From a virus (taxonomy: Duplodnaviria > Caudoviricetes), in the IMG/VR virus record IMGVR_UViG_3300011164_000019, positions 10,641 to 74,640 of that record: a stretch of 64,000 bases of DNA; one strand, written 5' to 3'. The notes beneath the pieces are model-generated. The model was given only the letters and a program-made list of their open reading frames with translations. It was not told the DNA's origin and searched no databases. This document shows, piece by piece, positions 1 to 64,000 of the stretch; the first letter of the stretch is position 1, and the number at the start of each line of letters is the position of its first letter. Position numbers and translations under genes: made by a program.

Positions 1-143
1 CCGTTGCTGTCCCAGCAATACCCACTGGTGTGGTGTTGCTCGATGCTGTCCGCCACCCTGCGAAGTATTTCAGCCACTTCGCATTCTGGATGGTTTTCAA
101 AGGCAGCATTAGAGGTGTTATCAATTTCCAGGGTGAGTCCCAT
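1..143 (-). CDS. Hypothetical phage protein, truncated by the window edge
   Basis: Hand translation MGLTLEIDNTSNAAFENHPECEVAEILRRVADSIE...; GGAG RBS before the ATG at 143; not in the ORF track. Confidence 0.65.
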   Translation of the reverse strand, partial: MGLTLEIDNTSNAAFENHPECEVAEILRRVADSIEQHHTSGYCWDSN

Positions 144-161
144 ATCAAGCTCCTTGAAATG

Positions 162-183
162 AAAAACCCCTCCGAAGAGGGGT
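162..183 (-). terminator. Intrinsic terminator after DNA polymerase
   Basis: ACCCCTC-TTCG-GAGGGGT followed by TTTT on the minus strand. Confidence 0.8.
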
Positions 184-188
184 CTGGT

Positions 189-2882
189 TTATGCCGCTTT
201 CTTGGGTTCCAACTCCCCCAGCGCCTTTTCACATACCTCGCGGATCTGCTCAGGCGTGGCGTCGTTGGGTAGGGTGATGGGGTGTGCCCAGTCCGGGTAG
301 AACAGGTCCAGTGCCGCACCGAGTTTCACGGTGTCGTGCTGGATCTCCGGCAGCTCCTGCCACTGCATCGACTTGATCAGTTCCCGGTTGACCCAGGTGA
401 CCACATCGATCCGATCGCGGATCAGCAGGTAGATGGCGTCGTGGATCAACGCCACTGGCAGAATGTCGTAGCGATAGGGCGAGGCCCAGACCTTCTGCAT
501 GAACTCGACCGCTGCCCGGTTGTTCAGCAAGCCATAGGACTGACCCATGGCATTGCCTGCAGTACGACCTTCTGCTGCTGCCTCGTAGGGCATCTTCGAG
601 CCTTTCCAGATCACCTGCTTGAGCAACGGGGTGCGTACCCGCAGTCCGAATGCCACCTCGACGTAACCGTCTTTGGCAGCCTGCTCCAGCCGTTTGGCCA
701 CGTACTCATCCGACACCTTGTAGAGGTCGTGGTAGTTGGCCTCGATCACCTTGGCCTTGTCCTCTGGCCAGCCCAGGTTGCTCATCATCCCGTGGTAGGT
801 GCCACCGTAGGTGAGAAGGAAGGTCGGAGCCTTGGAGTCCTGGCGTAGATCCGGTGCCAGCTTCTTGATGGAGTTCACCGACGCTGGGTCATCCAGTGCG
901 ATGCGGATGCCACGAGCCAGGAGGTCTTCCTGGAAGTAGTAGGCCGCCCGTAGACAGTGACCGTCGAAGCCCTTGATGTAGACGTTGAGCTTGTTCGGGT
1001 CCTTGGTCGTCAGGGCACTGATGTAGTCCTCCAGCGAGTTGAAGTCAGCACCAGCGAAGATCCAGCCCTTGGGTGCCGAGAAGCAGCCCTTGATCAGCTT
1101 GCCGAACGTGGAACCAGACGGAATCTGCTGCATGTTCGGTTTGCTGGAGCTGAGGCGTCCGGAGACCGTGCCTCCCAGGTTGAAGCCACCGTGCAGCCAG
1201 ATCTTGCCGTCACCCTTGTCCAGTGCTTTTTCAAACGCCGGGATGAATGCCGACAGGATCTTGGTGACCCCGATGTACTCGACCATGGCCTGCAGGAAGG
1301 CTTTGTCCTCTGGTTTGCTGGCATGGTTGACTAGCTTCTCCAGGGTGTCGCCACCGGTAGCCGGTTGCTTGGTGTCTGTCAGGTCCAGAACCGGAAGGCC
1401 CATCTCCTGATACAGCAGACGTTGCAGCTGCGGTCCTGAGTTGGGGTTGAACACCGACTTGGGGAAGAAGGTGCGGTCCTTGGGGAAGATCTTGTCGGGG
1501 TTTTTCGCCTTGCCTCGGCGATCCTCAAAGTCCTTCTCCCAGGCCTCGTGAGTCATCTTCGCTTGCAGGGGAGCGATGAGCGGGTGGCCCATGATGACCT
1601 TGAGGTAACTGGCTTCCAGTCGTTCCAGTTCGGCTTTCGCCTCCTGTACCCGCGACCGCTCCATCGGCATGCCGGACAGCTCCATCTGGATGATGACCTT
1701 CAGGCTCGGCAGCATCAGTGTGTGATACAGCTGTTCCTGCCGGTCGGCCACCATGATGGGGTAGTACTTGGCCTTGACGTAGTTGGTCGACAGGCAGTCC
1801 ACCAGGTTGTACTGCAGCAGCTTGGCTGGCTCGATGGCCAGGACGTTGTTGATCTCCTCCACAGCCCAGTTGCCAGCGAACTCGTGAGCCAATGCTTTCA
1901 GGCCCAGCACGTTACCAGCTGTGCTGTTGGTGGCCAGGTAGGCAATGACCTTGGTGTCGTCGAACGACCGGGTGAGGATATCCAGTCCCAGCAGCAAACC
2001 TTTCTGATCCAGCGGATCTTTCATCCACAGTTCATAGATGATTGATCGCAGGTCATAAGAGGCGTTGTGCCAGGTCAGTTTCCCCTTGTAGCTGGTGAGG
2101 AAGTTAAGCAGCAGCTGCTTGACTGGCTTGTTGTCGCAGCGAATTCCGTGCAGCCCTTTGTTGTGGTCGGGGATCTGTAGCAGATCGAGGATTTTCTCCG
2201 CCTCGTACATCGGCATGTAGTCGACCAGGAATGACACTCCGTTGTGCCGGTCCCAGGCGAAGCCAATCGAAGCAATACCGGCCTCGTTGAAGGCCAGACC
2301 GAAGGCTTCGATATCTGCCGATAGCTCAGGGTACTGATGAAGCGAATCCAGTGCAGCAGCGATCTGCTCATAGGTGGATGGGTACTGAGCTGAGTGAATG
2401 ATGTTGTGGCCCAGCGGTTGGTAGCTGCCTTGCACAGCATCGGCGAGGGTCTGCAACGACATGTCCAGCTTCTGGTACAACTCGGGGTTGTAGACCAGCT
2501 GCTGATAGTTCAGGCCCAACACCACCTGCATGTGCTCGAATCCCTGGATTTTGCAGGGCAGCACATAGCCGTAGTGAGGTTCCGCCTTGGACATTTTGGT
2601 CAGCGTTTTGAAATACGCTGCATCGGTGCAGAACAGGTACTTCACACCGAGGCTGTTCAACGCGACTAGCAGTTTGTCCAGGTAGTCCTTGATGAAGGCT
2701 ACGGGGACCTTGCCGGCCTCGTTGTATTCCAGGGTGAAGCCGATCATGCGGTTGGGGGCTACACCGAGCTTTTGCAACGGCTCGATGTAGTGGTTACGCA
2801 TAGCCATCTCGTTGAAGGCTGCCGCCTTTGTCAGCACGGCAACCTCATAACGTTCGGCCTGCTCGAAGATGATGTGCCTCAT
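189..2882 (-). CDS. N4-like family A DNA polymerase with 3'-5' exonuclease domain
   Basis: 897 aa; ExoI SADIEAF, TVSGRLSSSKPNMQQIP, motif A ADFNSLE, motif B RQDSKAPTFLLTYGG, motif C IHDA. Confidence 0.95.
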   Translation of the reverse strand: MRHIIFEQAERYEVAVLTKAAAFNEMAMRNHYIEPLQKLGVAPNRMIGFTLEYNEAGKVPVAFIKDYLDKLLVALNSLGVKYLFCTDAAYFKTLTKMSKAEPHYGYVLPCKIQGFEHMQVVLGLNYQQLVYNPELYQKLDMSLQTLADAVQGSYQPLGHNIIHSAQYPSTYEQIAAALDSLHQYPELSADIEAFGLAFNEAGIASIGFAWDRHNGVSFLVDYMPMYEAEKILDLLQIPDHNKGLHGIRCDNKPVKQLLLNFLTSYKGKLTWHNASYDLRSIIYELWMKDPLDQKGLLLGLDILTRSFDDTKVIAYLATNSTAGNVLGLKALAHEFAGNWAVEEINNVLAIEPAKLLQYNLVDCLSTNYVKAKYYPIMVADRQEQLYHTLMLPSLKVIIQMELSGMPMERSRVQEAKAELERLEASYLKVIMGHPLIAPLQAKMTHEAWEKDFEDRRGKAKNPDKIFPKDRTFFPKSVFNPNSGPQLQRLLYQEMGLPVLDLTDTKQPATGGDTLEKLVNHASKPEDKAFLQAMVEYIGVTKILSAFIPAFEKALDKGDGKIWLHGGFNLGGTVSGRLSSSKPNMQQIPSGSTFGKLIKGCFSAPKGWIFAGADFNSLEDYISALTTKDPNKLNVYIKGFDGHCLRAAYYFQEDLLARGIRIALDDPASVNSIKKLAPDLRQDSKAPTFLLTYGGTYHGMMSNLGWPEDKAKVIEANYHDLYKVSDEYVAKRLEQAAKDGYVEVAFGLRVRTPLLKQVIWKGSKMPYEAAAEGRTAGNAMGQSYGLLNNRAAVEFMQKVWASPYRYDILPVALIHDAIYLLIRDRIDVVTWVNRELIKSMQWQELPEIQHDTVKLGAALDLFYPDWAHPITLPNDATPEQIREVCEKALGELEPKKAA

Positions 2883-2890
2883 GGCATCTC

Positions 2891-3409
2891 CTACAGCAGC
2901 AGGTTCAGCACCTGTCGCTGTTTCATCAGGTCAATCGAAAGCCGGTTCTTTTCCCTGATTGCCTGAATGTCTTCTTCGGTCAGCTTGACCGTTCGACAAG
3001 GGCAGCTTGCCTGCATGGCTCGGATGGGTCCGTGGATCGACTCCGGCAACAGGCGCAGGTAGTCCTCGAAGGTGTTCGAGGCGTTCAGCACCTGGTTGAC
3101 GAAGCCCATGACGAACGGGACTTCGTTGTCGTTCAGCCGTTTGACTTCAGCCAGGTAGGCCTCCATCTGCGGCTGCAGGCTTGGAACCAGCCGGTTCATC
3201 TTGCGGGGCATCGTTGCCTTGGCGTCGATCACGTAGATCTGGCCACGGTAGGTAAACGATTCGTGGGGGCTGTGCAGACACCGGGAGTTGTCCCGGATGA
3301 TCTGACGCAGCTTCTGGTTGTAGGACCGTTTCACCGGCTCGTAGAGGTGGTTGTAAATCGCATCCTTGAGCTGCTGCTTGGTCCGAGGATCATGCAGGAT
3401 TTCATCCAT
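2891..3409 (-). CDS. Hypothetical protein upstream of DNA polymerase
   Basis: 172-aa ORF; TAATG coupling to the upstream ORF. Confidence 0.8.
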   Translation of the reverse strand: MDEILHDPRTKQQLKDAIYNHLYEPVKRSYNQKLRQIIRDNSRCLHSPHESFTYRGQIYVIDAKATMPRKMNRLVPSLQPQMEAYLAEVKRLNDNEVPFVMGFVNQVLNASNTFEDYLRLLPESIHGPIRAMQASCPCRTVKLTEEDIQAIREKNRLSIDLMKQRQVLNLLL

Positions 3410-3570
3410 TACTTTGCGTCCCCTGGTTTCTTGTAGCCCATGCCTCTGATCAGGTGGAAGCCAGACGGCTGTAGCTTGATCACGCGACCCCAGGTGTCCC
3501 AGGGGCCGTTGATACGCACCACCTGACCTGGCTGAGCCTTGGTCTGGAGCTGATACAGTTGCCCGCTCAT
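3409..3570 (-). CDS. Small hypothetical protein (53 aa)
   Basis: MSGQLYQLQTKAQPGQVVRINGPWDTWGRV...; ATG overlaps the helicase TGA (ATGA), stop overlaps the next ATG. Confidence 0.65.
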   Translation of the reverse strand: MSGQLYQLQTKAQPGQVVRINGPWDTWGRVIKLQPSGFHLIRGMGYKKPGDAK

Positions 3571-4814
3571 ACGAGATCCCCTGTGAAGATCACTTGCTCG
3601 CTGGCTCGACTGATTCCGACGTACATCAGGCGTGCGATCTGGCTGCCCAGGGTGCATTTCTTAATATCGTCGAGGTCGATGAATACCTTGCGGAACGTGC
3701 TGCCCTGGCTCTTGTTGATGGTGCAGGCGAAGGCAGCTCGCAGGTCGATCCAGTTGTTGTTGATTTCGTACAGCACCGTGGCATTGCCTTCGGCTTCTGC
3801 CTGTCGGATCAGTGCCTTCTTCTCGGTCAGGGAGTCGGGCATGAACTTGACCACGGCGTTGTCCACCGTGAAGTACTTGCCGGCCAGGCCGTGCTCGTAC
3901 GAGGGTTCACTGATATCGGTGATCTGCACCAGCTGATCGGTCTTGATGCTGTAGCCCTTGCTCCCAACGAAGTGGTTGCACACGGCGTAGTCACCGATCT
4001 GGAAGTCAGGATCTCCCTGCACGTACTCACGGATGCCCCGGTTGTATGCCACCACGCACTTGTTGGTCCAAGCCAGGACCTTGGAGTCGTGGTAGTGCCA
4101 GTCAGGGCGTCCGAACTCAGCCAGGATGGCCTGATCGAAGTCCTCCCGCTTCAGGTGCTGGATGAAGTGACCATCCGGCTGGAAGCTGAAGAACTCTCCC
4201 GAGGAGACCGTCTCGCGGAACTTGGTGGACAGCTCGATGATCGGGTTGCCTTCAGCCTGGCGAACCACCTTGGATAGGTGAGCGCCCTCGAAGCCACGGT
4301 GGAAGACCGGAGGTACATCACAACCCACAGTGAGCAGCTGGGCCGGATCACCGATGAAGACAATCTTGCAGCGTTCGGTACGCTTGAAGATGTGGCGTAG
4401 CAGTGCGTCATCGACGAAGCTGGCTTCATCCACGAACAGCACGGTGTCGCGGATGCAGTCAGCACCCTGACGCACCACCAACGTGCTCTTGTTGGTCTTG
4501 TAGTCGGTATGCACACGCAGCCCCAGGGCCGAGTGAATGGTGACCACCTCACGGCGGGTGATGAATTGCAGTGCCTCGCATGCCTTGTTGGTAGTCGCCG
4601 TGAGCTTCACATCGAAGGCGGGGTAGGTGGGGTTGATCAACCGGGCCATCTTGAAGAGGTTGTCGATCTCTCCCAGCAGTGTGCGAACCAGGGTGCTCTT
4701 GCCGGTGCCGCTATACCCTGCCAGGACGAACACAGACTTACTGGGGTCCAACAGAAAACCGGAGAAGGCCTCGTAGCCTGCTTGTTGATCGGGTGACAGG
4801 GTAAGTGCGTTCAT
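3567..4814 (-). CDS. SF1B (Dda/RecD-like) DNA helicase
   Basis: Walker A GYSGTGKST, DEAS, GDPAQL, TINKSQG, YVGISRA motifs. Confidence 0.93.
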   Translation of the reverse strand: MNALTLSPDQQAGYEAFSGFLLDPSKSVFVLAGYSGTGKSTLVRTLLGEIDNLFKMARLINPTYPAFDVKLTATTNKACEALQFITRREVVTIHSALGLRVHTDYKTNKSTLVVRQGADCIRDTVLFVDEASFVDDALLRHIFKRTERCKIVFIGDPAQLLTVGCDVPPVFHRGFEGAHLSKVVRQAEGNPIIELSTKFRETVSSGEFFSFQPDGHFIQHLKREDFDQAILAEFGRPDWHYHDSKVLAWTNKCVVAYNRGIREYVQGDPDFQIGDYAVCNHFVGSKGYSIKTDQLVQITDISEPSYEHGLAGKYFTVDNAVVKFMPDSLTEKKALIRQAEAEGNATVLYEINNNWIDLRAAFACTINKSQGSTFRKVFIDLDDIKKCTLGSQIARLMYVGISRASEQVIFTGDLV

Positions 4815-5137
4815 GCTTCTTCCTTGGGTGATTGGATTGGTTCCAGTGAATTAACATTGTCGAGAGAAACCCCCATCAGTTGAGCAACTTTGTGACGGTG
4901 GTACTCGTGCTCCGAGATAACTCGGAACTCTATGGATGACATGTCAAAACCTTTAATTACAGGCGGTCTTGAATAAGGGGCTTCAAGAGTCTCTGCCTTT
5001 TCTAGGCTAGATACGAATAACATACCTTCGTTGTAGGGCAGCAGGATTTGGTAGTTATAACTCAGATTGATAACCAGGTAGTTGCTGTTGCGCTTACCTA
5101 CGGCCTTAACTTGTTTGAGTGCTTCAGCAACTTCCAT
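4811..5137 (-). CDS. Hypothetical protein
   Basis: 108-aa ORF, ATGA-coupled to the helicase. Confidence 0.7.
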   Translation of the reverse strand: MEVAEALKQVKAVGKRNSNYLVINLSYNYQILLPYNEGMLFVSSLEKAETLEAPYSRPPVIKGFDMSSIEFRVISEHEYHRHKVAQLMGVSLDNVNSLEPIQSPKEEA

Positions 5138-5145
5138 GGTTCACC

Positions 5146-6252
5146 TCAGATGTTGTAGTGGATAACTTTCCCGTAGGGCGCAGTGAACTTCTTGTTATTG
5201 TGGATGACCCACAATACAGGACACTTCGGTGCTGGCATTACATGCCTGAACTCACCGTCACTGAATACCAAGAGTGCAACTGGTTTGTTGTCTCTGGCCC
5301 ACTGGATTACTTCTGAAACATTCGTACCACCACGTCCGTGGAACGTGACCTGTTGCAAGTCAGATACACTCTTGAGTACATCCTTCTTGTGGATGCGTGT
5401 ATCAAACTGCAACAGAGTTATTTGCGATGGCTTCAGCTTTTTCATAATCCCATTTACTTCACTGATGAAGCGACGGAAGTCTGAGTTGCTGACTGAGCCT
5501 GAAGTATCAACAGCAACGGCTATTTCACCGAGGGTAATGCCGTAGAGAGTTGGGAGAATGTGTTCAGGCATGAAACGGCGATTGGGCCGCTTCCAGGTGT
5601 AGTCCGTCTTGGCGAACTGATTGAAGAACTTCCGCAGTAACTTGTCCCACGGAAGAATCGGGTTGAGGTATTCATCCAGGAAGATCTGGATATCACCTGG
5701 AATGGTGCCTGGCTTGTCACCGCTCATGGCTGACTGCGTGGCAGCCCGCATGACGATATCGGTGATGTGCTGCTCGGCCTGTTTCTGCTGCTCAGGAGAT
5801 TGAGGGCCTGGTGGCAGATCCTGCATGCGAGGCTGACCTGGATTGTCAGGCAGCAGGTCATACACCTGCAGCGTGCTCATGCCCTTGAACTGGGAGTCCT
5901 TGAGGACCCAATCAGGCATCTTGAAGCCACGCTCCAGCAGCATCAGGTTGATGACGTGATCGCCAGCGATGTTCCACTTGTCCGGGCAACGATCGCCACG
6001 ACGCACGGTGTGCATCAGGGCAGGGTGCATGCACTCATGCACCAGCACGAAGATCCGCTCTTCTTCGGAGAGTGAGAGGAAGAATTGGGGGTTGATGCCG
6101 ATGGTTGTGTCGTTCACATACGCATTCGGCTGAGTATCGTCAAAGACAATACGGAACGAAAAACAGAGGGTGGTGAAGAAAGCACTATCAGGCTTACTCA
6201 TAAGGCCGATCTTGGCTTTGTCGAGAGCCTTATTGGCATCTTGCAATGACAT
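5146..6252 (-). CDS. vWA-domain protein with N-terminal HExxH metallopeptidase-like domain (DUF2201-type; N4 gp25-like)
   Basis: HECMH motif; MIDAS DTSGS...GGT...SDG; start placed at ATG 6252 behind an AAGGAAG RBS. Confidence 0.9.
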   Translation of the reverse strand: MSLQDANKALDKAKIGLMSKPDSAFFTTLCFSFRIVFDDTQPNAYVNDTTIGINPQFFLSLSEEERIFVLVHECMHPALMHTVRRGDRCPDKWNIAGDHVINLMLLERGFKMPDWVLKDSQFKGMSTLQVYDLLPDNPGQPRMQDLPPGPQSPEQQKQAEQHITDIVMRAATQSAMSGDKPGTIPGDIQIFLDEYLNPILPWDKLLRKFFNQFAKTDYTWKRPNRRFMPEHILPTLYGITLGEIAVAVDTSGSVSNSDFRRFISEVNGIMKKLKPSQITLLQFDTRIHKKDVLKSVSDLQQVTFHGRGGTNVSEVIQWARDNKPVALLVFSDGEFRHVMPAPKCPVLWVIHNNKKFTAPYGKVIHYNI

Positions 6253-6298
6253 GGTGAACTTCCTTTGAAGTTGATAGTTGCAACTGACCGGACAATAA

Positions 6299-6339
6299 AA
6301 GTCCAACTTGCAGGCGTAACTATCCTGCAAATTGAACTT
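6299..6339 (-). terminator. 16-bp stem-loop, terminator-like or RNase III-like site
   Basis: AAGUUCAAUUUGCAGG-AUAGUUACG-CCUGCAAGUUGGACUU (2 G-U pairs) followed by UUAUUG. Confidence 0.5.
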
Positions 6340-6355
6340 CTAAAGTGTGCTGGGG

Positions 6356-6478
6356 TTACTTACGATTCCGACGAATCTCGGAACACTTCCTGTGACTGAT
6401 AGGGGAACTTCCCCCCCGGTGCCTTCCGCAAATATCGCAAGTGCTGCGCAATGTATCTTCCAGTGATTTGCTTCGCAA
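6356..6478 (-). CDS. Small Cys/His-containing protein (CDIC...H..C), start uncertain
   Basis: (M)RSKSLEDTLRSTCDICGRHRGGSSPISHRKCSEIRRNRK from TTG 6478; a competing ATG frame spans 6360-6494. Confidence 0.4.
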   Translation of the reverse strand: MRSKSLEDTLRSTCDICGRHRGGSSPISHRKCSEIRRNRK

Positions 6479-6503
6479 AGTACTGGGTTTCCATTGCGCC
6501 TTA

Positions 6504-6680
6504 CTACTCACTGACAACTTCCGATTTTTTCTTGTTCTTGATGTTATCCCGTTGGATCTCAATTTCTTTCGGGGCATCAATACCAATACGGGTTTGACCG
6601 TTCTGGGTACCAAGAATACGGACAACAATGTTGTCACCAATGTGGACTGCTTCACCTGCCTTGCGGGTAATTACTAGCAT
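6504..6680 (-). CDS. csrA: CsrA/RsmA-family RNA-binding translational regulator (58 aa)
   Basis: Hand translation MLVITRKAGEAVHIGDNIVVRILGTQNGQTRIGIDAPKEIEIQRDNIKNKKKSEVVSE; aligns without gaps to CsrA (MLILTRRVGE..IGD.......G....RIG..APKE...HRE); AAAGGAAG RBS; below the ORF-track length cutoff. Confidence 0.92.
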   Translation of the reverse strand: MLVITRKAGEAVHIGDNIVVRILGTQNGQTRIGIDAPKEIEIQRDNIKNKKKSEVVSE

Positions 6681-6766
6681 TACTACTTCCTTTCTACTAC
6701 TTGGATTGAATTAAGTGTTTGCACTTAGGCATCGCTATTCCGTCTGATTATTCAGCGGAACAGTCG

Positions 6767-7261
6767 TTATGTGTTGAGAGCCAACTGGGCTGTATTACCA
6801 GCGATCAGTTGTTTGGTGCGGTACATCTTTCCATACTCAACCTGGTTGTCCCAGGACGGTGGATCGACGGCCTCGTGGTGCCGCTTCAGAAGATCCTTTA
6901 CGGCATCCAGCGAGTTGTGTTCTTCAATGACCTTTTCCAGGACCGAGGGGTGGATGTAGTAATCACTTCCATTAATGGTCTTGAGTGTAAGGTCGCCGGT
7001 TTCGGTGAAACGACAGTACTGCACACCCTCTTCATATTCGGAGCCTTTGGCCCAGTCCATGTCGTAGGGGATGCCGGCTGACTGCAGCTCCTTGATGCAG
7101 TCCAGCTCTCCGTAGTTCACTTCTTCGAAACCCATGTAGTGAACTTCGTCGTTAAGGATGTCCTCCTCGTTGGGTTCCCCGTCATGCTTGATGGCGATTT
7201 CCTTGGCCTGCTCGAACAGCTCGGCAGGCACATAGAGGTACACGTAAGTACGATCGCCCAT
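6767..7261 (-). CDS. Hypothetical protein
   Basis: 164-aa acidic ORF starting 1 nt after the AAA ATPase stop. Confidence 0.8.
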   Translation of the reverse strand: MGDRTYVYLYVPAELFEQAKEIAIKHDGEPNEEDILNDEVHYMGFEEVNYGELDCIKELQSAGIPYDMDWAKGSEYEEGVQYCRFTETGDLTLKTINGSDYYIHPSVLEKVIEEHNSLDAVKDLLKRHHEAVDPPSWDNQVEYGKMYRTKQLIAGNTAQLALNT

Positions 7262-7262
7262 G

Positions 7263-8276
7263 TCAGAACAACTCTTTGGCGTTCTTGGTGATCCATGCCT
7301 GGATGGACTTGTGGTTCATCAGGGCAGGGCTGCGCCGCACCATTTCACGCAGGGTGACGACCTGGAACTCGATCGGCAGACGGGACACGAAGTCCATCAG
7401 TGGACCCGCGTTCTCATCGTTGGCGTTGTGGGCGATCGAGCCGGTCAGAGCAAACAGAATGCTCGGTTCCTGAGGCACCGGCAGGGTGGTGGCCTGTTCC
7501 ATCATCTGGTTCATGGTAGGCAGCCGGGAGTAGATCTCGGTGAAGGTACGGAACTCGCGTGCCACGCCTTCAGAGATGGTGCCAGCCAGCAGAGGAATGT
7601 CCTCGATACCGATCTGCTTGCCTTTGACCAGACGGTTGGCGAACTCCCAGGTACGGGGACTGGCATAGGTGCAGTCGGTGTGATCGGGACTGAAGGTGTA
7701 CAGCATGCCTGGCTTGAACTTGACGAAGCTGGTGATGCGGTGGTCGATACCATTCTTCATGGCCCAGCCTTCGCACCAGTCGATGTGATCCACTGTGACT
7801 TCCATATGGATCAGGCGAGATTCCAGAGCCGTGCTCATCTCTTCGACGATGGCTCCGTCTGTCTCCAGGTTACCTGCACAGACGATGGCGACCTTCTTGT
7901 GCAGATGGTGAGTGCCGACCATGCGATCCAGCACGAGCTTGTAGGCAGCAGCCTGCACGCCACGCGGAGCACTGGTGAACTCATCCATGAACAACAACCA
8001 GCCTTCGTAGCCCTTTGGAACCTCATCCCCTTCGATGGGGAAGGTTTCCATGGGCACGTAGCGGCCACGTCCATTGGCAGTGTTGGGGAAGCCCAGCAGA
8101 TCGGTTGGGTCGCACTGAGCAAGGCGTAGGTCGATGACCTTGAGGCCGTATTCCTTGGCGATCTGGTGAACGATGGAAGACTTGCCCACAGCAGGGCTGC
8201 CCTTGACGATCGGGACCAGGCCGACCTTGATGCACTGCACGATCATGTCGTGTGCTTGGCTGAGTTTGACTTTCAT
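7263..8276 (-). CDS. MoxR-like AAA+ ATPase (N4 gp24-like)
   Basis: Walker A GSPAVGKS, Walker B LFMDE, AGN, ALESR; lies near the vWA partner gene. Confidence 0.9.
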   Translation of the reverse strand: MKVKLSQAHDMIVQCIKVGLVPIVKGSPAVGKSSIVHQIAKEYGLKVIDLRLAQCDPTDLLGFPNTANGRGRYVPMETFPIEGDEVPKGYEGWLLFMDEFTSAPRGVQAAAYKLVLDRMVGTHHLHKKVAIVCAGNLETDGAIVEEMSTALESRLIHMEVTVDHIDWCEGWAMKNGIDHRITSFVKFKPGMLYTFSPDHTDCTYASPRTWEFANRLVKGKQIGIEDIPLLAGTISEGVAREFRTFTEIYSRLPTMNQMMEQATTLPVPQEPSILFALTGSIAHNANDENAGPLMDFVSRLPIEFQVVTLREMVRRSPALMNHKSIQAWITKNAKELF

Positions 8277-8279
8277 GGA

Positions 8280-8498
8280 TCAATTCCTTTGTTGGGTGTG
8301 CGCGACCTGCTCGGTCTCGACGGTTTTACATTCGTAGCGAATGAATTGATTGGGCAGGACGCTGGCTTCGGCCAGATCACGCTCGACGGTGCAATAGATG
8401 GGTGCAGCAGCACCGGTCCAGCGGCCTTCTTGCCAGACGGAACAGCTGTCCCTCGCTGCGCTTGTGCATACGTAGGCGAGCAGAAGAGTGATGGTCAT
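8280..8498 (-). CDS. Small hypothetical protein, Cys-containing
   Basis: MTITLLLAYVCTSAARDSC...; ATG overlaps the upstream TGA. Confidence 0.6.
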   Translation of the reverse strand: MTITLLLAYVCTSAARDSCSVWQEGRWTGAAAPIYCTVERDLAEASVLPNQFIRYECKTVETEQVAHTQQRN

Positions 8499-8713
8499 TG
8501 GTAGGTCGCCTTCTGTATGTTGAACATCGCGCCGTTTGTGCAATAGATCGTTAGGCGGAACTCTCCAACAGCGATCTGATCCAGTCCGTTGTTATCTATG
8601 CAGAACTCTTCGGCTGTTTTTACATCAGCCAAGTCGAGGGTCTTTTCCACAGTTAGGTGGGTGAAGAAGGCAGCCATAACGATTGCTACAACTGCGGTGA
8701 AGAATCCGCTCAT
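8495..8713 (-). CDS. Small membrane-anchored protein
   Basis: N-terminal hydrophobic helix, then C..NNG...C.NG. Confidence 0.7.
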   Translation of the reverse strand: MSGFFTAVVAIVMAAFFTHLTVEKTLDLADVKTAEEFCIDNNGLDQIAVGEFRLTIYCTNGAMFNIQKATYQ

Positions 8714-8728
8714 GACTTAATTCCTGGA

Positions 8729-9529
8729 TCAGTGAAGGGTCATGGTTTTCTGGAAGGTCACCTTGCGGGATTCTTTCTCGTTCAAACCACCGTTGATGAA
8801 GTATTGGTGGATCAGCGTGTTGATCAGTCGAGCACCGATGGTGTTCTTCTCGAAGTTCTGCTCAACCACGGTCATGACCGCCTTGACCACTTCAGCCTTC
8901 TTGGCATCGGTGAACAGTTCCAGGTAGTTGGCCAGCAGGTTGCTGGATTCCAGGATCTGTCGGAGATCGTCCAGGGTCAGTTTCTCCAGCCCATAAGCCA
9001 GACCCACACGTCCCAGGAACTCGGTCTTGATGCCCATTTCACGCAGGCGATCGAGGTCGATGTTCTCTTCCCCGTTGAATGCACCTGCGAAGACGAACAG
9101 CACGTTGTCGGTCTTGATATCGACGTACTTGCCGTAGTCGCCATAGATCGAGGCACGGCCTTCAAGCACCTTCAGGAACTCGTTCTGCACACCGTTGGTG
9201 GTTTCATGAGCCAGGCTGGAGTTGCTGTTGCCCGAGATGAACAGCTTGTCGAATTCATCGACGAAGCAGATCACCGGCATACCGCCGTACTGCAGCAGAG
9301 GAGTGAGTGCCTTGCTGACGCTGTTGCCGCTGGTGCCTTCTTTGGTCAGCTGGGCAGCGTTCACTTCCACCATCGGGATCTGCAGGGCATCAGCCAGCGA
9401 TTGAATGGTGTGGCTCTTACCCGAACCGGACGGACCCGTCAGCATGAAGTGCGGACGGATCTGTGCTTCGGAACTGGTGAAGATGTTCAGAATGCGGCTG
9501 ATGGCTTTAAGGGCTAGTTCGTTGCTCAT
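8729..9529 (-). CDS. Minimal ClpX/HslU-like AAA+ ATPase (266 aa)
   Basis: GPSGSGKS, NAAQLTKEG, VDEFDKL, GVQNEFLKVLEG, LFVFAGAF, EFLGRV, GAR; start at ATG 9529 with an AAGGAAG RBS. Confidence 0.85.
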   Translation of the reverse strand: MSNELALKAISRILNIFTSSEAQIRPHFMLTGPSGSGKSHTIQSLADALQIPMVEVNAAQLTKEGTSGNSVSKALTPLLQYGGMPVICFVDEFDKLFISGNSNSSLAHETTNGVQNEFLKVLEGRASIYGDYGKYVDIKTDNVLFVFAGAFNGEENIDLDRLREMGIKTEFLGRVGLAYGLEKLTLDDLRQILESSNLLANYLELFTDAKKAEVVKAVMTVVEQNFEKNTIGARLINTLIHQYFINGGLNEKESRKVTFQKTMTLH

Positions 9530-10010
9530 TGGATTCTTCCTTGGGCGTGAGCAGCTTCTGCAGCTGCATGAAGTTGTCGAGGAATTTGCTGGGAGAGAGG
9601 GAGTCGATGAGTGCCTGAGCATCTGCTTCGGCTTTCTTCGTTGCAGCCCTGGCGATGTAAGAGAGAAAGGCTTTTTTGTACTCAGCGGCGAAGTTGTTGC
9701 TGAAGTTGTGAAGCTCCATTTGAGTGAGTTCAGGCAACTTAATATGAGCAAACCACTCGTGCAGGATTTGTTCCTGGGTTTTCTTGAGATAATCGCCAAT
9801 CACAGAGTTGCCACTGCGTCCATTACAGTGATCAAGTTCCCAGCCGTTTCCCCAGCGAGAGTTAAAGCCAAGTAACTTCAGGACAACTTCCTTGGAAGAA
9901 TTATCCAAGCTCTTATGAACCTTCTCACGAATGGCTTCAGGAGTATTAGCTGCATGCCAACTCTCCAGAGCGGAGTTTATGACCTCTACTAGATCTTCTT
10001 GGGTATTCAT
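9507..10010 (-). CDS. Hypothetical protein
   Basis: 167-aa ORF with a GGAG RBS. Confidence 0.75.
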   Translation of the reverse strand: MNTQEDLVEVINSALESWHAANTPEAIREKVHKSLDNSSKEVVLKLLGFNSRWGNGWELDHCNGRSGNSVIGDYLKKTQEQILHEWFAHIKLPELTQMELHNFSNNFAAEYKKAFLSYIARAATKKAEADAQALIDSLSPSKFLDNFMQLQKLLTPKEESNEQRTSP

Positions 10011-10020
10011 TAATACTCCC

Positions 10021-10215
10021 TTACGCCGCTCTACTGCGATTAAGTTCTGCCAACAATGTGTTGTGGTACATCATCAGCAGACTGAACATCTTGTTACGGT
10101 CCACCACCGGAACTTGTGACTCGATGAAAGTCACTGCATCAGTGGTGGAGTCCATAGTGGGATACAGGCTCATGTGTTCCGGGGCAGACTTCTTGCCTTC
10201 AATTGCTTTCAACAT
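10021..10215 (-). CDS. Hypothetical protein (64 aa)
   Basis: MLKAIEGKK...YHNTLL; AAGGAAG RBS before ATG 10215. Confidence 0.7.
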   Translation of the reverse strand: MLKAIEGKKSAPEHMSLYPTMDSTTDAVTFIESQVPVVDRNKMFSLLMMYHNTLLAELNRSRAA

Positions 10216-10588
10216 GTTGTTCTTCCTTGGGTTGTAGAGAGAGTAGCCAGTTACCAATGGAAGTACGCGAGAACAAGGTCAGGAGTCTGTCTTGTTCCAG
10301 TCCTTCTAGGTAACGCTGGACATTGGGGAATGTGAGTGCCGGCATGTGGATCACTTCTTCCAACTTGGCGGCGTTGAGTTTGTACTTGTCGGCCACCTGC
10401 AACAGATTGGCTTGTTCGATAGTGATTGCAGGTGTCTTACCGGTAATGCCTTTTTCACGCAGTACCTTACTGATTGTTCCTACCGATACTTTGTATTGGT
10501 TGGCCAGGTCATACATGGTGTGAAACTTCAAAGAATAGATACGAGCGATCTCGTTCTGCTCTTTGTCAGAGAGAATCCAAACGGTCAT
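10199..10588 (-). CDS. Helix-turn-helix DNA-binding protein
   Basis: MYDLANQYKVSVGTISKVL is a typical HTH pattern. Confidence 0.75.
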   Translation of the reverse strand: MTVWILSDKEQNEIARIYSLKFHTMYDLANQYKVSVGTISKVLREKGITGKTPAITIEQANLLQVADKYKLNAAKLEEVIHMPALTFPNVQRYLEGLEQDRLLTLFSRTSIGNWLLSLQPKEEQHVESN

Positions 10589-10734
10589 TGATGGAGTCCT
10601 AAATAGGGAGTCTGTCTATCGGCTGCACATAGTAGAAATGACTGTCTTTCCGATAGTCAGTATATCGGTATGAAGTTTTGGAGAAGTTCTCCAGTACTTC
10701 TATGACTGTCTTCGTTCAGCTGTGCTGGTACTGG

Positions 10735-10763
10735 AAAAAAAGATGCAACCCCGAAGGGCTGCA
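10735..10763 (-). terminator. Intrinsic terminator downstream of RNAP II genes
   Basis: ATGCAGCCC-TTC-GGGTTGCAT followed by CTTTTTTT on the minus strand. Confidence 0.8.
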
Positions 10764-10774
10764 TGGGGAGTTGC

Positions 10775-10800
10775 TTCACAAAGTGCGCGGAGCGCACCTG
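10775..10800 (-). promoter_or_regulatory. Template-strand hairpin element, class II (GGA loop)
   Basis: Plus strand TTC-ACA-AA-GTGCGC-GGA-GCGCAC-CTG. Confidence 0.6.
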
Positions 10801-10801
10801 T

Positions 10802-12049
10802 TCAACTTAAGGCATAGTTCGATTTGCGGATGTACTCAGACAAGTTCTGCATACGCTTAGGGACGGTGCCAGCAACACCATGGATCTGGCTCAGAATGTC
10901 ACTGAGGACTTCCGAGTCAGCCAGTTCTGCAAGGATCTCCTTGTACCAGTGACGCACCCAGTTGACGTTGTTGGTATGGGCCGCGAACGAGTCATGGATG
11001 GTGATCACCGGGAACGGACGGTACTGCAGCATCCCATTGAGGATAGTGCTCAGTTGATACAGCTCTGGTTTGGTCAGTGAGCACACTGTTGTGGCGTCCA
11101 GATAGGGCAGGATCACTGCACTTGGCTGGCCGCTTCGACGGTACTGCTCAAGGTAGTAGGCGAAGACGGAATCCTCGTCATACCCCAGAGGCTCGCACTC
11201 ATAGTCGAGCATGTTGCGGCTCAACAACTCAGCCTCGATCAGCGTCTTGGCTTGGCTCGCTACTGATACGTCGTAGTTACAGCGACGCAGCAGCTCACGC
11301 AGGATGAAGGCGTCGATGGAGTGGATGACATTGGCCACGTTGGCACGGCCAGTCTTCTCACCCTCGTTGACGTAGTACTCGTAGGTGAAGGTGGCATGGT
11401 CCAGCTCATCCACCTCGATACGAGTGGTCTCCTTGACCATCACCTTGACCTTGGCATCGAAGCCATCAGGCAGCTTCCACGCATGGCTCAGTGCGAATGG
11501 TTGCCAGCTGGCCAGCAGATCCTGCAGCAGTTCCCATGCACCTGGTGCCACGATCTCGACAGCCTCATAGAAGGCTGCCAGCTCTTGGGTGCCTTCACCG
11601 AACAGGACCTTCGGCACCTTCTTGGAGCCGTAGCAGCTGGTCATGAGTGCCTGCTTGGTGTGCTTGCGAGGGACGGAGAATCCGCCACCCAACAAGCCAT
11701 TCATGCACTCGTTCAGGTCGGTGTAGGCATCGGCACGACGGTCAGGATCGACCAGACCGGTAGCCTTGGCACCTGCGATGCAGCCGGTGAGTACCGACAT
11801 GATCTGCACACCCGAGCAGGTGGCATCCATGGCCACCAGATGACCAGTGGGCTGGCCAGCTTGAGCCTTGCGAATGGCCATCACAGCCTTGAGGTACAGC
11901 GGCTTGGTTTCAGCCTGATCGAGCAGATCCTCCAGATGGTCGAGGTTGTCCCGTGCCCATTGGATGCGATCTTCGAAGCGGAGCTTGTCGAGGCCGAAGT
12001 TGTTGGCAGCGTCAATCAGCAAATACTCAAAGCCAGTGAATTTCATCAT
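10802..12049 (-). CDS. RNA polymerase II large subunit (N4 gp16-like, T7-type palm)
   Basis: Motif A DATCSG, motif B RKHTKQALMTSCYG, motif C IHDSF; AAAGGA RBS before ATG 12049. Confidence 0.93.
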   Translation of the reverse strand: MMKFTGFEYLLIDAANNFGLDKLRFEDRIQWARDNLDHLEDLLDQAETKPLYLKAVMAIRKAQAGQPTGHLVAMDATCSGVQIMSVLTGCIAGAKATGLVDPDRRADAYTDLNECMNGLLGGGFSVPRKHTKQALMTSCYGSKKVPKVLFGEGTQELAAFYEAVEIVAPGAWELLQDLLASWQPFALSHAWKLPDGFDAKVKVMVKETTRIEVDELDHATFTYEYYVNEGEKTGRANVANVIHSIDAFILRELLRRCNYDVSVASQAKTLIEAELLSRNMLDYECEPLGYDEDSVFAYYLEQYRRSGQPSAVILPYLDATTVCSLTKPELYQLSTILNGMLQYRPFPVITIHDSFAAHTNNVNWVRHWYKEILAELADSEVLSDILSQIHGVAGTVPKRMQNLSEYIRKSNYALS

Positions 12050-12124
12050 GGTTTCAATTCCTTTGGGCAATAGGGGACCGCCCCAGTGTTGATCACACCG
12101 GTAAGCGATTGATTTGGTTGTGGT

Positions 12125-12328
12125 TTAACGCCCCAAGAGGAGGGCTAGGGTTTTCACTTCGACAGGTACATCGTCTGGGTCACACGGCAGATGCGTACCG
12201 TGACTGATGCGAATCCAGTTACCGAATGGGGTGATGGCGAAAGCCCCATCCGGTAGATCGTCAGGCCATGTGACAGGGGTGTACTCGCCGTATACTTGTG
12301 ATCCGTAGAACACGACATAAGTCTTCAC
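12125..12328 (-). CDS. Small early protein with C-terminal DVP-x-EV-xx-LALLL motif
   Basis: 67-aa ORF, GTG start overlapping the RNAP1 stop. Confidence 0.7.
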   Translation of the reverse strand: MKTYVVFYGSQVYGEYTPVTWPDDLPDGAFAITPFGNWIRISHGTHLPCDPDDVPVEVKTLALLLGR

Positions 12329-13305
12329 ACACCCTCCACGATCTCTTCATCGGCCAGCTCAACGATGGCCTTCTTGAATGCACTGCCTTGGGTTGTGATG
12401 TGGTAGCCGATGGCATACAGCCGGCCACGCTTGTCCACCTTGTTGGTCAGGTAGAAGCGATTGCCTTGGTTGATCATTAGCATGTACATCTGGTTGGACT
12501 CAGCCTTGAAGGTGTCCCAGTTGTCGATTTGCTGTTGCAGGATCTCCTTGGCTTGAGCATCGGTCAGCACTTCACCGTCTTCGAGAGCCTTGTCCTTCAC
12601 GTTCTCCACACTGAAGGGTTTGTTGGGTTCCTCTTCCATGGCCAGCAGGAAGTCCACGTCCAGCTTGAGCGGGATCTGGTTCTGCAGGTTGATTACGTCC
12701 AGACACAGGTCACCGTCATGGTGATTGCCCTTGCCGAGCACAAGTGAATCGTTGTGGGTCTGGTGACCTGACTCATGGTTGTGGGTGACCAGATTGGGTG
12801 GACACACCATAGGTGGCAGGAAGCGTGAGTTGTACACGTAGTTGAGCATCTTCTCGCTGAGCGGAATGCGGCTCTGGATCATCAGGCTGGCAGCGTTGCT
12901 CAGCTTGTTGATATCGAATACGTCAGTGGCACACAGCACAGCCACCATCTCGGCGATGGTCTGGATGCCTTCACGCTTCTCGCTGAAGTGCAGCCGGCCT
13001 GCCAGCTGAGCCGTCACCGAGGTGAATAGCTCTTCACGCTGGCAGTAGGCGATCTGCACGAAGATGGTCAGCACCAGCTCCTCCAGATCAAGGCCACGGA
13101 CCTGTTCCAGTCGTGCCATCTTGGATTCGTAGTACTGGCCGTTCAGCCAGTCATTGAGCAGCTGAACGCCTTCCTGCACCTTGGCCTTCATCCACTCATT
13201 GGCCTCGATATCCTTGCGGATATAGCGGTCGATGTGATGCTTGGAGAACCGGTGTTCGTTGGCCAACTGTATGTCGTACGGCAGCATCAGAGTGGGATGA
13301 GTCAT
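12325..13305 (-). CDS. RNA polymerase II small subunit (N4 gp15-like)
   Basis: 326 aa; LPPMVCPP and DKRGRLY motifs; next to the RNAP2 gene. Confidence 0.92.
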   Translation of the reverse strand: MTHPTLMLPYDIQLANEHRFSKHHIDRYIRKDIEANEWMKAKVQEGVQLLNDWLNGQYYESKMARLEQVRGLDLEELVLTIFVQIAYCQREELFTSVTAQLAGRLHFSEKREGIQTIAEMVAVLCATDVFDINKLSNAASLMIQSRIPLSEKMLNYVYNSRFLPPMVCPPNLVTHNHESGHQTHNDSLVLGKGNHHDGDLCLDVINLQNQIPLKLDVDFLLAMEEEPNKPFSVENVKDKALEDGEVLTDAQAKEILQQQIDNWDTFKAESNQMYMLMINQGNRFYLTNKVDKRGRLYAIGYHITTQGSAFKKAIVELADEEIVEGV

Positions 13306-13320
13306 AGATATCTCCTTGGA

Positions 13321-13584
13321 TTAAATGGGCTTCAGAAGCAGGGCAGCCTGTACTTCAGGTGGTAGCTCGTGACGTTCCATCACGGTCGAACGTATTTGGC
13401 GTGGATGACGTTTGGCCTTGTCATAGGCATATCGCAGGTACTGTCCACCTGTATGCCGCTTGCGATACACAGTGGCATGAGGGTTGGCCTTGAGGTAACG
13501 AGAAGGGAATTCCAGCCAATCCTCATCTGGCTCAACGTGGTGCTGAAGCACGCCACGCTTCAGGCACAGGTACTGGATGCTCAC
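13321..13584 (-). CDS. Small early protein (C-terminal ELPPEVQAALLL)
   Basis: 87-aa ORF in the early operon, ATGA coupling. Confidence 0.7.
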   Translation of the reverse strand: MSIQYLCLKRGVLQHHVEPDEDWLEFPSRYLKANPHATVYRKRHTGGQYLRYAYDKAKRHPRQIRSTVMERHELPPEVQAALLLKPI

Positions 13585-13799
13585 ATCCGCTTCCTTGTGG
13601 TGATGAACTCGCCATCAATGAACTGATGGGTGATCACCTCACAGTGGTGGTAGTCGCTGAAGTAACTGATACGGATGTTGCTGCAACGCTCCATGTCGAT
13701 CACCTCAGTGATCTCACGGGCATCCTGCAGCGAGCGAACAGGCACGGAAGAAGTCTTGTTGGTGGGTGCAACGTCATAGCGAAGAGCAGAAACGGTCAT
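13581..13799 (-). CDS. Small early hypothetical protein
   Basis: 72 aa; AAGGA RBS. Confidence 0.7.
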   Translation of the reverse strand: MTVSALRYDVAPTNKTSSVPVRSLQDAREITEVIDMERCSNIRISYFSDYHHCEVITHQFIDGEFITTRKRM

Positions 13800-13811
13800 G
13801 GAAGATTCCTT

Positions 13812-14066
13812 TCAATTGGCAAGTAGAAATGCAGCACGCACCTTGGCAGGCACGTCAGTGAGGTGGCAGAGACGGTGACGCACACGGCCACGCTTGAAGA
13901 AGTAGCGAAGATGGGTGTGAGGCCCATCGAGACCTTCAGTTGGGATGAACAGCACCAGCTTGGGTCGGGCCTCAAGCAGCTCATGGAATGGCTCATCCGG
14001 GTCCATTTGCAGGTGCGAAACACTGTCTGTCACATGGTCAACAGCGATGATGGTCAGGTGGTTCAT
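13812..14066 (-). CDS. Small early protein (C-terminal DVPAKVRAAFLL)
   Basis: 84 aa; GGAA RBS. Confidence 0.7.
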   Translation of the reverse strand: MNHLTIIAVDHVTDSVSHLQMDPDEPFHELLEARPKLVLFIPTEGLDGPHTHLRYFFKRGRVRHRLCHLTDVPAKVRAAFLLAN

Positions 14067-14084
14067 GTCTGTTCCAGATAGAAC

Positions 14085-14106
14085 GAAGCCCCTGAATCGG
14101 GGCTTC
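14085..14106 (-). terminator. Terminator-like hairpin
   Basis: GAAGCCCC-N6-GGGGCTTC with a weak U tract. Confidence 0.5.
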
Positions 14107-14114
14107 TGTAGGGC

Positions 14115-14558
14115 TTACTCGATTGGTTTAGCCAAGAACTCTTTGAGGCGACCAAGGCTCTGCTTGGTGGCATCCAGAGCCTCTTGGAAGGTAGGGTTGG
14201 AAGCGTCGTAGATGATGTTTCGCCATTCATCCGGCAGGCAGCAGTTCACAGGAGCACCACGGAACATAGGTGCAATGTCCTGATCCTTGTAGCCGGCCAG
14301 ACCGCACCCAATGCGGGTGACGTTGAACTTCATTTCAGGATGCTCAGCAGCAAAGGCAAGGAAGTCCTTTACATGCACCTCAATCGCATACAGCGGTAGT
14401 GTGTGGATGTGCTCATCCTTGGTTGGAATCGCATAGGAACTGCCTTGCAGCCCCACACCTACTCGTTGGAGAGCACCATGGTGCTTACGGGCAAACAGGG
14501 CAGCACCAGCCCCATGGATACCGGCAAGGTTGCTGCCGAAGACGAAGATTTCACGCAT
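14115..14558 (-). CDS. A1S_2505-like phage protein, possible macrodomain fold
   Basis: IFVFGSNLAGIHGAGAA...SYAIPT...FNVTRIGCGLAG...IAPMF family signature. Confidence 0.75.
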   Translation of the reverse strand: MREIFVFGSNLAGIHGAGAALFARKHHGALQRVGVGLQGSSYAIPTKDEHIHTLPLYAIEVHVKDFLAFAAEHPEMKFNVTRIGCGLAGYKDQDIAPMFRGAPVNCCLPDEWRNIIYDASNPTFQEALDATKQSLGRLKEFLAKPIE

Positions 14559-14584
14559 GGTTCACTCCTTGGTTGAGAACAAAT

Positions 14585-14605
14585 TCCGTCACTCCAGCGA
14601 AGCTG
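14585..14605 (-). promoter_or_regulatory. vRNAP-type hairpin promoter, class I
   Basis: Plus (template) strand TCC-GTCACTC-CAGC-GAA-GCTG. Confidence 0.7.
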
Positions 14606-14610
14606 TCTGA

Positions 14611-14635
14611 CGAAAACGACGCATAAATAAAAAGG
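14611..14635. repeat. 25-nt element, copy 1 (copy 2 at 51748)
   Basis: CGAAAACGACGCATAAATAAAAAGG versus CGAAAACGACGCATATATAAAAGGG. Confidence 0.75.
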
Positions 14636-14664
14636 CCCACTACCCCATGAGGGCAGCAGGCCTT
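14629..14664 (-). terminator. Intrinsic terminator after the gp1-like gene
   Basis: AAGGCCTGCTGCCCTCATGGGGTAGTGGGCCTT followed by TTTATTT. Confidence 0.75.
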
Positions 14665-14684
14665 GGATGCAGCGGAGAACGGGC

Positions 14685-14954
14685 TTAGAAGCCGAGTTCG
14701 TTCTCCTTCACCTCTTTGTCGGCGAGCTGGAAGTCCAGCATGATCGCCTCCTGCATCTTCTGGATGGCCAGAGGATCAGAGGACAGACGCTTGAGCAGCG
14801 CAGCCTCGTAGGCCTTCGATTCCTTCAGGGAGATCGAACCGATCTTGCGACGGCCACCATCCGGAGTCGGAAGGTAGATGTTGATGAAGCCTTGGGAGCG
14901 CCAGTTTTCGTTGGCAACTTGAGGCTGGGCATTGCGAGCGGTGTTGAACGCCAT
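14685..14954 (-). CDS. N4 gp1-like early protein
   Basis: NWRSQGFINIYLP...KIG.I.LKES pattern, recalled from N4-like first early genes; lies directly behind a hairpin promoter. Confidence 0.7.
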   Translation of the reverse strand: MAFNTARNAQPQVANENWRSQGFINIYLPTPDGGRRKIGSISLKESKAYEAALLKRLSSDPLAIQKMQEAIMLDFQLADKEVKENELGF

Positions 14955-14998
14955 GGTGAATCTCCTTGCATTGGTCAGGTTGAGCGAAGGTGCTCGAT

Positions 14999-15020
14999 TC
15001 CATCTCTCCGGCGAAGCCGG
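14999..15020 (-). promoter_or_regulatory. vRNAP-type hairpin promoter, class I
   Basis: TCC-ATCTCT-CCGGC-GAA-GCCGG. Confidence 0.8.
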
Positions 15021-15056
15021 GCAGACGGTGGGAACGGGTAAAGCGTTGAGGCTGAC

Positions 15057-15227
15057 TCAGGCCAGCTCGATAGCGACGTAGTAGCCACGGCTGGCGTAGT
15101 AGTCCTCGATGGCACGAGCTATGGATTCATCGACGGTATCGACTGCGAGAAGCTGATCTTCATCGCTGACATAGATCGAGGCGACGGAATGCTCGTCGAC
15201 CTCGATCAGAGGGAAAGAGGAGGTCAT
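15057..15227 (-). CDS. Small acidic early protein (56 aa)
   Basis: MTSSFPLIEVDEHSVASIYVSDEDQLLAVDTVDESIARAIEDYYASRGYYVAIELA; GGAGG RBS, ATGA coupling. Confidence 0.7.
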   Translation of the reverse strand: MTSSFPLIEVDEHSVASIYVSDEDQLLAVDTVDESIARAIEDYYASRGYYVAIELA

Positions 15228-15343
15228 ACCAGACCTCCGAGATAACCGAAGATGAAGGCCAACAACACTCCACTGAAGAACAGTGTGAGTTTGTCGTCTC
15301 TAGTCAGGCCATGAGCCTCTTGCTTGTTATCAACTGTAGTCAT
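15224..15343 (-). CDS. 39-aa single-TM early peptide
   Basis: MTTVDNKQEAHGLTRDDKLTLFFSGVLLAFIFGYLGGLV; AAAGGA RBS. Confidence 0.65.
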   Translation of the reverse strand: MTTVDNKQEAHGLTRDDKLTLFFSGVLLAFIFGYLGGLV

Positions 15344-15371
15344 GTTGAATTCCTTTGAAGTAAAGACTCAC

Positions 15372-15397
15372 TTCCTCAAGCGAACGGAGTTCGCCTG
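15372..15397 (-). promoter_or_regulatory. Template-strand hairpin element, class II (GGA loop)
   Basis: TTC-CTC-AA-GCGAAC-GGA-GTTCGC-CTG. Confidence 0.65.
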
Positions 15398-15415
15398 AAG
15401 AACTGAAGAGAAGTG

Positions 15416-15607
15416 TTAGAGCTGTACTTGCTGACCTGCTGCATTGAGTAGGCGAGCACTCAATACAGTTTGACGATCAGCTCCTTGGAAGAACCCAGCT
15501 ACTTGAGTAAGCGCGTCACTATCGTCAGCAGCGAGCAATGCAACGTCTCGGTTGTTGTACTTGAGGGTGTAGCGCTGAGTCTTCTTACGAGGATGTAGGA
15601 AGGCCAT
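15416..15607 (-). CDS. Small early hypothetical protein
   Basis: 63 aa; GGAG RBS. Confidence 0.65.
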   Translation of the reverse strand: MAFLHPRKKTQRYTLKYNNRDVALLAADDSDALTQVAGFFQGADRQTVLSARLLNAAGQQVQL

Positions 15608-15629
15608 AGCAGTTCTCCGGTATGCAGGG

Positions 15630-15776
15630 TTAATTGCAGAAGGGTTGAATCAGGTAGTTGTGTCCTACCTCAGGTGTTGCACACCACTGAGGCATGTTGT
15701 GATTGAACAGGAGTCCAACCACAACCAGATGGAATACAACGATGAATGCAATGAGCAATGAGACAGTGGGTTGCAT
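15630..15776 (-). CDS. 48-aa single-TM early peptide with two Cys
   Basis: MQPTVSLLIAFIVVFHLVVVGLLFNHNMPQWCATPEVGHNYLIQPFCN; GAGG RBS. Confidence 0.6.
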   Translation of the reverse strand: MQPTVSLLIAFIVVFHLVVVGLLFNHNMPQWCATPEVGHNYLIQPFCN

Positions 15777-15789
15777 AAGAGCCTCGGAA

Positions 15790-15963
15790 TTAGAAAGGGA
15801 TTTCATTGGGTAGCTCAAGAGCACCATTGATCTCGAAGAAGTATTCGTCTGAGCTTTCACGAAGAGCACATGCACACATGGAGTTCCCATAGAACTCCTT
15901 GCCGTTCTTGAAGGCTTCAACCATGAAGTGTGTGAAGTATTGAAAGACGTGGAAGTTGTCCAT
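15790..15963 (-). CDS. Small early protein (57 aa)
   Basis: MDNFHVFQYF...NEIPF; GGAGA RBS. Confidence 0.6.
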   Translation of the reverse strand: MDNFHVFQYFTHFMVEAFKNGKEFYGNSMCACALRESSDEYFFEINGALELPNEIPF

Positions 15964-16029
15964 AACACTGTCTCCAGACATGAGGATGCACCCGACAAGC
16001 AACTTATCGGGTGTATATCGGTTTCGGTT

Positions 16030-16203
16030 TTAGGTAGGAATACCCCAATCATGCTGGGAGTAGTCGGGAGCAACTTGGTGTTCTGAGAAGAACTCCTCGT
16101 GCTTCACTTCCATATACGCAGCTTCATGCTCGTCGTCCGACATGAACACGGATTCGTTGAGGATGTTTTCTAGGAAAACAATAACGTGTTGGTTGTGGTA
16201 CAT
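16030..16203 (-). CDS. Small acidic early protein (57 aa)
   Basis: MYHNQHVIVFLENILNE...; AGGA RBS; directly downstream of a hairpin promoter. Confidence 0.6.
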   Translation of the reverse strand: MYHNQHVIVFLENILNESVFMSDDEHEAAYMEVKHEEFFSEHQVAPDYSQHDWGIPT

Positions 16204-16225
16204 GAGCAATGTCCTGTGGTGAATA

Positions 16226-16246
16226 TCCACTGCTCACGCGAAGCGT
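16226..16246 (-). promoter_or_regulatory. vRNAP-type hairpin promoter, class I
   Basis: TCC-ACTGCTC-ACGC-GAA-GCGT. Confidence 0.7.
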
Positions 16247-16309
16247 TGAGTATTGGTCTCTCTAAGACTCACTGTCTCAATGTGTATTGTGTACTTGTGT
16301 ATAAAGCTG

Positions 16310-16333
16310 TAACCCACTCCGAAGAGTGGGTTA
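16310..16333 (-). terminator. Terminator-like hairpin
   Basis: TAACCCACTC-TTCG-GAGTGGGTTA, 10-bp stem, weak U tract. Confidence 0.6.
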
Positions 16334-16337
16334 GTGG

Positions 16338-16424
16338 TTAGCGCTGAGGCAGGCTCAGGCAGAACCAGAAGGTGAAGGCGAATGCTGCGAGTGCAACGAA
16401 TGGGAGTACTTGAAGGGCTTGCAT
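16338..16424 (-). CDS. 28-aa hydrophobic early peptide
   Basis: MQALQVLPFVALAAFAFTFWFCLSLPQR; TAAGGA RBS. Confidence 0.6.
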   Translation of the reverse strand: MQALQVLPFVALAAFAFTFWFCLSLPQR

Positions 16425-16433
16425 GATATGTCC

Positions 16434-16616
16434 TTATTGAGCAGGTGCTTCGAGTGCAGCGAGCTGTTTCTCCATGGAGGCAAGCTCATGGTTCAGTTTG
16501 AGTTGGGATTGCTTGAGCATGTGCTCAGAGTGCAGTTCACCAACTGCGACTACGTTGTCGAGGGTGTTGAGGCCACGGGTGAGTAGGCCAAAGAACTTAG
16601 CGATTGCTGCGAACAT
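16434..16616 (-). CDS. First early gene, amphipathic/coiled-coil 60-aa protein
   Basis: GAGGA RBS; directly after the first hairpin promoter. Confidence 0.7.
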   Translation of the reverse strand: MFAAIAKFFGLLTRGLNTLDNVVAVGELHSEHMLKQSQLKLNHELASMEKQLAALEAPAQ

Positions 16617-16664
16617 AGGTGAATCCTCATGAGGTTAGGGTAAGTGCAGATGCGTCCATCCACA

Positions 16665-16685
16665 TCCATAGCTACGGCGAAGCCG
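16665..16685 (-). promoter_or_regulatory. vRNAP-type hairpin promoter, class I (P1-like)
   Basis: TCC-ATAGCTA-CGGC-GAA-GCCG. Confidence 0.8.
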
Positions 16686-16689
16686 GTGA

Positions 16690-16920
16690 AGTGGGGTAGG
16701 TAGTAGGGAAAAGGTAGAACGAAGCAATGGGGGGGGGGTGGTTTGGTAAATCGGGATCGAATCAGTCAGTACTAGGTTCGTACCCAAATTATAAAATTCG
16801 CCAAAATCCGAGGACCGATTTCGCCAATCAACTTTTCTTCCGTACACTTCTCCTCATTCCAATTTTGTCTTTAAGTTCCAACTCCATACTATGTTCACCC
16901 TATATGGTGAATAGGGGTTC
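16690..16920. other. Probable genome terminus / terminal-repeat region
   Basis: Non-coding gap between divergent early (minus) and terminase (plus) genes, containing a G10 tract at 16729-16738; matches N4-like gene order. Confidence 0.5.
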
Positions 16921-16924
16921 CTTC

Positions 16925-17617
16925 ATGTCCGCACTTACTCTTGAACAGTTCCAGCGTGCTCTTCCCGATAAGGTGAAGAAGTCCGTCAACCAGGAGTTGG
17001 TTGATTCGATCAACAAGACCATTGGCGATCCTGATCTGCATGAAGCCTATCGGGACAACTTGCTCAGCTATACCAAGGTCATGGCTGATGGTCGGTTCAA
17101 GATTCAGAACTACATCGATGCAGTGAAGTACGTCAGCCACAAGCTGTTGGGCTGTTCGAACATCGATGCGTACATGAAGACTTTCCCGGACAAGTACAAC
17201 CGCTTTGTTCAGCAGGGTGTAACGGCCAAGGACATTGCCAGTTACGTGACTGCGTACAACAAGTCCAAGTTGGTGAACCTGATCTTCGAACAAACACTGG
17301 TGCCGCACTATGTGCTGAACCAGGACTTGTATCAGAAGGCATTGAACGTCCAGGCCGAACTGATGGTGAGTGCCAATAGCGAGAAGGTTCGTTGTGATGC
17401 GGCCAACTCTCTGCTCACTCACCTGAAGATGCCGGAGACCCAGAAGGTCGAGCTGGAGATCGGCATGAAGGAGGACAGCTCCATCCAGGCTCTGCGTGAG
17501 ACCACCCTGGCTCTCGCTCGCCAGCAGAGGCTGATGCTGGAGGCCGGGGCCATGAATGCGCAGGAGGTGGCCCATAGCCGCCTGGCCATCGAAGTGGAAG
17601 GGGAGCGCCTGCAATGA
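16925..17617 (+). CDS. Putative terminase small subunit (N4 gp69-like)
   Basis: 230 aa; YIDAVKYVS...LVN...EKVRCDAANSLLTHLK pattern; upstream of the large terminase. Confidence 0.75.
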   Translation: MSALTLEQFQRALPDKVKKSVNQELVDSINKTIGDPDLHEAYRDNLLSYTKVMADGRFKIQNYIDAVKYVSHKLLGCSNIDAYMKTFPDKYNRFVQQGVTAKDIASYVTAYNKSKLVNLIFEQTLVPHYVLNQDLYQKALNVQAELMVSANSEKVRCDAANSLLTHLKMPETQKVELEIGMKEDSSIQALRETTLALARQQRLMLEAGAMNAQEVAHSRLAIEVEGERLQ

Positions 17618-17850
17618 CCGAGCAGATTGCTATTGCTTTGCTGGGGGTGTCGGCCATCTGGCTGAGTCAGGACACTTCCCTGGGGCGTAGGCGCTGGGCG
17701 TCGATTCTTGGTCTGCTGGGTCAGCCTTTCTGGTTCTACTCGTCCTACCAGGCCGAGCAGTGGGGCATCTTCCTGCTCTGCTTCTTCTACACGCTGGCGT
17801 GGGCCAAGGGCGTGCGTACCCACTGGTTCAGCAAGGCTGGTGCCGCATGA
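17614..17850 (+). CDS. Small multi-pass membrane protein (PnuC/SemiSWEET-like half transporter?)
   Basis: 78 aa with three hydrophobic segments, GQPFW and QWG motifs; ATGA-coupled on both sides. Confidence 0.7.
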   Translation: MTEQIAIALLGVSAIWLSQDTSLGRRRWASILGLLGQPFWFYSSYQAEQWGIFLLCFFYTLAWAKGVRTHWFSKAGAA

Positions 17851-19517
17851 CCATGAACAAGCTGGCTTCCGCTGTTGCCGGTGTGGTCATGGGCGTGACC
17901 GGGGCTGTTGCTGCCGATCCGGTGGCTGAGGCCCTGGCGCCCTGGAAGGTGGAGCAGTACCTGGCTGCCACTGACTACACTGTCGATCCGAGCTATGTGC
18001 CGAGCGACTTCGCCCTGGAGTTCGTGACCTTCATCAAGCTGGTGAACGGGGCGCAGGGCGAGGAGAACAAGACGCCCCTGGTGCATTACAAGATGCTCGA
18101 CACGCTGACCCAACGGGGCCGGCGCGTGATCAACCTGTGTCACCGGGGTATCGCCAAGACCACCGTGATGGGCGAGTACCTGTTCCTGTACATCGCCACC
18201 TATGGCGAGCTGCCCAACTTCGGGCGGGTGGACCTGGCCCTCTACGTGTCGGACTCGATCGAGAACGGCGTGAAGAACATGCGCAAGAACCTGGAGTTCC
18301 GCTGGGAGAACTCCGACTTCTTGAAGCAATACGTCCCCTCGATCCACTTCACTGACATTCGCTGGGAGTTCCGCAACGCGGACGGGAAGATCTTCATCGT
18401 CAAGGGCTACGGTGCCAAGACCGGCGTCCGGGGTGCGAAGGAGATGGGTAAGCGCCCCCAGCTGGCGGTGCTCGATGACCTGATCTCGGACGAAGATGCC
18501 CGGTCGGCGACGGTGATCGCAGCGGTAGAGGACACGGTGTACAAGGCGGTCAACTATGCCTTGCACCCGTCGAAGAACATCATCGTCTGGTCAGGTACAC
18601 CCTTCAACGCGAAGGACCCACTGTACAAGGCAGTGGAGTCGGGGGCGTGGGCGGTCAACGTGTTCCCGGTGTGCGAGCAGTTCCCCTGCTCGAAGGAAGA
18701 GTTCCGGGGCAGCTGGCCGGATCGCTTCACCTACGAGTACGTGAAGGAGCAGTACGAGAACGCGGTCAAGCTGGGGAAGGTGGACACCTTCAACCAGGAA
18801 CTGATGCTGCGGATCATGTCGGACGAGGACCGGCTGATCCAGGACCACGACATTGGCTGGTACAAGGTCGATGCCGTCCTGCGCAACATGGGCCGGTTCA
18901 ACTTCTACATCACCACCGACTTTGCCACCAGCGAGAAGCAGAAAAGTGACTACTCGGTTATCAGTGTATGGGCCTACAACAATGCCGGTGACTGGCTGTG
19001 GGTGGACGGGGTATGCAAAAGGCAAGACATGGCGATGAACGTCGATGATCTGTTCAGGCTGGGTCAGCGGTATCGACCTCAGCAGGTGGGCATCGAGGTG
19101 TCCGGTCAGCAGCAGGGCTTCGTCTCCTGGATTCAGGGCGAGATGCTGAATCGCAACATCTTCTTCCCGCTGGCTTCCGAAGGTAACGACTCCAAGCCGG
19201 GTATCCGTCCGAACACCAACAAGCTGGTCCGCTTCAACACCGTGGTGCCGTTGTTCAAGGCCCGCAAGATCTTCTTCCCGATTGAGAAGAAGAAGAGTGC
19301 CGAAATGGTCGAGGCCATGAACGAGCTGGAGCTGGCGACCCCTGGCGGCTTCAAGAGCAAGCACGACGACTTCATCGACACCATCTCCATGCTGGCTTCG
19401 CTGCATGCGTGGAAGCCTTCCGAGGAAGCAGGCATGTACCAGAACGAAAGCTCGGGTATGTGGGAAGCAGACGACGAAGACCAGTACAACGACCGCATGT
19501 CTTCCTACATTGTCTGA
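17847..19517 (+). CDS. terL: Terminase large subunit (N4 gp68-like)
   Basis: HRGIAKTT Walker A-like, VLDDL Walker B, TDFA and HDDFID nuclease residues. Confidence 0.93.
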   Translation: MTMNKLASAVAGVVMGVTGAVAADPVAEALAPWKVEQYLAATDYTVDPSYVPSDFALEFVTFIKLVNGAQGEENKTPLVHYKMLDTLTQRGRRVINLCHRGIAKTTVMGEYLFLYIATYGELPNFGRVDLALYVSDSIENGVKNMRKNLEFRWENSDFLKQYVPSIHFTDIRWEFRNADGKIFIVKGYGAKTGVRGAKEMGKRPQLAVLDDLISDEDARSATVIAAVEDTVYKAVNYALHPSKNIIVWSGTPFNAKDPLYKAVESGAWAVNVFPVCEQFPCSKEEFRGSWPDRFTYEYVKEQYENAVKLGKVDTFNQELMLRIMSDEDRLIQDHDIGWYKVDAVLRNMGRFNFYITTDFATSEKQKSDYSVISVWAYNNAGDWLWVDGVCKRQDMAMNVDDLFRLGQRYRPQQVGIEVSGQQQGFVSWIQGEMLNRNIFFPLASEGNDSKPGIRPNTNKLVRFNTVVPLFKARKIFFPIEKKKSAEMVEAMNELELATPGGFKSKHDDFIDTISMLASLHAWKPSEEAGMYQNESSGMWEADDEDQYNDRMSSYIV

Positions 19518-19526
19518 GGAATCCCT

Positions 19527-20249
19527 ATGAAACTGAGCGAGATCTTCCAAGCCCTGACCTACGGCGAGCTTCGCCAGCTGAACATCGGCGGTGCCGAGGC
19601 CAGTGGCATCACCAAGGAAAACCAGAACGAGATCCTGACCCATGTGAACCTGGGCCTGACCGAACTGCACAAACGGTTCCTGCTGCGCGAGGGCCGGGTG
19701 ACCCTGCAGCTGCTGCCAGGCGTGCGGACCTACACAGTCAGCAAGAAGCACGCCCAGAGCAACCGGGAGTCGTGGGGCGTCGAGAAGTACATACTGGATT
19801 CCATGGCTCAGCCCTTCGAGGACGATCTGCTGAAGATCGAACGGGTGTACGACGCCAAGGGCCAGGAGCTGGGACTGAATGCCGGTGAGGGCTACGGCCA
19901 CCCACTCAACGTGCGAACCGTCAGCATGAACACGCTGGTACTGCCGGAGCTGTTGAAGGGTGACACAGTGGACGTGGTGTACCGGGCGAACCATCCTCAA
20001 CTCATCCGCGAGGACAACTCGTTCGACCCGACCGAGATCGAGGTGGATCTGCCGTACAGCCACCTGGAGGCGTTGCTGTTCTACGTGGCCAGCCGGGTGA
20101 TGAACCCGATCGGTGCCGGTGGCGGATTCCACGAGGGGAACAACTACGCCGCGAAATTCGAGGCAGCCTGTGCGCTGCTGGATAACCAGGGGCTTCGCCT
20201 GGATGTGGGGGAGGGCAACACGCGGTTGCAGCGTAACGGCTGGGTGTAA
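19527..20249 (+). CDS. Virion structural/adaptor protein (N4 gp67-like)
   Basis: 240 aa; NLGLTELHKRF and LLFYVASR; position after terL. Confidence 0.8.
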   Translation: MKLSEIFQALTYGELRQLNIGGAEASGITKENQNEILTHVNLGLTELHKRFLLREGRVTLQLLPGVRTYTVSKKHAQSNRESWGVEKYILDSMAQPFEDDLLKIERVYDAKGQELGLNAGEGYGHPLNVRTVSMNTLVLPELLKGDTVDVVYRANHPQLIREDNSFDPTEIEVDLPYSHLEALLFYVASRVMNPIGAGGGFHEGNNYAAKFEAACALLDNQGLRLDVGEGNTRLQRNGWV

Positions 20250-20250
20250 A

Positions 20251-20280
20251 AGAAAAGGCCCCTTGATTGGGGCCTTGTTC
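20251..20280. terminator. Terminator between convergent genes
   Basis: AAGGCCCC-N6-GGGGCCTT with an A tract on the left. Confidence 0.75.
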
Positions 20281-20332
20281 TGTCAGTAGTCCTCTCATCC
20301 ATCGGAGAGGCTTTCACCAAAGCCTACTTCTT

Positions 20333-20665
20333 TCATGCTGGGTCCCATTGCTCTTCCTGCTGACGCAGGGCGTACAGCTTGTTGAGGATGGCTTCCAGGC
20401 TCTCGATGGCGTCATCGGTGCTCAGGAACTCAGTGTCGAACATGGCCGCACTGTAGTTTCGGGATGGGTCAGCCATGAGGAACACAGCACGCCGGGGATC
20501 GGCGTACTGCTCGTGGGCTTCGGTCAACATGACCATTGCATGTTCAACGATGTTGCTGACGACTGGACACTTCCGTGGGTCATAGGGCTGGGCATCCGTG
20601 CCTAGGGTAGTCCGCTCTTTGAGGACTTTGCGTCTGAAGTCCACACGGAAGAGTTCACACGTCAT
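20333..20665 (-). CDS. Hypothetical protein
   Basis: 110 aa from ATG 20665 with a GAGG RBS. Confidence 0.7.
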   Translation of the reverse strand: MTCELFRVDFRRKVLKERTTLGTDAQPYDPRKCPVVSNIVEHAMVMLTEAHEQYADPRRAVFLMADPSRNYSAAMFDTEFLSTDDAIESLEAILNKLYALRQQEEQWDPA

Positions 20666-20673
20666 CTCGCACC

Positions 20674-21102
20674 TCACTTACCGGTAGAGCCAAGGCCACC
20701 GGTGCCACGGGAAGTTTCGGACAGTTCGTCCACAACATTGAATTCAACTTGCGTCACCGGAACGATCAGCATCTGGATAAGACGAGCGTGGGTATCCCAG
20801 GCAAATGGAGCAGCGTTCTTGGATCTCAGGGTTGCAAACCAAGGCCCTCGATAATCAGCATCAATCACCCCACAGGTATTGTTGAGTTCCACTCCCATCT
20901 TGCTGCCAACACCGGAACGAGGAAGAAGGAGTGCAACGTGTCCAGCTGGAATTTCTGCAGCAAAACCTAGGTTGACCTTTACTTCTTCATTTAGACCTCC
21001 TTTGTAATAACCAGCTTCAGGCATGTAGAGGTCATAAGCGCCCGCTTGATCAGTTCCCTTGGTTGGAACTTTGAAGTTGGGGTGCAGAGGTTGGATATTC
21101 AT
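20674..21102 (-). CDS. dut: Trimeric dUTPase
   Basis: AGAYDL, PRSG, GVIDADYRG, RLIQM, RGTGGLGSTG motifs. Confidence 0.95.
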   Translation of the reverse strand: MNIQPLHPNFKVPTKGTDQAGAYDLYMPEAGYYKGGLNEEVKVNLGFAAEIPAGHVALLLPRSGVGSKMGVELNNTCGVIDADYRGPWFATLRSKNAAPFAWDTHARLIQMLIVPVTQVEFNVVDELSETSRGTGGLGSTGK

Positions 21103-21167
21103 TTCAGGTACTCCAGTAGTTTGTTGTTAAGATGCCGGCATTGTATCTACCACCCTCGGGATTTGAT

Positions 21168-23312
21168 ATGGCCGACAATTTGGTGGCAGCAACTGCCACA
21201 GTTAAAAAGCTCACGAAGTGGGCCAAAGAACCTTCTATCCTTGATTTGAAGCAGGACTATCAGGAAGCCAAGAGCTACCACGACGCCAAGACTTCCCAGA
21301 TCAGCGAATGGCTGGATAACTTGAATGTTACCGGCAAGGCTCAGGTCAAGACTCCGGAAGGCAGTTCCAGGATTGTTCCCAAGCTCATTCGCAAACAAGC
21401 CGAGTGGCGGTATCCCGCACTCAGCGAGCCTTTCCTAAGTACCGACGATGTGTTCAGTGTTCGTCCGGTAAGTTGGGAAGACAAGAAGGCTGCACAACAG
21501 AATCAGTTGATTCTGAACAACCAGTTCAATACGCGGATCGACAAGGTTTCCTTTGTCGACGAATACGTGCGGGCTGCAGTTGACGAAGGCACCGTTATTC
21601 TCCGAACCGGCTGGGCCTTCGAAGAAGAGGAGTACACCGCGATCGTTCCGGACGTGGAGTATGTCTTCAACGACCAGGCTGCACCGATGATGCAACATCT
21701 GGATCAGATGGCACAGGAAGCCCCTGATCAGTATGAGCAAGAAGTTGAGCCTGAATTGAAACAGGCCCATCAGTTGTATCAACAACATGGGCGTCCTGTT
21801 GAAGCACTGGTGAAAGGGCACAAGCCAGTCAAGAAGACTCGGGTAATCAAGAACCATCCGACTGTCGAAGTGTGCGACTACCGCAACGTCATGATCGACC
21901 CAACCTGTCAGGGCGATATCGACAAGGCGAGCTTCGTCATCTACTCGTTTGAATCTTCCCTGGCTCAGTTGAAGAAAGAAGGCGATCGGTACAAGAACCT
22001 GGACCAGATCAACGTCACCGCCAACTCGATCCTCGGGGAACCCGACCATGCACCGGCCAACGAACACTCAAAGAATTTCAACTTCAGTGACGAAGCCCGT
22101 AAGAAGTTTGTTGTATATGAGTATTGGGGATTTTGGGATATTGATGGTTCTGGGGTTGTACGTCCTATCGTGGCTTCTTGGGTAGGCGATACCCTCATCC
22201 GAATGGAAGACAATCCGTTCCCGGATCAGAAACTTCCCTTCGTTGTGGTTCCGTATTTGCCGGTGCGCAAGAGTATCTACGGTGAACCGGATGGCTCACT
22301 GCTGGAAGATAACCAGAAGATCATCGGTGCCGTCACTCGCGGGATGATCGACATTCTCGGCAAGAGTGCCAACGGTCAGACCGGCATGCGCAAGGACATG
22401 CTCGATGTAACCAACCGTCGCAAGTATGAGAAGGGTCAGGACTACGAGTTCAATGCCAGCGTAGATCCTCGCCAGGGTGTGTTCATGCACACCTTCCCGG
22501 AGATCCCGGCCAGTGCCCAGTTCATGCTCCAGCTGCAGAACTTCGAGGCTGAGTCCCTGACTGGGGTGAAGGCATTCAACCAGGGGATCTCAGGTGCATC
22601 GCTGGGTGAAGTGGCAGCTGGTATCCGAGGAGCCTTGGATGCTGCCTCCAAGCGTGAGCTGGCGATCCTGCGTCGACTGGCCAACGGCATGATCAAGGTG
22701 GCCCGCAAGTTCATTTCGATGAACGCCGTCTGGCTCTCGGAGCAGGAGGTGGTGCGGATCACCGAGGAAGATTTCGTCGAGATCCGACGTGATGACCTGG
22801 CTGGCAACTTCGACCTGCGTCTGAACATCACCACGGCTGAGGACGACAACGCCAAGGCACAGGAACTGGCCTTCATGCTGCAGACCATGGGCAACAACAT
22901 GGACCCTGCGATGAGCCGAATGATCCTGGCCGACATTGCTCGCCTGCGGAAGATGCCTGACCTGGCCAAGCAGATCGAGGAGTACCAGCCTCAACCTGAC
23001 CCAATTCAGCAGCGTATTCAGGAACTTGAACTGGCGAAGTTGGAAGCCGAGGTCATGGAACTTCAGGCCAAGGCCATGAAGTTGCAGGCGGACGCTCAAC
23101 TGGCTGATGCCAAGATCGGAACGGAAGGGGCCAAGACTGCCAACTTGAATAGTGATACCGACCAGAAGAACCTGGACTTTGTTGAGCAAGAGTCCGGTGT
23201 AAAACAGGAACGGGATCTACAGAAACAAGGTGAACAGGCCAGAGCACAGTTGCAATTGAAGGTGGTGGATAACCACATGAAAGAGCGACAGAAGAAGGCA
23301 CAGGCAAAGTAA
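21168..23312 (+). CDS. Portal protein (N4 gp59-like)
   Basis: About 714 aa; KLIRKQAEWRYPALSEPF, GILRRLA-like ELAILRRLA, KAQELAFMLQT. Confidence 0.92.
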   Translation: MADNLVAATATVKKLTKWAKEPSILDLKQDYQEAKSYHDAKTSQISEWLDNLNVTGKAQVKTPEGSSRIVPKLIRKQAEWRYPALSEPFLSTDDVFSVRPVSWEDKKAAQQNQLILNNQFNTRIDKVSFVDEYVRAAVDEGTVILRTGWAFEEEEYTAIVPDVEYVFNDQAAPMMQHLDQMAQEAPDQYEQEVEPELKQAHQLYQQHGRPVEALVKGHKPVKKTRVIKNHPTVEVCDYRNVMIDPTCQGDIDKASFVIYSFESSLAQLKKEGDRYKNLDQINVTANSILGEPDHAPANEHSKNFNFSDEARKKFVVYEYWGFWDIDGSGVVRPIVASWVGDTLIRMEDNPFPDQKLPFVVVPYLPVRKSIYGEPDGSLLEDNQKIIGAVTRGMIDILGKSANGQTGMRKDMLDVTNRRKYEKGQDYEFNASVDPRQGVFMHTFPEIPASAQFMLQLQNFEAESLTGVKAFNQGISGASLGEVAAGIRGALDAASKRELAILRRLANGMIKVARKFISMNAVWLSEQEVVRITEEDFVEIRRDDLAGNFDLRLNITTAEDDNAKAQELAFMLQTMGNNMDPAMSRMILADIARLRKMPDLAKQIEEYQPQPDPIQQRIQELELAKLEAEVMELQAKAMKLQADAQLADAKIGTEGAKTANLNSDTDQKNLDFVEQESGVKQERDLQKQGEQARAQLQLKVVDNHMKERQKKAQAK

Positions 23313-23320
23313 TAGTTGAT

Positions 23321-23350
23321 AAGGCACCACACTCGTGGTGCCTTTCTATT
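23321..23350 (+). terminator. Intrinsic terminator after the portal gene
   Basis: AAGGCACCAC-ACTC-GTGGTGCCTT-TCTATT. Confidence 0.8.
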
Positions 23351-23411
23351 TGATTTGTATTATGTTCCGCACCGTTTAATCCCTATTAACTACTACAGCA
23401 CTGGTAGAGAT

Positions 23412-23756
23412 ATGTCCCTAAGTCACATTGAACAACTCGACGCGGCCATCCACGCCAATCGAAAAACCGTAGAGCGTGGTAAAGCACTGGCCCGTCTGTT
23501 GGTTAACAAGGACTTCAAGGAAGTAATCAAGGACGGCTACTTCGAGAAAGAAGCCATTCGTCTTGTGCATCTTCGGTCTGACCCGAACATGCAAACTCCT
23601 GAGAAACAGGACTCCATCATCAAACAGATGGACGCCATTGCTGCGCTGAGTGAGTACTTGCGTGTGCAAGAACATCTCTGCGAACAAGCCGCCAAACAAC
23701 TCGAAGCGGACGAAGAGTTCCGCGCCGAACTCGCTCAAGAGGAAGTTGAAGTATGA
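23412..23756 (+). CDS. N4 gp58-like hypothetical protein
   Basis: 114 aa, coiled-coil; conserved position after portal. Confidence 0.75.
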   Translation: MSLSHIEQLDAAIHANRKTVERGKALARLLVNKDFKEVIKDGYFEKEAIRLVHLRSDPNMQTPEKQDSIIKQMDAIAALSEYLRVQEHLCEQAAKQLEADEEFRAELAQEEVEV

Positions 23757-24925
23757 GTGTTGTCGATCAAGTGAAAGACGAAGACCTGGACCTCGACCAG
23801 GAACAAGAGCAGGAAGAGCTGAACTCCGACGTTCTCGATATGAGCGACGAAGAGTTCGCCAAGCTGGATCTGAGCGCTGTTGCCCAGCCCCAAGCTCCGG
23901 TGGAAGAACCGGCTGCTGCTCCTGTTACCGAGGAAGAAGAAGATGACCAGGGCACTGAACAAGAAGCCAAGCCTGAACCGGACACCAAGACCGACGAAGA
24001 AGAGCCGGTCAGCGGCAAGGAACCCGAAGTTCCTGCAGACAAGCCAGAAGAAACCAAGGACAAACCGGCATCAGATGAACCGGTACAACCGGTCGATCAC
24101 AAAGCAATCGTCGATAAGCTATTCGCTCCATTCAAGGCGAACGGCAAAGAGATGGCAGTCGATAATGTCGACGATGCAGTTGCTCTTATGCAGATGGGCG
24201 CCAATTACAATAAGAAGATGGCTGCTCTGAAACCCAATTTGAAATTGCTCAAACTTCTGGAGAACAATAATCTCCTGAGTGAAGAGAAACTTAGCTTTCT
24301 GATTGATCTGGACAAGAAGAACCCAGCCGCAATCAGTAAGTTGCTCAAGGACAGTGGTATTGATCCACTGGATGTAGACGTAGAGAAAGCGAACGAGTAC
24401 GCACCCAAACCTTACACTGTTGATGAGCGTGAGATTGAACTGGACACGGTGCTGGAAGAAATCCAGGACACACCGGTGTATGCCAAGACAGTCAACGTCG
24501 TTAGCAACAAGTGGGATGCTGCCAGTAAACAAGTGATTGCGGACACTCCCCAACTGCTCCGCGTTATTAACGACCACATGGCCAGTGGCGTTTTTGACGT
24601 GATCAGCAGCGAGATTGAACGCGAACGCATGTTTGGACGCTTGAAAGGTTTGTCGGATATTGAGGCCTATCGCCAAGTTGGTGACAGCATCCAAGCTCGT
24701 AATGGTTTCGCCCACTTGTTCAAACAACAAGCACCGGTCGAACCAGCACCAGTGAAAGAGCCAGTCCCAGTTGTAGAGAAAGCCCCGGAACCCGACCTAC
24801 GTGACAAGAAGCGAGCTGCCAGCTCACCGAAACCAGCGGCTCCAGTCGCCAAGCAGCCTGAGTTCAATCCTCTGGCTCTCAGCGATGAAGAGTTCGCCAA
24901 GTTGGTTAATCCCAAATTCATGTAA
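23753..24925 (+). CDS. Acidic scaffolding-like protein (N4 gp57-like)
   Basis: 390 aa, E/P-rich N-terminus, LMQMGANY; directly before the capsid gene. Confidence 0.8.
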   Translation: MSVVDQVKDEDLDLDQEQEQEELNSDVLDMSDEEFAKLDLSAVAQPQAPVEEPAAAPVTEEEEDDQGTEQEAKPEPDTKTDEEEPVSGKEPEVPADKPEETKDKPASDEPVQPVDHKAIVDKLFAPFKANGKEMAVDNVDDAVALMQMGANYNKKMAALKPNLKLLKLLENNNLLSEEKLSFLIDLDKKNPAAISKLLKDSGIDPLDVDVEKANEYAPKPYTVDEREIELDTVLEEIQDTPVYAKTVNVVSNKWDAASKQVIADTPQLLRVINDHMASGVFDVISSEIERERMFGRLKGLSDIEAYRQVGDSIQARNGFAHLFKQQAPVEPAPVKEPVPVVEKAPEPDLRDKKRAASSPKPAAPVAKQPEFNPLALSDEEFAKLVNPKFM

Positions 24926-24940
24926 CGACGAGGTGTTCTT

Positions 24941-26113
24941 ATGGGTATGCAATACAACGATCCGGCAGGTGGTACTCCTTCCTCGGTCGGTAACCAGTTC
25001 AACACGTTCCACTACATCAAGCAGGCGCTGATCGAAGCTCGTAAAGAGCAGTACTTCAGCCAGCTCGCTGATACCACTTCGATGCCCAAGAACATGGGCA
25101 AGAAGATCAAGCGTTACCACTACATCCCGCTGCTGGATGACGCGAACATCAACGACCAGGGCATCGATGCTGCTGGCGTGACCATCGCCAACGGTAACCT
25201 GTACGGTTCCAGCAAGGACGTGGGCACCATCACCGACAAGCTGCCTGTGCTCTCCGAGACCGGTGGCCGCGTGAACCGTGTCGGCTTCAAGCGCAAGGAA
25301 CTCGAAGGTTCGTTCGAGAAGTTCGGCTTCTTCGACGAATACACCCAGGAATCCCTGGACTTCGATACCGACGCCGAGCTGCTGCAGCACATCAACCGCG
25401 AGATGCTCAACGGTGCCAACGAGATCACCGAAGACGCTCTGCAGATCGACCTGCTGAACTCGGCTGGCGTGATCCGCTATGCCGGTGGTGCGACCCAGAA
25501 CAGCGAGATCGACGGCACCGATCTGGTTGAGTTCGGCGATCTGATGCGTCTGTCGATCGACCTGGACAACAACCGTACGCCGAAGCACACCAAGATGATC
25601 ACCGGTACTCGCATGGTCGATACCGCCACCATCCAGGGTGCTCGTGTCCTGTACTGCGGCTCCGAGCTGATCCCGACCCTCAAGGGCATGAAGGATCTGC
25701 ACGGCAACCCGGCGTTCATCTCCATCGAGAAGTACGCAGCTGGTGGCCAGACCCTGACTGGCGAGATCGGCACCATCGATCAGTTCCGCATCGTCATCGT
25801 GCCGGAAATGCTGAAGTGGGCTGGTGCAGGTGCTGATATCGCAGTGGGTGACGCTTCCCACTACGAGACGGGCGGCAAGTACGACGTGTTCCCGATGCTG
25901 GTCATCGGTAGTGAGTCCTTCACCACCATCGGCTTCCAAACCGATGGCAAGAGCGTGAAGTTCAAGATCTACCACAAGAAGCCGGGTGAGCAGACCGCTG
26001 ACCGCAACGACCCGTACGGCGAGACCGGCTTCATGTCGATCAAGTGGTACTACGGCTTCATGGTCCTGCGTCCGGAGCGTATCGGTCTGATCAAGACCGC
26101 CGCGAAGATCTAA
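24941..26113 (+). CDS. Major capsid protein (N4 gp56-like)
   Basis: 390 aa; [47 protein letters not shown]; strong codon bias. Confidence 0.95.
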
Positions 26114-26172
26114 CCACTGCGGTAACCCAGGGGGCAGGCAACTGCCCCCACTTCTTCTGCTGGAGTTAAGCA

Positions 26173-26736
26173 ATGTCCGATTTCGAACAAGATGATGAAC
26201 TTCAAGTACCTGATGAGCTGACCACTCTGAAGGCCCGTGCCGATCTGCTTGGTGTCAGCTACCACCCCTCCATTGGCGTGGACAAGCTGCGCGAGAAGGT
26301 AGCGGCCAAGCTCGCCGAAGGCGAAGCGCCGGTCGCGGACGCTTCGAGCGTAGCGGCTGCCGAGGAAACGGAAGGTCAACGCCGCAAGCGTCTGCGTGAC
26401 GAAGCCAGTGCCCTGGTTCGTATCCGCGTCACCTGCATGAACCCGTTCAAGAGCGAATGGGAAGGCGAGATCATCACGGCGGGTAACCGCTATGCCGGTA
26501 CTCACAAGAAGTACGTGCCGTTCAATGCCGACGAAGGCTGGCATGTGCCGCGCATCATCTACAACCAGCTGGTTCAGCGTCAGTGCCAGGTGTTCCACAC
26601 CGTCACCCTGCCGGGTGGCAAGAAGATCCGTAAAGGCAAGCTGATCAAGGAATTCGCCATCGAGGTGCTGCCTCCGCTGACCAAGGAAGAGCTGCATGAC
26701 CTGGCTCAACGTCAGGCCATGGCTGGCGGCCTGTAA
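26173..26736 (+). CDS. N4 gp55-like protein
   Basis: LKARADLLGVSYHPSIGVDKLREKV, VRIRVTCMNP. Confidence 0.8.
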   Translation: MSDFEQDDELQVPDELTTLKARADLLGVSYHPSIGVDKLREKVAAKLAEGEAPVADASSVAAAEETEGQRRKRLRDEASALVRIRVTCMNPFKSEWEGEIITAGNRYAGTHKKYVPFNADEGWHVPRIIYNQLVQRQCQVFHTVTLPGGKKIRKGKLIKEFAIEVLPPLTKEELHDLAQRQAMAGGL

Positions 26737-26757
26737 TCCCAGTACCTGGAGCGTCCT

Positions 26758-27387
26758 ATGAGTTCAACACTGATTCCCTTGTCTGCCCTGACTGATGCAC
26801 GCCTAACTGGATCTGGCGTCTTCGATGTGCTGATGAAAGCCAGCCGGGCACACCTGGATGAGGAGTTCTCCCGCAACCGGATCAAGGGCGCGGAGTACGC
26901 TCAGGTCTACCTGGGTTCGTTGACCGAGGTCCTGCAGGCATCCGTCCAGTTCCTGTTGCAGAAGGACAAGACGGATGCCGAGGTACGTCTGATCAACCAG
27001 CAGATCCTCAATGCCGAGGTGGAAAATCGCGTCCTGGAAGCACAGGTGTGCAAGCTCAAGGCAGAGTTTGATCTGTTGCAGGAGCAGCGACTGAAAACCA
27101 CGGAAGAGACGGGTCTTCTGGCTCAGAAGAAGATCACCGAGAAGGCGCAGACCGTGGGTGCCGGTGTCGATGAGGACAGCGTGGTTGGCCGTCAGAAGAT
27201 GCTTTACCGGGCACAGACTGATGGCTTCAAGCGTGATGCCGAACAGAAGGCAGCCAAGCTCCTGGCGGACACCTGGAACGTACGACGTACCACGGACGAA
27301 GGCACGGTAGCCGACTCGACCAACATGCTGAACGACGCGACCATTGGTCGAGCAATCTCCAAGCTGTTGGCGGGTGTAGGGGCCTGA
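26758..27387 (+). CDS. Virion structural protein (N4 gp54-like)
   Basis: [36 protein letters not shown]. Confidence 0.8.
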
Positions 27388-27407
27388 TCCAGGTCAGTGA
27401 GTCGAAC

Positions 27408-27435
27408 AGGGAGCCTTCATGGCTCCCTTTTCTTT
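27408..27435 (+). terminator. Intrinsic terminator
   Basis: AGGGAGCC-TTCAT-GGCTCCCT-TTTCTTT. Confidence 0.8.
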
Positions 27436-27445
27436 AGGGGGTAGG

Positions 27446-29668
27446 ATGGGACTGTTCAGTAGCAAGAAGAAAACCAAGGTACACACCGAGGTGCAGCGAA
27501 TGGTTGAAGACAGCCAGCTGCCTGAGTCTGCCAAGTCGGCGGTAATCGAGTACATCCTCAAGGATGGCGACAAGATCTCCAACTTCCTGCTGAACAAGAT
27601 GGTAGACAGTGTGGCCGTCCGTGCTGAGCGTATGTATGCCTTTGCCAAGAAAGGCAAGTACTACTATGGCTTACCGATAGCGACGGGCATCTCCCCGATT
27701 CAGGGGCAGACTGCTGTGATTCAGACACTGACCAATCTGCACGGGCAGACAGTCTCTACCGACTACTACCGGTTCGGTCCACTCAACAGTATCCACGTTG
27801 GTTGGCAGGCCCTGGTCGAGGAGCATGGGTACTCGGTCGATCGCAACGAGATCACTCGCCTGACGATTGAGCTAGGTACACCTGTGTACCTGGAGGACAT
27901 GGTGGCGGTGTATACCCCAGCGACTGTTGAGAGTGCCGACGCAGGGACCTTGGACGTATGGGGTATTTCTCCGAAGGCAGGCTACACGCCGGAACGTCCT
28001 GCCATGGGATACGGGGGCATCAACGCGCTGGTAAGTCCCACGCCATACGAAGTGGATGAGAATACTGCTCAGGATTACGTGCGGGTGCATTACGTCTACA
28101 CGCTGCTAGGCGAACTGCAGCGAGGTACGTTCAATATCCCGGTCATTGATTCCCACCCTGATGAAGATGGCGATTACCACCATGTCAGGTATCGCGTGGG
28201 TGGTCAGGTCAAGTACTGGCGCTACCTGCAAGGCTCCGGAACCTATCCGGCTATCGACACCATCTACAACACCGACTTCTCAGAAATGGGTACCTACTTT
28301 CCATGGATCTACTATCGCCATGACAAGCAGAACCGTGTCAGCGATAGGTATCAAGGCACCGAAGCGTTCAACTCTTCAGTGAAGCTGGCGAAGTTCATTG
28401 GGGTGGATTATCAGGCCTTCGGCGAAGCCATCCATGAGAATCCTGGTATCGACGATATCGAACAGGCCATGACCATCATGGCGGTGGCTGCGAACAGTTC
28501 GGACGAGATCGACTGCAAGTACCTGTATGAGTACTTCGGCTTGTTGTACACCAGCAGCGGGGGTGCCTCTCAAGCGAGCCTGAACACACTGATGAACTGG
28601 CGTGGATACGACAATTCAAACGGCAGAACCATCAGTCTCCGTGATCGTGAGTTCCACCTGGTGTTGCAGATCGGGGGAATCACCCGTACACGTTACGCAG
28701 GCACCGTTGCCAAGGTGGGGGGCTATTCCGGTGGACTTGGCGACGGATACCACATCTACCGCAAACAGGTAGCCCGAGGGTTCTATGATGAGATCCGGGT
28801 CTATGACCTGGAGACCACCTACAACATCTGGGGCGGTAAGGCGACTTCAGGTAAAGGCGAATCAGGCAATCTGCTGGTGCCTCTGGATCGATCCATTGCC
28901 AGTCAGTTCTCGCTTCCAGAGCGGGAGGTGCTGTACACCCGGTCGCTGCACAACATCTTCAACACCCGTGTAACCACGAAGACAAAGTGGTATCAGAGCG
29001 GATGGTTCAAGTGGGTGATGGTCATCGTCGCAATCGTTCTGACGATCGTCTATCCACCTGGGGGTGCTGCCTTGTGGGCTTCGATCGCAGCCATGGGTAC
29101 GGTGTATCTGGCCATGGCCGTCATCGCCACAATCGTGATCCAATTTGCGATCTCTGCTGCTGTTCAGCTGTTCGCTGAAGCAGTAGGTGCTGAATGGGCC
29201 ATGGTAGTCGCCGTGGTGCTGGTGGCCTATGGTGGCTATCAGGTCCTCAGCAAGGCAGGCACCGTGTCGGTGGAGGCAGTAAAGTCAGCCACAGCCAACA
29301 TGTTCGTGAAGATGGGCACCAGCATCGGCAAAGCTGCCATGAGTGTTCACCAGCAAGGACAGATTCAGGAGTACAACAACGAGCTGCAGCAGTTTGAACT
29401 GTTCAAGGAAACCCAGATCGCTGAGCTTGAAGAAATTCGCAGGATGCTGGATACCAAGAGCCTGATTGACCCGTTTGAGTTTGTTGCTGAAACGCCGATG
29501 ATTGTCTGGGGCGAATCGCCGCAGGACCTGTATGGGCGAACAGTTCATTCCGGAAACATAGGCGTGCTGACGTTGGATGTACCAGGGTCCTACGTGTCTA
29601 ACTCGCTGGCTCTACCGACCTTCCAGCACACCGCAATGGAATGGACTGATCAAGAGGCCTATACCTGA
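27446..29668 (+). CDS. Virion protein with C-terminal TM segments (N4 gp53-like)
   Basis: 740 aa; KTKWYQSGWFK followed by hydrophobic helices. Confidence 0.8.
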   Translation: MGLFSSKKKTKVHTEVQRMVEDSQLPESAKSAVIEYILKDGDKISNFLLNKMVDSVAVRAERMYAFAKKGKYYYGLPIATGISPIQGQTAVIQTLTNLHGQTVSTDYYRFGPLNSIHVGWQALVEEHGYSVDRNEITRLTIELGTPVYLEDMVAVYTPATVESADAGTLDVWGISPKAGYTPERPAMGYGGINALVSPTPYEVDENTAQDYVRVHYVYTLLGELQRGTFNIPVIDSHPDEDGDYHHVRYRVGGQVKYWRYLQGSGTYPAIDTIYNTDFSEMGTYFPWIYYRHDKQNRVSDRYQGTEAFNSSVKLAKFIGVDYQAFGEAIHENPGIDDIEQAMTIMAVAANSSDEIDCKYLYEYFGLLYTSSGGASQASLNTLMNWRGYDNSNGRTISLRDREFHLVLQIGGITRTRYAGTVAKVGGYSGGLGDGYHIYRKQVARGFYDEIRVYDLETTYNIWGGKATSGKGESGNLLVPLDRSIASQFSLPEREVLYTRSLHNIFNTRVTTKTKWYQSGWFKWVMVIVAIVLTIVYPPGGAALWASIAAMGTVYLAMAVIATIVIQFAISAAVQLFAEAVGAEWAMVVAVVLVAYGGYQVLSKAGTVSVEAVKSATANMFVKMGTSIGKAAMSVHQQGQIQEYNNELQQFELFKETQIAELEEIRRMLDTKSLIDPFEFVAETPMIVWGESPQDLYGRTVHSGNIGVLTLDVPGSYVSNSLALPTFQHTAMEWTDQEAYT

Positions 29669-29733
29669 GTGGGTATGGCGAAATAATGGCACTCAGGTAG
29701 GATGCCCATCCTGAGCGCCAAGGAGATGACAGC

Positions 29734-30174
29734 ATGCGAATTATTACGTTGATGGTGGGTGTGGTGGTACTGACGGGATGTGCATCCCAGCCAGCCCCAG
29801 TTATGGACGCCCAGCGGTACACGACATTTGCACAAGGGTGGGTAGGGCTGAACCGCTGCATCGAATCGGGCGTTATGGACCCGTCAACAGGTGCGTTGGG
29901 CAAACAGTACTTGCAGGTTGAGTTAGGTGAGTACACCTATGACGCCAACCAACTGAATCAGGAAATCAAGCGAATCGCTGCGGCTGCCCCTGTAGTTCCT
30001 GCGTCGGTATGTAACCAGATAGCAGCGGGAGTAATGACGGAAAAGAACAAAATCGATGCTCACAATGCAGGTGTTCAACGAAGTGAGCGAGTGTTACAGA
30101 ACACTCTCAATCAGATAAATAACTCCAGACCAATCTATTGCAACACGGTGGGTGGAGTAACTATGTGCAATTGA
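29734..30174 (+). CDS. Predicted lipoprotein (moron-like insertion)
   Basis: Signal peptide with lipobox LTG-C at residue 16; C-terminal YCNTVGGVTMCN; own terminator. Confidence 0.8.
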   Translation: MRIITLMVGVVVLTGCASQPAPVMDAQRYTTFAQGWVGLNRCIESGVMDPSTGALGKQYLQVELGEYTYDANQLNQEIKRIAAAAPVVPASVCNQIAAGVMTEKNKIDAHNAGVQRSERVLQNTLNQINNSRPIYCNTVGGVTMCN

Positions 30175-30196
30175 TTTGATAGTGATGGGAACAATC

Positions 30197-30224
30197 AAAG
30201 GCTCCTTCGGGAGCCTTTCTTTTT
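30197..30224 (+). terminator. Intrinsic terminator after the lipoprotein gene
   Basis: AAAGGCTCC-TTCG-GGAGCCTTT-CTTTTT. Confidence 0.85.
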
Positions 30225-30284
30225 GGTCACGTCCATAATTATCTCTACACTACTCGGCGATTCATTCCCAATTGGAGTCAGAAG

Positions 30285-30767
30285 ATGCCGGGATTTGTAG
30301 ATAACATTACTGGTGCTTTGCGGAGCATCGGTCAACCTCAAACAAACTTCGCTCAAGCAGGAGGGTATTCGCCTGCTGTGTATCAAAGTCCTTATGCAGG
30401 GCTGGACGCTGCTCTAGGAAACCCATCGGTTGCCTCTGCAGCCACTACTCCTGTAGCAGGAGTCACCGATCCGACTTTCATGCAGTCTTTGTTGGGTTAC
30501 ACCAACCAGAACGGTATGCAACAACAAGGCTGGGGAAGTTTGGCCTTGGGTGCAGCTCAGGGACTGGGCAATGCCTGGATGGGCATGAAGCAGTATGGGT
30601 TGGCCAAGGACTCTCTCAAAGAGAACAAGCGCCAGTTCAATATCAACTATGAAGCACAACGGAAGTTGACGAACTCCCAACTGGAAGATCGTCAGCGTGC
30701 GCGTGTGGCTGCCAATCCAGGTGCTTACCAGTCGGTAGGCGACTACATGAACAAGAACGGGATCTAA
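30285..30767 (+). CDS. Internal virion/ejection protein (N4 gp52-like)
   Basis: 160 aa, Gly/Gln-rich, no Cys; QFNINYEAQRKLTNSQLEDRQRARVAANP. Confidence 0.8.
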   Translation: MPGFVDNITGALRSIGQPQTNFAQAGGYSPAVYQSPYAGLDAALGNPSVASAATTPVAGVTDPTFMQSLLGYTNQNGMQQQGWGSLALGAAQGLGNAWMGMKQYGLAKDSLKENKRQFNINYEAQRKLTNSQLEDRQRARVAANPGAYQSVGDYMNKNGI

Positions 30768-30770
30768 ACC

Positions 30771-32120
30771 ATGGCGATCACTTGGCGCAACATCGATGCC
30801 CCCCACGTCGGGGGTGCAGCGAGCCTGTTTCATCAGGCGGGGCAATCCCTGAACAACGGCTTCCAGGGACTGCAGGATGTACTCAAACAGTACCAGGGCC
30901 AGGAGAAAGCCAACTGGGACGCCGGCAAAGAGCAGAACACTCAGGCTTTCCTGGATCGATTGAGCCAGGCCAAGACCCCTGAAGAAATGGCTGCGTTGCA
31001 GGCATCCGGTGAACTGGATCGCCTGAAGGCTGGTTTCGGTGCCCAGGTCGATCGCACGGCAGTACGGAATGCCCTGGATACCCGTGGTGATTTCCTGCGC
31101 CAGCAGGCCACCAACAAGATGGTCTACGACAACCAGGCTCAGGACAACGCGGATGCTCCGATCCGGGATCGCTTCCTGGCTGAAGCTCGGCAGATCGACG
31201 TATCCGATCCCAAGCAGGTGGAGAGCAAGCTGAATCTGCTGGAGCAAAGGCTGGCAGATTCTGGCCTCAGCGCCCGTGGACAAGCGGCTGTAGCTCAAGG
31301 GCTGGTGGATATCCGCAAGTCGCTGTTCGGTGACTACAAGACCACTCAGGACATGGCCAACGACAAGACCCGTCTGGGCCTTGAGGCGACTCGCACCAAC
31401 ACCCAGGTGGCTGAGGCAGGTCAGCGGATGAAGTTCGCTCGGGACAACCAGGAGTATGTCCTGCAGGAACGAGCTGCCAATGCTTTGGCCTCGCAGGCTC
31501 TCGAAGGTGCGCCCGATCTTGCGACTGCCCGTCAAAAGTACCTGGCCAGCTCGGGAGATCTTCCAGCAGAACTGCGGAACAAAGGACTGAGTTCTCTTGG
31601 AACGTTGTATACCCAAGCTACGGGTATTACTCCGGAACAGGACGAAGAGATTCAGCGAATGCTTTCTCCGTTTGATGCCGAGGTCAAAGTTGCTCAGGAG
31701 TACGTCAACAGCAAGCCGACATTTGCTCAGGCAGAACAGGATAAAGTAACGGAAGGTGTGGCTATAAGTGAGGCAGCGAAACTTGCCAAGGACGATCAAG
31801 CAGGAGCAGCAGAGGACATTCGAGGAAAAGTTTCAGAGTTTCGTAAGAAGCGGGGATTGAAAGAAGATGTGAACTTGGGGGCTGTACTTCAAGAAAGTTT
31901 GCGTCGTATTGGGGTGTATGATCCATGGGGTCCTGGGGAACATGCACTAGATACCGATGCGCTTCCTGATATCATGGACCAAGTTTATAACGACTTCGTA
32001 ACTTATCAGGGATATCAGGAAAAGTTGCGTGTTGCTGAACAAAACAAGTCAGCTGCACAACAGGAACTGATGGGTCGTTACAAGATCCGCAACGCATTCA
32101 ACTTCTCTCCTCCCAAGTAA
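30771..32120 (+). CDS. Internal virion/ejection protein (N4 gp51-like)
   Basis: 449 aa, starts MAITWRNI, no Cys; directly upstream of vRNAP. Confidence 0.8.
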   Translation: MAITWRNIDAPHVGGAASLFHQAGQSLNNGFQGLQDVLKQYQGQEKANWDAGKEQNTQAFLDRLSQAKTPEEMAALQASGELDRLKAGFGAQVDRTAVRNALDTRGDFLRQQATNKMVYDNQAQDNADAPIRDRFLAEARQIDVSDPKQVESKLNLLEQRLADSGLSARGQAAVAQGLVDIRKSLFGDYKTTQDMANDKTRLGLEATRTNTQVAEAGQRMKFARDNQEYVLQERAANALASQALEGAPDLATARQKYLASSGDLPAELRNKGLSSLGTLYTQATGITPEQDEEIQRMLSPFDAEVKVAQEYVNSKPTFAQAEQDKVTEGVAISEAAKLAKDDQAGAAEDIRGKVSEFRKKRGLKEDVNLGAVLQESLRRIGVYDPWGPGEHALDTDALPDIMDQVYNDFVTYQGYQEKLRVAEQNKSAAQQELMGRYKIRNAFNFSPPK

Positions 32121-32132
32121 CTAGGACTCGCA

Positions 32133-35100
32133 ATGGCCCAACTTCCTGAGCTTCCTGAAGATATTCGTGGCATCGATCTGACGGATATCAAAAAGAACCA
32201 ACTGGCTCAGGCCAGTGAATTCAAGCGTCAACTACTGGAGGCCAGGAAGCCTCAGGGAGTCCAACCGGATTCCCTTCTGAGTCAGCACGAGCAACGTGTA
32301 GCCGGTATGCAGGCAGAGAATGCCGAGTACATGGCCAAGCGTGCTCAGAAGCAGGAAGCCTTCGACAACAGCTGGGTCGGTCGTAGTGGTGTTGATCCAG
32401 ACAGTTTCACTGCAGGTGTGATTGATGGTGGGGCCATGCTGACAGCAGGTGCCGGCTACTTGGCCGGTACTGTGCTGACTGCTGCTCCAAACACCCTGGC
32501 TGCCATTCAGGAGCTGGGCACCAGCGACGACGTGAAAGCAGCCTACACCCGGTTCAAGCAGGGTCAGGCCAGCGAAGCGGATATCGCGTTGCTGAACGAG
32601 AAGCAGGACCTGTTCACCACCAACCAGGAAGGGCTGGAGCGTGCCGATCACCTGCGCGAAGGCACTCGCGGGATCATGGACCTGTTCGACTGGAAGGGTG
32701 CGATCGATGCGCCTCAGCGTGAGCCTCTGCGCGAGGAGTTCGCCGAGGAAGCAGGTCCTGCTGTCGATCGACTGGCTCAGGCCTGGGAGCAGGTCAAGGA
32801 AGGCGAGTACACCGAAGCAGCCAAAGGCGCTGGCTGGGCACTCCCCAAGGTGGCTTACGAGATCGCCGAGAATGCGGTCCAGCATCCGGTCGGTGCAGTG
32901 ACTCATGCGCTGGAGAACGCTCCACAGCTGGCAGCTGGTGTGGCAGGCAAGCTGCCGATGGCTGTATCTAACGCAGGCTATGCCCTGGATGAAGTCCGTC
33001 AGGGCATGGACAATTACGAGCAGGACAATGACGGTGCTCGCCCAACAGGCGGTGAGTTCCGCGAAATGCTGCTGCGTGCCGGTAGCCTGGCAGCTGCCGA
33101 GCACATTGCCGATACCCAGGTACTCAAGACCCTGACCTCCCCGGTGACCAAGACCGCCCAAGTTCTGCCGGAGAAGGCAGTTGGTGCATTGGCCAAGCCG
33201 GCGAAGGCTGCTGGCACGGTACTGGGTACAGGTGCAACCGAAGCGGTGACCGAAGCCTTTCAGACGTATCAGGAAGGTGAGATCAAGAACCGTGAAGCCT
33301 CGCCCATGGACATTGCCGAAGGTGCTCTGCTGGGTTTTGCAGCCGGTGGTGCTACGGCTGCTGCATCCAAGGCGCCAGCAGATCTGTTGGGCAGTACGGG
33401 TGAGAAGAAGGAACCGGAAGTCGAGAAGGCCAGTGAGACCGGCAACGTGTCCTCGCTGTTGCAACCGGGCGCCTACGCACCGGAGAAAGCAGCCAAGGCT
33501 CTGGCAGAACACAGCCTGAAGAACGAGGACGCTCAGGTCCGTCAGGACAACCTGACCAAGCTGGGTGAGATCCGTTCTGCCCTGGAAGATGAAGCCAAGG
33601 CTGAAGCCATGGTCGAGCGTATCCAGCAGCGCATGGAATCCGCTCCTCAGGAGCAACAGCCTCAACTGGAGGCTTTGCTGGCTCAGGCCACCGAGTCGCT
33701 GACTGCCCGTCGTGCTGCACTGGGTCTGCAGGATGTACCGGCTGCCGAGCGTAAAGAAGCACTGGCCAAGCAGCTGGATCAGGTGAAGCAGGCAGAGGAC
33801 TCGATAACCCAGCTGATGGAACCGGAGAAGCAGGATCTGTCCTCGCAGATCGAGCTGGCCGATACCGTACTCGAGAACGTCACCCCTGAAGTCCAGCAGA
33901 CTGCCCGTAAGGCAGCCGAGCGTGTGGTCTCTCTGGCCATGGAATCGCCAGAAGCCCTGGATGTGGAGGTGGCTACTCGCCTGGCCAGCAACATGGCCAA
34001 CAGCCTCACCGAGCCTGAGCGTGTCGTGCTGCGTACCTTCGCCAAGGCCAAGGCACTGGCTCACCAGGTCAAAGGCCTGGAAGGCGTCAGCAGCGATATC
34101 TTCAACGGCAATCCGAAGGAAGGGTACAAGGGCCTCAACGAGTACAGCAGCAACGTGCGTCGTGCTCTGGCCTACAAGACTCCTGATCTGGAAGCCGCTC
34201 AGCACGAGATCGATGGCCTGGCCAAGTTCGTGGAGTCGCGCAAGGCCAAGCTGGCTGTGGCTCAGAAAGCCTTCGATGAAGTGGCCGGTACTCGGGATGA
34301 CGGACAGCAGTGGCTACCTACCAGGTCCGGGACCTGGGTGCCTGCTGATCGCAAGTACAGCTACGACGAGATGTACGCGATGGGTGGTATGACCATCCAC
34401 GGTGGATCTGGGAACCTGGTGGCCAATATCGCTCAGGAAACCGAAGCCCTGGAAGCCAGCCTGCAATCGCTGCAGGCACTGTACGCCATGAAGTCGGCTG
34501 CACCGGTACAAACAGCCGTGAATCAGCCGGAGGCTGCTGCACCTCAGGCCGTTGAGCCTGTTGAACAGAAGGCTCCAGTCCAGACACCGGAGCAGGAAGC
34601 CGGCATTGCCGAAGATGCCCCGGAAGCGGTGAAGTACCGCAAGACGAACAACCTCAAGCGTCTGTTCTCTCAGCAGCCAGGTAACCCGACAACCGGAACT
34701 CAGCGTCCGCTGGTGGCCACCGAGAACTTCCTGACCAAGCTCAGCCAGGGCGAAGTGAACACCCTGGATTACGTGCAGCAGGAAGACCTGAGCGAAGAGC
34801 AGCTGGGGCTGCCGAGTGCGTTCATCCGTACGGCCAAGGCCTGGATGCCGACCATCGAAGGCAACTTCTTCAAGCGGACCACTCAGGCCGGTCACAAGAC
34901 CGACGCACGGGATCACTACTACAACGACTACACCCAGTACCTGCAGGATGAGCAGGGGCAGGTGGCTGAGAACGTGAAGACCGCCATTGCGGCTGCTGCG
35001 TTTGCTCATGTGGCTGACAACGGCGGTCAGACGCTGAACGACAACACCACCATCAACAAGATCCTGGGCAAGGACAAGGATGCCTCGATCACCCCGGCAG

Positions 35101-38100
35101 CCAACCAGAAGCTGCGCAAGATCGGCACGCTGCGCAGTGCCCTGATCAACTCGCTGGGTCAGGCCGTGGTGCAGTCGCTGGGTTATCAGCTCAAGGGTGA
35201 TGCCTCGCAGAGCGAGAAGGCCAAGCTGGAAGTGGCCCTGGGTGCTCAGGCACTGGCTCTGCTGCTGGATCAGGGCATTGTCGAGCAGACCACCCTCACC
35301 AAAGGTGAGCTGGATGACCTCAAGGGCGTGGACTTCAATGGCCAGATCAAGGCCATGCGTGCAGTCGCCAAGACTCAGGCCGATCGGGATGCCATCGACA
35401 GGTTGATCGAGTCCCGCAAGAACGAGGTGGCCTTCATTCGCTTCGTGACCAACAAGGACGGCGCCCTGACTCAGGAAGCTCAGGCGATTCGAGATGCCAG
35501 CAAGAATACAGGTAGTCTGTTCACCAAGCTGTTCGGCATCGAGACCGGTCCCCGTGAACCGAGCTTCAAGCCACTGAAGTACGACCAGAAGACGGCGAAC
35601 AACTCCACCAAGCCGATCTCCGACAAGGAGCGTGCTGCGTTGGAGAAGGAAGCCAAGGCACCCTACATCCTGCAAAAAGACATGTGGGCCGTGCTGGAGA
35701 AGATCGCCAACCCGGCGATGATTCTGCAGATGGCAGGCGTGCAGGATGAGGCGCTGGAGACTCTGCACAAGACCAACCGTGACGGTGTGACCGCCAAGAA
35801 CCAGGGCCTGATGCGCGAATGGGAACGTCTGGTGGCGTTCGTGGGCGATCTCAGCCGTCAGAAGGCTGGCCAGGACACCAAGTTCTACCTGATGCCGAGT
35901 GCCTGGAAGAACGATCGTGTGGGCCTGGATTCGGCCATCAACCCGCAAACCAGCAAGATTCATCGCTTCGTCATTGGCAAGCAGAGTGCCGAGACCGAGG
36001 TTCGCTGGACTGACGCCGACCAGTCGATGCTGGACGTATTCAAGCTGCGTGTGGCTGAAGGTCTGGGCATGAAGACCGACAAGCAGGACAACAAGCGTTC
36101 GTTGGCTGCCTACGAAGCCGAGATGCAGAAGCCGGTGTACCAAAATGCAGTGGCTGCCCTGCGTAAGGCTTTGCTGGATCAGGACCTGACCTCGGGCGAA
36201 CAGCAGGCGATCGTCGAAGGCGTGAAGGCTGGCGGTGAGAACTTCCATTCGCTGTCCTCGCTGGTGGCCCAAGCCACCTACGAGAACGCCCGTGAGGCTG
36301 GGCAGCAGAAGTTCACCACCATGCTGCTGGCCGAAGTGGACGGCGTGACCAATGGCCCGATGCTGGGTCACCTGCTGTTCGGTGCCTTCCATTCGATGCA
36401 GGATGCGATGGCTAGACTGAACAAAGGAGGTTTCTTCGAGACCGGTAATGCTTTCGAGCAATACAACCTGTGGCGTGCAGCACCCGGTCAGAGTGACCTG
36501 TATGAGTCGACTGCCATCGACCTGAACGCGGTGGTGCAGGAGAAGTGGCAGGACAAGAAGTTGCAGCCTATGTACAGCGCGCTGTTTTACGTCACCGGCA
36601 AGCTGGACGACAAAGGGTCACCAACCAAGGCTGGCCGTAATCTGATGAAGCCTCCGGTGACCAAGAGTGGTTACGGTGAAGGTCTGGGCAAGACCGTCGA
36701 AACCATGGCTGAGGATTTCATTCAGCAGGTCTACGACCACATCCAGGAGATCTCGGCAGGCAAGTCCAAGCTGGAGCTGCAACCGCTGCTGTCGTCTGTT
36801 CGTCTGCTGATCAGCAAGGCCGATGAGAAGGCGGCTGCAGAGTTGGACGTGGATATGCCGATCGAGAGGGCGATGGAGTTCACCTTCACGAACCAGCAGT
36901 TCAAGGCATTGAAGTCCACCTACCTGAGCACGCTGGGTAGGGATATCACGGCCACCATCAAGGAAGCCTTTGGTCCGTTCACCGAGCGTCGTCAGGCCTT
37001 CAACCAGGCTGCCAACCTGGCATTCGACCTGTACCAGCAGCTGTATCAGTCCAAGCGTCGTGCCCTGATCGACCAGCTGATCGCCGAAGGCAAGATGGCT
37101 ACGGACGCCAAGGGTGTTCCGCTGCATGACCTGACCAACAAGCAGGAAGCTGAGCTGCAGGCTTCGCTGACTGATGTGGCTCCGATCCTGCACACCGCAT
37201 TCTCCAGTGCCAGCGATCAGCTGCAGGCCGGTATGCGTCTGGCCAAGCGAGACAAAGGCCTCAGTGATGAGGCCGCCTACCGCAACGAGGTGAAGTTCGG
37301 CAAGAAGGGCAAGAAGCCAATGGCTGGTTTGCGTGCCTTCGGCTACAAGACCGGCGAAGTAGGACCGGGCGTGTCCGGTGCCGTGGGTTCGGTTCACTCG
37401 ACCGACGCTGCGATCTCGATCAATGCCGGTGCCGAGGTGGATTCGATCAACGTCCACGATGCCCGTATCTACGGACTGAAGGATGTGCATGCGGGTGCCC
37501 GTAGCCTGAACAAGCAGACCTTCCTGCAGGCGCTGGAATACTCCCCGATGGACCAGATGCTGGCCACCCTGGAGCGTTCGATCAAAGGCCTGGCGGATGC
37601 ACTGGCTCAGGAAAACGATGCAACCCTGAACGCTGGCGTGGCTTCGCTGCTGACCAAGAAAATCGCTTCGCTGAGCGACATTGAATATGACCTTATGGCC
37701 GATAGTGGTAAAGGGCTGATCCAATTTCAGCTGGATCGGCTCCGTGCTACCGCACTGGCTGCCGAATCCATGAAGCTGGAGATCCTGGCCAACCTGCAGG
37801 CGGTCGACCAGTACGCTTTCGAAGGTGGTGCCTACCAGGTCACCGAGCAGGATCGTGCAAAGGCCCAGCAAAAGCTGGAGGAGCGTAAGCAGCGCCCTGA
37901 TGATGTAGCGGTCACTGAGGCAGCAAAGCAGATCGATGCACTGCTTGGCCAGAAAACTGCACAGGCAAAGCTGGCTCCAGTGGTACAGAGCGAACCTACT
38001 CTGGTCGATGATGCCGATCTGGGCATTCCTGAGCGTCAGGAAGATCCTGTTGTAACCACCAGTGCCTGGGGTGAGTTGGGCAAGTCGCCGATCGAGCATG

Positions 38101-41100
38101 ACAGTGAGCTGGTTCAGTTCTTCAAGAGCAACCCGCGGCCTTCGCTCAAGTATGTACTCAAGGCCCTCCGTTCGCGTATCGAAGTCACCAGCAACGGACG
38201 GACTCAGGAGTACAACCGCGAACTGTGGAAAGCCCTGGCCAAGCACGTCAATCCGGCGATGAAGATCGTCTACGTCACGCCTGAGATGGCGATCCCGGAA
38301 GGTGTGGCCGAGAAGCAGGCACAGTCTGCCCGTGGTCTCTACAGCTTCAGCGATTCGATTGACACGCTGTACATCAAGAGCGATGCGTTCCGTCGTTCGG
38401 GCGTGACCACTGAACTGCTGATGCACGAGCTGGTTCACTCGGTGGTAGCCCGTACCATCGATCTGGCCGAGCAGGGCAAGCCTCTGCCGGATACGGCTGA
38501 ACTGGTGGCTGAACTGGGTGTGCTGCTGGAGCGCAGCCGTCAGCATGTGGCCGATAAGCCTGAACTGGCTCAGCGGTACAGCAATGCCCTGGCCAACGTG
38601 CAGGAGTTCGTGGCCTGGGGCATGACCAACCAGGGTTTCCAGCGTGATGTGCTGAACCAGTTCACCCTGCAGACCAAGACCTCGCGCAATGTGCTGGTCA
38701 AGGCCATGGAAGCCCTGACCAATGTGCTGCGTGACATTCTGTTCCGTGGTTCGGACAAGTCGGCACAGAAGATCCAGGTCACTGGCTTGAAGACGCTGCT
38801 GGCCAACGTCTCCGGTCTGATGGCGACGGCTGAACAGGCGCGTGAGGCCGTAGGTACTCAACGCACGCTGGCCATGGAAGATCCGGTTCTGGATATGGAC
38901 GTGGCTGATCTGTTCGATGGCCTGCGTAACACCGAGCAGCCCCTGGATGTTGGCTTCGAGAGTCACCTGCGTGATCTGCTGGATAACGTGGTGCGTCCGC
39001 TGCATGGTCCGTTTGGTGCCGTGCGTCTGGAAGCCTTGGACGATCAGGTGATCGGTGCCCGTGAGCGTTTCCTCAAGGCTCTGGCGACTGGCAAGGCACC
39101 GTTCGCTGCCAAACTCAGTGACGTGGTGAAGCTATCCGATCAGGAAGCGTTCCTGGCCGAGAGCATTGAAGTCGCCCTGCGTACTGCCCTGGAATCGAAG
39201 GATCGTTCGTCCTCGCTGGTCTACCGCGAGCTGAAGGGCCTGTACAACGAGATCAAGGCATCGCTGCCGGTATCGGCATTCTTCGATGGCGACTGGACCC
39301 AGGCCAGTGATGAACAGAAGGCGGAGGCCCAAGCCCTGCGTGAGTTCTTCCTGGAGATCCCGGACGGGGAAGGGCAGTCCGACTACCTGAGCCGCTTCGC
39401 TGCTCTGGGTCTGGCCTACCGTCCGCTGTGGAAGCTGCTGGATCGATCGACTCAGCAAGACACTCGTGTCCTGCGTGATCTGAGCTGGCTTGAGCGTCTG
39501 CAGGCTCTGGTTGAGCGTGCCATGGCCTATCTGGCCGGCAAGTGGACGCACACCTATGCCGGTCAGCAGGCCAACGACAAGCTCAAGACCCTGGTCGGTG
39601 AGCTGGTGGATATCGAGGCCAAGTACCGGGAAAAGGCTGCTCGTCCGAACAACCAGTGGATCGAGATGGCCGAGAACGCTCTGGCCGGTGTTCAGGGCAA
39701 GGCCAAGGACATGATCGACCAGGTGGCCAAGTCGGACATGGTGCGTAACTCGAAGGTCAGCGGTGTTCGTCTGATGGGTCGAGTGGCCAGCCTGGCTGCC
39801 GATGACCGCCTGGAAGCGGTGGTGGATGCCGGTAACCAGCTGCGTGACCGTCTGTTCAAGGGACGCCAGGGTCTGATGGCTGGCATGTTCAACGAGATGA
39901 AAGGGCCGAACGAGATCATGTTGGCCCTGCTCAACTTCGCCAAGCGCAATGAACAGGAGCGTAAGCACCTAATCAACTGGACCCGTGATACGGCCTTGGA
40001 GAGCTTCGCCAATAAAGGCAAAGACCTAACTGCCAAGGACAAGGACGCCATGGCTCTGCTGCTGCGTGCTGATCTGGCTTCGCTGCTGGATTACGGCTAC
40101 TCGCTGGAGGAGCTGCAGCAACTGCTGAGTCCCAACGGCAGCCTGCAGCAGCGGATTGCTGAATTGGGCAAGCAGCTCAAGACCTCGACTCATGCAGCCA
40201 TGTACCTGCGTCGTGCCGAGGCTCTGGGCAAATACATGGCCACCGGCAAGGCATCGATCGACAACCTGATGCTCAACGCGGACAACATCGCTCGCATGCT
40301 GGGCACCAAGGATGCACACAGCATTCCGGATGCTGAGCTGGATCGGGTACGTCCGCTGATCGATCAGCTGGCTTCGCTGTACGCCCTGGCCAATGCCAAC
40401 GAGTCTGACAAGGAGCGGATCTCCAACGTCCTGGCGACCGAGCTACAGCGTACCGATGGTGGTAACGGGGTGACCTTCGTTCTGAAGATGCACCGTGCCA
40501 TGCAGCAGGAAGCCAAGGAAAAGCTGTTCGAGAACAGTGAGGCCTTGTTCACCAAGGGCTACACACCGGAGATCCACAACCCGCACACCGAGGTACTGGC
40601 TGCCACCGAGGAAGAGGGCGAGGCACTGGTACGCCAGGGCTTCCAGCGTGTGGTCGGCAACCCGTTGAACCAGGATGCCGATGACCTGGATAAGCGTGCC
40701 AAGCACCTCTACATCCTCAAGGGCCGTGGCATGCAGCAGCGTCTGACCGGTGCCCTGTCCTATACAGGTGAGCGTGCCAAGGGCAGTCGCAAGCATGGTG
40801 GGATCGTCAACACGATCACCGGTAGCCTGAACACTCATAACGTCCAGGTCACTCAGCGACTGGCTCATGCCAAGCGCGTGCGTGAGGAGATGGCGATTCA
40901 GCAGGGCAAGCCGATGGGTGGGGTCCACATGGTCCCTGTACTTAATGCTGCCGGCGAGATCGTCAACTACCGCTACGTGATGAGCAACAAGGCACGGGAT
41001 TCGCTGCTGGAGCGAACCAATGCGTTCGATACGCTGCTGGGTACGCTGCATGGCAACGTGTTCGACAAGCAGGCCTCGCGTGAGCAGAACGCCCAAGTGG

Positions 41101-42380
41101 TCAAGGCCTTGTTCGATCAGTGGAATGCTGACAAGAACGATCGCCGTGACGCCTACATCATGGTGGGTCCGGACAGCAGCGATGCTGAAGGTGCAGAGAC
41201 CTGGCGTCTGCTGCCACACCACACTCAGGAAGCGATTCGTCAGGTGTGGAAGGGCAACAACATGATGGTGCGCAACGATCAGATCGACCTGATCGCCGGT
41301 TACCGCAAGTACAGCCTGGCTGACATGTTCGACAAGCAGGATCGTACGACCAAGGGTATGAAGAACCTGCTCAAGCATCAGGAAGATGAACGCAACATGC
41401 TGGAGCAGATGACCGTCTGGCTGTTGCAGGACTTCTTCGGGCTGGGTGACAAGGCGGCATTGCGTGTTCGCCAGGCAGAGGACTTCTGGCAGGCGGTGGT
41501 ACAGGAAGTGAAGGATATCGTGGTGGTACGGTCGGGTGTGACCTTGTTCTGGAACGTGGTCAGCAACATGACTGTACTGTTGTGGCAGGGTGTTCCGATC
41601 AAGGATCTGATGCGGAATCACTGGGTGGCGTGGCGTGGTGCAGTCAACTATCGGAAGGATTCCGAAGAGCTGTTCCGTCTGGAAGCAGCATTGTCGACTG
41701 GCACGTCTGGGGATGCGAAGGCTACACAGCAGCGTATTCGCCAATTGCAGGATTCTCTGGCACGTAACCCGGCCAAGGAACTGATTGATGCGGGGATGTT
41801 GCCGACCATCGTCGAAGACGTGGCCTTGGAAGAAGACCCTTACTCCTATCGCAGCAAGCTGAAGGAGAAGGTGGATCAGTACACCAGCAAGCTCAACCCC
41901 ACGGTCAAGCAAGCGGCTGCGTTCGTCTACATGGCTCCAGGTACTCCGTTGCACACGGCGATGAGCCAGGCCACTCAGTACTCGGACTTCGTGGCTCGCT
42001 ATACGCTGTATCAGCACCTGATCAGCGACAAGAAGGCGCCGAAATCCAAGCAGGAAGCGTTGAAGCGGATCTCCGACAGCTTCGTCAACTACGACGTACC
42101 GTCGCACCGCCACATGCAGTACCTGAATGACATGGGCTTGCTCATGTTCACCAAGTACTACCTGCGGATTCAGAAGGTGATCATGCAGATGTTCCGGGAG
42201 CATCCGGCTCGGGCGATCATGATGGTGACCCTGGATATCTACCTGAGCGGCATGCAGACCATCGTCGACTCCTCGATGTGGGGTCGCCTGGGGAATCCGC
42301 TGGAGTGGGGTGCCTTGCAGTACCCCGGCACGCTGGATGAGCTGGCCACCATCAAGGGAATGATGAACCTGTTCAAGTGA
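32133..42380 (+). CDS. Virion-encapsidated RNA polymerase (vRNAP, N4 gp50-like)
   Basis: 3415 aa, no Cys; motif A EVDGVTNG, motif B RNLMKPPVTKSGYG, motif C NVHDA. Confidence 0.97.
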   Translation: MAQLPELPEDIRGIDLTDIKKNQLAQASEFKRQLLEARKPQGVQPDSLLSQHEQRVAGMQAENAEYMAKRAQKQEAFDNSWVGRSGVDPDSFTAGVIDGGAMLTAGAGYLAGTVLTAAPNTLAAIQELGTSDDVKAAYTRFKQGQASEADIALLNEKQDLFTTNQEGLERADHLREGTRGIMDLFDWKGAIDAPQREPLREEFAEEAGPAVDRLAQAWEQVKEGEYTEAAKGAGWALPKVAYEIAENAVQHPVGAVTHALENAPQLAAGVAGKLPMAVSNAGYALDEVRQGMDNYEQDNDGARPTGGEFREMLLRAGSLAAAEHIADTQVLKTLTSPVTKTAQVLPEKAVGALAKPAKAAGTVLGTGATEAVTEAFQTYQEGEIKNREASPMDIAEGALLGFAAGGATAAASKAPADLLGSTGEKKEPEVEKASETGNVSSLLQPGAYAPEKAAKALAEHSLKNEDAQVRQDNLTKLGEIRSALEDEAKAEAMVERIQQRMESAPQEQQPQLEALLAQATESLTARRAALGLQDVPAAERKEALAKQLDQVKQAEDSITQLMEPEKQDLSSQIELADTVLENVTPEVQQTARKAAERVVSLAMESPEALDVEVATRLASNMANSLTEPERVVLRTFAKAKALAHQVKGLEGVSSDIFNGNPKEGYKGLNEYSSNVRRALAYKTPDLEAAQHEIDGLAKFVESRKAKLAVAQKAFDEVAGTRDDGQQWLPTRSGTWVPADRKYSYDEMYAMGGMTIHGGSGNLVANIAQETEALEASLQSLQALYAMKSAAPVQTAVNQPEAAAPQAVEPVEQKAPVQTPEQEAGIAEDAPEAVKYRKTNNLKRLFSQQPGNPTTGTQRPLVATENFLTKLSQGEVNTLDYVQQEDLSEEQLGLPSAFIRTAKAWMPTIEGNFFKRTTQAGHKTDARDHYYNDYTQYLQDEQGQVAENVKTAIAAAAFAHVADNGGQTLNDNTTINKILGKDKDASITPAANQKLRKIGTLRSALINSLGQAVVQSLGYQLKGDASQSEKAKLEVALGAQALALLLDQGIVEQTTLTKGELDDLKGVDFNGQIKAMRAVAKTQADRDAIDRLIESRKNEVAFIRFVTNKDGALTQEAQAIRDASKNTGSLFTKLFGIETGPREPSFKPLKYDQKTANNSTKPISDKERAALEKEAKAPYILQKDMWAVLEKIANPAMILQMAGVQDEALETLHKTNRDGVTAKNQGLMREWERLVAFVGDLSRQKAGQDTKFYLMPSAWKNDRVGLDSAINPQTSKIHRFVIGKQSAETEVRWTDADQSMLDVFKLRVAEGLGMKTDKQDNKRSLAAYEAEMQKPVYQNAVAALRKALLDQDLTSGEQQAIVEGVKAGGENFHSLSSLVAQATYENAREAGQQKFTTMLLAEVDGVTNGPMLGHLLFGAFHSMQDAMARLNKGGFFETGNAFEQYNLWRAAPGQSDLYESTAIDLNAVVQEKWQDKKLQPMYSALFYVTGKLDDKGSPTKAGRNLMKPPVTKSGYGEGLGKTVETMAEDFIQQVYDHIQEISAGKSKLELQPLLSSVRLLISKADEKAAAELDVDMPIERAMEFTFTNQQFKALKSTYLSTLGRDITATIKEAFGPFTERRQAFNQAANLAFDLYQQLYQSKRRALIDQLIAEGKMATDAKGVPLHDLTNKQEAELQASLTDVAPILHTAFSSASDQLQAGMRLAKRDKGLSDEAAYRNEVKFGKKGKKPMAGLRAFGYKTGEVGPGVSGAVGSVHSTDAAISINAGAEVDSINVHDARIYGLKDVHAGARSLNKQTFLQALEYSPMDQMLATLERSIKGLADALAQENDATLNAGVASLLTKKIASLSDIEYDLMADSGKGLIQFQLDRLRATALAAESMKLEILANLQAVDQYAFEGGAYQVTEQDRAKAQQKLEERKQRPDDVAVTEAAKQIDALLGQKTAQAKLAPVVQSEPTLVDDADLGIPERQEDPVVTTSAWGELGKSPIEHDSELVQFFKSNPRPSLKYVLKALRSRIEVTSNGRTQEYNRELWKALAKHVNPAMKIVYVTPEMAIPEGVAEKQAQSARGLYSFSDSIDTLYIKSDAFRRSGVTTELLMHELVHSVVARTIDLAEQGKPLPDTAELVAELGVLLERSRQHVADKPELAQRYSNALANVQEFVAWGMTNQGFQRDVLNQFTLQTKTSRNVLVKAMEALTNVLRDILFRGSDKSAQKIQVTGLKTLLANVSGLMATAEQAREAVGTQRTLAMEDPVLDMDVADLFDGLRNTEQPLDVGFESHLRDLLDNVVRPLHGPFGAVRLEALDDQVIGARERFLKALATGKAPFAAKLSDVVKLSDQEAFLAESIEVALRTALESKDRSSSLVYRELKGLYNEIKASLPVSAFFDGDWTQASDEQKAEAQALREFFLEIPDGEGQSDYLSRFAALGLAYRPLWKLLDRSTQQDTRVLRDLSWLERLQALVERAMAYLAGKWTHTYAGQQANDKLKTLVGELVDIEAKYREKAARPNNQWIEMAENALAGVQGKAKDMIDQVAKSDMVRNSKVSGVRLMGRVASLAADDRLEAVVDAGNQLRDRLFKGRQGLMAGMFNEMKGPNEIMLALLNFAKRNEQERKHLINWTRDTALESFANKGKDLTAKDKDAMALLLRADLASLLDYGYSLEELQQLLSPNGSLQQRIAELGKQLKTSTHAAMYLRRAEALGKYMATGKASIDNLMLNADNIARMLGTKDAHSIPDAELDRVRPLIDQLASLYALANANESDKERISNVLATELQRTDGGNGVTFVLKMHRAMQQEAKEKLFENSEALFTKGYTPEIHNPHTEVLAATEEEGEALVRQGFQRVVGNPLNQDADDLDKRAKHLYILKGRGMQQRLTGALSYTGERAKGSRKHGGIVNTITGSLNTHNVQVTQRLAHAKRVREEMAIQQGKPMGGVHMVPVLNAAGEIVNYRYVMSNKARDSLLERTNAFDTLLGTLHGNVFDKQASREQNAQVVKALFDQWNADKNDRRDAYIMVGPDSSDAEGAETWRLLPHHTQEAIRQVWKGNNMMVRNDQIDLIAGYRKYSLADMFDKQDRTTKGMKNLLKHQEDERNMLEQMTVWLLQDFFGLGDKAALRVRQAEDFWQAVVQEVKDIVVVRSGVTLFWNVVSNMTVLLWQGVPIKDLMRNHWVAWRGAVNYRKDSEELFRLEAALSTGTSGDAKATQQRIRQLQDSLARNPAKELIDAGMLPTIVEDVALEEDPYSYRSKLKEKVDQYTSKLNPTVKQAAAFVYMAPGTPLHTAMSQATQYSDFVARYTLYQHLISDKKAPKSKQEALKRISDSFVNYDVPSHRHMQYLNDMGLLMFTKYYLRIQKVIMQMFREHPARAIMMVTLDIYLSGMQTIVDSSMWGRLGNPLEWGALQYPGTLDELATIKGMMNLFK

Positions 42381-42382
42381 TG

Positions 42383-42410
42383 AAAAAGCCCTCTACGGAG
42401 GGCTTTCTTC
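42383..42410. terminator. Bidirectional terminator
   Basis: AAAAAGCCCTC-TACG-GAGGGCTTTCTTC between convergent units. Confidence 0.85.
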
Positions 42411-42414
42411 TGTA

Positions 42415-42613
42415 TGGGTGAAGTGATCTGGTATTGAACGCTCCGTCACCCGCTTTTCGGGGCGTCCAGTCGGGGCCGGTAGCAGCCCTCAAGCCCTTGA
42501 GTTTCAGCGGACGTGTCTCACAGATCACTTCCCGATAGAGAAGGGTGCCGGTCTTTCCCGGCTGTCAGGTGTGACGACTTGCGTTGGAACGCCCCACCGG
42601 CTCAGCGAAAGCG
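42415..42613 (-). ncRNA. Candidate structured non-coding RNA
   Basis: ORF-free 200 nt; perfect 11-bp closing helix 42420-42430/42521-42531, nested helices and a GCCGG-GAAAGA-CCGGC hairpin; strand inferred from operon direction. Confidence 0.45.
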
Positions 42614-42814
42614 TTACCGCTTCCGACTGGGCTTTTTACTGGATTGGGTCATGTATGTGAAGGTCTCGTGCAACAGCACGATCACGACCAACACAACGAT
42701 CCCGAGTGCAGTCAGGATCGCCATTACCCAGCCCAGGACCACACTGCCCACATAACAGCCCCCAATGAGGATGACTGCGAGCAGTACCAGGAGCATCCCC
42801 TTGAGGGCTTTCAT
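42614..42814 (-). CDS. Small two-TM membrane protein
   Basis: 66 aa, long hydrophobic stretch and basic tail. Confidence 0.7.
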   Translation of the reverse strand: MKALKGMLLVLLAVILIGGCYVGSVVLGWVMAILTALGIVVLVVIVLLHETFTYMTQSSKKPSRKR

Positions 42815-42825
42815 GGGGTGCTGCC

Positions 42826-43197
42826 TTAGCCCCCGAAGAGGCTGGCCTTCTGAACGACAGGCTCTTCTTCTTCCTGAGGATCAGGCAGAACGTCTTCGGC
42901 AGCCGGCGAGGTTTCCACGACATGCAGCTGGGGAGCCGGAGTCGCTTCCTCTACACCACCGACGCTGCCGGAAGTGGACGCCTGGGTTTCGCAGACTTGG
43001 CTGCACTGGACGTTGCCCGAAACACTGCCCATCACGGCAGCAGCATCGTGAATGTCCAGGTCAGCGGTCATGCCGCTGTCGCCACGACCGGCAGTGAACG
43101 AAATGTCCACGGTCTTGCGATCGAGGTTGAAGCCTTGCTTGACGATGAAGTCGCGCAGGGCTTCTTCGATCTCGGATTGTTTCAGTTTGATCAGCAT
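42826..43197 (-). CDS. Hypothetical protein (N4-like conserved N-terminus)
   Basis: MLIKLKQSEIEEALRDFI...FTAGRG; GAGGA RBS. Confidence 0.75.
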   Translation of the reverse strand: MLIKLKQSEIEEALRDFIVKQGFNLDRKTVDISFTAGRGDSGMTADLDIHDAAAVMGSVSGNVQCSQVCETQASTSGSVGGVEEATPAPQLHVVETSPAAEDVLPDPQEEEEPVVQKASLFGG

Positions 43198-43214
43198 GTT
43201 GAGTCCTCTCATAG

Positions 43215-43772
43215 TTAAACGTGCTGCCAGCTGTGTCCGTAGGCAATATCTTTTACCAAAGACACTGGGACATTTAGCTGGCGGGCTATGGTTATGTTTC
43301 TGCCGTACCGCTTACCTGTGTAGTTGGATAGGGCAGTTTTGATAGAGCGCGCTTGGTTTTCTGTGCAGACGGAGTTGTAGTGTGAATCCCCACGACGGAC
43401 TGTTCCGTGCTTTTCCCGGTCGCTTTCATTGGATTGATGGGTATCCCACCTAAGATTACTCAACTTGTTGTTGAAGCTATCTCCGTCTGAGTGACACCCC
43501 TCCTGACCTGCAGAAGGTTCACCGACAAATGCTCTAAGCACCAGCGAATGCACAGAGTGGTGTTGCTTCCCTTCCTTAGCCAGATGGACGTATAGATAAC
43601 GACCACTACTCCCTTTTACAGGCGATAGGTTCTTGCTCTTTACTACCCTCTGGTAAGGATTACCCGACCTACTGACTTGCGTAAGGCTTCGCTCAACACT
43701 ACGCACATTCCCGAAATCTGAAACTTCATAGAAGCCTTCATATCCTGGGACGCTTTTCCAAGTCTCGGTCAT
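43215..43772 (-). mobile_element. Free-standing NUMOD4-HNH homing endonuclease
   Basis: ETWKSVPGYEGFYEVSDFGNVRS (NUMOD4); VHSLVLRAF...CHSDGDSFNNKLSNLRW (HNH). Confidence 0.9.
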
Positions 43773-44353
43773 GCGACCTCCTTGGCCCTGAGTAGATTCA
43801 AGAACTGCTGAAAAGCAGGTAAATTCAGTCCGGCATGGATTGCCCCTACCGAGTCGGCCATGTGTTCAGCTTTGGCTTCGCTGATCACCTCCTGTCCGTG
43901 CTGCTTGTAGGTAGGCCACTTGGCCTCAGGGTGACGGTTGTACGCCCACTGGATCATCTCGCTCTTGGTGGCCGTCTTCTTGCCCACGGAGATCATCTTC
44001 ACCTCGGTCGGGGTGACCTCGAAGAAGGGAATCCCGCTGGCTCGAAGGGCACCCAGTACGCCCACGCAGATGCCGTAGGAGGCCATTGCGCGTGCAGACT
44101 GGCTACCGATCGGAACCTCGACGAAGATCGCGTGAGCGCCCATAGCTGCAGCCAAGGCCTGAGCACAGAGCTGACGGGCAGACTCCAGATCCAGGCTGTT
44201 CTGGCGAACCTGCTTGCCGGTGGAGAGTACGGGCTGGATCACCTCCAGGTGAGTGATCTCCAGGCTACCAGGTAGCTCAGCGGTCATCACACCCTTGGCA
44301 ATGCCCCAGTTGCGTAGGCTCGGATCGAACCCGACAACGTGGAGCAGGCTCAT
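43769..44353 (-). CDS. RuvC-like Holliday junction resolvase
   Basis: GFDPSLRNWG, FVEVP, EHMADS acidic catalytic pattern. Confidence 0.8.
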   Translation of the reverse strand: MSLLHVVGFDPSLRNWGIAKGVMTAELPGSLEITHLEVIQPVLSTGKQVRQNSLDLESARQLCAQALAAAMGAHAIFVEVPIGSQSARAMASYGICVGVLGALRASGIPFFEVTPTEVKMISVGKKTATKSEMIQWAYNRHPEAKWPTYKQHGQEVISEAKAEHMADSVGAIHAGLNLPAFQQFLNLLRAKEVA

Positions 44354-44562
44354 GCCGGTAGCTCGCTGTAGCCGTCCTCGAAGATGACCTTGGGCGACCA
44401 AGACTCGTAATGATCAGCAGTGTGCTGGTTGTACACCACCAAGTAGCCAGCATCTTCGGGATTTTCATTCTCCGGAATTTGCCACCCACGGTAGATGTTG
44501 TACTCACCACGAGTCATCGGCTGCGCATGTACTCGCTTGTGGCACTGATAATGTTTCAACAT
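44350..44562 (-). CDS. Small YRGW-domain phage protein
   Basis: PMTRGEYNIYRGW...GYLVVY...YESWSPK.IFEDGY. Confidence 0.75.
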   Translation of the reverse strand: MLKHYQCHKRVHAQPMTRGEYNIYRGWQIPENENPEDAGYLVVYNQHTADHYESWSPKVIFEDGYSELPA

Positions 44563-44563
44563 A

Positions 44564-44941
44564 TCAGTGCTGCTCCAGCTGGTGCAGCTTGGACTTCAGC
44601 TCGTATCCCATCAGCGGCCAGATCTTGTCCACCGCATTGCGGCGAGCGATCTTCTGGCCCACTTCAGCATCGAAGTTCTCCGGACTGGCACAGGCCGATT
44701 CACCAGTGACGGTGAAGCCGTTCTTGAGGACTAGCACGCAGAAGGTGAGCAGACCCAGCGATTCTGGGAAGTCCGGAAGACTGATGGTTTGCTGACTGCT
44801 CGCATTGACGAGTGCGAAGCTAGCCCCATCCTCTGCGGTGAAGTAGTGCTCGCTGGCGATGTTGGCTTCCACGTCAGCCGGCGTGATGCGCGGTGCAGTA
44901 AGACCCTTGTTCAGGATCTCTTGCTCGATTGGATCAACCAT
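44564..44941 (-). CDS. N4 gp49/Sf6 gp66-family protein (Acb4-like nucleotide sponge candidate)
   Basis: LTFCVLVLKNGFTVTGESACASPENFDAEVGQKIARRNAVDKIWPLMGY; GGAGG RBS. Confidence 0.8.
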   Translation of the reverse strand: MVDPIEQEILNKGLTAPRITPADVEANIASEHYFTAEDGASFALVNASSQQTISLPDFPESLGLLTFCVLVLKNGFTVTGESACASPENFDAEVGQKIARRNAVDKIWPLMGYELKSKLHQLEQH

Positions 44942-45233
44942 TGGATGCCTCCTGTTGGACTTCGCCTTCAGCCGGAGCCTGGGCTTCATCCACCGGGGTA
45001 GCTGTGAATGGCAGATCAGCGAACAGCGCCTTGGCCACGATCAGACCGGCCTTGAAGCCTTCACGCTGCTCGGCAGTCATCGGCACGTCTTCGCCGTTCT
45101 CGCCTGGCTGGCTGATTTCCACGTCATCCGGCACCTGCTGGATCTGGCCCAGTTGAGCCATGCGGTTGGAATGCCAGTGAGTGATCAGGGCTGCGAACTG
45201 ATCGGGGGTTTGGATAGTGATGGTTTCGCTCAT
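44934..45233 (-). CDS. Hypothetical protein
   Basis: 99 aa from ATG 45233 with a GAGG RBS. Confidence 0.7.
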   Translation of the reverse strand: MSETITIQTPDQFAALITHWHSNRMAQLGQIQQVPDDVEISQPGENGEDVPMTAEQREGFKAGLIVAKALFADLPFTATPVDEAQAPAEGEVQQEASNG

Positions 45234-45255
45234 GTACACCTCTTGAGCAGAAATG

Positions 45256-45281
45256 AAAAAGGGCCAGTTGCCTGGCCCTTT
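45256..45281 (-). terminator. Intrinsic terminator after SSB
   Basis: GGGCCAG-GCAA-CTGGCCC followed by TTTTT. Confidence 0.8.
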
Positions 45282-45304
45282 GGGGGGTGTTGCGGAGGAG
45301 GGTG

Positions 45305-46051
45305 TTACGCCTGAGCGCCGAACAGGCTGGTGGTCGGACGGCTGTTGCCACCGGCTGCAGCTGCTTGGCGGGGGGCACCAGCAGTACCGGTGTTGGCACC
45401 CTTGGTGGTCTTGTCCTTGACCTTGCCAGCCCACTTCTGCTCCCAGACGGCGAAGAAGTTGGCCTGTTCAGCCTGAGCACGGATTTCTGCCGTGGTCATC
45501 TTGTCGCGGGCACGGAAGATCTTGTCGACCTCGTTCTCGTCGCGGCTTTCACCGGTCGGCTGGTAGACGCCAGCAGCGTCCTTGGCGGTCTTGTCGACGG
45601 TCTGCTTGAGCACGCCCAGCAGGACCTCCTGACCGATCAGGTCCATCAGCATGTCGACCTGGGTCGGCACTTCCTTCTTCTCGGTCGAGGAGTAGAGGTT
45701 GACCACCTTCTTCTCGGTGTCGAGCTGGCCGATCTCCTTGCCCACGGTGAGCAGGGTCAGGGCGTTGGCATGCACGAAGCCAGGCAGGTACTGCTTCTGG
45801 CCCTGCTTGTCTTCGTAGTAGTTCTTGCAGCCCTTGGCAGTGCCGGAGGTCATCCAGAACTGCTGGCGGACTTCGCCATCGTCATCCTTGAAGGTGACGT
45901 TCAGTGCCAGGGCACCGGAGCTGGCCTTGGAGACGTAGGCCAGTGCGACTTTCATCGGGTACAGGCCCGAGTCACGAACACGGGAACCACCAACGGAGTC
46001 TTTCTCGTCGGCGATGTTGTTGTCAGTAGTCAGAGCAGCGAGCATGGACAT
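45305..46051 (-). CDS. ssb: Single-stranded DNA-binding protein (N4 gp45-like)
   Basis: 248 aa; AY...SGALALNV, YLPGF, NEVDKIF; C-terminal SLFG. Confidence 0.85.
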   Translation of the reverse strand: MSMLAALTTDNNIADEKDSVGGSRVRDSGLYPMKVALAYVSKASSGALALNVTFKDDDGEVRQQFWMTSGTAKGCKNYYEDKQGQKQYLPGFVHANALTLLTVGKEIGQLDTEKKVVNLYSSTEKKEVPTQVDMLMDLIGQEVLLGVLKQTVDKTAKDAAGVYQPTGESRDENEVDKIFRARDKMTTAEIRAQAEQANFFAVWEQKWAGKVKDKTTKGANTGTAGAPRQAAAAGGNSRPTTSLFGAQA

Positions 46052-46113
46052 AAGAGTTACCTTTTGTTGAATTGAGTGGAGGCTTGGCGAACTGTCGCCG
46101 GGGGTGACTGGAA

Positions 46114-46839
46114 TCAGTCGTAGTACTTATGCAGATGATCGAGGATCACCTGCATATTGTTGTCGGTGAAGGTCTCGGAAGTATCGAACAAACCGAGTGG
46201 GCCACGCAGACGCTCGCCTACAGTGTCCTTTGTCAGTTTGGTCTGGAAGACATACTTGAAACCAAGTGCTTCTTCTTCCGGAGTGATGTTCAACAGCGGC
46301 GAAGAATAGTCCTTCAAGTTCTTCAAGGGAACTTTCTTCGAGGCGATTACTACAGTGAAGTAGCTTTCGATGCCGTTGTTCTTCAGTGCGCCTTTCACCG
46401 GGACACAAGTTTCCAGAATCATTTCGGATTCGTTCACAGTGTCTTTGGTGTGGGCGATGAAGATCACGTTCTTGGTGGACTTCGCCACATGCTGCTGCAT
46501 GAGGGTCTTGAAGTACTGAGCGAAATCACCCCAGGCCTTCATGGTGTTCGGCGAGTTCAGCACGAACAGCGACTCGTACATGTCGAGCAGATAGGTCAGC
46601 GAGTCCACCACGATGGTGTGGACCGTTGGATCTTTCTCGGCCACTTCGAAGGCTTCGAAGATCTGGTGGGGATCGGTGATGGTGTACTGACGGAACTTGG
46701 CTCGGAACGGCAGTTTCTTGCCGGCCTCGCAGTTCAGGTACATCACACCTTCCGGATTCTTCAGGCCCATCAGCGAGGCGGATTTACCGGTCGCGGACTT
46801 GCCACACAGCAGAATCAGGTGGTCGTTTACTTGGGTCAT
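46114..46839 (-). CDS. AAA/Sak4-like ATPase (N4 gp44-like)
   Basis: GKSATGKS Walker A, IVVDSLT Walker B. Confidence 0.85.
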   Translation of the reverse strand: MTQVNDHLILLCGKSATGKSASLMGLKNPEGVMYLNCEAGKKLPFRAKFRQYTITDPHQIFEAFEVAEKDPTVHTIVVDSLTYLLDMYESLFVLNSPNTMKAWGDFAQYFKTLMQQHVAKSTKNVIFIAHTKDTVNESEMILETCVPVKGALKNNGIESYFTVVIASKKVPLKNLKDYSSPLLNITPEEEALGFKYVFQTKLTKDTVGERLRGPLGLFDTSETFTDNNMQVILDHLHKYYD

Positions 46840-46859
46840 TGCAGACTCCTTGGTGGGAA

Positions 46860-46885
46860 TTCGCCAAGTGCCCGGAGGGCACCTG
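46860..46885 (-). promoter_or_regulatory. Template-strand hairpin element, class II (GGA loop)
   Basis: TTC-GCC-AA-GTGCCC-GGA-GGGCAC-CTG, just upstream of an AAGGAG RBS. Confidence 0.6.
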
Positions 46886-46889
46886 AAGG

Positions 46890-47381
46890 TCAGTTGTCGA
46901 ACCAGAACACGATGCGGCGATCGTCCGGGTTGTCGGTGGCACCGAGGGTGGCCAGGGTCTCTTCCAGCCGCTTGATCAGGTGGTCGACGTTGTGGATCGA
47001 GGCCTCTTCGCTGGGGGCGATCAGCAGCTGGGCACGGGCGAGCTTCAGCTCCTCCACCTTGGCGATCAGCTCGGCCTGGGTGCGGGCACCGTGGGAGTGG
47101 CCGTCAGAGTCGTAGTAGTCGCTAAGGGCCTTCACTTCGCAGGACACGTCATCAGGCAGTTCGCTGGTGTACGGGAACGACCAAGGCCAGTCGGTACGGA
47201 CACCGTGGTTCAGCAAACCGAAGAACCAGTAGTCACGAGTACGTCCAGGCAGACCATCCATTACTGGATACTCTCGATCGCCTTCGAACTCTGGAGGCTC
47301 GAATTTGAAACTTACAGATTGATCGCACACCCAGACTCCATCTTTCTTGGTTTCCGAGTGCCAATGAATATCGCAACCCAT
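46890..47381 (-). CDS. Hypothetical protein (MGCDIH...HSH family)
   Basis: Start moved to ATG 47381 (GGAG RBS); a terminator lies in the ORF-track extension. Confidence 0.7.
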   Translation of the reverse strand: MGCDIHWHSETKKDGVWVCDQSVSFKFEPPEFEGDREYPVMDGLPGRTRDYWFFGLLNHGVRTDWPWSFPYTSELPDDVSCEVKALSDYYDSDGHSHGARTQAELIAKVEELKLARAQLLIAPSEEASIHNVDHLIKRLEETLATLGATDNPDDRRIVFWFDN

Positions 47382-47452
47382 GTTTGCTATCTCCGATAAA
47401 CAGAAACCAAGTGAGTCCATGTAGTCGTCATGGCTTAGCCTGGCTTCTGAAT

Positions 47453-47482
47453 AAGAAAAGGAACCCCAAGAGAACTTGGGGT
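47453..47482 (-). terminator. Intrinsic terminator after primase
   Basis: CCCCAAG-TTCT-CTTGGGG-TTCCTTTTCTT. Confidence 0.7.
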
Positions 47483-47494
47483 AGATGGATAAAG

Positions 47495-49636
47495 TCACCG
47501 CTTGGACAGTGCTTTGCCGACCGTGACCATGATGGAACTCATGATCTCCACTTCTTCCAACTTGTCTGGCAACTTGTCGTTCAATGCCACCACGCGAGAG
47601 CGGATGCCATCGAAGTCGAAGTTGGAGTCAACCAGGATGAACGCATACTTCATCAGCATGTTGTTCCGGTTGCCGTCGCCAGTGTTGTTGATTACCCAGC
47701 GTTCCAGGTTGTCCAGGGACTGCTGAGAGTCGAAGCGTTGCTTGCGCTCTTCGTTCTTGCTGGTCTTCGGGATGAAGGGCAGAACATCGAACACTTCGCC
47801 TTCGGTGTATTCATGGTGACCAGGGTGGGTCAGCCACTTCTTGCACCGATGAGCGCAGGACGGATCAGCATCGAACGGCAGCCACTGCAGGACGTTGTTG
47901 TAGAACTCCTTGTAGTCCTTGGCATCCATCTTCAACTCGTAGTTGGTAGGGAGGATGATGCGGAACCGGTGGTTCTGGTCCGTGTGGCTCTTGGTGGTGT
48001 AGTACAGCGCCTTGTAGTCCTTGAGCAGCAGCTTGGCTGTGTTCAGGTTGCAGGTGCCGTCCACGTCGATGACCAGCAGGTTGAAGCCTGGCTCGGCGTT
48101 GTCTTCGTTGCGGTAACCACCCTTGAGGTGATGGTTGATCCAGTGCATGCCTGGGGCCTGAGTCAGCAGGTGCAGCTTGTCGAACGGTGCCGTCTCGTTG
48201 TTGTAGCCGGTGGTCATGTCGCTGGAGTAGCTGACGATCATCTTCGCCAAGTCGGTTTCCTTGAGGCTTTCGCCACGCAGGAACTCGATGCCATCGTTGA
48301 AGGCCTTCTTGATGATGATGTTGTTCTTGTACCCATAGGCGGTGGCCAGGGTCAGCATCTCCTGCTTCTGGCTCGACGAACCCTTGTAGTAGGGCAGGTC
48401 TTCGACCAGATCAGCCTGAGTCACTTCCTTGCCGATCGCTGCCAGGTACTTGGCCAGCTTCACGTACGGACGGTCCCGCGAGAGCATCTGGCCGAACGCA
48501 GCACCACTGTCCTCCACCAGCCGGATGGCATTGTGCAGATGGCCCATGGTCAGCTCGGGTGAGTCGTCCACGAAGGCATAGGCACCGGCCAGCTTGAGCG
48601 CCTTGAAGTAGCGGTGGCTCAGCTCGGCCTTGCGGATCTCGTCGTGCTCGGGCATGGCGTCAGCCTGCTTCTCGCACATCAGCTTGTACTGGATCAGCTC
48701 CAGGCTGGTGTCCCGACTCATCACCAGACGCTTGTTGGCGTTGATGATATCGGCCAGGCGTTCCAGCTTGTCGGCCAGCTCTTCGAGGAACTGGTTGGTC
48801 TGCTGGCTGGTTTGCAGCTCGTAGACCTGCTCCGGGGTGAGATCCAGGTTCTTGCTGGCGCCCTTGAGGTAGCCGAACAGGCAGCGACGTGCGTAGCCGG
48901 TATCCAGCATCGAGTACAACGCCTGCTCGGTGGCAGCACCGTCGAATAGCTTGGACGGTGTACCGAAGAGCATCATGTTGGTCGGGGTGGTGCCCTTGAT
49001 CTCTTCGAAGCGGGAGTTGTCGGAGGTCGACTTGACCAGCTTGGTCTTGACCTTGCCCTTGTCGTACAGCTCAAGGAACACGGTCAGCACCTCGGTGTTT
49101 CCAACCAGATTCAGACCGATCTCGTCGATCTCCAGGTTGACCGAACCGGCATCGGCCATCAGCAGCTTGTGACGCATCTGCTTGACCGCAGGGCTGGTGC
49201 CGGAGTCGAAGCTGAACAGCAGGGAACCCAGCTGCTCGAACTCCTTGTGGACGCGGATCAGCTCCTCATCCGGATCACTGTTCTTGCGCACGGCACGCTT
49301 GTTGGCCAGGACCGGGAGGTTGCGTTCGGCCAGCAGGGGGAAGGTCTCCTCCAGGAAGCGATCGCGGAACTGGTGAATCACCTCGTCCTCGATGATGCTG
49401 GTCGAGTGGCCCTTGCCCGTACCGGAGGGAGACAGGTTCAACGCATAGACGTTGACCGGAATGTCGCCCCGATCAGGTGTGCCGATGATGCAGCGCATCT
49501 GCGAGGCCACTACCGCGAAGTAGTAGCCGACCAGGACACGGAAGAATAACGGCTCCGTGTTCTGAGTTCGGTTACAGAGTATCTGCACGAGTTGTTCTGC
49601 CGTGGGGTGATACGGCATCTGATTGACGGGAAGCAT
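47495..49636 (-). CDS. DNA primase/helicase-like replication protein (N4 gp43-like)
   Basis: 713 aa; PSGTGKG P-loop, C-terminal YTTKSH...HRFRIILP and GNRNN primase motifs. Confidence 0.88.
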   Translation of the reverse strand: MLPVNQMPYHPTAEQLVQILCNRTQNTEPLFFRVLVGYYFAVVASQMRCIIGTPDRGDIPVNVYALNLSPSGTGKGHSTSIIEDEVIHQFRDRFLEETFPLLAERNLPVLANKRAVRKNSDPDEELIRVHKEFEQLGSLLFSFDSGTSPAVKQMRHKLLMADAGSVNLEIDEIGLNLVGNTEVLTVFLELYDKGKVKTKLVKSTSDNSRFEEIKGTTPTNMMLFGTPSKLFDGAATEQALYSMLDTGYARRCLFGYLKGASKNLDLTPEQVYELQTSQQTNQFLEELADKLERLADIINANKRLVMSRDTSLELIQYKLMCEKQADAMPEHDEIRKAELSHRYFKALKLAGAYAFVDDSPELTMGHLHNAIRLVEDSGAAFGQMLSRDRPYVKLAKYLAAIGKEVTQADLVEDLPYYKGSSSQKQEMLTLATAYGYKNNIIIKKAFNDGIEFLRGESLKETDLAKMIVSYSSDMTTGYNNETAPFDKLHLLTQAPGMHWINHHLKGGYRNEDNAEPGFNLLVIDVDGTCNLNTAKLLLKDYKALYYTTKSHTDQNHRFRIILPTNYELKMDAKDYKEFYNNVLQWLPFDADPSCAHRCKKWLTHPGHHEYTEGEVFDVLPFIPKTSKNEERKQRFDSQQSLDNLERWVINNTGDGNRNNMLMKYAFILVDSNFDFDGIRSRVVALNDKLPDKLEEVEIMSSIMVTVGKALSKR

Positions 49637-49654
49637 GGAGCACTCCTGTTGTGG

Positions 49655-50629
49655 TTAAAGCTGAAGTTCCCCCGATTCGAGGTACTTGTCCTTCTGGGTG
49701 CAGGCATAGAACCCAGGACAGTAACGACAAGCCTTTACTTGACCCGGCACTTCAACCACCTTGCCGACATTGCCATCCGTGGCCAGTTGCATATAAGCAT
49801 CTTGCTTATTGTCGAAGTTCTTGGTTGAGCGTTGGGTTTTCGCGGGGTTCTTGTAGTACTTGAACTGAGGGGCAGACCGCCAGAGATCTTCTTCGGTACA
49901 AAGCGGGATCTCATTTTCCGGTGCATTCCAGAACTTATCCAGATTACGAATCTTGTTTCGGATGAATTCTTCGATGAACTCCAGGGAGGGCAGACGCAAC
50001 ACATGTTCCAATGTTCGGCTGGCAGGATAGTTCGGAGAACTCTTTGCCTGTGCCTGGCTCCAGTCAGTGAAGATGAACTGAATGGCCATGGTGTCTTGCG
50101 TGATGATCTTCGGATTCAACCAGCGATAAATACCGCCTTGCAGTCGGTACTTCTCATCGTTGGTGTTGTTGATGTAGGTGTAAACCGAAGTGGACTTGAA
50201 GTCTTCCACTCGGCCATCACCCACGAAGTCGAACTTGCCGGAAACTTTCCGACCCTCGATCTCACGGTAGGCCCGTTGTTCCAGATAGACCGGGATGATG
50301 CCCGGACCCAGTTCTTCAGGCGTGGGGTTGATCCGTACCTGGGCGATGACCTTCTTGGGGTAACCCAATGCGGTCATGGCTTCGACGTGCTTGTGCAGCC
50401 AGGCCCGCTCGATGCTGTCATGGATCGCGCTGCCCATGCGGGAGCTGACCATGCCGGACACGTCCACCAGACCCTGTTCCTGAGGAACACGGGCAGCGAG
50501 GATGATCTGGCGCAGGGGTTTGATCAGGGTGGTGGCACTGATGGTGTCCGACTCATGGTCGTAATTGTCAGTGGCCAGAAAGACCGCCAGGGATAGCGGT
50601 ACGTTGGAGTTGTTGAGGTACTTGCGCAT
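49655..50629 (-). CDS. PD-(D/E)XK exonuclease (N4 gp42-like)
   Basis: SGKFDF...VEDFKST, C-terminal CRYC. Confidence 0.85.
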   Translation of the reverse strand: MRKYLNNSNVPLSLAVFLATDNYDHESDTISATTLIKPLRQIILAARVPQEQGLVDVSGMVSSRMGSAIHDSIERAWLHKHVEAMTALGYPKKVIAQVRINPTPEELGPGIIPVYLEQRAYREIEGRKVSGKFDFVGDGRVEDFKSTSVYTYINNTNDEKYRLQGGIYRWLNPKIITQDTMAIQFIFTDWSQAQAKSSPNYPASRTLEHVLRLPSLEFIEEFIRNKIRNLDKFWNAPENEIPLCTEEDLWRSAPQFKYYKNPAKTQRSTKNFDNKQDAYMQLATDGNVGKVVEVPGQVKACRYCPGFYACTQKDKYLESGELQL

Positions 50630-50666
50630 GGGACTACCTTCGATGAAGGCGACCCATGCACTAGAC

Positions 50667-50879
50667 TCAGTGGTGGGTCACCTTGGTTTTAATGAACAGG
50701 GGGATACCGAAGAAGTTGAAGAACGAGACCGTGTGGAGAATGTCCCCGGTCTTTACGTCCTTCGGATTGCTGCTCTTTGCCAGAATCAACTTACCGGGCA
50801 CACGCACTCCCACCGAAGTTCGGTAGATGTAATACCGGGTAATGAAGCGTGGAAAGATGTAAACCAGTAAGCGGATCAT
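50667..50879 (-). CDS. Small basic hypothetical protein
   Basis: 70 aa from ATG 50879. Confidence 0.55.
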   Translation of the reverse strand: MIRLLVYIFPRFITRYYIYRTSVGVRVPGKLILAKSSNPKDVKTGDILHTVSFFNFFGIPLFIKTKVTHH

Positions 50880-50881
50880 GG

Positions 50882-51235
50882 TCACTCGCCTGCCAGGATG
50901 GCAGCTCCTTGCTTGTCTTCTTGGGTCATTACTTGCCAACGCCCCAATGCACGAAGTGCATTATCAACCAACTCTTCCTCCCATTCGCCATCCGCTTTGC
51001 CGGAGTCCAGCAAGTTATGGATGGCTTCCTGCAAACAAGGATGTTTGATTTGGAAAAGGTGGTTGACGCGATGGCTGTCGATACTTTGCAGATGACCGAA
51101 GTGCGGAACCTTCAAAGGATCGGCTTTTCCGTCATTGGCATGTTTGTCTCGACAGGAGGGGCAGTAGTCGTGAATCTCTTCGCTACGCCAAGCGATGGCG
51201 CAACCGATGCTCTTGCAATATTGCAGGTCGGACAT
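50882..51235 (-). CDS. Hypothetical protein with N-terminal Cys cluster
   Basis: C-x4-C...C-x2-C, then HPCLQEAIHNLL...LGRW..M.QED. Confidence 0.65.
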   Translation of the reverse strand: MSDLQYCKSIGCAIAWRSEEIHDYCPSCRDKHANDGKADPLKVPHFGHLQSIDSHRVNHLFQIKHPCLQEAIHNLLDSGKADGEWEEELVDNALRALGRWQVMTQEDKQGAAILAGE

Positions 51236-51298
51236 GGGAACTTCCTGGTGGTGATGCGTCCCTGCAGTTTATTTCGGGTGTTGGATTAATCCAGTGAC

Positions 51299-51739
51299 CT
51301 ATTCAGGTGTCTGGATCTGTTGTTTGTTGATGTACTTCTGGATATGAAACAGGCACAACTTGATCGCTTTCAGGTACTTCTGTGCCTGGCGTGTATCCAC
51401 GCCCAGCATGTAGCGGATTTCCTGGGTGTTGATCACGTCCATGCACTGCAGGATGTTGTAGAGCCGGGTCACACTCAGTGGGATGGAGTACTTCCCAGCC
51501 TTGCTGTGGTGATCCAGTCGAGCGATACCCAGGATGATGTCGTCCACCGGACTTCCGTCGTACGCCTTGTACTGCTGCATGAAGCTCAACAGTGGGTTGG
51601 CAGTGTTACGGGGCGACTGAGGCCGGGGGAAGGTGTAGCTGGAGCTGTAGCGAATCCGGTCGACTCGTGCCTTGCCCAGGCGGGCCGTGAGGTTGGGCAT
51701 TTCATCGATCGGGAAGGTGCGGATGGTGGTGGCGTCCAA
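51299..51739 (-). CDS. Hypothetical, possible DNA-binding protein
   Basis: 146 aa, TTG start with GAGG RBS; INTQEIRYMLGVDTRQAQKYL is HTH-like. Confidence 0.7.
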   Translation of the reverse strand: MDATTIRTFPIDEMPNLTARLGKARVDRIRYSSSYTFPRPQSPRNTANPLLSFMQQYKAYDGSPVDDIILGIARLDHHSKAGKYSIPLSVTRLYNILQCMDVINTQEIRYMLGVDTRQAQKYLKAIKLCLFHIQKYINKQQIQTPE

Positions 51740-51747
51740 GGTGACCT

Positions 51748-51772
51748 CGAAAACGACGCATATATAAAAGGG
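51748..51772. repeat. 25-nt element, copy 2
   Basis: 23/25 identical to 14611-14635; adjoins a GGGG-ATCT-CCCC hairpin. Confidence 0.75.
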
Positions 51773-52189
51773 GATCTCCCCTGTGCCTTCGGCTCACTCG
51801 TCACAGGCTCGAACCCCCTTCAAAACCCTGACCTGATCCGAGGCGCGAACGCAGCACAAGGCGCACGCAGGCGCAGCCGAGTACGCCGCCAGTGCGGAGG
51901 TTCGCAACGAGGATCTGGGAAGGAGGAGGTGGAGCTAGAACTGAGGACCAGTTCCTGGACTAGAGAGCGGCGCGCAGTGTAAGGAGGTGTTTCAGCTGAA
52001 AAATTGACTTGGATCAACTGGCTATTAGCCATCTCCCCGAGTCGATGAATGGTTACAGCAACGTCGTATCCGCACTATCGGCTCGCAAGCTCGCCTCGTG
52101 CTGCACTCCGCTGCAGTAACCGTTCTTCCTTGAAATCACACTGAACCTCTTCTCAATGGTTCGTCACCGAACGCCCGAGAGGGCGTCTG

Positions 52190-53917
52190 TCACGCTGAGC
52201 AGGCTACGCACTCATCCTTCACGACCACACCGCTGCGTGAGTAGATGTAGTACTGGGACAGGACGTTCTCATCGAGCAGGACCAGGGTCATCAGCTCGGC
52301 GATCAGATCCTCGCTGCCATCCTCCGGCACGTAGAAGTTCAGGCTCTGACCTTGGCAGGTCCACTTCTGACGCTGGGAGCAGTGACGCAGCAGGATGTGC
52401 TGATCCATCTCGAAGCCGTTGAGGAACACCAGCTTCTCATGGTCACCCAGCCAGTCGACATGCTGAACAGAACCGAGGTGATCGATAATGTCCTGCACGG
52501 TCTCTTCGCTGTAGACGCCGCGAGCTTTCATCAGCTCGTAGAACACCGGAGGAATCCGGCGAAGCTCGCCTACGGATGAGCCAGCATCGAACACCATGCC
52601 GGGGTCCGGGAACCAGGATTCACTGACGCCACCCATGAGCAGGCTGGTGGTCTTGGTGGGTGCATACGCAGTGCGGTGCGTGTTGCGAACACCGTAGCCC
52701 TTACACCATTCAGGTTCGCCGTATTCCTGTGCCAGCCACTGGCTTGCCCGTAGGGATTCGTCATGCAGGTGCTTGGCGATCTCGGTGGACAGGAACTGTG
52801 CTTCCAGGCTGACGTACGGAATGTTCTGCGACTGCAGGTAGGTGTGGAAGCCCATGATGCCTAGACCGATGGCTCGGCCTTTGATCGTGAACTCACGTAC
52901 CTTCTCCAGTCCTGGAATACCGGCACTCTTCTCGATGAATTCCTGACACAGGCAATCCAGGAACACCGTTGCGATGAAGACCGACTCACTGTTCTTGATA
53001 CGGTCCCAATGCACCAGGTTCAGCGAAGCCAGGATGCAACTGTAGGTCAGATCATCCGAGCTGTGCAGCATGATCTCGGAGCACAGGTTGGTGGCCCGAA
53101 TGTCCAGGCCCCAGTCCTTGTACATCTGAGGACGGTGACGGTTGGCCTTGTCGATGCAGAAGACGTAGCCCTTGCCAGTGATCAGCTTGGTGTAAAGCGC
53201 CTTGGTCCAGCGACGGTTGGCCTCTTTGTCACCTGCCTTGAGCTTGTCCACGAACGAATCACGGATGATCCAGCCGTAGTTCTTCCCGTTGGGTTCAGCG
53301 GCCAGCGAATCGCAAGCCTCATCCCAGTCACCATGCTCGATATCCAGGTAGGCACCGATGGAACCACGGCGAGCACCGCCTTGGCTGATCTTGCCAGCTG
53401 CAGTGAAGAAGTCGTTGATGACCTCTACGGCACCACTGGCTTCGCCACCCTTGCTGATCGATGTACCACGGGCACGAATACCACTGAAGTCGGCACTGGT
53501 GCCAAAGCCCCACTTGGACAGCAGAGCGGTCTCGCGCAAGGCCGTGTAGAAGCCATCCACGCTGTCGCTGACCACTTGCCCGGAGCAGGCCACCATCATG
53601 CCTCGATCGGTTCCCGTATTGGCGAATGCAGGGCTGGAAGGGCTGAGGATGCCGTCCCACATCTCGTTGAAGAACTTCTCTTCCCATTCCACCTCACGAC
53701 CTTTCATGTGACGGGCCAGGGTGTAGGCGATACGCCGATGGCGACCGAGCACGGCCAGTTCGTTGGGAACGGCGTACTTCTTCTTGAACATCTGCCAGCC
53801 TTGCGTGGTGTACCAGCTCGGCAGGTGGCCCACTTCCTGGAGTCGCTTGCGCTCGACGCTCAGCTGCTCGAATTTCTGCAGGGTCTGTTCATCCAGACCA
53901 GTTGGATCAAACGCCAT
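52190..53917 (-). CDS. nrdA: Ribonucleotide reductase class Ia alpha subunit (no ATP cone)
   Basis: SPSSPAFAN, TNLCSEI, APTKTTS, QGQSLN, YYIYS, C-terminal CVAC. Confidence 0.93.
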   Translation of the reverse strand: MAFDPTGLDEQTLQKFEQLSVERKRLQEVGHLPSWYTTQGWQMFKKKYAVPNELAVLGRHRRIAYTLARHMKGREVEWEEKFFNEMWDGILSPSSPAFANTGTDRGMMVACSGQVVSDSVDGFYTALRETALLSKWGFGTSADFSGIRARGTSISKGGEASGAVEVINDFFTAAGKISQGGARRGSIGAYLDIEHGDWDEACDSLAAEPNGKNYGWIIRDSFVDKLKAGDKEANRRWTKALYTKLITGKGYVFCIDKANRHRPQMYKDWGLDIRATNLCSEIMLHSSDDLTYSCILASLNLVHWDRIKNSESVFIATVFLDCLCQEFIEKSAGIPGLEKVREFTIKGRAIGLGIMGFHTYLQSQNIPYVSLEAQFLSTEIAKHLHDESLRASQWLAQEYGEPEWCKGYGVRNTHRTAYAPTKTTSLLMGGVSESWFPDPGMVFDAGSSVGELRRIPPVFYELMKARGVYSEETVQDIIDHLGSVQHVDWLGDHEKLVFLNGFEMDQHILLRHCSQRQKWTCQGQSLNFYVPEDGSEDLIAELMTLVLLDENVLSQYYIYSRSGVVVKDECVACSA

Positions 53918-54938
53918 GCGCCAGCTCCTTACGGAAAGTGAGTTTGTGCTTGGCCCAGTTGCGGGTGTACTGCAGCTGGGTCGCTGCGAAGAAGTCAGGC
54001 ACCTTCACGGTGGAGAGTTGCTGGTAGAACCAGTTGGATATCTCTCCCTTCTTCAGATCGAACTGGGCGGGACGGCCCAGGCGATTGCGTACCACGTCGA
54101 TGCGATCCTTGAGGAAATGCACCAGCTCGTCCTGAGCCACTACGCGGTTGCCCGGCACTTCGAACATGCGGTCGATGATCCGCAGCTCATGCTCGTAGAC
54201 GGTCTGGCTCATACGGTCGATGGCCTGATTCAACGCTTCTTCTTGAGCAGGGCTGTGGTTGCCCAGCTCAATGCGTTCCGCTCGGCACTGGTTGAACAGG
54301 CGGGCAGAGGCGATCGAGTGGAAGTTCTCGTCCTTGGCACTGCCGTCGATACCGGACACGAAGTGCGGGATCAGGTTGTGACCACGGGCATTGAAACCCT
54401 TGAAGTAGCCGAAGACACTGAACAGCACGGCACCTTCGAGAAAGGCTAGGGCTGCAGTGACTTCGAGCGGGTTGTTGCTGCCAGCACACTGGCTGATGAA
54501 GGCAATGCGCTCGGCCAGGATCGGGTCGCTTTTCCACTGACGGTAGAAATCATCGGTGGCACGACCCAGTACCTTGTTGGCCAAGTCGTAGAAGGGTGCA
54601 TGGCTACCCAGCTCGACGTTGGCAAAACAGGCACACATCCGCTGGATCTCGGGACGTGGGAACATGCGGGCGATCTTGCCGCCCCATAGTTCCTCGCCTC
54701 CGATCATCAGCTCGTACTGAGTGAGGATTGATTGGGCGAAAAGAACACCGTGCAACTCACCATCGGTAAGTTTGGTACGGAAGTCGTCCTCGTCTTCATC
54801 AACACCCAACTCTTCAGCAGGCCAGAAGATGGATTGTTGTTCGACAGCAAACTCTGCTGCCCACGGATATCGAGCCACATATGAATCAGTAGGCGATTCA
54901 ATCTGGCTCAACGCGGGCGCAATAATGTCCAAGGACAT
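53907..54938 (-). CDS. nrdB: Ribonucleotide reductase beta subunit
   Basis: FWPAEE, E.GSHAPFY, LEGAVLFS, DENFH di-iron ligands. Confidence 0.92.
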   Translation of the reverse strand: MSLDIIAPALSQIESPTDSYVARYPWAAEFAVEQQSIFWPAEELGVDEDEDDFRTKLTDGELHGVLFAQSILTQYELMIGGEELWGGKIARMFPRPEIQRMCACFANVELGSHAPFYDLANKVLGRATDDFYRQWKSDPILAERIAFISQCAGSNNPLEVTAALAFLEGAVLFSVFGYFKGFNARGHNLIPHFVSGIDGSAKDENFHSIASARLFNQCRAERIELGNHSPAQEEALNQAIDRMSQTVYEHELRIIDRMFEVPGNRVVAQDELVHFLKDRIDVVRNRLGRPAQFDLKKGEISNWFYQQLSTVKVPDFFAATQLQYTRNWAKHKLTFRKELAHGV

Positions 54939-54960
54939 AAGTACTCCTCATAGAGCAGGT

Positions 54961-55006
54961 AAAAAAGAAGCCAGAACCTCCCAGGAAAAGTTGGAGGTTC
55001 TGGCTT
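54961..55006 (-). terminator. Intrinsic terminator after thyX
   Basis: 14-bp perfect stem AAGCCAGAACCTCC/GGAGGTTCTGGCTT followed by CTTTTTT. Confidence 0.85.
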
Positions 55007-55053
55007 AAATGGAGCAGGAGAGATGGCTACGCACTTCGCAGTACGTAGTTAGA

Positions 55054-55698
55054 TTACTTTGTTAACGCAGCCCAGGAAACAGGAAATAGTGGCTGAATGG
55101 TTTCTCCCCATTGTTTGGCCAGCTCCTGAATCTCAACTTGCGCATGTGCGTCGATGCGTTGTTTGAACGCACGGCCAAATGCAGCAAGAGATCCAGTCAC
55201 GTAATAACTGGTGAGCATGGACTGTGGCAAAGCCATGCGGGCTTGTTCTGGAGCAACACCAAGAGCAAGCAACTCTTTGTATGCTTCAGCTGCTTTATCC
55301 ATTGCCCAGCGATAACGATCTTGTGCCGCTTTCATGTGTTGCACAGGGCCTCCACTACCTTGCTTGAGGCTTCCTTCCGGTCTGGTGCGCCATACTTCTG
55401 GGAAGAAGAACTCCGGAGTGTCGTCCACATAGCGGCGAGACACTTCGTTGTAAGTGAAGCCGACCATGTGCTTGAAGCGCTGGCGTGCGACGAAGATCGG
55501 TACGGTTTCACGCAGGGTTATCTGCGGATGGCTGAACGGAGTCCAGTGGCCATGGGTGGCGAGATAGTTGATCAACTTCTCGTCACGGGGTTCGACTTTA
55601 CCGTCGAGATCGAACTCGGATTCCTTCAAGAAGGATACCCGAGCAGCGTTGACGACCATCAGGTCGTCGCCCAGGTGGGCAATGTAGTCAGCTTTCAT
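55054..55698 (-). CDS. thyX: FAD-dependent thymidylate synthase
   Basis: VVNAARVSF, HWTPF, ARQRFKH...NEVSRRY, EQARMALPQ, HAQ.EI. Confidence 0.93.
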   Translation of the reverse strand: MKADYIAHLGDDLMVVNAARVSFLKESEFDLDGKVEPRDEKLINYLATHGHWTPFSHPQITLRETVPIFVARQRFKHMVGFTYNEVSRRYVDDTPEFFFPEVWRTRPEGSLKQGSGGPVQHMKAAQDRYRWAMDKAAEAYKELLALGVAPEQARMALPQSMLTSYYVTGSLAAFGRAFKQRIDAHAQVEIQELAKQWGETIQPLFPVSWAALTK

Positions 55699-55774
55699 TG
55701 TACATCTCGTTTTAGATGGTGTTGGTGGTAGTGCGTATAGTAACGCCCCGTAGAAACTTATTAGGGTGCTTCTC

Positions 55775-57040
55775 ATGTCTGAAGGATGGGTATGTGGAAC
55801 TGGGTTTGGAAACTTCCCCAAACCGGGGGACCCGGACAGTAACGTAACGCTGAAAGCAACTCCAGCATTCGGTGGTATTGATGTGGAGTGGACCTATCCA
55901 GCCATCAACCCGCACGCTGTTGCCCATGTGTTGCTTTATCGAAGCACCTCGGACAATGCTGATAATGCCGTAAGGCATGCTGTTGTGTCGGGCAACTTCT
56001 TTTATGACAAGACCACCACAGCCTCACTGATCGAGTACTTCTACTGGATTCAGATTGTTTCGGTGAATGGCACTGTCAGTGAAATGATTGGACCTGCTTC
56101 TGCGAAAGCGCGTCCTGCAATTGATCAGATGCTTGAGCTACTGGCTGCCAAAATCGATCAAGGTGTTCTGGCTCCAGCACTCAAGACCGAGATCGGCAGA
56201 ATTGAAACCAACAAGCTGGCTATCGATAAAGAACTCAGGGCGCTGGCTCAAACAGACGATGCGTTGGGGGTTGCTTACAACGAGGTCGTTGCATTCAGTC
56301 AACAGTCGCGTGCCCTTCTTCAGGAAGAAGTGCTCGCCCGTGTGACGGCAGAAGGTGCGTTGGTCTCCGCTATCAACACCGTGCAGGCCCATAGCAATGA
56401 GGTGTCTGCTGCGGTACAGCAGGAAACCACAGCACGAGTTGAAGCTGATGCAGCCTTGAGCAGGCAGATTACAACTGCACAATCTCAACTCGGCGATGAG
56501 ATCGCGTCTGTACAACAGACTTTTGAAACCAAGATAGAGACAGTAAACGGAACGATTAAAGAAATCGGTGCCCTCTATACGGCGAAGGTCGACGTAAACG
56601 GGCTTATCGGTGGTTTCGGGGTCTACAACGATGGCAAGACTGTTGAGGCTGGTTTCGATGTGGATCGCTTCTGGATCGGTCGAACCAACAACAAGCGCAA
56701 GCCCTTCATCATCGAAGGGAATGAAGTGTTCATTGATGAAGCAGCGATCAACAAGCTGACCTTCAGCAAGCTGCGTGATGAATCAGGGAGCTTTCTTGTA
56801 AAGGATGGCAAGGTAAAGGCTGAGTTTCTTGACCTGAACTTCGCGGAAATTCGTGGGGCAATCCAGTCGGACAACTACCAACAAGGCGTAACGGGCTGGA
56901 AGTTGGACAAAGCTGGGATGTTCGAGATCAACGGCAATACACCAGGGCAGGGGAGAACTGTGCGTACCAGCCGTTCTACTCGGGTATACGACGCGAACGG
57001 GCGTCTTCGTGTGCAACTTGGCGATTTGGATGAAAAATGA
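55775..57040 (+). CDS. Tail-tip/host-specificity protein with lambda-J-like C-terminus
   Basis: Fibronectin-like N-terminus, coiled coil, YTAKVDVNGLIGGFG, F.IEGNEVFIDEA, GWKLDKAGMFEING, RVYDANGRLRVQLG. Confidence 0.8.
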   Translation: MSEGWVCGTGFGNFPKPGDPDSNVTLKATPAFGGIDVEWTYPAINPHAVAHVLLYRSTSDNADNAVRHAVVSGNFFYDKTTTASLIEYFYWIQIVSVNGTVSEMIGPASAKARPAIDQMLELLAAKIDQGVLAPALKTEIGRIETNKLAIDKELRALAQTDDALGVAYNEVVAFSQQSRALLQEEVLARVTAEGALVSAINTVQAHSNEVSAAVQQETTARVEADAALSRQITTAQSQLGDEIASVQQTFETKIETVNGTIKEIGALYTAKVDVNGLIGGFGVYNDGKTVEAGFDVDRFWIGRTNNKRKPFIIEGNEVFIDEAAINKLTFSKLRDESGSFLVKDGKVKAEFLDLNFAEIRGAIQSDNYQQGVTGWKLDKAGMFEINGNTPGQGRTVRTSRSTRVYDANGRLRVQLGDLDEK

Positions 57041-57420
57041 GCTATGGGCTACTGACCCGTCGAACTGACGGAACTTCCATCATCACCCCACGCACGTTCA
57101 CAGTGCGTGTAGTGGATATGTTTCCAGTGTCACTGGGGCAGAATAACGATAACGTCTGGTCTCATTGGGGAACAGGTGCTGTTGCAATCCCACGTCCTGT
57201 CGTTCGCCCAGGTATGTTCGCTACATGCACGCCCATGCACGTTTATCATCCATTCGATACATACAAGTCAGGTGTAGGGATGGCCGGATACCAAATTAAA
57301 AATCAGGCGGCTCAGATTCCACGAGTTACCTGCGGTAATGCACAGGTCGTACTGACGCCACCTGTGCCCAATGGTGAGTTCGGTGGGTACTTCTACATCC
57401 ACGTCTACGAGTATCTGTAA
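57037..57420 (+). CDS. Tail-tip accessory protein
   Basis: MSYGLLT... start typical of genes following J-like proteins; ATGA coupling. Confidence 0.65.
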   Translation: MSYGLLTRRTDGTSIITPRTFTVRVVDMFPVSLGQNNDNVWSHWGTGAVAIPRPVVRPGMFATCTPMHVYHPFDTYKSGVGMAGYQIKNQAAQIPRVTCGNAQVVLTPPVPNGEFGGYFYIHVYEYL

Positions 57421-58295
57421 TGCACGGAATCAATATCCTAGGTGAGGCCGGTAACATCATTCTTGGTAATGAGTATCCCATCCTGATTCGAAAGTACCGT
57501 GGACGACTCACGGTGTCCGTATCAGGGGCACCTATTTATTGGAAGATCTTCAACGGTGCCTCTCCGACTGAGGCTCACTACGGCTACTGCTATGTAGCGT
57601 ACCCAAGCCCCATCATGGATTCGGCTCCTCCCATGATCTTTGCAACACCTACCCACGCTGCTCGCGGAGGATTTGGGTTGTTCAGTCATGTTGGATCGCC
57701 TGGCAATTGGACGGGCTTCTATGTGTTGTTCGCCCCTCGTTTGGATTACGTAGACGGATACACTCCCTGGCCTGGCTTAGACACTGGATGGGACTATCAC
57801 GTCTGTAAGTTTGGTGACTCCCCGTCGTCTGAACGCTGGGGCATGCGGGTCTGGAATGAACAGGGACGCCTGACATTTGATAGTTCGTGGGATGTTGTTC
57901 CATTCCGATCTCTGCTCACAGGCTGGAGCTACGTCGGTGGCGGAAAGTACGGAGGCAATGATCCAAATAACAACCACTACTGGGGTAATGGCACGTTCAG
58001 TACACGTAAAGCGTGTGATACCGCGTATGAAATCTACCAGCACTACTGGGGCGAATCTGACGGCACACGGGGCGTAATGATTTCAGGAATGTCGTCACTG
58101 CGTTGTATTGCTGACGTTGGCTATGAACAGGCGTTGGTATTCAGTACAGCGCCTTTGATTGGCTTTCTTGGGTCGGGCAGATCATATATCCACGCCAGTG
58201 TTATGTTCGGTGTTCTGCAGCACGCCAGTACTGTGTTTCCTGCAATGAACAGCTTCTCCTTGATGACGGCTGATATGGCTCACTCAATCGCCTAA
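57420..58295 (+). CDS. Tail-tip accessory protein
   Basis: WGMRVWNEQGRLTFDS motif; TAATG coupling. Confidence 0.65.
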   Translation: MHGINILGEAGNIILGNEYPILIRKYRGRLTVSVSGAPIYWKIFNGASPTEAHYGYCYVAYPSPIMDSAPPMIFATPTHAARGGFGLFSHVGSPGNWTGFYVLFAPRLDYVDGYTPWPGLDTGWDYHVCKFGDSPSSERWGMRVWNEQGRLTFDSSWDVVPFRSLLTGWSYVGGGKYGGNDPNNNHYWGNGTFSTRKACDTAYEIYQHYWGESDGTRGVMISGMSSLRCIADVGYEQALVFSTAPLIGFLGSGRSYIHASVMFGVLQHASTVFPAMNSFSLMTADMAHSIA

Positions 58296-58429
58296 TTTGA
58301 CCGGTAGAAGTTGCATCTATAGATTCCACCCCAACATGTATGGGTGGATTAAGAGACTGTGAGAGTTCATCTCCAGCAACACTTAGGCCGCGCTCATAGT
58401 TGCCATCCTTATTGTTGCTGGAGATCTTT

Positions 58430-58834
58430 ATGTCCGCTTTTTCCGATTACCTCGAAAATGCCTTGGTAAATGCCACTCTGCGTGGGGGTACTTTCACTGG
58501 AGGCAGTGTTTTCGTTGCACTCTTCACTGCTGATCCGACCGATGCTGGCACGGGCGCCGAGTTGGTTGATAGTGCCTATGTCCGCCAGCGTGCCCACACT
58601 ACTGTGGCTTCCGATGGATTCACTGCACCCTCCAACGGTTCCACCAGCAATACCCGCAACCTGGTATTCCCGCCGATTGCAGATGTACAGAAAGTCATCA
58701 CCCACTGGGGCATCTTCGATGCGCAGAACAGCGGCAACCTGCTGTATCACGCACCGCTGCTGAACCCGAAAACTCTCGATCCGACAGACGTACTGTCGTT
58801 CCCGATCGGTTCCCTGACCATCACTCTGGCGTAA
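58430..58834 (+). CDS. Virion structural (fibre-associated) protein
   Basis: FSDYLENAL...VALFTADP...THWGIFDA.NSGNLLY. Confidence 0.75.
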   Translation: MSAFSDYLENALVNATLRGGTFTGGSVFVALFTADPTDAGTGAELVDSAYVRQRAHTTVASDGFTAPSNGSTSNTRNLVFPPIADVQKVITHWGIFDAQNSGNLLYHAPLLNPKTLDPTDVLSFPIGSLTITLA

Positions 58835-58840
58835 CCCGGC

Positions 58841-60085
58841 ATGATGATCTTCGGGCGGTCACTCTTTGGCGGTGCAACTTCTGGGCAGATCCTGGCAACA
58901 GGGTTTGCAGCTGTGCTCGCCACTGCGGTGGCCGTTCCGGAAATCACTCGTCACGGTGCAGGTAACACGCAGGCGAATGCAACACCTGTCGTTCAAGCCA
59001 CCAAACAACAGATTCCTGTAACACAGGCACTTGTTGGTTGCCTGGCTCAGGGTTCGGCCCAGTGCGACTTCTCAGGCTATGTGTCTGCAGAGGGTATCGC
59101 CCAAGGCATCGCCAAGCCTTCGGTTGAGTTCTTCCCGGCAGGGCATGGTGATGCCCTGTTCAGTTATTCCGGTCTTGCCAGCAAGCGTACCCGTGTCAAA
59201 CAGACACTGATGTGGGCATACGCCTCGGCAGAAGGTGAAGGGCAGATCTATGAATACGCCCAAACCGAACCTGTACGGGCGCGTGCTTATGCGTTCGGCA
59301 CTACCTATCACGTAGGTCGTACCGATGGCAGAGCAAATGCCTTCGGACAAGCCAAGTGCGTTCTGATTGCAGGAGGAAGGGCGCAAGCACATACCTCCAG
59401 CCAAGCTGAAGGCGAATGCCGTCGTTCCGGTGGAGCAGGCTCGAATGCACTGGCTGAAGCAGGACACCTGGTCGACGCATCGGTCACTCGTGGCGGTGTC
59501 CGCGAATTCGAGTTGATGGGGGCTGCTGTCTCCGCATCTTCTGCCTGGATCAGCAATACCCAGGTCTACCAGATCCAATCTGTCAGCTCACATGCTGAAG
59601 CTGGCTCGGCTAAAGCTGTTCATACCAAAGGAGCACGGGGTTCTGCCCAGGTCACAGCCAAAGGCCGTGGTATTGCAATGGGTACTCAGACCGGGGTGAC
59701 GGGTGTTGGTGGTGGTAAGACCACTGCACACGCTTTGTCTGAATACCGTTGTGCGCTGAAAGGAAACTCCGTCTCTTATGCAACAGGGGGCGGGTACGCA
59801 CAAGGAAGATACAACAGGTCTGGTGCAGTTAACGCCTATCCCACTATGCAAGTCAGTACTGTGCAGTTGGGTATCCAAGGAAGTACCGCTCTCACTGAAG
59901 CAGTTCTGTTTGCAGTTCCAACCAAGACTCAATTTGCGTCGAGTACTTCTGAAGGTACTTGCACTGCCACCGGCTTCATCCAGGTAAACGATATAGCTAA
60001 AGCTCCTACTGACCGCACAGTTGTGTTGTTGGAAGAAGTCAGGCTTGTCGCTGTGCCGGAACAGCCCCGACTTATTAAAGTGTGA
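58841..60085 (+). CDS. Ala/Gly-rich virion structural protein
   Basis: 414 aa, repetitive small-residue composition, within the tail cluster. Confidence 0.7.
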   Translation: MMIFGRSLFGGATSGQILATGFAAVLATAVAVPEITRHGAGNTQANATPVVQATKQQIPVTQALVGCLAQGSAQCDFSGYVSAEGIAQGIAKPSVEFFPAGHGDALFSYSGLASKRTRVKQTLMWAYASAEGEGQIYEYAQTEPVRARAYAFGTTYHVGRTDGRANAFGQAKCVLIAGGRAQAHTSSQAEGECRRSGGAGSNALAEAGHLVDASVTRGGVREFELMGAAVSASSAWISNTQVYQIQSVSSHAEAGSAKAVHTKGARGSAQVTAKGRGIAMGTQTGVTGVGGGKTTAHALSEYRCALKGNSVSYATGGGYAQGRYNRSGAVNAYPTMQVSTVQLGIQGSTALTEAVLFAVPTKTQFASSTSEGTCTATGFIQVNDIAKAPTDRTVVLLEEVRLVAVPEQPRLIKV

Positions 60086-60094
60086 GGTGCTTCC

Positions 60095-60412
60095 GTGGAA
60101 GTATTTGTAAAGCAACCGAATGAAGTTCTCGATTATGATGTAGATATGACGGATTGGTTTTCATCCATTCCGCTTGACGACATTGAAACAGTAACTGTTA
60201 CGGTAACCAGTGTTGCTGAAGAACAACCCACACTTGTTGTAGGCCCAGGTGCTCATCCTGAATATGTACTTATGGGTGCGGAACCTAAACGATTCAAAGT
60301 GTGGTTGGGCGGTGGTACTGATTATGTGGATTACATAGTTACGTGTGTTGTTCTGACTGAACAGGACCGCACTAAAGAAATCGATTTCAAGATCAAGGTG
60401 CGTAATAAATGA
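60095..60412 (+). CDS. Tail-associated protein
   Basis: KQPNEVLDYDVD...KVWLGGGT....Y.VT...RT.E.DFKIKV. Confidence 0.7.
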   Translation: MEVFVKQPNEVLDYDVDMTDWFSSIPLDDIETVTVTVTSVAEEQPTLVVGPGAHPEYVLMGAEPKRFKVWLGGGTDYVDYIVTCVVLTEQDRTKEIDFKIKVRNK

Positions 60413-62313
60413 CCTATGAAAACTTTGTGCAGGTCCAGCTGGCAGCACCGCTCGGTTCGTCCGATACGTCGCTGACCTTGGCCAATCCAACCGGTGCCTA
60501 CCGACTGCCTCCTGCTACTGGAGGTATCCTGGTTCTGGCTGACAGTGTTGGTAGCCCTGCTTTCACTGAAATCGTCAGTTATGTCTCGCGTAGTGGCAAT
60601 ACACTTAGCGGTTTAACTCGTGGGCAGGAAGGTACATCTGCGCGAGCATGGCCTGCTGGTACTTTTTGCTACCAGTCACTGACTGCAGGTGATTTCGCTA
60701 ATGCCCTGGGTCTTAAGGCACCCTTGGCGAGTCCCGCCTTCACCGGCAACCCTACTGCGCCCACTCCCGCCGCGACCGACAACGACACATCAATTGCGAC
60801 CACGGCGCATGTGAAGGAGGCGATGGCGCTGTTTGGGGTAGGGGCTGAACGGGAATACGGCGGTGATCTAAATGATCTGACCACCCCTGGGCTTTATTCA
60901 GTGATGGCGACCTCACCCAACTGGCCACTTGGCAATAATGGAGGGACTTTGCTCGTCTTGATGCACGGCGGAGGAGCTTACGCTTCCCAGCTAGCCTTTA
61001 GCGTTACGGACAGCAGGGTAATCAAGCGCGCCAAGGTGGGAACTTCTTGGTCTGCATGGCAACACGTCTGGACAAGCGAAAGCCTCGTTAAACAGACCAG
61101 CCTCACCGATACCACCCCAGGGGCAGTGCTGACAGTGGGGGCGTTTGGGCTTGGCACGGACGGCGTGCCGCCCCGCAACGATCTAAACGCGCTTACTACT
61201 GCCGGCATGTACCAATTCAACAACCCAACATCCGGCTTTCCCGGTTTCAATTACGGGGCGGTTTTAGTGCTAGCCCGCGCTACCAGCGAGGTGGTGCAGA
61301 TAGCGTGGGATATCACATCAGAAACCCAAGTAAGTCGGAAGCTCATTGGTGGAACATGGTCGCCTTGGCAGGCTGCGTACCACACCGGCAACCAACTGTC
61401 GCTAGGGACTACACCGGCCGCAGCCCAAACTGCACTAGAGCTTGTCAAAGGAACATCCCCAGGCAACGTGCTGGTGGCCGGCGCGGAGCTGGTCGGGAGG
61501 CACACTGTCGAGTGTTTCGTCTTTCTGGATACAGGCTCAGTGCCGGGCGCCACTATCTACACGAATATTCCGGCCTCTGAAAGCGTCATGCCGAACCTGA
61601 TCATTCGGGGCGCGCTGAACGGCTACACCGAGCCTTTCGAGGCCCGCCTGTCGTGGTATTTCTACGGCGGCACGGTGTACCTGCCGAACGTGCTGATCAC
61701 CGCGACAGGCGGCGTTTCTGGCGTGCGGTTTTACCTGCGGCCGGAGAACGGGAAAATTGTCATTCGGATTGATTTTGGCGGCAGCGTCTACATCAGTCGC
61801 CTGGCCTTCGATGCTTTGCGCATCCCTGGCGGGTATAACCCCGACCCATCTGCGCTGCAGGGATGGTCGGCCGTGGCGTCAAACGCTGTGGGCTCTAGTG
61901 AAGTCGAGGCGCTGCGGTCGCTGACATATCACAGCCGCAACATCCTCGGCACCGTCTCCCAATCCGGCGGCGTACCCACTGGCGCGATCATCGAGCGCGG
62001 CAGCAATGCGAACGGGGAGTACGTGCGGTTCGCGGACGGGACGCAGATTTGCTTTGTCTACAAAGTAAAGGCTGCTGCTGCAAGTATGCAGGCAAACGGC
62101 GTGCACTACTGGTCAGATCCTTGGCCATTCCCCGCAGCTTTTATTAGCGCCCCGTCCATAACGACAGGGGCATTTGTAGCTGGCGTCTTATCATGGGGCA
62201 GCGCGGACGGACAGTCGATTGACGGCACGCTTGGGTATTTAAACGCCTTCGCCAATATAGCAGCCACTGCTGATGTACATTACCGTGCGATTGCCATAGG
62301 CCGCTGGTATTAA
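60409..62313 (+). CDS. Tail fibre protein
   Basis: KAPLASPAFTGNPTAPT, two tandem knob-like repeats (DLN.LTT.G.Y...W..W), C-terminal ERGSNANGEYVRFADGTQIC. Confidence 0.9.
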   Translation: MTYENFVQVQLAAPLGSSDTSLTLANPTGAYRLPPATGGILVLADSVGSPAFTEIVSYVSRSGNTLSGLTRGQEGTSARAWPAGTFCYQSLTAGDFANALGLKAPLASPAFTGNPTAPTPAATDNDTSIATTAHVKEAMALFGVGAEREYGGDLNDLTTPGLYSVMATSPNWPLGNNGGTLLVLMHGGGAYASQLAFSVTDSRVIKRAKVGTSWSAWQHVWTSESLVKQTSLTDTTPGAVLTVGAFGLGTDGVPPRNDLNALTTAGMYQFNNPTSGFPGFNYGAVLVLARATSEVVQIAWDITSETQVSRKLIGGTWSPWQAAYHTGNQLSLGTTPAAAQTALELVKGTSPGNVLVAGAELVGRHTVECFVFLDTGSVPGATIYTNIPASESVMPNLIIRGALNGYTEPFEARLSWYFYGGTVYLPNVLITATGGVSGVRFYLRPENGKIVIRIDFGGSVYISRLAFDALRIPGGYNPDPSALQGWSAVASNAVGSSEVEALRSLTYHSRNILGTVSQSGGVPTGAIIERGSNANGEYVRFADGTQICFVYKVKAAAASMQANGVHYWSDPWPFPAAFISAPSITTGAFVAGVLSWGSADGQSIDGTLGYLNAFANIAATADVHYRAIAIGRWY

Positions 62314-62333
62314 TGGATTACAAGGAGAATATT

Positions 62334-62678
62334 ATGCAAATCAAACTATCTCCCCAGCGCCTGAACGAAACCCTGACCGCTACCCGTGCTGGCGACGTGC
62401 TGACCCTCAACGGCGTCGACTTCGACTTCGACCCGTTGGCTGAGGGTGCCACGCTGCCAGCCGAGGCCATCGCATCCAAGTGGATCATCGGCCCCGTCTC
62501 GCGCATCGACGGCGAGTTGCATTTGACCCTGCGCCTGCCGCACGGGCCGAACCCATCGCGTGCGGTGGCCTTCCCTGAGCCGCTGACTGTATTGGAAGAC
62601 GGCCCGATCCCGCTGCCGTTCGACTCTGAGCCAGAACCGGAAGTAATCGAAGAGCCTGTAGTGGAGGAGGTTGTATGA
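62334..62678 (+). CDS. Tail fibre assembly/chaperone-like protein
   Basis: MQIKLSPQR...LNGVDFDF..L.EGATLP..AI; AAGGAG RBS. Confidence 0.75.
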   Translation: MQIKLSPQRLNETLTATRAGDVLTLNGVDFDFDPLAEGATLPAEAIASKWIIGPVSRIDGELHLTLRLPHGPNPSRAVAFPEPLTVLEDGPIPLPFDSEPEPEVIEEPVVEEVV

Positions 62679-62998
62679 CCATCAACTGGAGCCTATTGAA
62701 AACGGCAGAAGATAAGGAAGCTGATGCTGCACTAGCTGTCCGCCAACAGTGGAAAGCTGATCGGGCAGAGGCTGTAGCAGCGATCAAGGTGACCACTCAG
62801 GCAGGCAACACTTTCGATGGCGATGAGGTCAGCCAGGCTCGTATGGCTCGCGCAATCCTGGGATTGCAGGCATCAACTAGTCCTACAGTTACTTGGGTGC
62901 TGGCGGATAACACGGTTATCGAAGCCACGGCAACCGAACTACAGGAAGCTCTGGCATTGGCTGGTGCCGAGCAAGCCCGGTTGTGGGTGCAAGCATGA
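62675..62998 (+). CDS. DUF4376-like tail fibre assembly protein
   Basis: FDGDEVSQARMARAI...W.LADN..EL.EAL. Confidence 0.75.
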   Translation: MTINWSLLKTAEDKEADAALAVRQQWKADRAEAVAAIKVTTQAGNTFDGDEVSQARMARAILGLQASTSPTVTWVLADNTVIEATATELQEALALAGAEQARLWVQA

Positions 62999-63243
62999 GC
63001 TGGTGGCTATCGGTGTTGATCGCCATCGATCAATTGGCCAATGCACTGCTGGCAGGTACACCGGACGAAACATTGTCCAGTCGTGCCTACCGCTGTGGGG
63101 TGCTGGACCCCTCACCTAAGCGTCGCTGGGTATTTGCACACACCTGGATCAATAGGCTGTTTTTCTGGCAGCCGGATCATTGCTTTCAGGCCTACGAGAG
63201 CGAAAGGACTCGCTCCCATTTAGTAAGAGGATTTACGCAATGA
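62995..63243 (+). CDS. Hypothetical phage protein
   Basis: LIAIDQLANALL.G.PDETLSSRAYR...IN.LFFW..DHC. Confidence 0.75.
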   Translation: MSWWLSVLIAIDQLANALLAGTPDETLSSRAYRCGVLDPSPKRRWVFAHTWINRLFFWQPDHCFQAYESERTRSHLVRGFTQ

Positions 63244-63581
63244 CCTTAGGTAACAAGCAACGACACTTCACCCGTCTGGTGGGCCTGCTCATCGAGTACG
63301 CCTACCAGAACGGTTACGAACTGACCTTCGGTGATGCCTATCGTGATCCTCGCCTGCATGGCGAGATGGGCGTGAAGAAGTCCTACAGCTCGGCCAAGAG
63401 CAACCACAAGATCCGCCTGGCAGTGGACTTCAACCTGTTCAAGGATGGCAAGTACCTGACTGCTACCGAGGACTACACCAAGCTGGGTGAGTACTGGGAA
63501 TCGCTGGGGGGATGCTGGGGAGGACGGTTTACTTCTGCTGATGGAAATCACTTCAGCCTGGAGCATGAGGGCTGCAAATGA
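63240..63581 (+). CDS. Endolysin, M15-family peptidase
   Basis: SNHKIRLAVD (SxH...D) and DGNHFS zinc ligands. Confidence 0.9.
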   Translation: MTLGNKQRHFTRLVGLLIEYAYQNGYELTFGDAYRDPRLHGEMGVKKSYSSAKSNHKIRLAVDFNLFKDGKYLTATEDYTKLGEYWESLGGCWGGRFTSADGNHFSLEHEGCK

Positions 63582-64000
63582 GCATCTTGGGAGTGGTGCC
63601 ATCACTGCTTGAAGTCGGCAGCAAGCTGATCGACAAGCTGATCCCAGATCCTCAGGCGAAAGCCAAGGCTCAACTGGATCTCTTGTCGCTCCAGCAGAAT
63701 GGTGACCTGAAGGAACTGGAGACGCGCATGTCGGCCATCATCGCTGAGGCCAGCAGCACCGATCCATGGACCAGTCGGGCACGTCCATCCTTCCTCTACG
63801 TGTTCTACTTCGTGATCCTGAGCCTGACGATCCTGGCTCCGGTGATCGGGGTGTTTCACCCGAACGGGATGGAGGTTTTCTTCGGCAACGTCGGTAAGGG
63901 ATTCGAAGCGATTCCGGAAGAGCTGTGGTGGACCTTCTCGGCTGGCTACCTGGGTTATGCCGGTGCCAGGACGTTCGAGAAGCGTAAAGGAGTGGCCTGA
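63578..64000 (+). CDS. Holin (3TM gene-transfer-agent type)
   Basis: KLIPDP, AEA.S.D.WTSRARP, TM segments, GY.GART.EK. Confidence 0.85.
   Translation: MSILGVVPSLLEVGSKLIDKLIPDPQAKAKAQLDLLSLQQNGDLKELETRMSAIIAEASSTDPWTSRARPSFLYVFYFVILSLTILAPVIGVFHPNGMEVFFGNVGKGFEAIPEELWWTFSAGYLGYAGARTFEKRKGVA

Follow-up and report, generated by a model that had tools for sequence, protein, structure and literature searches.

A small gene of the CsrA/RsmA family, csrA, was found on the minus strand at positions 6504–6680 (stop codon included) of the analysed stretch of phage DNA, referred to below as the window (64,000 nt, bases 10641–74640 of a 74,640-bp IMG/VR record, classed as a provirus by IMG/VR). It is a real phage-encoded gene, and its 58-aa product keeps the RNA-binding residues of the family; it very probably gives an N4-like phage with an integrase a working CsrA/RsmA-type regulator, the protein forming a homodimer, binding GGA motifs and being expressed in the replication phase. 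With it, an N4-like temperate phage of Stutzerimonas joins the phages carrying their own CsrA/RsmA. The preliminary description of this DNA gave no strand; the minus strand was established by analysis of the open reading frames (ORFs).

The 58-aa ORF occupies exactly the interval 6504–6680, starts with ATG and is preceded by the Shine-Dalgarno (SD) sequence AAGGAAG (6686–6692, minus strand), which was read from the sequence, lies 5 nt before the start codon and is invariant in 13 relatives; both the ORF and its strong ribosome-binding site agree with the preliminary description. A CsrA-family HMM search, named there as a check, gave 72.6 bits with Pfam PF02599 (cut-off 27; E 2.6e-20; profile positions 1–51 of 53), and a scan of the whole record revealed a single PF02599 copy (71.3 bits). 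The protein also matched PHROG 9500, 'CsrA-like regulator' (E 4e-18), and the PDB matches included RsmE (2jpp), E. coli CsrA (1y00), Yersinia CsrA (2bti) and P. aeruginosa RsmA (1vpz, 7yr6), all aligned without gaps (E ~1e-12), as the earlier reading of the sequence had it. The same reading called the gene hidden, which is true for an ORF cut-off of 60 aa, but public gene calls already contain the protein with PF02599.

According to mutagenesis of E. coli CsrA, the RNA-contact residues belong to β1 (L2, L4, R6, R7) and β5 (V40, V42, R44, I47). The counterparts of these residues in the phage protein, L2, I4, R6, K7, I40, I42, R44 and I47, are identical or conservative, and in an alignment of 18 sequences that includes bacterial CsrAs, M1, L2, R6, E10, I14, D16, I34, A36, P37 and R44 do not vary. 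All residues listed in the preliminary description (L2, T5, R6, G9, E10, IGD, RIG, AP, R44 and I47) were found, and the QRD replacing HRE and the Lys-rich C-terminal tail are both as it described. Compared with RsmE, RsmA and CsrA (2jpp, 1vpz, 1y00, 7yr6), the alignment is gap-free over residues 1–50, and R44, L2, R6, K38, A36-P37 and G33 are kept, whereas the phage protein carries the replacements H43Q, E45D, E46N and Y48K, and the identity is about 45–51% over the aligned residues; after R44, the phage sequence is Q-R-D-N-I-K versus the canonical H-R-E-E-I-Y. The tail of the phage protein is short, Lys-rich and disordered, in contrast to the longer C-terminal helix of RsmE/RsmA/CsrA; AlphaFold2 (AF2) predicted disorder for residues 49–58 (pLDDT <50), and the C-terminus contains a clade-specific conserved sequence, K-x-E-V-V-S-E. 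The scores obtained with the NCBIfam models of chromosomal CsrA equivalogs, TIGR00202 and NF002469, are below the trusted cut-offs (64.3 vs. 70.1 and 65.4 vs. 73), so the phage CsrA is a divergent member of the family and not a housekeeping orthologue or copy, and its specificity may therefore differ.

AF2 modelling of the monomer, based on the 18-sequence alignment, yielded a model with a mean pLDDT of 77. In a Foldseek search with this model, ranks 1–15 were all CsrA, RsmA or RsmE chains (probability 1.00), with TM values of 0.60–0.66, typically about 0.65, and 0.50 for one NMR model; the comparison assigns the predicted structure to the CsrA fold, composed of five β-strands and a short helix. 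Strands β1 and β5 were not assigned by DSSP in the monomer model. CsrA dimers are domain-swapped, and the missing strands would fit an architecture of this kind, in which they pair with the other subunit.

Analysis of the relatives revealed 12 csrA DNA alleles encoding 5 proteins, with dN/dS values of 0.04–0.09 within the close clade and 0.25–0.38 between subclades; csrA evolves under purifying selection. Dozens of public contigs carry CsrA variants with 95–100% identity, in addition to variants at 74–81% identity, and none of the relatives examined, which span dozens of assemblies, has a disrupted ORF. Being fixed in the phage lineage and present in many assemblies, csrA is not a passing acquisition. 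Variation at conserved positions includes Q at the otherwise invariant E10 in one subclade and A at I47 in another. A search of GTDB species genomes found no close relative of the phage CsrA, the best match (57%) belonging to a Pseudomonadales MAG. The divergence between subclades (contigs L017–L020, L064, L010 and L077 versus the window) clusters in the 3′ half of csrA (codons ~23–55), and the first 100 nt of the gene and the downstream RNA are nearly identical between those subclades; this mosaic divergence along csrA suggests allele exchange by recombination.

A 99-aa frame on the minus strand (6356–6655) overlaps csrA. It had been described as a spurious frame masking the gene; the frame does exist, and its rejection as a gene is backed by relative L010, where no single ORF of at least 40 aa spans the matching stretch, and by the substitutions among relatives, which sit at csrA third codon positions. 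One could argue, from the small size of csrA (58 aa) and the longer overlapping frame, that csrA is a chance ORF or a decaying remnant and the 99-aa frame is the true gene, but the match to PF02599, the purifying selection acting in the csrA frame, the intact ORF in all relatives examined and the lack of a single-ORF counterpart of the 99-aa frame in L010 all speak against it; this interpretation has a negligible probability and is effectively refuted by the family match and the selection.

The gene neighbourhood of csrA is composed of genes on the same strand. Upstream are the genes of an AAA/MoxR-like ATPase (7263–8276, minus strand; phrog_1297, E 6.9e-124), which is conserved among N4-like phages and is 46–50% identical to the ATPases of cultured N4-like phages, and of a 164-aa protein with no assigned function (6767–7261, minus strand; phrog_31558, E 2.5e-6), which is present in most relatives and absent from contigs L014 and L015. 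Downstream is the gene of a 368-aa DUF2201_N metallopeptidase-like and VWA-like protein (5146–6252, minus strand, from the ATG at 6252; PF13203, PF09967), with the start placed as in the gene calls of relatives. The order AAA ATPase, 164-aa protein (where present), csrA, DUF2201/VWA, helicase and DNA polymerase, on one strand, was found in every related contig, and it also holds in genomes with the 74–81% identical CsrA variants; genes of homing endonucleases and other small genes vary around this conserved core. The whole csrA block is situated downstream of the gene of an N4-type RNA polymerase II subunit (10802–12070, minus strand; phrog_2051, E 2e-149; PF00940 in relatives). A search of the minus strand between 6100 and 7400 detected no sigma-70-like promoter. 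In phage N4, the replication block is subject to middle-phase transcription by the phage RNA polymerase II. Since csrA shares the strand with the replication genes and lies downstream of the RNA polymerase II gene, middle-phase expression is most likely. Genes of HNH/NUMOD4 homing endonucleases are located at differing sites in contigs L011, L013, L014, L015, L023 and L025, around the DNA polymerase, RNA polymerase II and ATPase genes; in several relatives, they split the DNA polymerase/RNA polymerase II genes into separately called pieces, possibly as introns, inteins or free-standing endonucleases.

The carrier genome encodes a virion RNA polymerase of 3415 aa, the hallmark of N4-like phages (32133–42380, plus strand; phrog_2206, 1945 bits, full length), and an N4-like replication set including the AAA ATPase, DUF2201/VWA protein, Dda-like helicase, family-A DNA polymerase, primase and exonuclease; the giant virion RNA polymerase, RNA polymerase II and replication genes together identify the phage as N4-like (Schitoviridae). 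The protein identity to cultured N4-like phages is only about 46–50%, and no GenBank phage matched the csrA region or the virion RNA polymerase gene in nucleotide searches, so the kinship to cultured phages exists at the protein level only. A second minus-strand block (52190–55821), parted from the csrA block by the structural genes and the virion RNA polymerase gene, encodes the large and small subunits of ribonucleotide reductase and thymidylate synthase.

The left end of the record (contig L021), 9.4 kb before the window, carries a gene of a tyrosine integrase (record bases 4–1188; PF00589 and an Arm DNA-binding domain); the ORF encodes 395 aa, and public calls start later, giving 340 aa. 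A relative with ~92% identity is located inside a 284-kb contig of the assembly GCA_029839225.1, where the junction (L063:16438–20076) comprises the integrase gene followed directly by ybiT (ABC-F ATPase) and bacA, the products of both being exact matches to Stutzerimonas stutzeri-group proteins; a second relative is contained in a 335-kb NCBI contig. The integrase and the host-flanked relatives indicate that this N4-like Stutzerimonas phage is temperate or, at the minimum, capable of integration. The phage had been taken for a lytic one, which is contradicted by the tyrosine integrase at the record end and by the relatives integrated beside ybiT/bacA in Stutzerimonas chromosomes. Zheng et al. 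(2023, mSystems, PMC10654107) described 40 integrated N4-like proviruses and found lysogeny hallmark genes in 54 genomes; those proviruses, like the phage studied here, are N4-like genomes with an integrase inside bacterial chromosomes, and the main text of that article mentions neither CsrA nor stutzeri.

CsrA homologues of phages have been catalogued before. Sobrero & Valverde (2020, PMC7366521) found csrA in 30 of 2517 phage genomes, mostly of Pseudomonas phages, and a PF02599 search of GenBank and IMG/VR by Campa et al. (2021, PMC8450108) revealed many phage RsmA genes, proposed to manipulate host physiology, including CRISPR-Cas. Deletion of the CsrA-domain gene bci of Pseudomonas phage AUS531phi lowered infectivity (Ambroa et al. 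2020, PMC7546807) and also altered quorum-sensing gene expression, motility, biofilm and pyocyanin (PMC7546807). The concept of a phage-encoded CsrA is already published, and the gene found here is a further example, not a new kind; with homologues catalogued (PMC7366521, PMC8450108) and bci deleted and phenotyped (PMC7546807), the novelty first attributed to the gene has to be lowered. The catalogued proteins (PMC7366521, PMC8450108; PHROG 9500) and the protein studied here are alike in being small CsrA-domain proteins associated with a host genus that has its own Rsm, and the same Pfam model, PF02599, finds them all; the difference lies in the carrier, which here is an N4-like genome with a virion RNA polymerase. 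The identity to GenBank phage CsrAs does not exceed 53% among the matches listed, and among the listed matches of 93 GenBank phage records none has the N4-like size of 70–80 kb; as the listed matches make up about three quarters of the 93, priority as the first csrA in an N4-like phage cannot be firmly claimed. The best GenBank phage match among those listed was Bci of AUS531phi (50% identity over residues 1–50). Both proteins have an N-terminal CsrA domain and belong to temperate phages of the Pseudomonas group, AUS531phi being a siphophage. Bci is a 123-aa protein with a C-terminal extension, unlike the minimal 58-aa protein found here, and bci is driven by a separate promoter that contains a putative las/rhl box, whereas csrA lies inside the replication gene block.

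Proceeding from these features, the phage CsrA would most likely form the usual domain-swapped homodimer, which could bind GGA in RNA loops and SD sites through β1 (L2–K7) and β5 (I40–R44) and thereby repress or remodel translation, the target mRNAs being those of the host or of the phage. Its synthesis would most likely coincide with that of the middle, replication-phase proteins once the phage infects or is induced, and would supplement the existing Gac/Rsm system of the host with further RsmA-like activity. Early and middle transcription of N4-like phages relies on RNA polymerases of their own, and a post-transcriptional regulator expressed with the replication genes would add a second, translation-level control over the host or the phage. 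The host group possesses both RsmA and RsmN, as reported for P. stutzeri (PMC7366521), which would make the phage protein a third, divergent Rsm protein. Escape from the host RsmY/Z and the timing of the phage's own genes, both put forward in the preliminary description, are ideas at this point. The practical value of the system is modest and consists in a compact, 58-aa natural CsrA variant with a conserved RNA neighbour, suitable for tests of mobile CsrA proteins and the host Gac/Rsm system.

This RNA neighbour, a conserved and strongly structured non-coding region of 251 nt (6253–6503, minus strand), extends between the csrA stop codon and the start of the DUF2201/VWA gene and is the one feature beside csrA that deserves further attention. 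Its identity across relatives is 91–98%, even where CsrA is only ~78% identical, and it is the best-conserved stretch of the aligned csrA locus, above the csrA coding sequence. The predicted fold is much stronger than that of shuffled sequences, with z −5.67 for the window, −5.70 for L022 and −3.08 for L010. The first domain (6446–6503, 58 nt) contains an outer helix, a middle helix and an inner hairpin, with an unpaired A(U/C)GGAAAC; the helices differ in sequence in three lineages, and their nesting and the unpaired A(U/C)GGAAAC are kept. A CAC-AGGAA-GUG hairpin follows at 6384–6394, its AGGAA loop being changed to AUCAA in L010. A 19-bp hairpin with GCAGGAUAG at the apex (6296–6342) precedes UUUUAUUG, and AAAGGAAG at 6259–6266 is the SD of the DUF2201/VWA gene; the arrangement of the 19-bp hairpin, UUUUAUUG and the SD is conserved in relatives. 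Three GGA sites are common to all lineages, namely those in the unpaired A(U/C)GGAAAC, the apex GCRGGAUAG and the SD; in total, the sense strand of the region contains nine GGA in the window, and only four of them are kept in L010. This loss and the change of the AGGAA loop make a multi-site sponge at 6253–6503 unlikely. A 44-aa ORF (6360–6494) was considered as a gene and rejected, since it has a stop at codon 7 in L022; the conservation of the region is therefore not protein-coding. Rfam searches, whether at the gathering threshold or at permissive ones, yielded no credible match to the window, the csrA locus or the 51.9-kb tract discussed below, and a scan of viral contigs with the hairpin 3′ arm motif returned 18 loci, of which only 5 belong to true relatives, the others being random occurrences in AT-rich contigs of no kinship. 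Two relatives have an inserted gene of 219 aa that directly follows TTTTATTG at ~6296, a sequence similar to the TTTTAT(A/T)TATGCGTCGTTTTCG motif described below. The region is possibly an autoregulatory leader or a plain terminator followed by a leader; as a candidate partner RNA of CsrA it appears better than the 51.9-kb tract, though an action of CsrA on it is rather improbable.

The structured region is central to one of the alternative explanations of csrA, according to which the protein regulates the phage's own genes, binding the 6253–6503 RNA and the SD of the DUF2201/VWA gene, with autoregulation or timing of the replication genes as the outcome. The exceptional conservation of the 251-nt gap (91–98%), its strong structure (z −5.7) and the three GGA sites conserved in all lineages point in this direction, but L010 retains only four of the nine GGA and has lost the AGGAA loop at 6384–6394 to AUCAA, the long hairpin with UUUUAUUG can equally be read as a plain terminator, and GGA is present in SD sequences anyway; such a role is unlikely. 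Quite improbable is a further variant, where csrA and the 251-nt downstream RNA constitute a self-contained protein–RNA regulatory module, the RNA being an autoregulatory leader that gates translation of the replication block or a cis-encoded CsrA buffer; if it were true, the module would represent a phage-internal Csr switch in an N4-like temperate phage.

Two other explanations are directed at the host. csrA may be a lysogenic-conversion gene (moron), expressed from the resident prophage and retuning the host Gac/Rsm system, with biofilm, motility, secondary metabolism and possibly defence systems as the affected traits, and not a factor of lytic-phase takeover. The carrier genome encodes an integrase and related phages occur as integrated proviruses, most of the listed csrA-positive GenBank phages are temperate-typical in size and name (F116-, D3- and phi297-like), Bci responds to quorum-sensing signals in the lysogen (PMC7546807), and the structured non-coding DNA on both sides of csrA could make it a transcription unit of its own. 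Against this stands the location of csrA inside the same-strand replication block, away from the integrase gene and the genome ends, and the minus strand at 6100–7400, where no sigma-70-like promoter was found. Morons usually sit near the integrase gene or at genome ends, and a role in lysogenic conversion is possible but rather unlikely. It is also conceivable that the protein is an antagonist and not a mimic, forming mixed dimers with the host RsmA/RsmN or soaking up RsmY/RsmZ, with no mRNA regulation of its own. The low identity to RsmA/RsmE (only ~45–51% over the aligned residues), the altered region after R44, the clade-specific C-terminus K-x-E-V-V-S-E and the domain swapping of CsrA dimers, which makes mixed dimers conceivable, are consistent with antagonism, but all RNA-contacting positions are kept or conservatively replaced, as fits an mRNA binder, and this explanation is very doubtful. 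A functional RNA-binding CsrA, expressed with the replication genes, is the preferred interpretation.

The preliminary description also suggested that csrA and a GGA-dense tract at about 51.9 kb, a proposed sponge RNA (51884–51990, plus strand), may form a complete Csr/Rsm circuit; examination of the tract lent no support to this role. With 9 GGA per 100 nt, it is the densest place on the two strands of the window, but chance alone produced at least 9 GGA per 100 nt in 21.5% of the sequences of 64 kb simulated with a first-order Markov model. In five related genomes, the maximum at this place is 4–7 GGA per 100 nt, and the densest part, including the sole neat hairpin with an AGGAC loop (51938–51954), gives way to unrelated sequence. 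The 450-nt gap that contains the tract is flanked by nrdA (52190–53917, minus strand) and a phrog_3360 gene (51299–51739, minus strand); since the minus strand encodes both, the strand with the GGA motifs runs antisense to the operon. The plus-strand fold is no better than that of shuffled sequences (z +0.31), no Rfam match was found for the tract even at E up to 10, and neither a promoter-like site nor a plus-strand terminator was found there; a search for GacA boxes found none at the tract and one chance-level match elsewhere. The features of a sponge sRNA (many GGA in loops, a promoter with a GacA box, a terminator and conservation) were not found at the tract, and the circuit is not supported. 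Two ORFs in this region were rejected as genes: a 220-aa plus-strand ORF (51320–51982), which has no family match and overlaps the minus-strand gene with a PHROG match, and a low-complexity 70-aa ORF (51820–52032).

The conserved part of the 51.9-kb gap is a minus-strand element ending in a GGGGAGAUCCCC hairpin followed by UUUUAUAUAUGCGUCGUUUUCG, and this element, a candidate terminator/promoter junction for the phage's own transcription, does not resemble a sponge. A hairpin followed by TTTTAT(A/T)TATGCGTCGTTTTCG occurs twice on the minus strand, at 51748–51782 and 14611–14660 (motif at 14611–14630), with 0.01 expected by chance; both copies occupy the junction between two genes, immediately ahead of the second, and relatives with protein identity as low as 60% still have the copy at 51.7 kb.

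Follow-up and report, generated by a model that had tools for sequence, protein, structure and literature searches.

What does a free-standing YRGW protein do when its gene lies a single base behind that of an Acb4-family sponge: is it a sponge in its own right, a part that serves its neighbor, or something unrelated to immune signals? An earlier note on this DNA, made from its letters alone, had taken the two genes for an anti-CBASS/anti-Thoeris module, and both open reading frames, the 1-nt spacing and the motifs were found on the minus strand exactly as it had described them (44564-44941 and 44350-44562). The reading that we prefer, while giving it somewhat less than an even chance, is that these are two translationally coupled genes of an anti-signaling hotspot, i.e., one for an Acb4 sponge and one for a YRGW protein that acts as an autonomous homodimeric binding module. 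What is shown for this locus is the families to which the proteins belong, how they fold, where their genes lie and how the domains are fused elsewhere.

Genomic setting of the acb4 and YRGW genes

The window, i.e., the whole stretch of DNA analyzed, takes up the final 64 kb of a virus record that is 74,640 bases long (GC content 55.6%), and the source virus is an N4-like podophage. The primases of Cbunavirus-like and Enterobacter N4-like phages share ~63% identity with its own, and the phage therefore falls outside the named genera of the collection searched; a megablast search of the locus against phage records gave no match. The features concerned are the following:

32133-42380, plus strand: virion RNA polymerase gene (3,415 aa), from the ORF call
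45258-45281, minus strand: GC-rich hairpin of 10 bp followed by a T-rich tail, from a scan for terminator-like sites
44934-45236, minus strand: gene that opens the cassette, for a 100-aa protein weakly matching PHROG 15896 (E 4e-13; "Mu Gam-like end protection")
44942-44953, minus strand: Shine-Dalgarno sequence AGGAGG and spacer ahead of the Acb4 start, read from the sequence
44564-44941, minus strand: Acb4-family sponge gene (125 aa; Phage_gp49_66/PF13876)
44350-44562, minus strand: stand-alone YRGW protein (70 aa; no Pfam or NCBIfam family; PHROGs 872, 18865 and 9467)
43769-44353, minus strand: RuvC-like protein, orthologue of Ab09 gp60 (Bes1), 45% identity, E 1e-54; PHROG 159
43215-43772, minus strand: NUMOD4/HNH homing endonuclease (Pfam NUMOD4, E 1e-13, plus HNH_3)
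42826-43212, minus strand: Bes2-like protein (30% identity to Ab09 gp61 over 54 aa, E 1e-7)

Read along the minus strand, the order is the SSB gene, the hairpin, the Gam-like ORF, acb4, the YRGW gene, the Bes1-like gene, the NUMOD4/HNH gene, the Bes2-like gene and a small membrane-protein gene, and the order of the SSB, Bes1-orthologue and Bes2-like genes matches that of the phages Ab09 and N4. The acb4 and YRGW pair falls within the anti-signaling hotspot that was described for N4-like phages (Fedorova et al., bioRxiv 10.64898/2026.06.04.730250), a region bounded by the primase/SSB genes on one side and the gene of the virion RNA polymerase on the other. In Ab09 (vB_PaeP_C2-10_Ab09), the genes for gp59 (an Acb4-Sequestin fusion), Bes1 and Bes2 each aid the evasion of CBASS and Thoeris (10.64898/2026.06.04.730250). 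The acb4 gene of the window occupies the same slot as that of gp59, after SSB, before Bes1/Bes2 and facing the virion RNA polymerase gene, and thereby places an uncultivated N4-like phage in the published hotspot scheme. The two loci differ in that Ab09 fuses a helical Sequestin to its Acb4, whereas the window has a separate gene for a beta-rich YRGW protein, and also in the HNH gene between the bes1-like and bes2-like genes and an unrelated small gene upstream.

This upstream gene (the 100-aa Gam-like ORF) gave no hits in a Pfam search and bears no similarity to Ab09 gp58. The hairpin, a putative terminator, lies between the SSB gene and the cassette; sites of this kind are no commoner here than in shuffled sequence. 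Downstream, the Bes1-like protein matches the RuvC-like resolvases of PHROG 159 (E 4e-41), and the PHROG matches of the Bes2-like protein, which likely starts at a Met at about 43197, are limited to families of unknown function. The endonuclease gene is an insertion that parts the bes1-like gene from the bes2-like one, and it is missing from a relative (L004) that is elsewhere 93-100% identical.

The genes of the cassette are tightly packed. The stop of the Gam-like ORF overlaps the Acb4 start by 8 nt, and the 3' end of this ORF holds the Shine-Dalgarno sequence of acb4 (AGGAGG, with a 6-nt spacer before the ATG at 44941), a start with which the N-termini of homologues agree. The Acb4 stop (TGA, 44564-44566) is separated from the YRGW ATG by one base (44563), and the TGA of the YRGW gene in turn shares bases with the start codon of the gene behind it (ATGA, 44350-44353). 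With this layout, acb4 and the YRGW gene would be translationally coupled genes of the N4-like anti-signaling hotspot.

The Acb4-family protein

The earlier note had placed Acb4 in the gp49/gp66 family, and this is confirmed in the literature, where Acb4 is assigned to PF13876 (Chang et al., bioRxiv 10.1101/2024.12.30.630793). In Pfam, the 125-aa protein hits Phage_gp49_66 (PF13876) with 119.1 bits against a cut-off of 27 (E 1.1e-34), the match spanning all 82 positions of the model, and its relatives number at least 8,000 scored clusters at E<=1e-10. Among the named proteins, N4 gp48 is 40% identical over 108 aa, i.e., almost full length, and the Acb4 domain of Ab09 gp59 is 58% identical over the 59 aa of the core. 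The structure of SPO1 Acb4 (PDB 9E4W) was reached by sequence alone (E 0.0045), and the AlphaFold2 (AF2) model of the protein (pLDDT 86) returned chains of 9E4W as all of its ten best PDB matches (probability 1.00), the best core overlay covering 52 aa at 1.6 A. The next PDB matches after 9E4W are dsRBD and hibernation-factor folds, the same structural neighbors that are given for Acb4 (Chang et al., bioRxiv 10.1101/2024.12.30.630793). The sponge core (about residues 60-120) sits behind an N-terminal extension resembling that of N4 gp48; in the model, residues 60-124 form a helix, two core strands (65-72 and 77-83) and a long helix, with a third strand (28-35) within the extension, and this agrees with SPO1 Acb4, whose core of three antiparallel strands is flanked by helices. 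Thus, we regard the family assignment as secure, with very little room for doubt.

The kinship with SPO1 Acb4 is one of Pfam family and core fold, whereas identity is about 30% over 50 aa and the protein of the window has the additional extension of roughly 60 aa. The ligand contacts of SPO1 Acb4 were taken as K36, F48, E49, V56, Y57, F62, N63, I66, T70 and K81. Two of the nine aligned positions are identical, i.e., the stacking/packing phenylalanines F48 and F62 (F76 and F90 here), and V94 is a conservative change of I66. The others differ, e.g., E49, Y57, T70 and K81 are T77, A85, I98 and P109, yet they mostly match the Ab09 Acb4 domain. Since just two of nine contact positions are identical, ligand specificity is not readable from the contacts.

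What an Acb4 protein does is known from its relatives. SPO1 Acb4, a PF13876 member, sequesters 3'3'-cGAMP as a tetramer; each of the eight homologues that were purified (8/8) bound cGAMP, and the ones encoded by phages of Gram-negative hosts bound c-di-AMP as well (bioRxiv 10.1101/2024.12.30.630793). Full-length Ab09 gp59, the fusion protein, is reported to inhibit type II-A CBASS and to have cGAMP and 2',3'-c-di-AMP as ligands, and its isolated Acb4 domain is a tetramer (10.64898/2026.06.04.730250). By homology, the protein of the window would also assemble as a tetramer and sequester CBASS cyclic dinucleotides, likely 3'3'-cGAMP and probably c-di-AMP-type signals too. We propose that with these dinucleotides sequestered the CBASS effector would never be activated. 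An anti-CBASS function is strongly supported, by homology and by the place of the gene in an experimentally defined anti-signaling hotspot. By itself, the acb4 gene is a routine annotation.

The YRGW protein, its fold and its fusions

The second gene, which bears the PMTRGEYNIYRGW...SWSPK motifs, encodes 70 residues that match no family in Pfam (E<=1) or NCBIfam, and the three PHROGs that it belongs to (872, 18865 and 9467) are all of unknown function. It has a large family nonetheless, comprising 1,294 clusters at 50% identity (E<=1e-3, in a library of 1.84 billion proteins), and all of the ~30 residues conserved across this family are present. The AF2 model has a mean pLDDT of 96.3, and, given the cluster count, the conserved residues and the confidence of the model, we take the ORF for a real protein and not for a chance frame. 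The model comprises strands at residues 3-6, 10-15, 39-44 and 52-57, a short one at 66-67, and helices at 18-25 and 58-64. Homologous domains occur in phages of Proteobacteria, Clostridium and Parabacteroides, and the invariant aromatic and polar residues are Y21, R25, W27, E33, Y40, Y52 and S54-W55-S56-P57.

The closest named relatives are parts of larger proteins. BLASTP aligns the protein to residues 7-78 of N4 gp49 (39% identity, E 2e-16), so that in N4 (EF056009) an Acb4-family gene (gp48) is followed by one that starts with YRGW, in the same order as in the window; N4 gp49, however, continues into a C-terminal Tad2-like domain (PF11195, E 8e-24, residues 83-159), whereas the window protein ends after YRGW. 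With tblastn, residues 4-69 of gp68 of Pectobacterium phage CB1 (vB_PatP_CB1) align at 43% identity (E 2e-8), and further matches among phage records fall on ORFs annotated as RyR-domain or DUF2829. CB1 gp68 is RyR Tad, in which the domain shares a polypeptide with a RyR-repeat gcADPR sponge and is encoded right after the primase, whereas the copy of the window is free and follows Acb4. The earlier note had suggested that the stand-alone YRGW protein may be an uncharacterized inhibitor; the domain is not wholly uncharacterized, as its crystal structure within RyR Tad was described in a 2026 preprint: the N-domain is a strand-swapped dimer of five-stranded sheets, residues 1-86 alone have no activity against type I Thoeris, and the C-terminal RyR part is sufficient (10.64898/2026.06.04.730250). 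The five-stranded beta sheet predicted for our protein fits this description. Owing to the inactivity of CB1 gp68 residues 1-86 on type I Thoeris, the anti-Thoeris half of the proposed module is without specific support, and the anti-CBASS half stands for Acb4 through homology and the hotspot.

Structure searches lead back to the same family. A BFVD search with the YRGW model returned family members alone, e.g., the model of a RyR-domain protein of Yersinia phage TG1 (TM 0.88, rmsd 1.3 A). Against a PDB copy that lacks the RyR Tad structure, Foldseek gave matches at E>=0.49; a wider fold search reached a best Z of 4.8, and a further one a best Z of 4.1. The best structural match is DUF1653 (PF07866; PDB 3BE3; Z 4.8, rmsd 3.3 A over 57 residues); the DUF1653 HMM found zero matches in the genome at E<=0.01, a search in which the positive controls were silent too. 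The fold weakly resembles the small barrels of SH3, Tudor and CarD-RID domains (Z 4.0-4.8). Barrels of this type usually bind peptides or nucleic acids rather than nucleotides.

Several identities were considered for the protein and rejected. The Sequestin part of Ab09 gp59 is helical, belongs to PF21825 and is unrelated in sequence, whereas the YRGW model is beta-rich and has no Pfam hit; TadIV-1, a helical dimer, is confined to T4-like phages. Tad3 was discarded in the absence of any sequence or profile match to a solved PDB chain named Tad. The HMM checks of the earlier note were split in their outcome: Acb4 was matched, as described above (119.1 bits), and Tad2 (PF11195/DUF2829) gave no hit for either protein, the resemblance to SPO1 Tad2 being at noise level (TM 0.41, Z 2.2). 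The capsid-decoration (Dec) fold, suggested by the annotations of two records, was absent from the fold-search lists. Finally, a search of PDB sequences with the YRGW profile returned fibronectin-III domains alone (E 0.011-0.5, on a short W..P...GY.V.Y motif), which we consider chance matches.

We took a census of fusion partners in the best 150 of the 1,294 cluster representatives, using Pfam together with custom HMMs. In proteins longer than the query, the partners are PF11195 (Tad2), PF13876 (Acb4) and PF21825 (Sequestin). By Pfam, Sequestin accompanies YRGW in 39 of these best 150 representatives, Acb4 in 20 and the Tad2-like domain in 19; the Acb2/Tad1 hairpin (PF24729) does so in two, and T7 gp5.9, a pesticin lysozyme and OmpA in one each. 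Stand-alone copies make up 42/150 (28%) and copies with other unassigned sequence 37/150 (custom HMMs, best 150 of 1,294), and the remaining representatives combine the modules in every order, including Acb4-YRGW, Seq-YRGW and several triple fusions. The domain sits at the N-terminus, in the center or at the C-terminus, joined by flexible linkers. Thus, gp098 of Stenotrophomonas phage Philippe is Acb4-YRGW-Sequestin, gp38 of Pseudomonas phage inbricus is YRGW-Acb4-Sequestin, and a metagenomic protein (P0006) consists of Acb4, a flexible linker and a YRGW part that is 75% identical to that of the window. YRGW is fused to the RyR domain too, and IMG/VR loci add YRGW with a borderline Acb2/Tad1 hairpin match and YRGW with a WDGH domain. 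All told, at least five sponge families are fused to YRGW in one order or another, and the statement of the earlier note that it is often fused to gp49-family or DUF2829 proteins holds for both (PF13876 and PF11195) and extends to Sequestin, RyR and Acb2-like domains.

The natural fusions put Acb4 and YRGW on one polypeptide, in P0006 and Philippe in the order seen here, whereas the window splits the modules into two genes, one base apart, and Philippe and inbricus add Sequestin. The locus thereby contributes a split form, a free YRGW right after a free Acb4, that has natural fusions of the same order. The same ~30 conserved residues are found in stand-alone, sponge-fused and other copies. In another N4-like phage a stand-alone YRGW gene directly follows the primase gene, and in a third it lies two genes from an Acb2-like gene; near the stand-alone copies in P2-like and T7-like contexts, no recognized sponge was found. 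Sequestin was discovered by this same fusion logic among Pfam families alone, and YRGW, if it is a sponge, would be one that such Pfam-based fusion screens missed because it has no Pfam entry.

What the YRGW protein may do

We consider that YRGW may be an autonomous ligand-binding module, an interchangeable "bead" of the phage sponge toolkit, and hold this tentatively, at a little under even. Several observations were counted for it: YRGW behaves in fusions as the known sponges do with one another, it is often free-standing, stand-alone and fused copies keep the same ~30 residues, the C-domain of RyR Tad works without it, and the homologous N-domain of RyR Tad dimerizes in the crystal. Phages whose hosts differ widely keep the same surface residues, as would befit a small molecule as the target, and the breadth of these hosts (Proteobacteria, Clostridium and Parabacteroides) argues for a universal one, e.g., a small molecule. 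Counted against the module were the inactivity of the CB1 gp68 N-domain alone on type I Thoeris, the weak SH3/Tudor-like fold, the few non-sponge fusions and the stand-alone copies without a sponge. On balance, we postulate that a YRGW homodimer would use its surface of invariant aromatic and polar residues to bind a conserved small molecule other than gcADPR. That this ligand might be a nucleotide, as the earlier note had suggested, is argued from guilt by association. The stronger claim that YRGW is a new sponge family, with a fold new to the job and a ligand outside the gcADPR set, is more doubtful again, though still a possibility to be reckoned with. For the phage of the window itself, we infer the tetramer and the dimer, every ligand and any rescue from defense.

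The alternative that survives best, though we think it unlikely, casts YRGW as an accessory or oligomerization module, i.e., a domain-swapped dimer that cross-links or stabilizes sponges, here in trans on the co-translated Acb4 tetramer. It draws on the crystal of RyR Tad, where the strand-swapped dimer contributes to dimerization and the domain alone has no anti-Thoeris-I activity, on the near-constant company of sponge domains, and on the 1-nt gap to acb4, which suggests matched production. The sponges, however, appear to manage without such help: the isolated Acb4 domains of SPO1 and gp59 are already tetramers, the isolated Sequestin domain is a dimer, Tad2 is a homotetramer in its crystal structure according to a review, and the C-domain of RyR Tad is sufficient for function. 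Since this C-domain works without the N-domain, YRGW is not a required accessory in RyR Tad. Neither do the 28% of clusters that stand alone (best 150 of 1,294), some of them without a sponge gene nearby, sit well with an accessory role, nor do the freely permuted fusion positions and flexible linkers, and the conserved polar and aromatic residues exceed the apparent needs of a dimer interface.

We regard as improbable that YRGW is instead a protein-binding inhibitor whose invariant loop (residues 26-38) inserts into a host immune protein in the manner of Tad3-Tad8, the candidate targets including enzymes (TIR or CD-NTase), effectors and sponge-sensing guards. Tad3-8 are small dimeric phage proteins whose loops or helices directly block ThsB or ThsA, the YRGW fold resembles SH3/Tudor-like peptide binders, and one fusion is to gp5.9, a protein-binding inhibitor of RecBCD. 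Surface residues that are conserved among phages of very different hosts would nevertheless be unusual for inhibitors of fast-evolving immune proteins, and the YRGW profile matches no solved PDB chain named Tad. An anti-guard role in particular is further weakened, if only slightly, by N4, whose acb4 activates Panoptes even though the phage has a YRGW-Tad2 fusion (cited in 10.64898/2026.06.04.730250). Very improbable, finally, is a relic without function that remains from an earlier fusion (e.g., from a YRGW-Tad2 protein such as N4 gp49) or a role unrelated to defense: N4 does carry Acb4 and then YRGW-Tad2 at the same position, which makes loss of the C-terminal domain conceivable, and two records do annotate homologues as "Dec" or capsid decoration protein, but the ORF is intact with every family-conserved residue, its overlap with the start of the next gene leaves no space for any remnant, the protein and that of L004 are the same but for one residue, stand-alone forms are a large share of the family, the gene lies among middle-region genes and not in the structural module, and the Dec structure is absent from the fold searches.

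For the preferred reading, a YRGW module that acts on its own, the free 70-residue protein is the simplest testable form, as it can be made and tested alone, and the split locus and its fused counterparts offer a clean comparison set whichever way the answer falls. If YRGW binds an immune signal, the phages would have an extra sponge family that may point to a signal or defense not yet linked to sponges, and with 1,294 clusters it would rank among the larger ones. If it does not, there is an accessory part common to phage sponges, and the role of this part would need explaining.

A comparison with L004 bears on the recent history of the locus. The YRGW gene is 99.5% identical at the nucleotide level in the two phages versus 78% for acb4, and a recent exchange of the YRGW cassette was therefore considered; it was dropped owing to a sliding-window comparison, in which the phage of the window and L004 show 93-100% identity almost everywhere. 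They diverge in small patches, one of which falls within the 5' half of acb4.

Possible sequence exchange within the cassette

Comparison of the window with the IMG/VR locus L004 (two phages that are near-identical in the cassette region) showed that the 5' half of acb4 (window 44718-44946, minus strand), encoding the N-terminal extension and the first strands, is only 55-87% identical, whereas identity is 93-100% in the 3' part of acb4 and across the YRGW gene. This pattern suggests a local mosaic patch inside this sponge gene. A further difference involves a gene located downstream:

43215-43772, minus strand: NUMOD4/HNH homing endonuclease gene, between the bes1-like and bes2-like genes

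Given that the whole segment (ca. 43218-43817) is missing from L004, elsewhere 93-100% identical to the window, it appears to be a recent insertion of mobile DNA.

Genes and hairpins accompanying the sponge genes

The genes on either side of this endonuclease, the first gene of the cassette and two hairpins are located as follows:

42385-42406, plus strand: second hairpin, after the virion RNA polymerase gene
42826-43212, minus strand: Bes2 homologue (30% identity over 54 aa to Bes2 of Pseudomonas phage vB_PaeP_C2-10_Ab09, hereafter Ab09)
43769-44353, minus strand: Bes1 homologue, RuvC-like (45% identity to Ab09 Bes1)
44934-45236, minus strand: 100-aa ORF, first gene of the cassette
45258-45281, minus strand: GC-rich hairpin of 10 bp with a T-rich tail, lying between the cassette and the SSB gene

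In Ab09, both Bes1 and Bes2 act against CBASS and Thoeris, and do so by means other than sponging (Fedorova et al., bioRxiv 10.64898/2026.06.04.730250). The 100-aa product matched PHROG 15896 ("Mu Gam-like end protection", E 4e-13), and a Pfam search with it returned zero matches. It could represent a RecBCD-type nuclease inhibitor adjoining the sponge genes. Ab09 gp58, at the equivalent position, is unrelated to this product.

Relatives of the Acb4-like protein and YRGW fusions

The nearest relatives of the Acb4-like protein among phage records (H61 and H62, 68-72% identity) are encoded by temperate Pseudomonas phages. There the gene carries the label "anti-CRISPR protein", which seems to be an erroneous annotation for a member of PF13876. 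YRGW domains also occur in other architectures, e.g., in a fusion with WDGH (PF25311, E 2e-43). IMG/VR loci with YRGW fusions include:

L080, 3004-3516
L034, 2992-3582

In a large group of proviruses from isolate genomes, the part fused C-terminally to YRGW has a borderline match to the Acb2/Tad1 hairpin (26-27 bits against a cut-off of 27). In one cluster representative (P0166, 238 aa), a complete YRGW domain occurs in tandem with two YRGW-like stretches that are partial.
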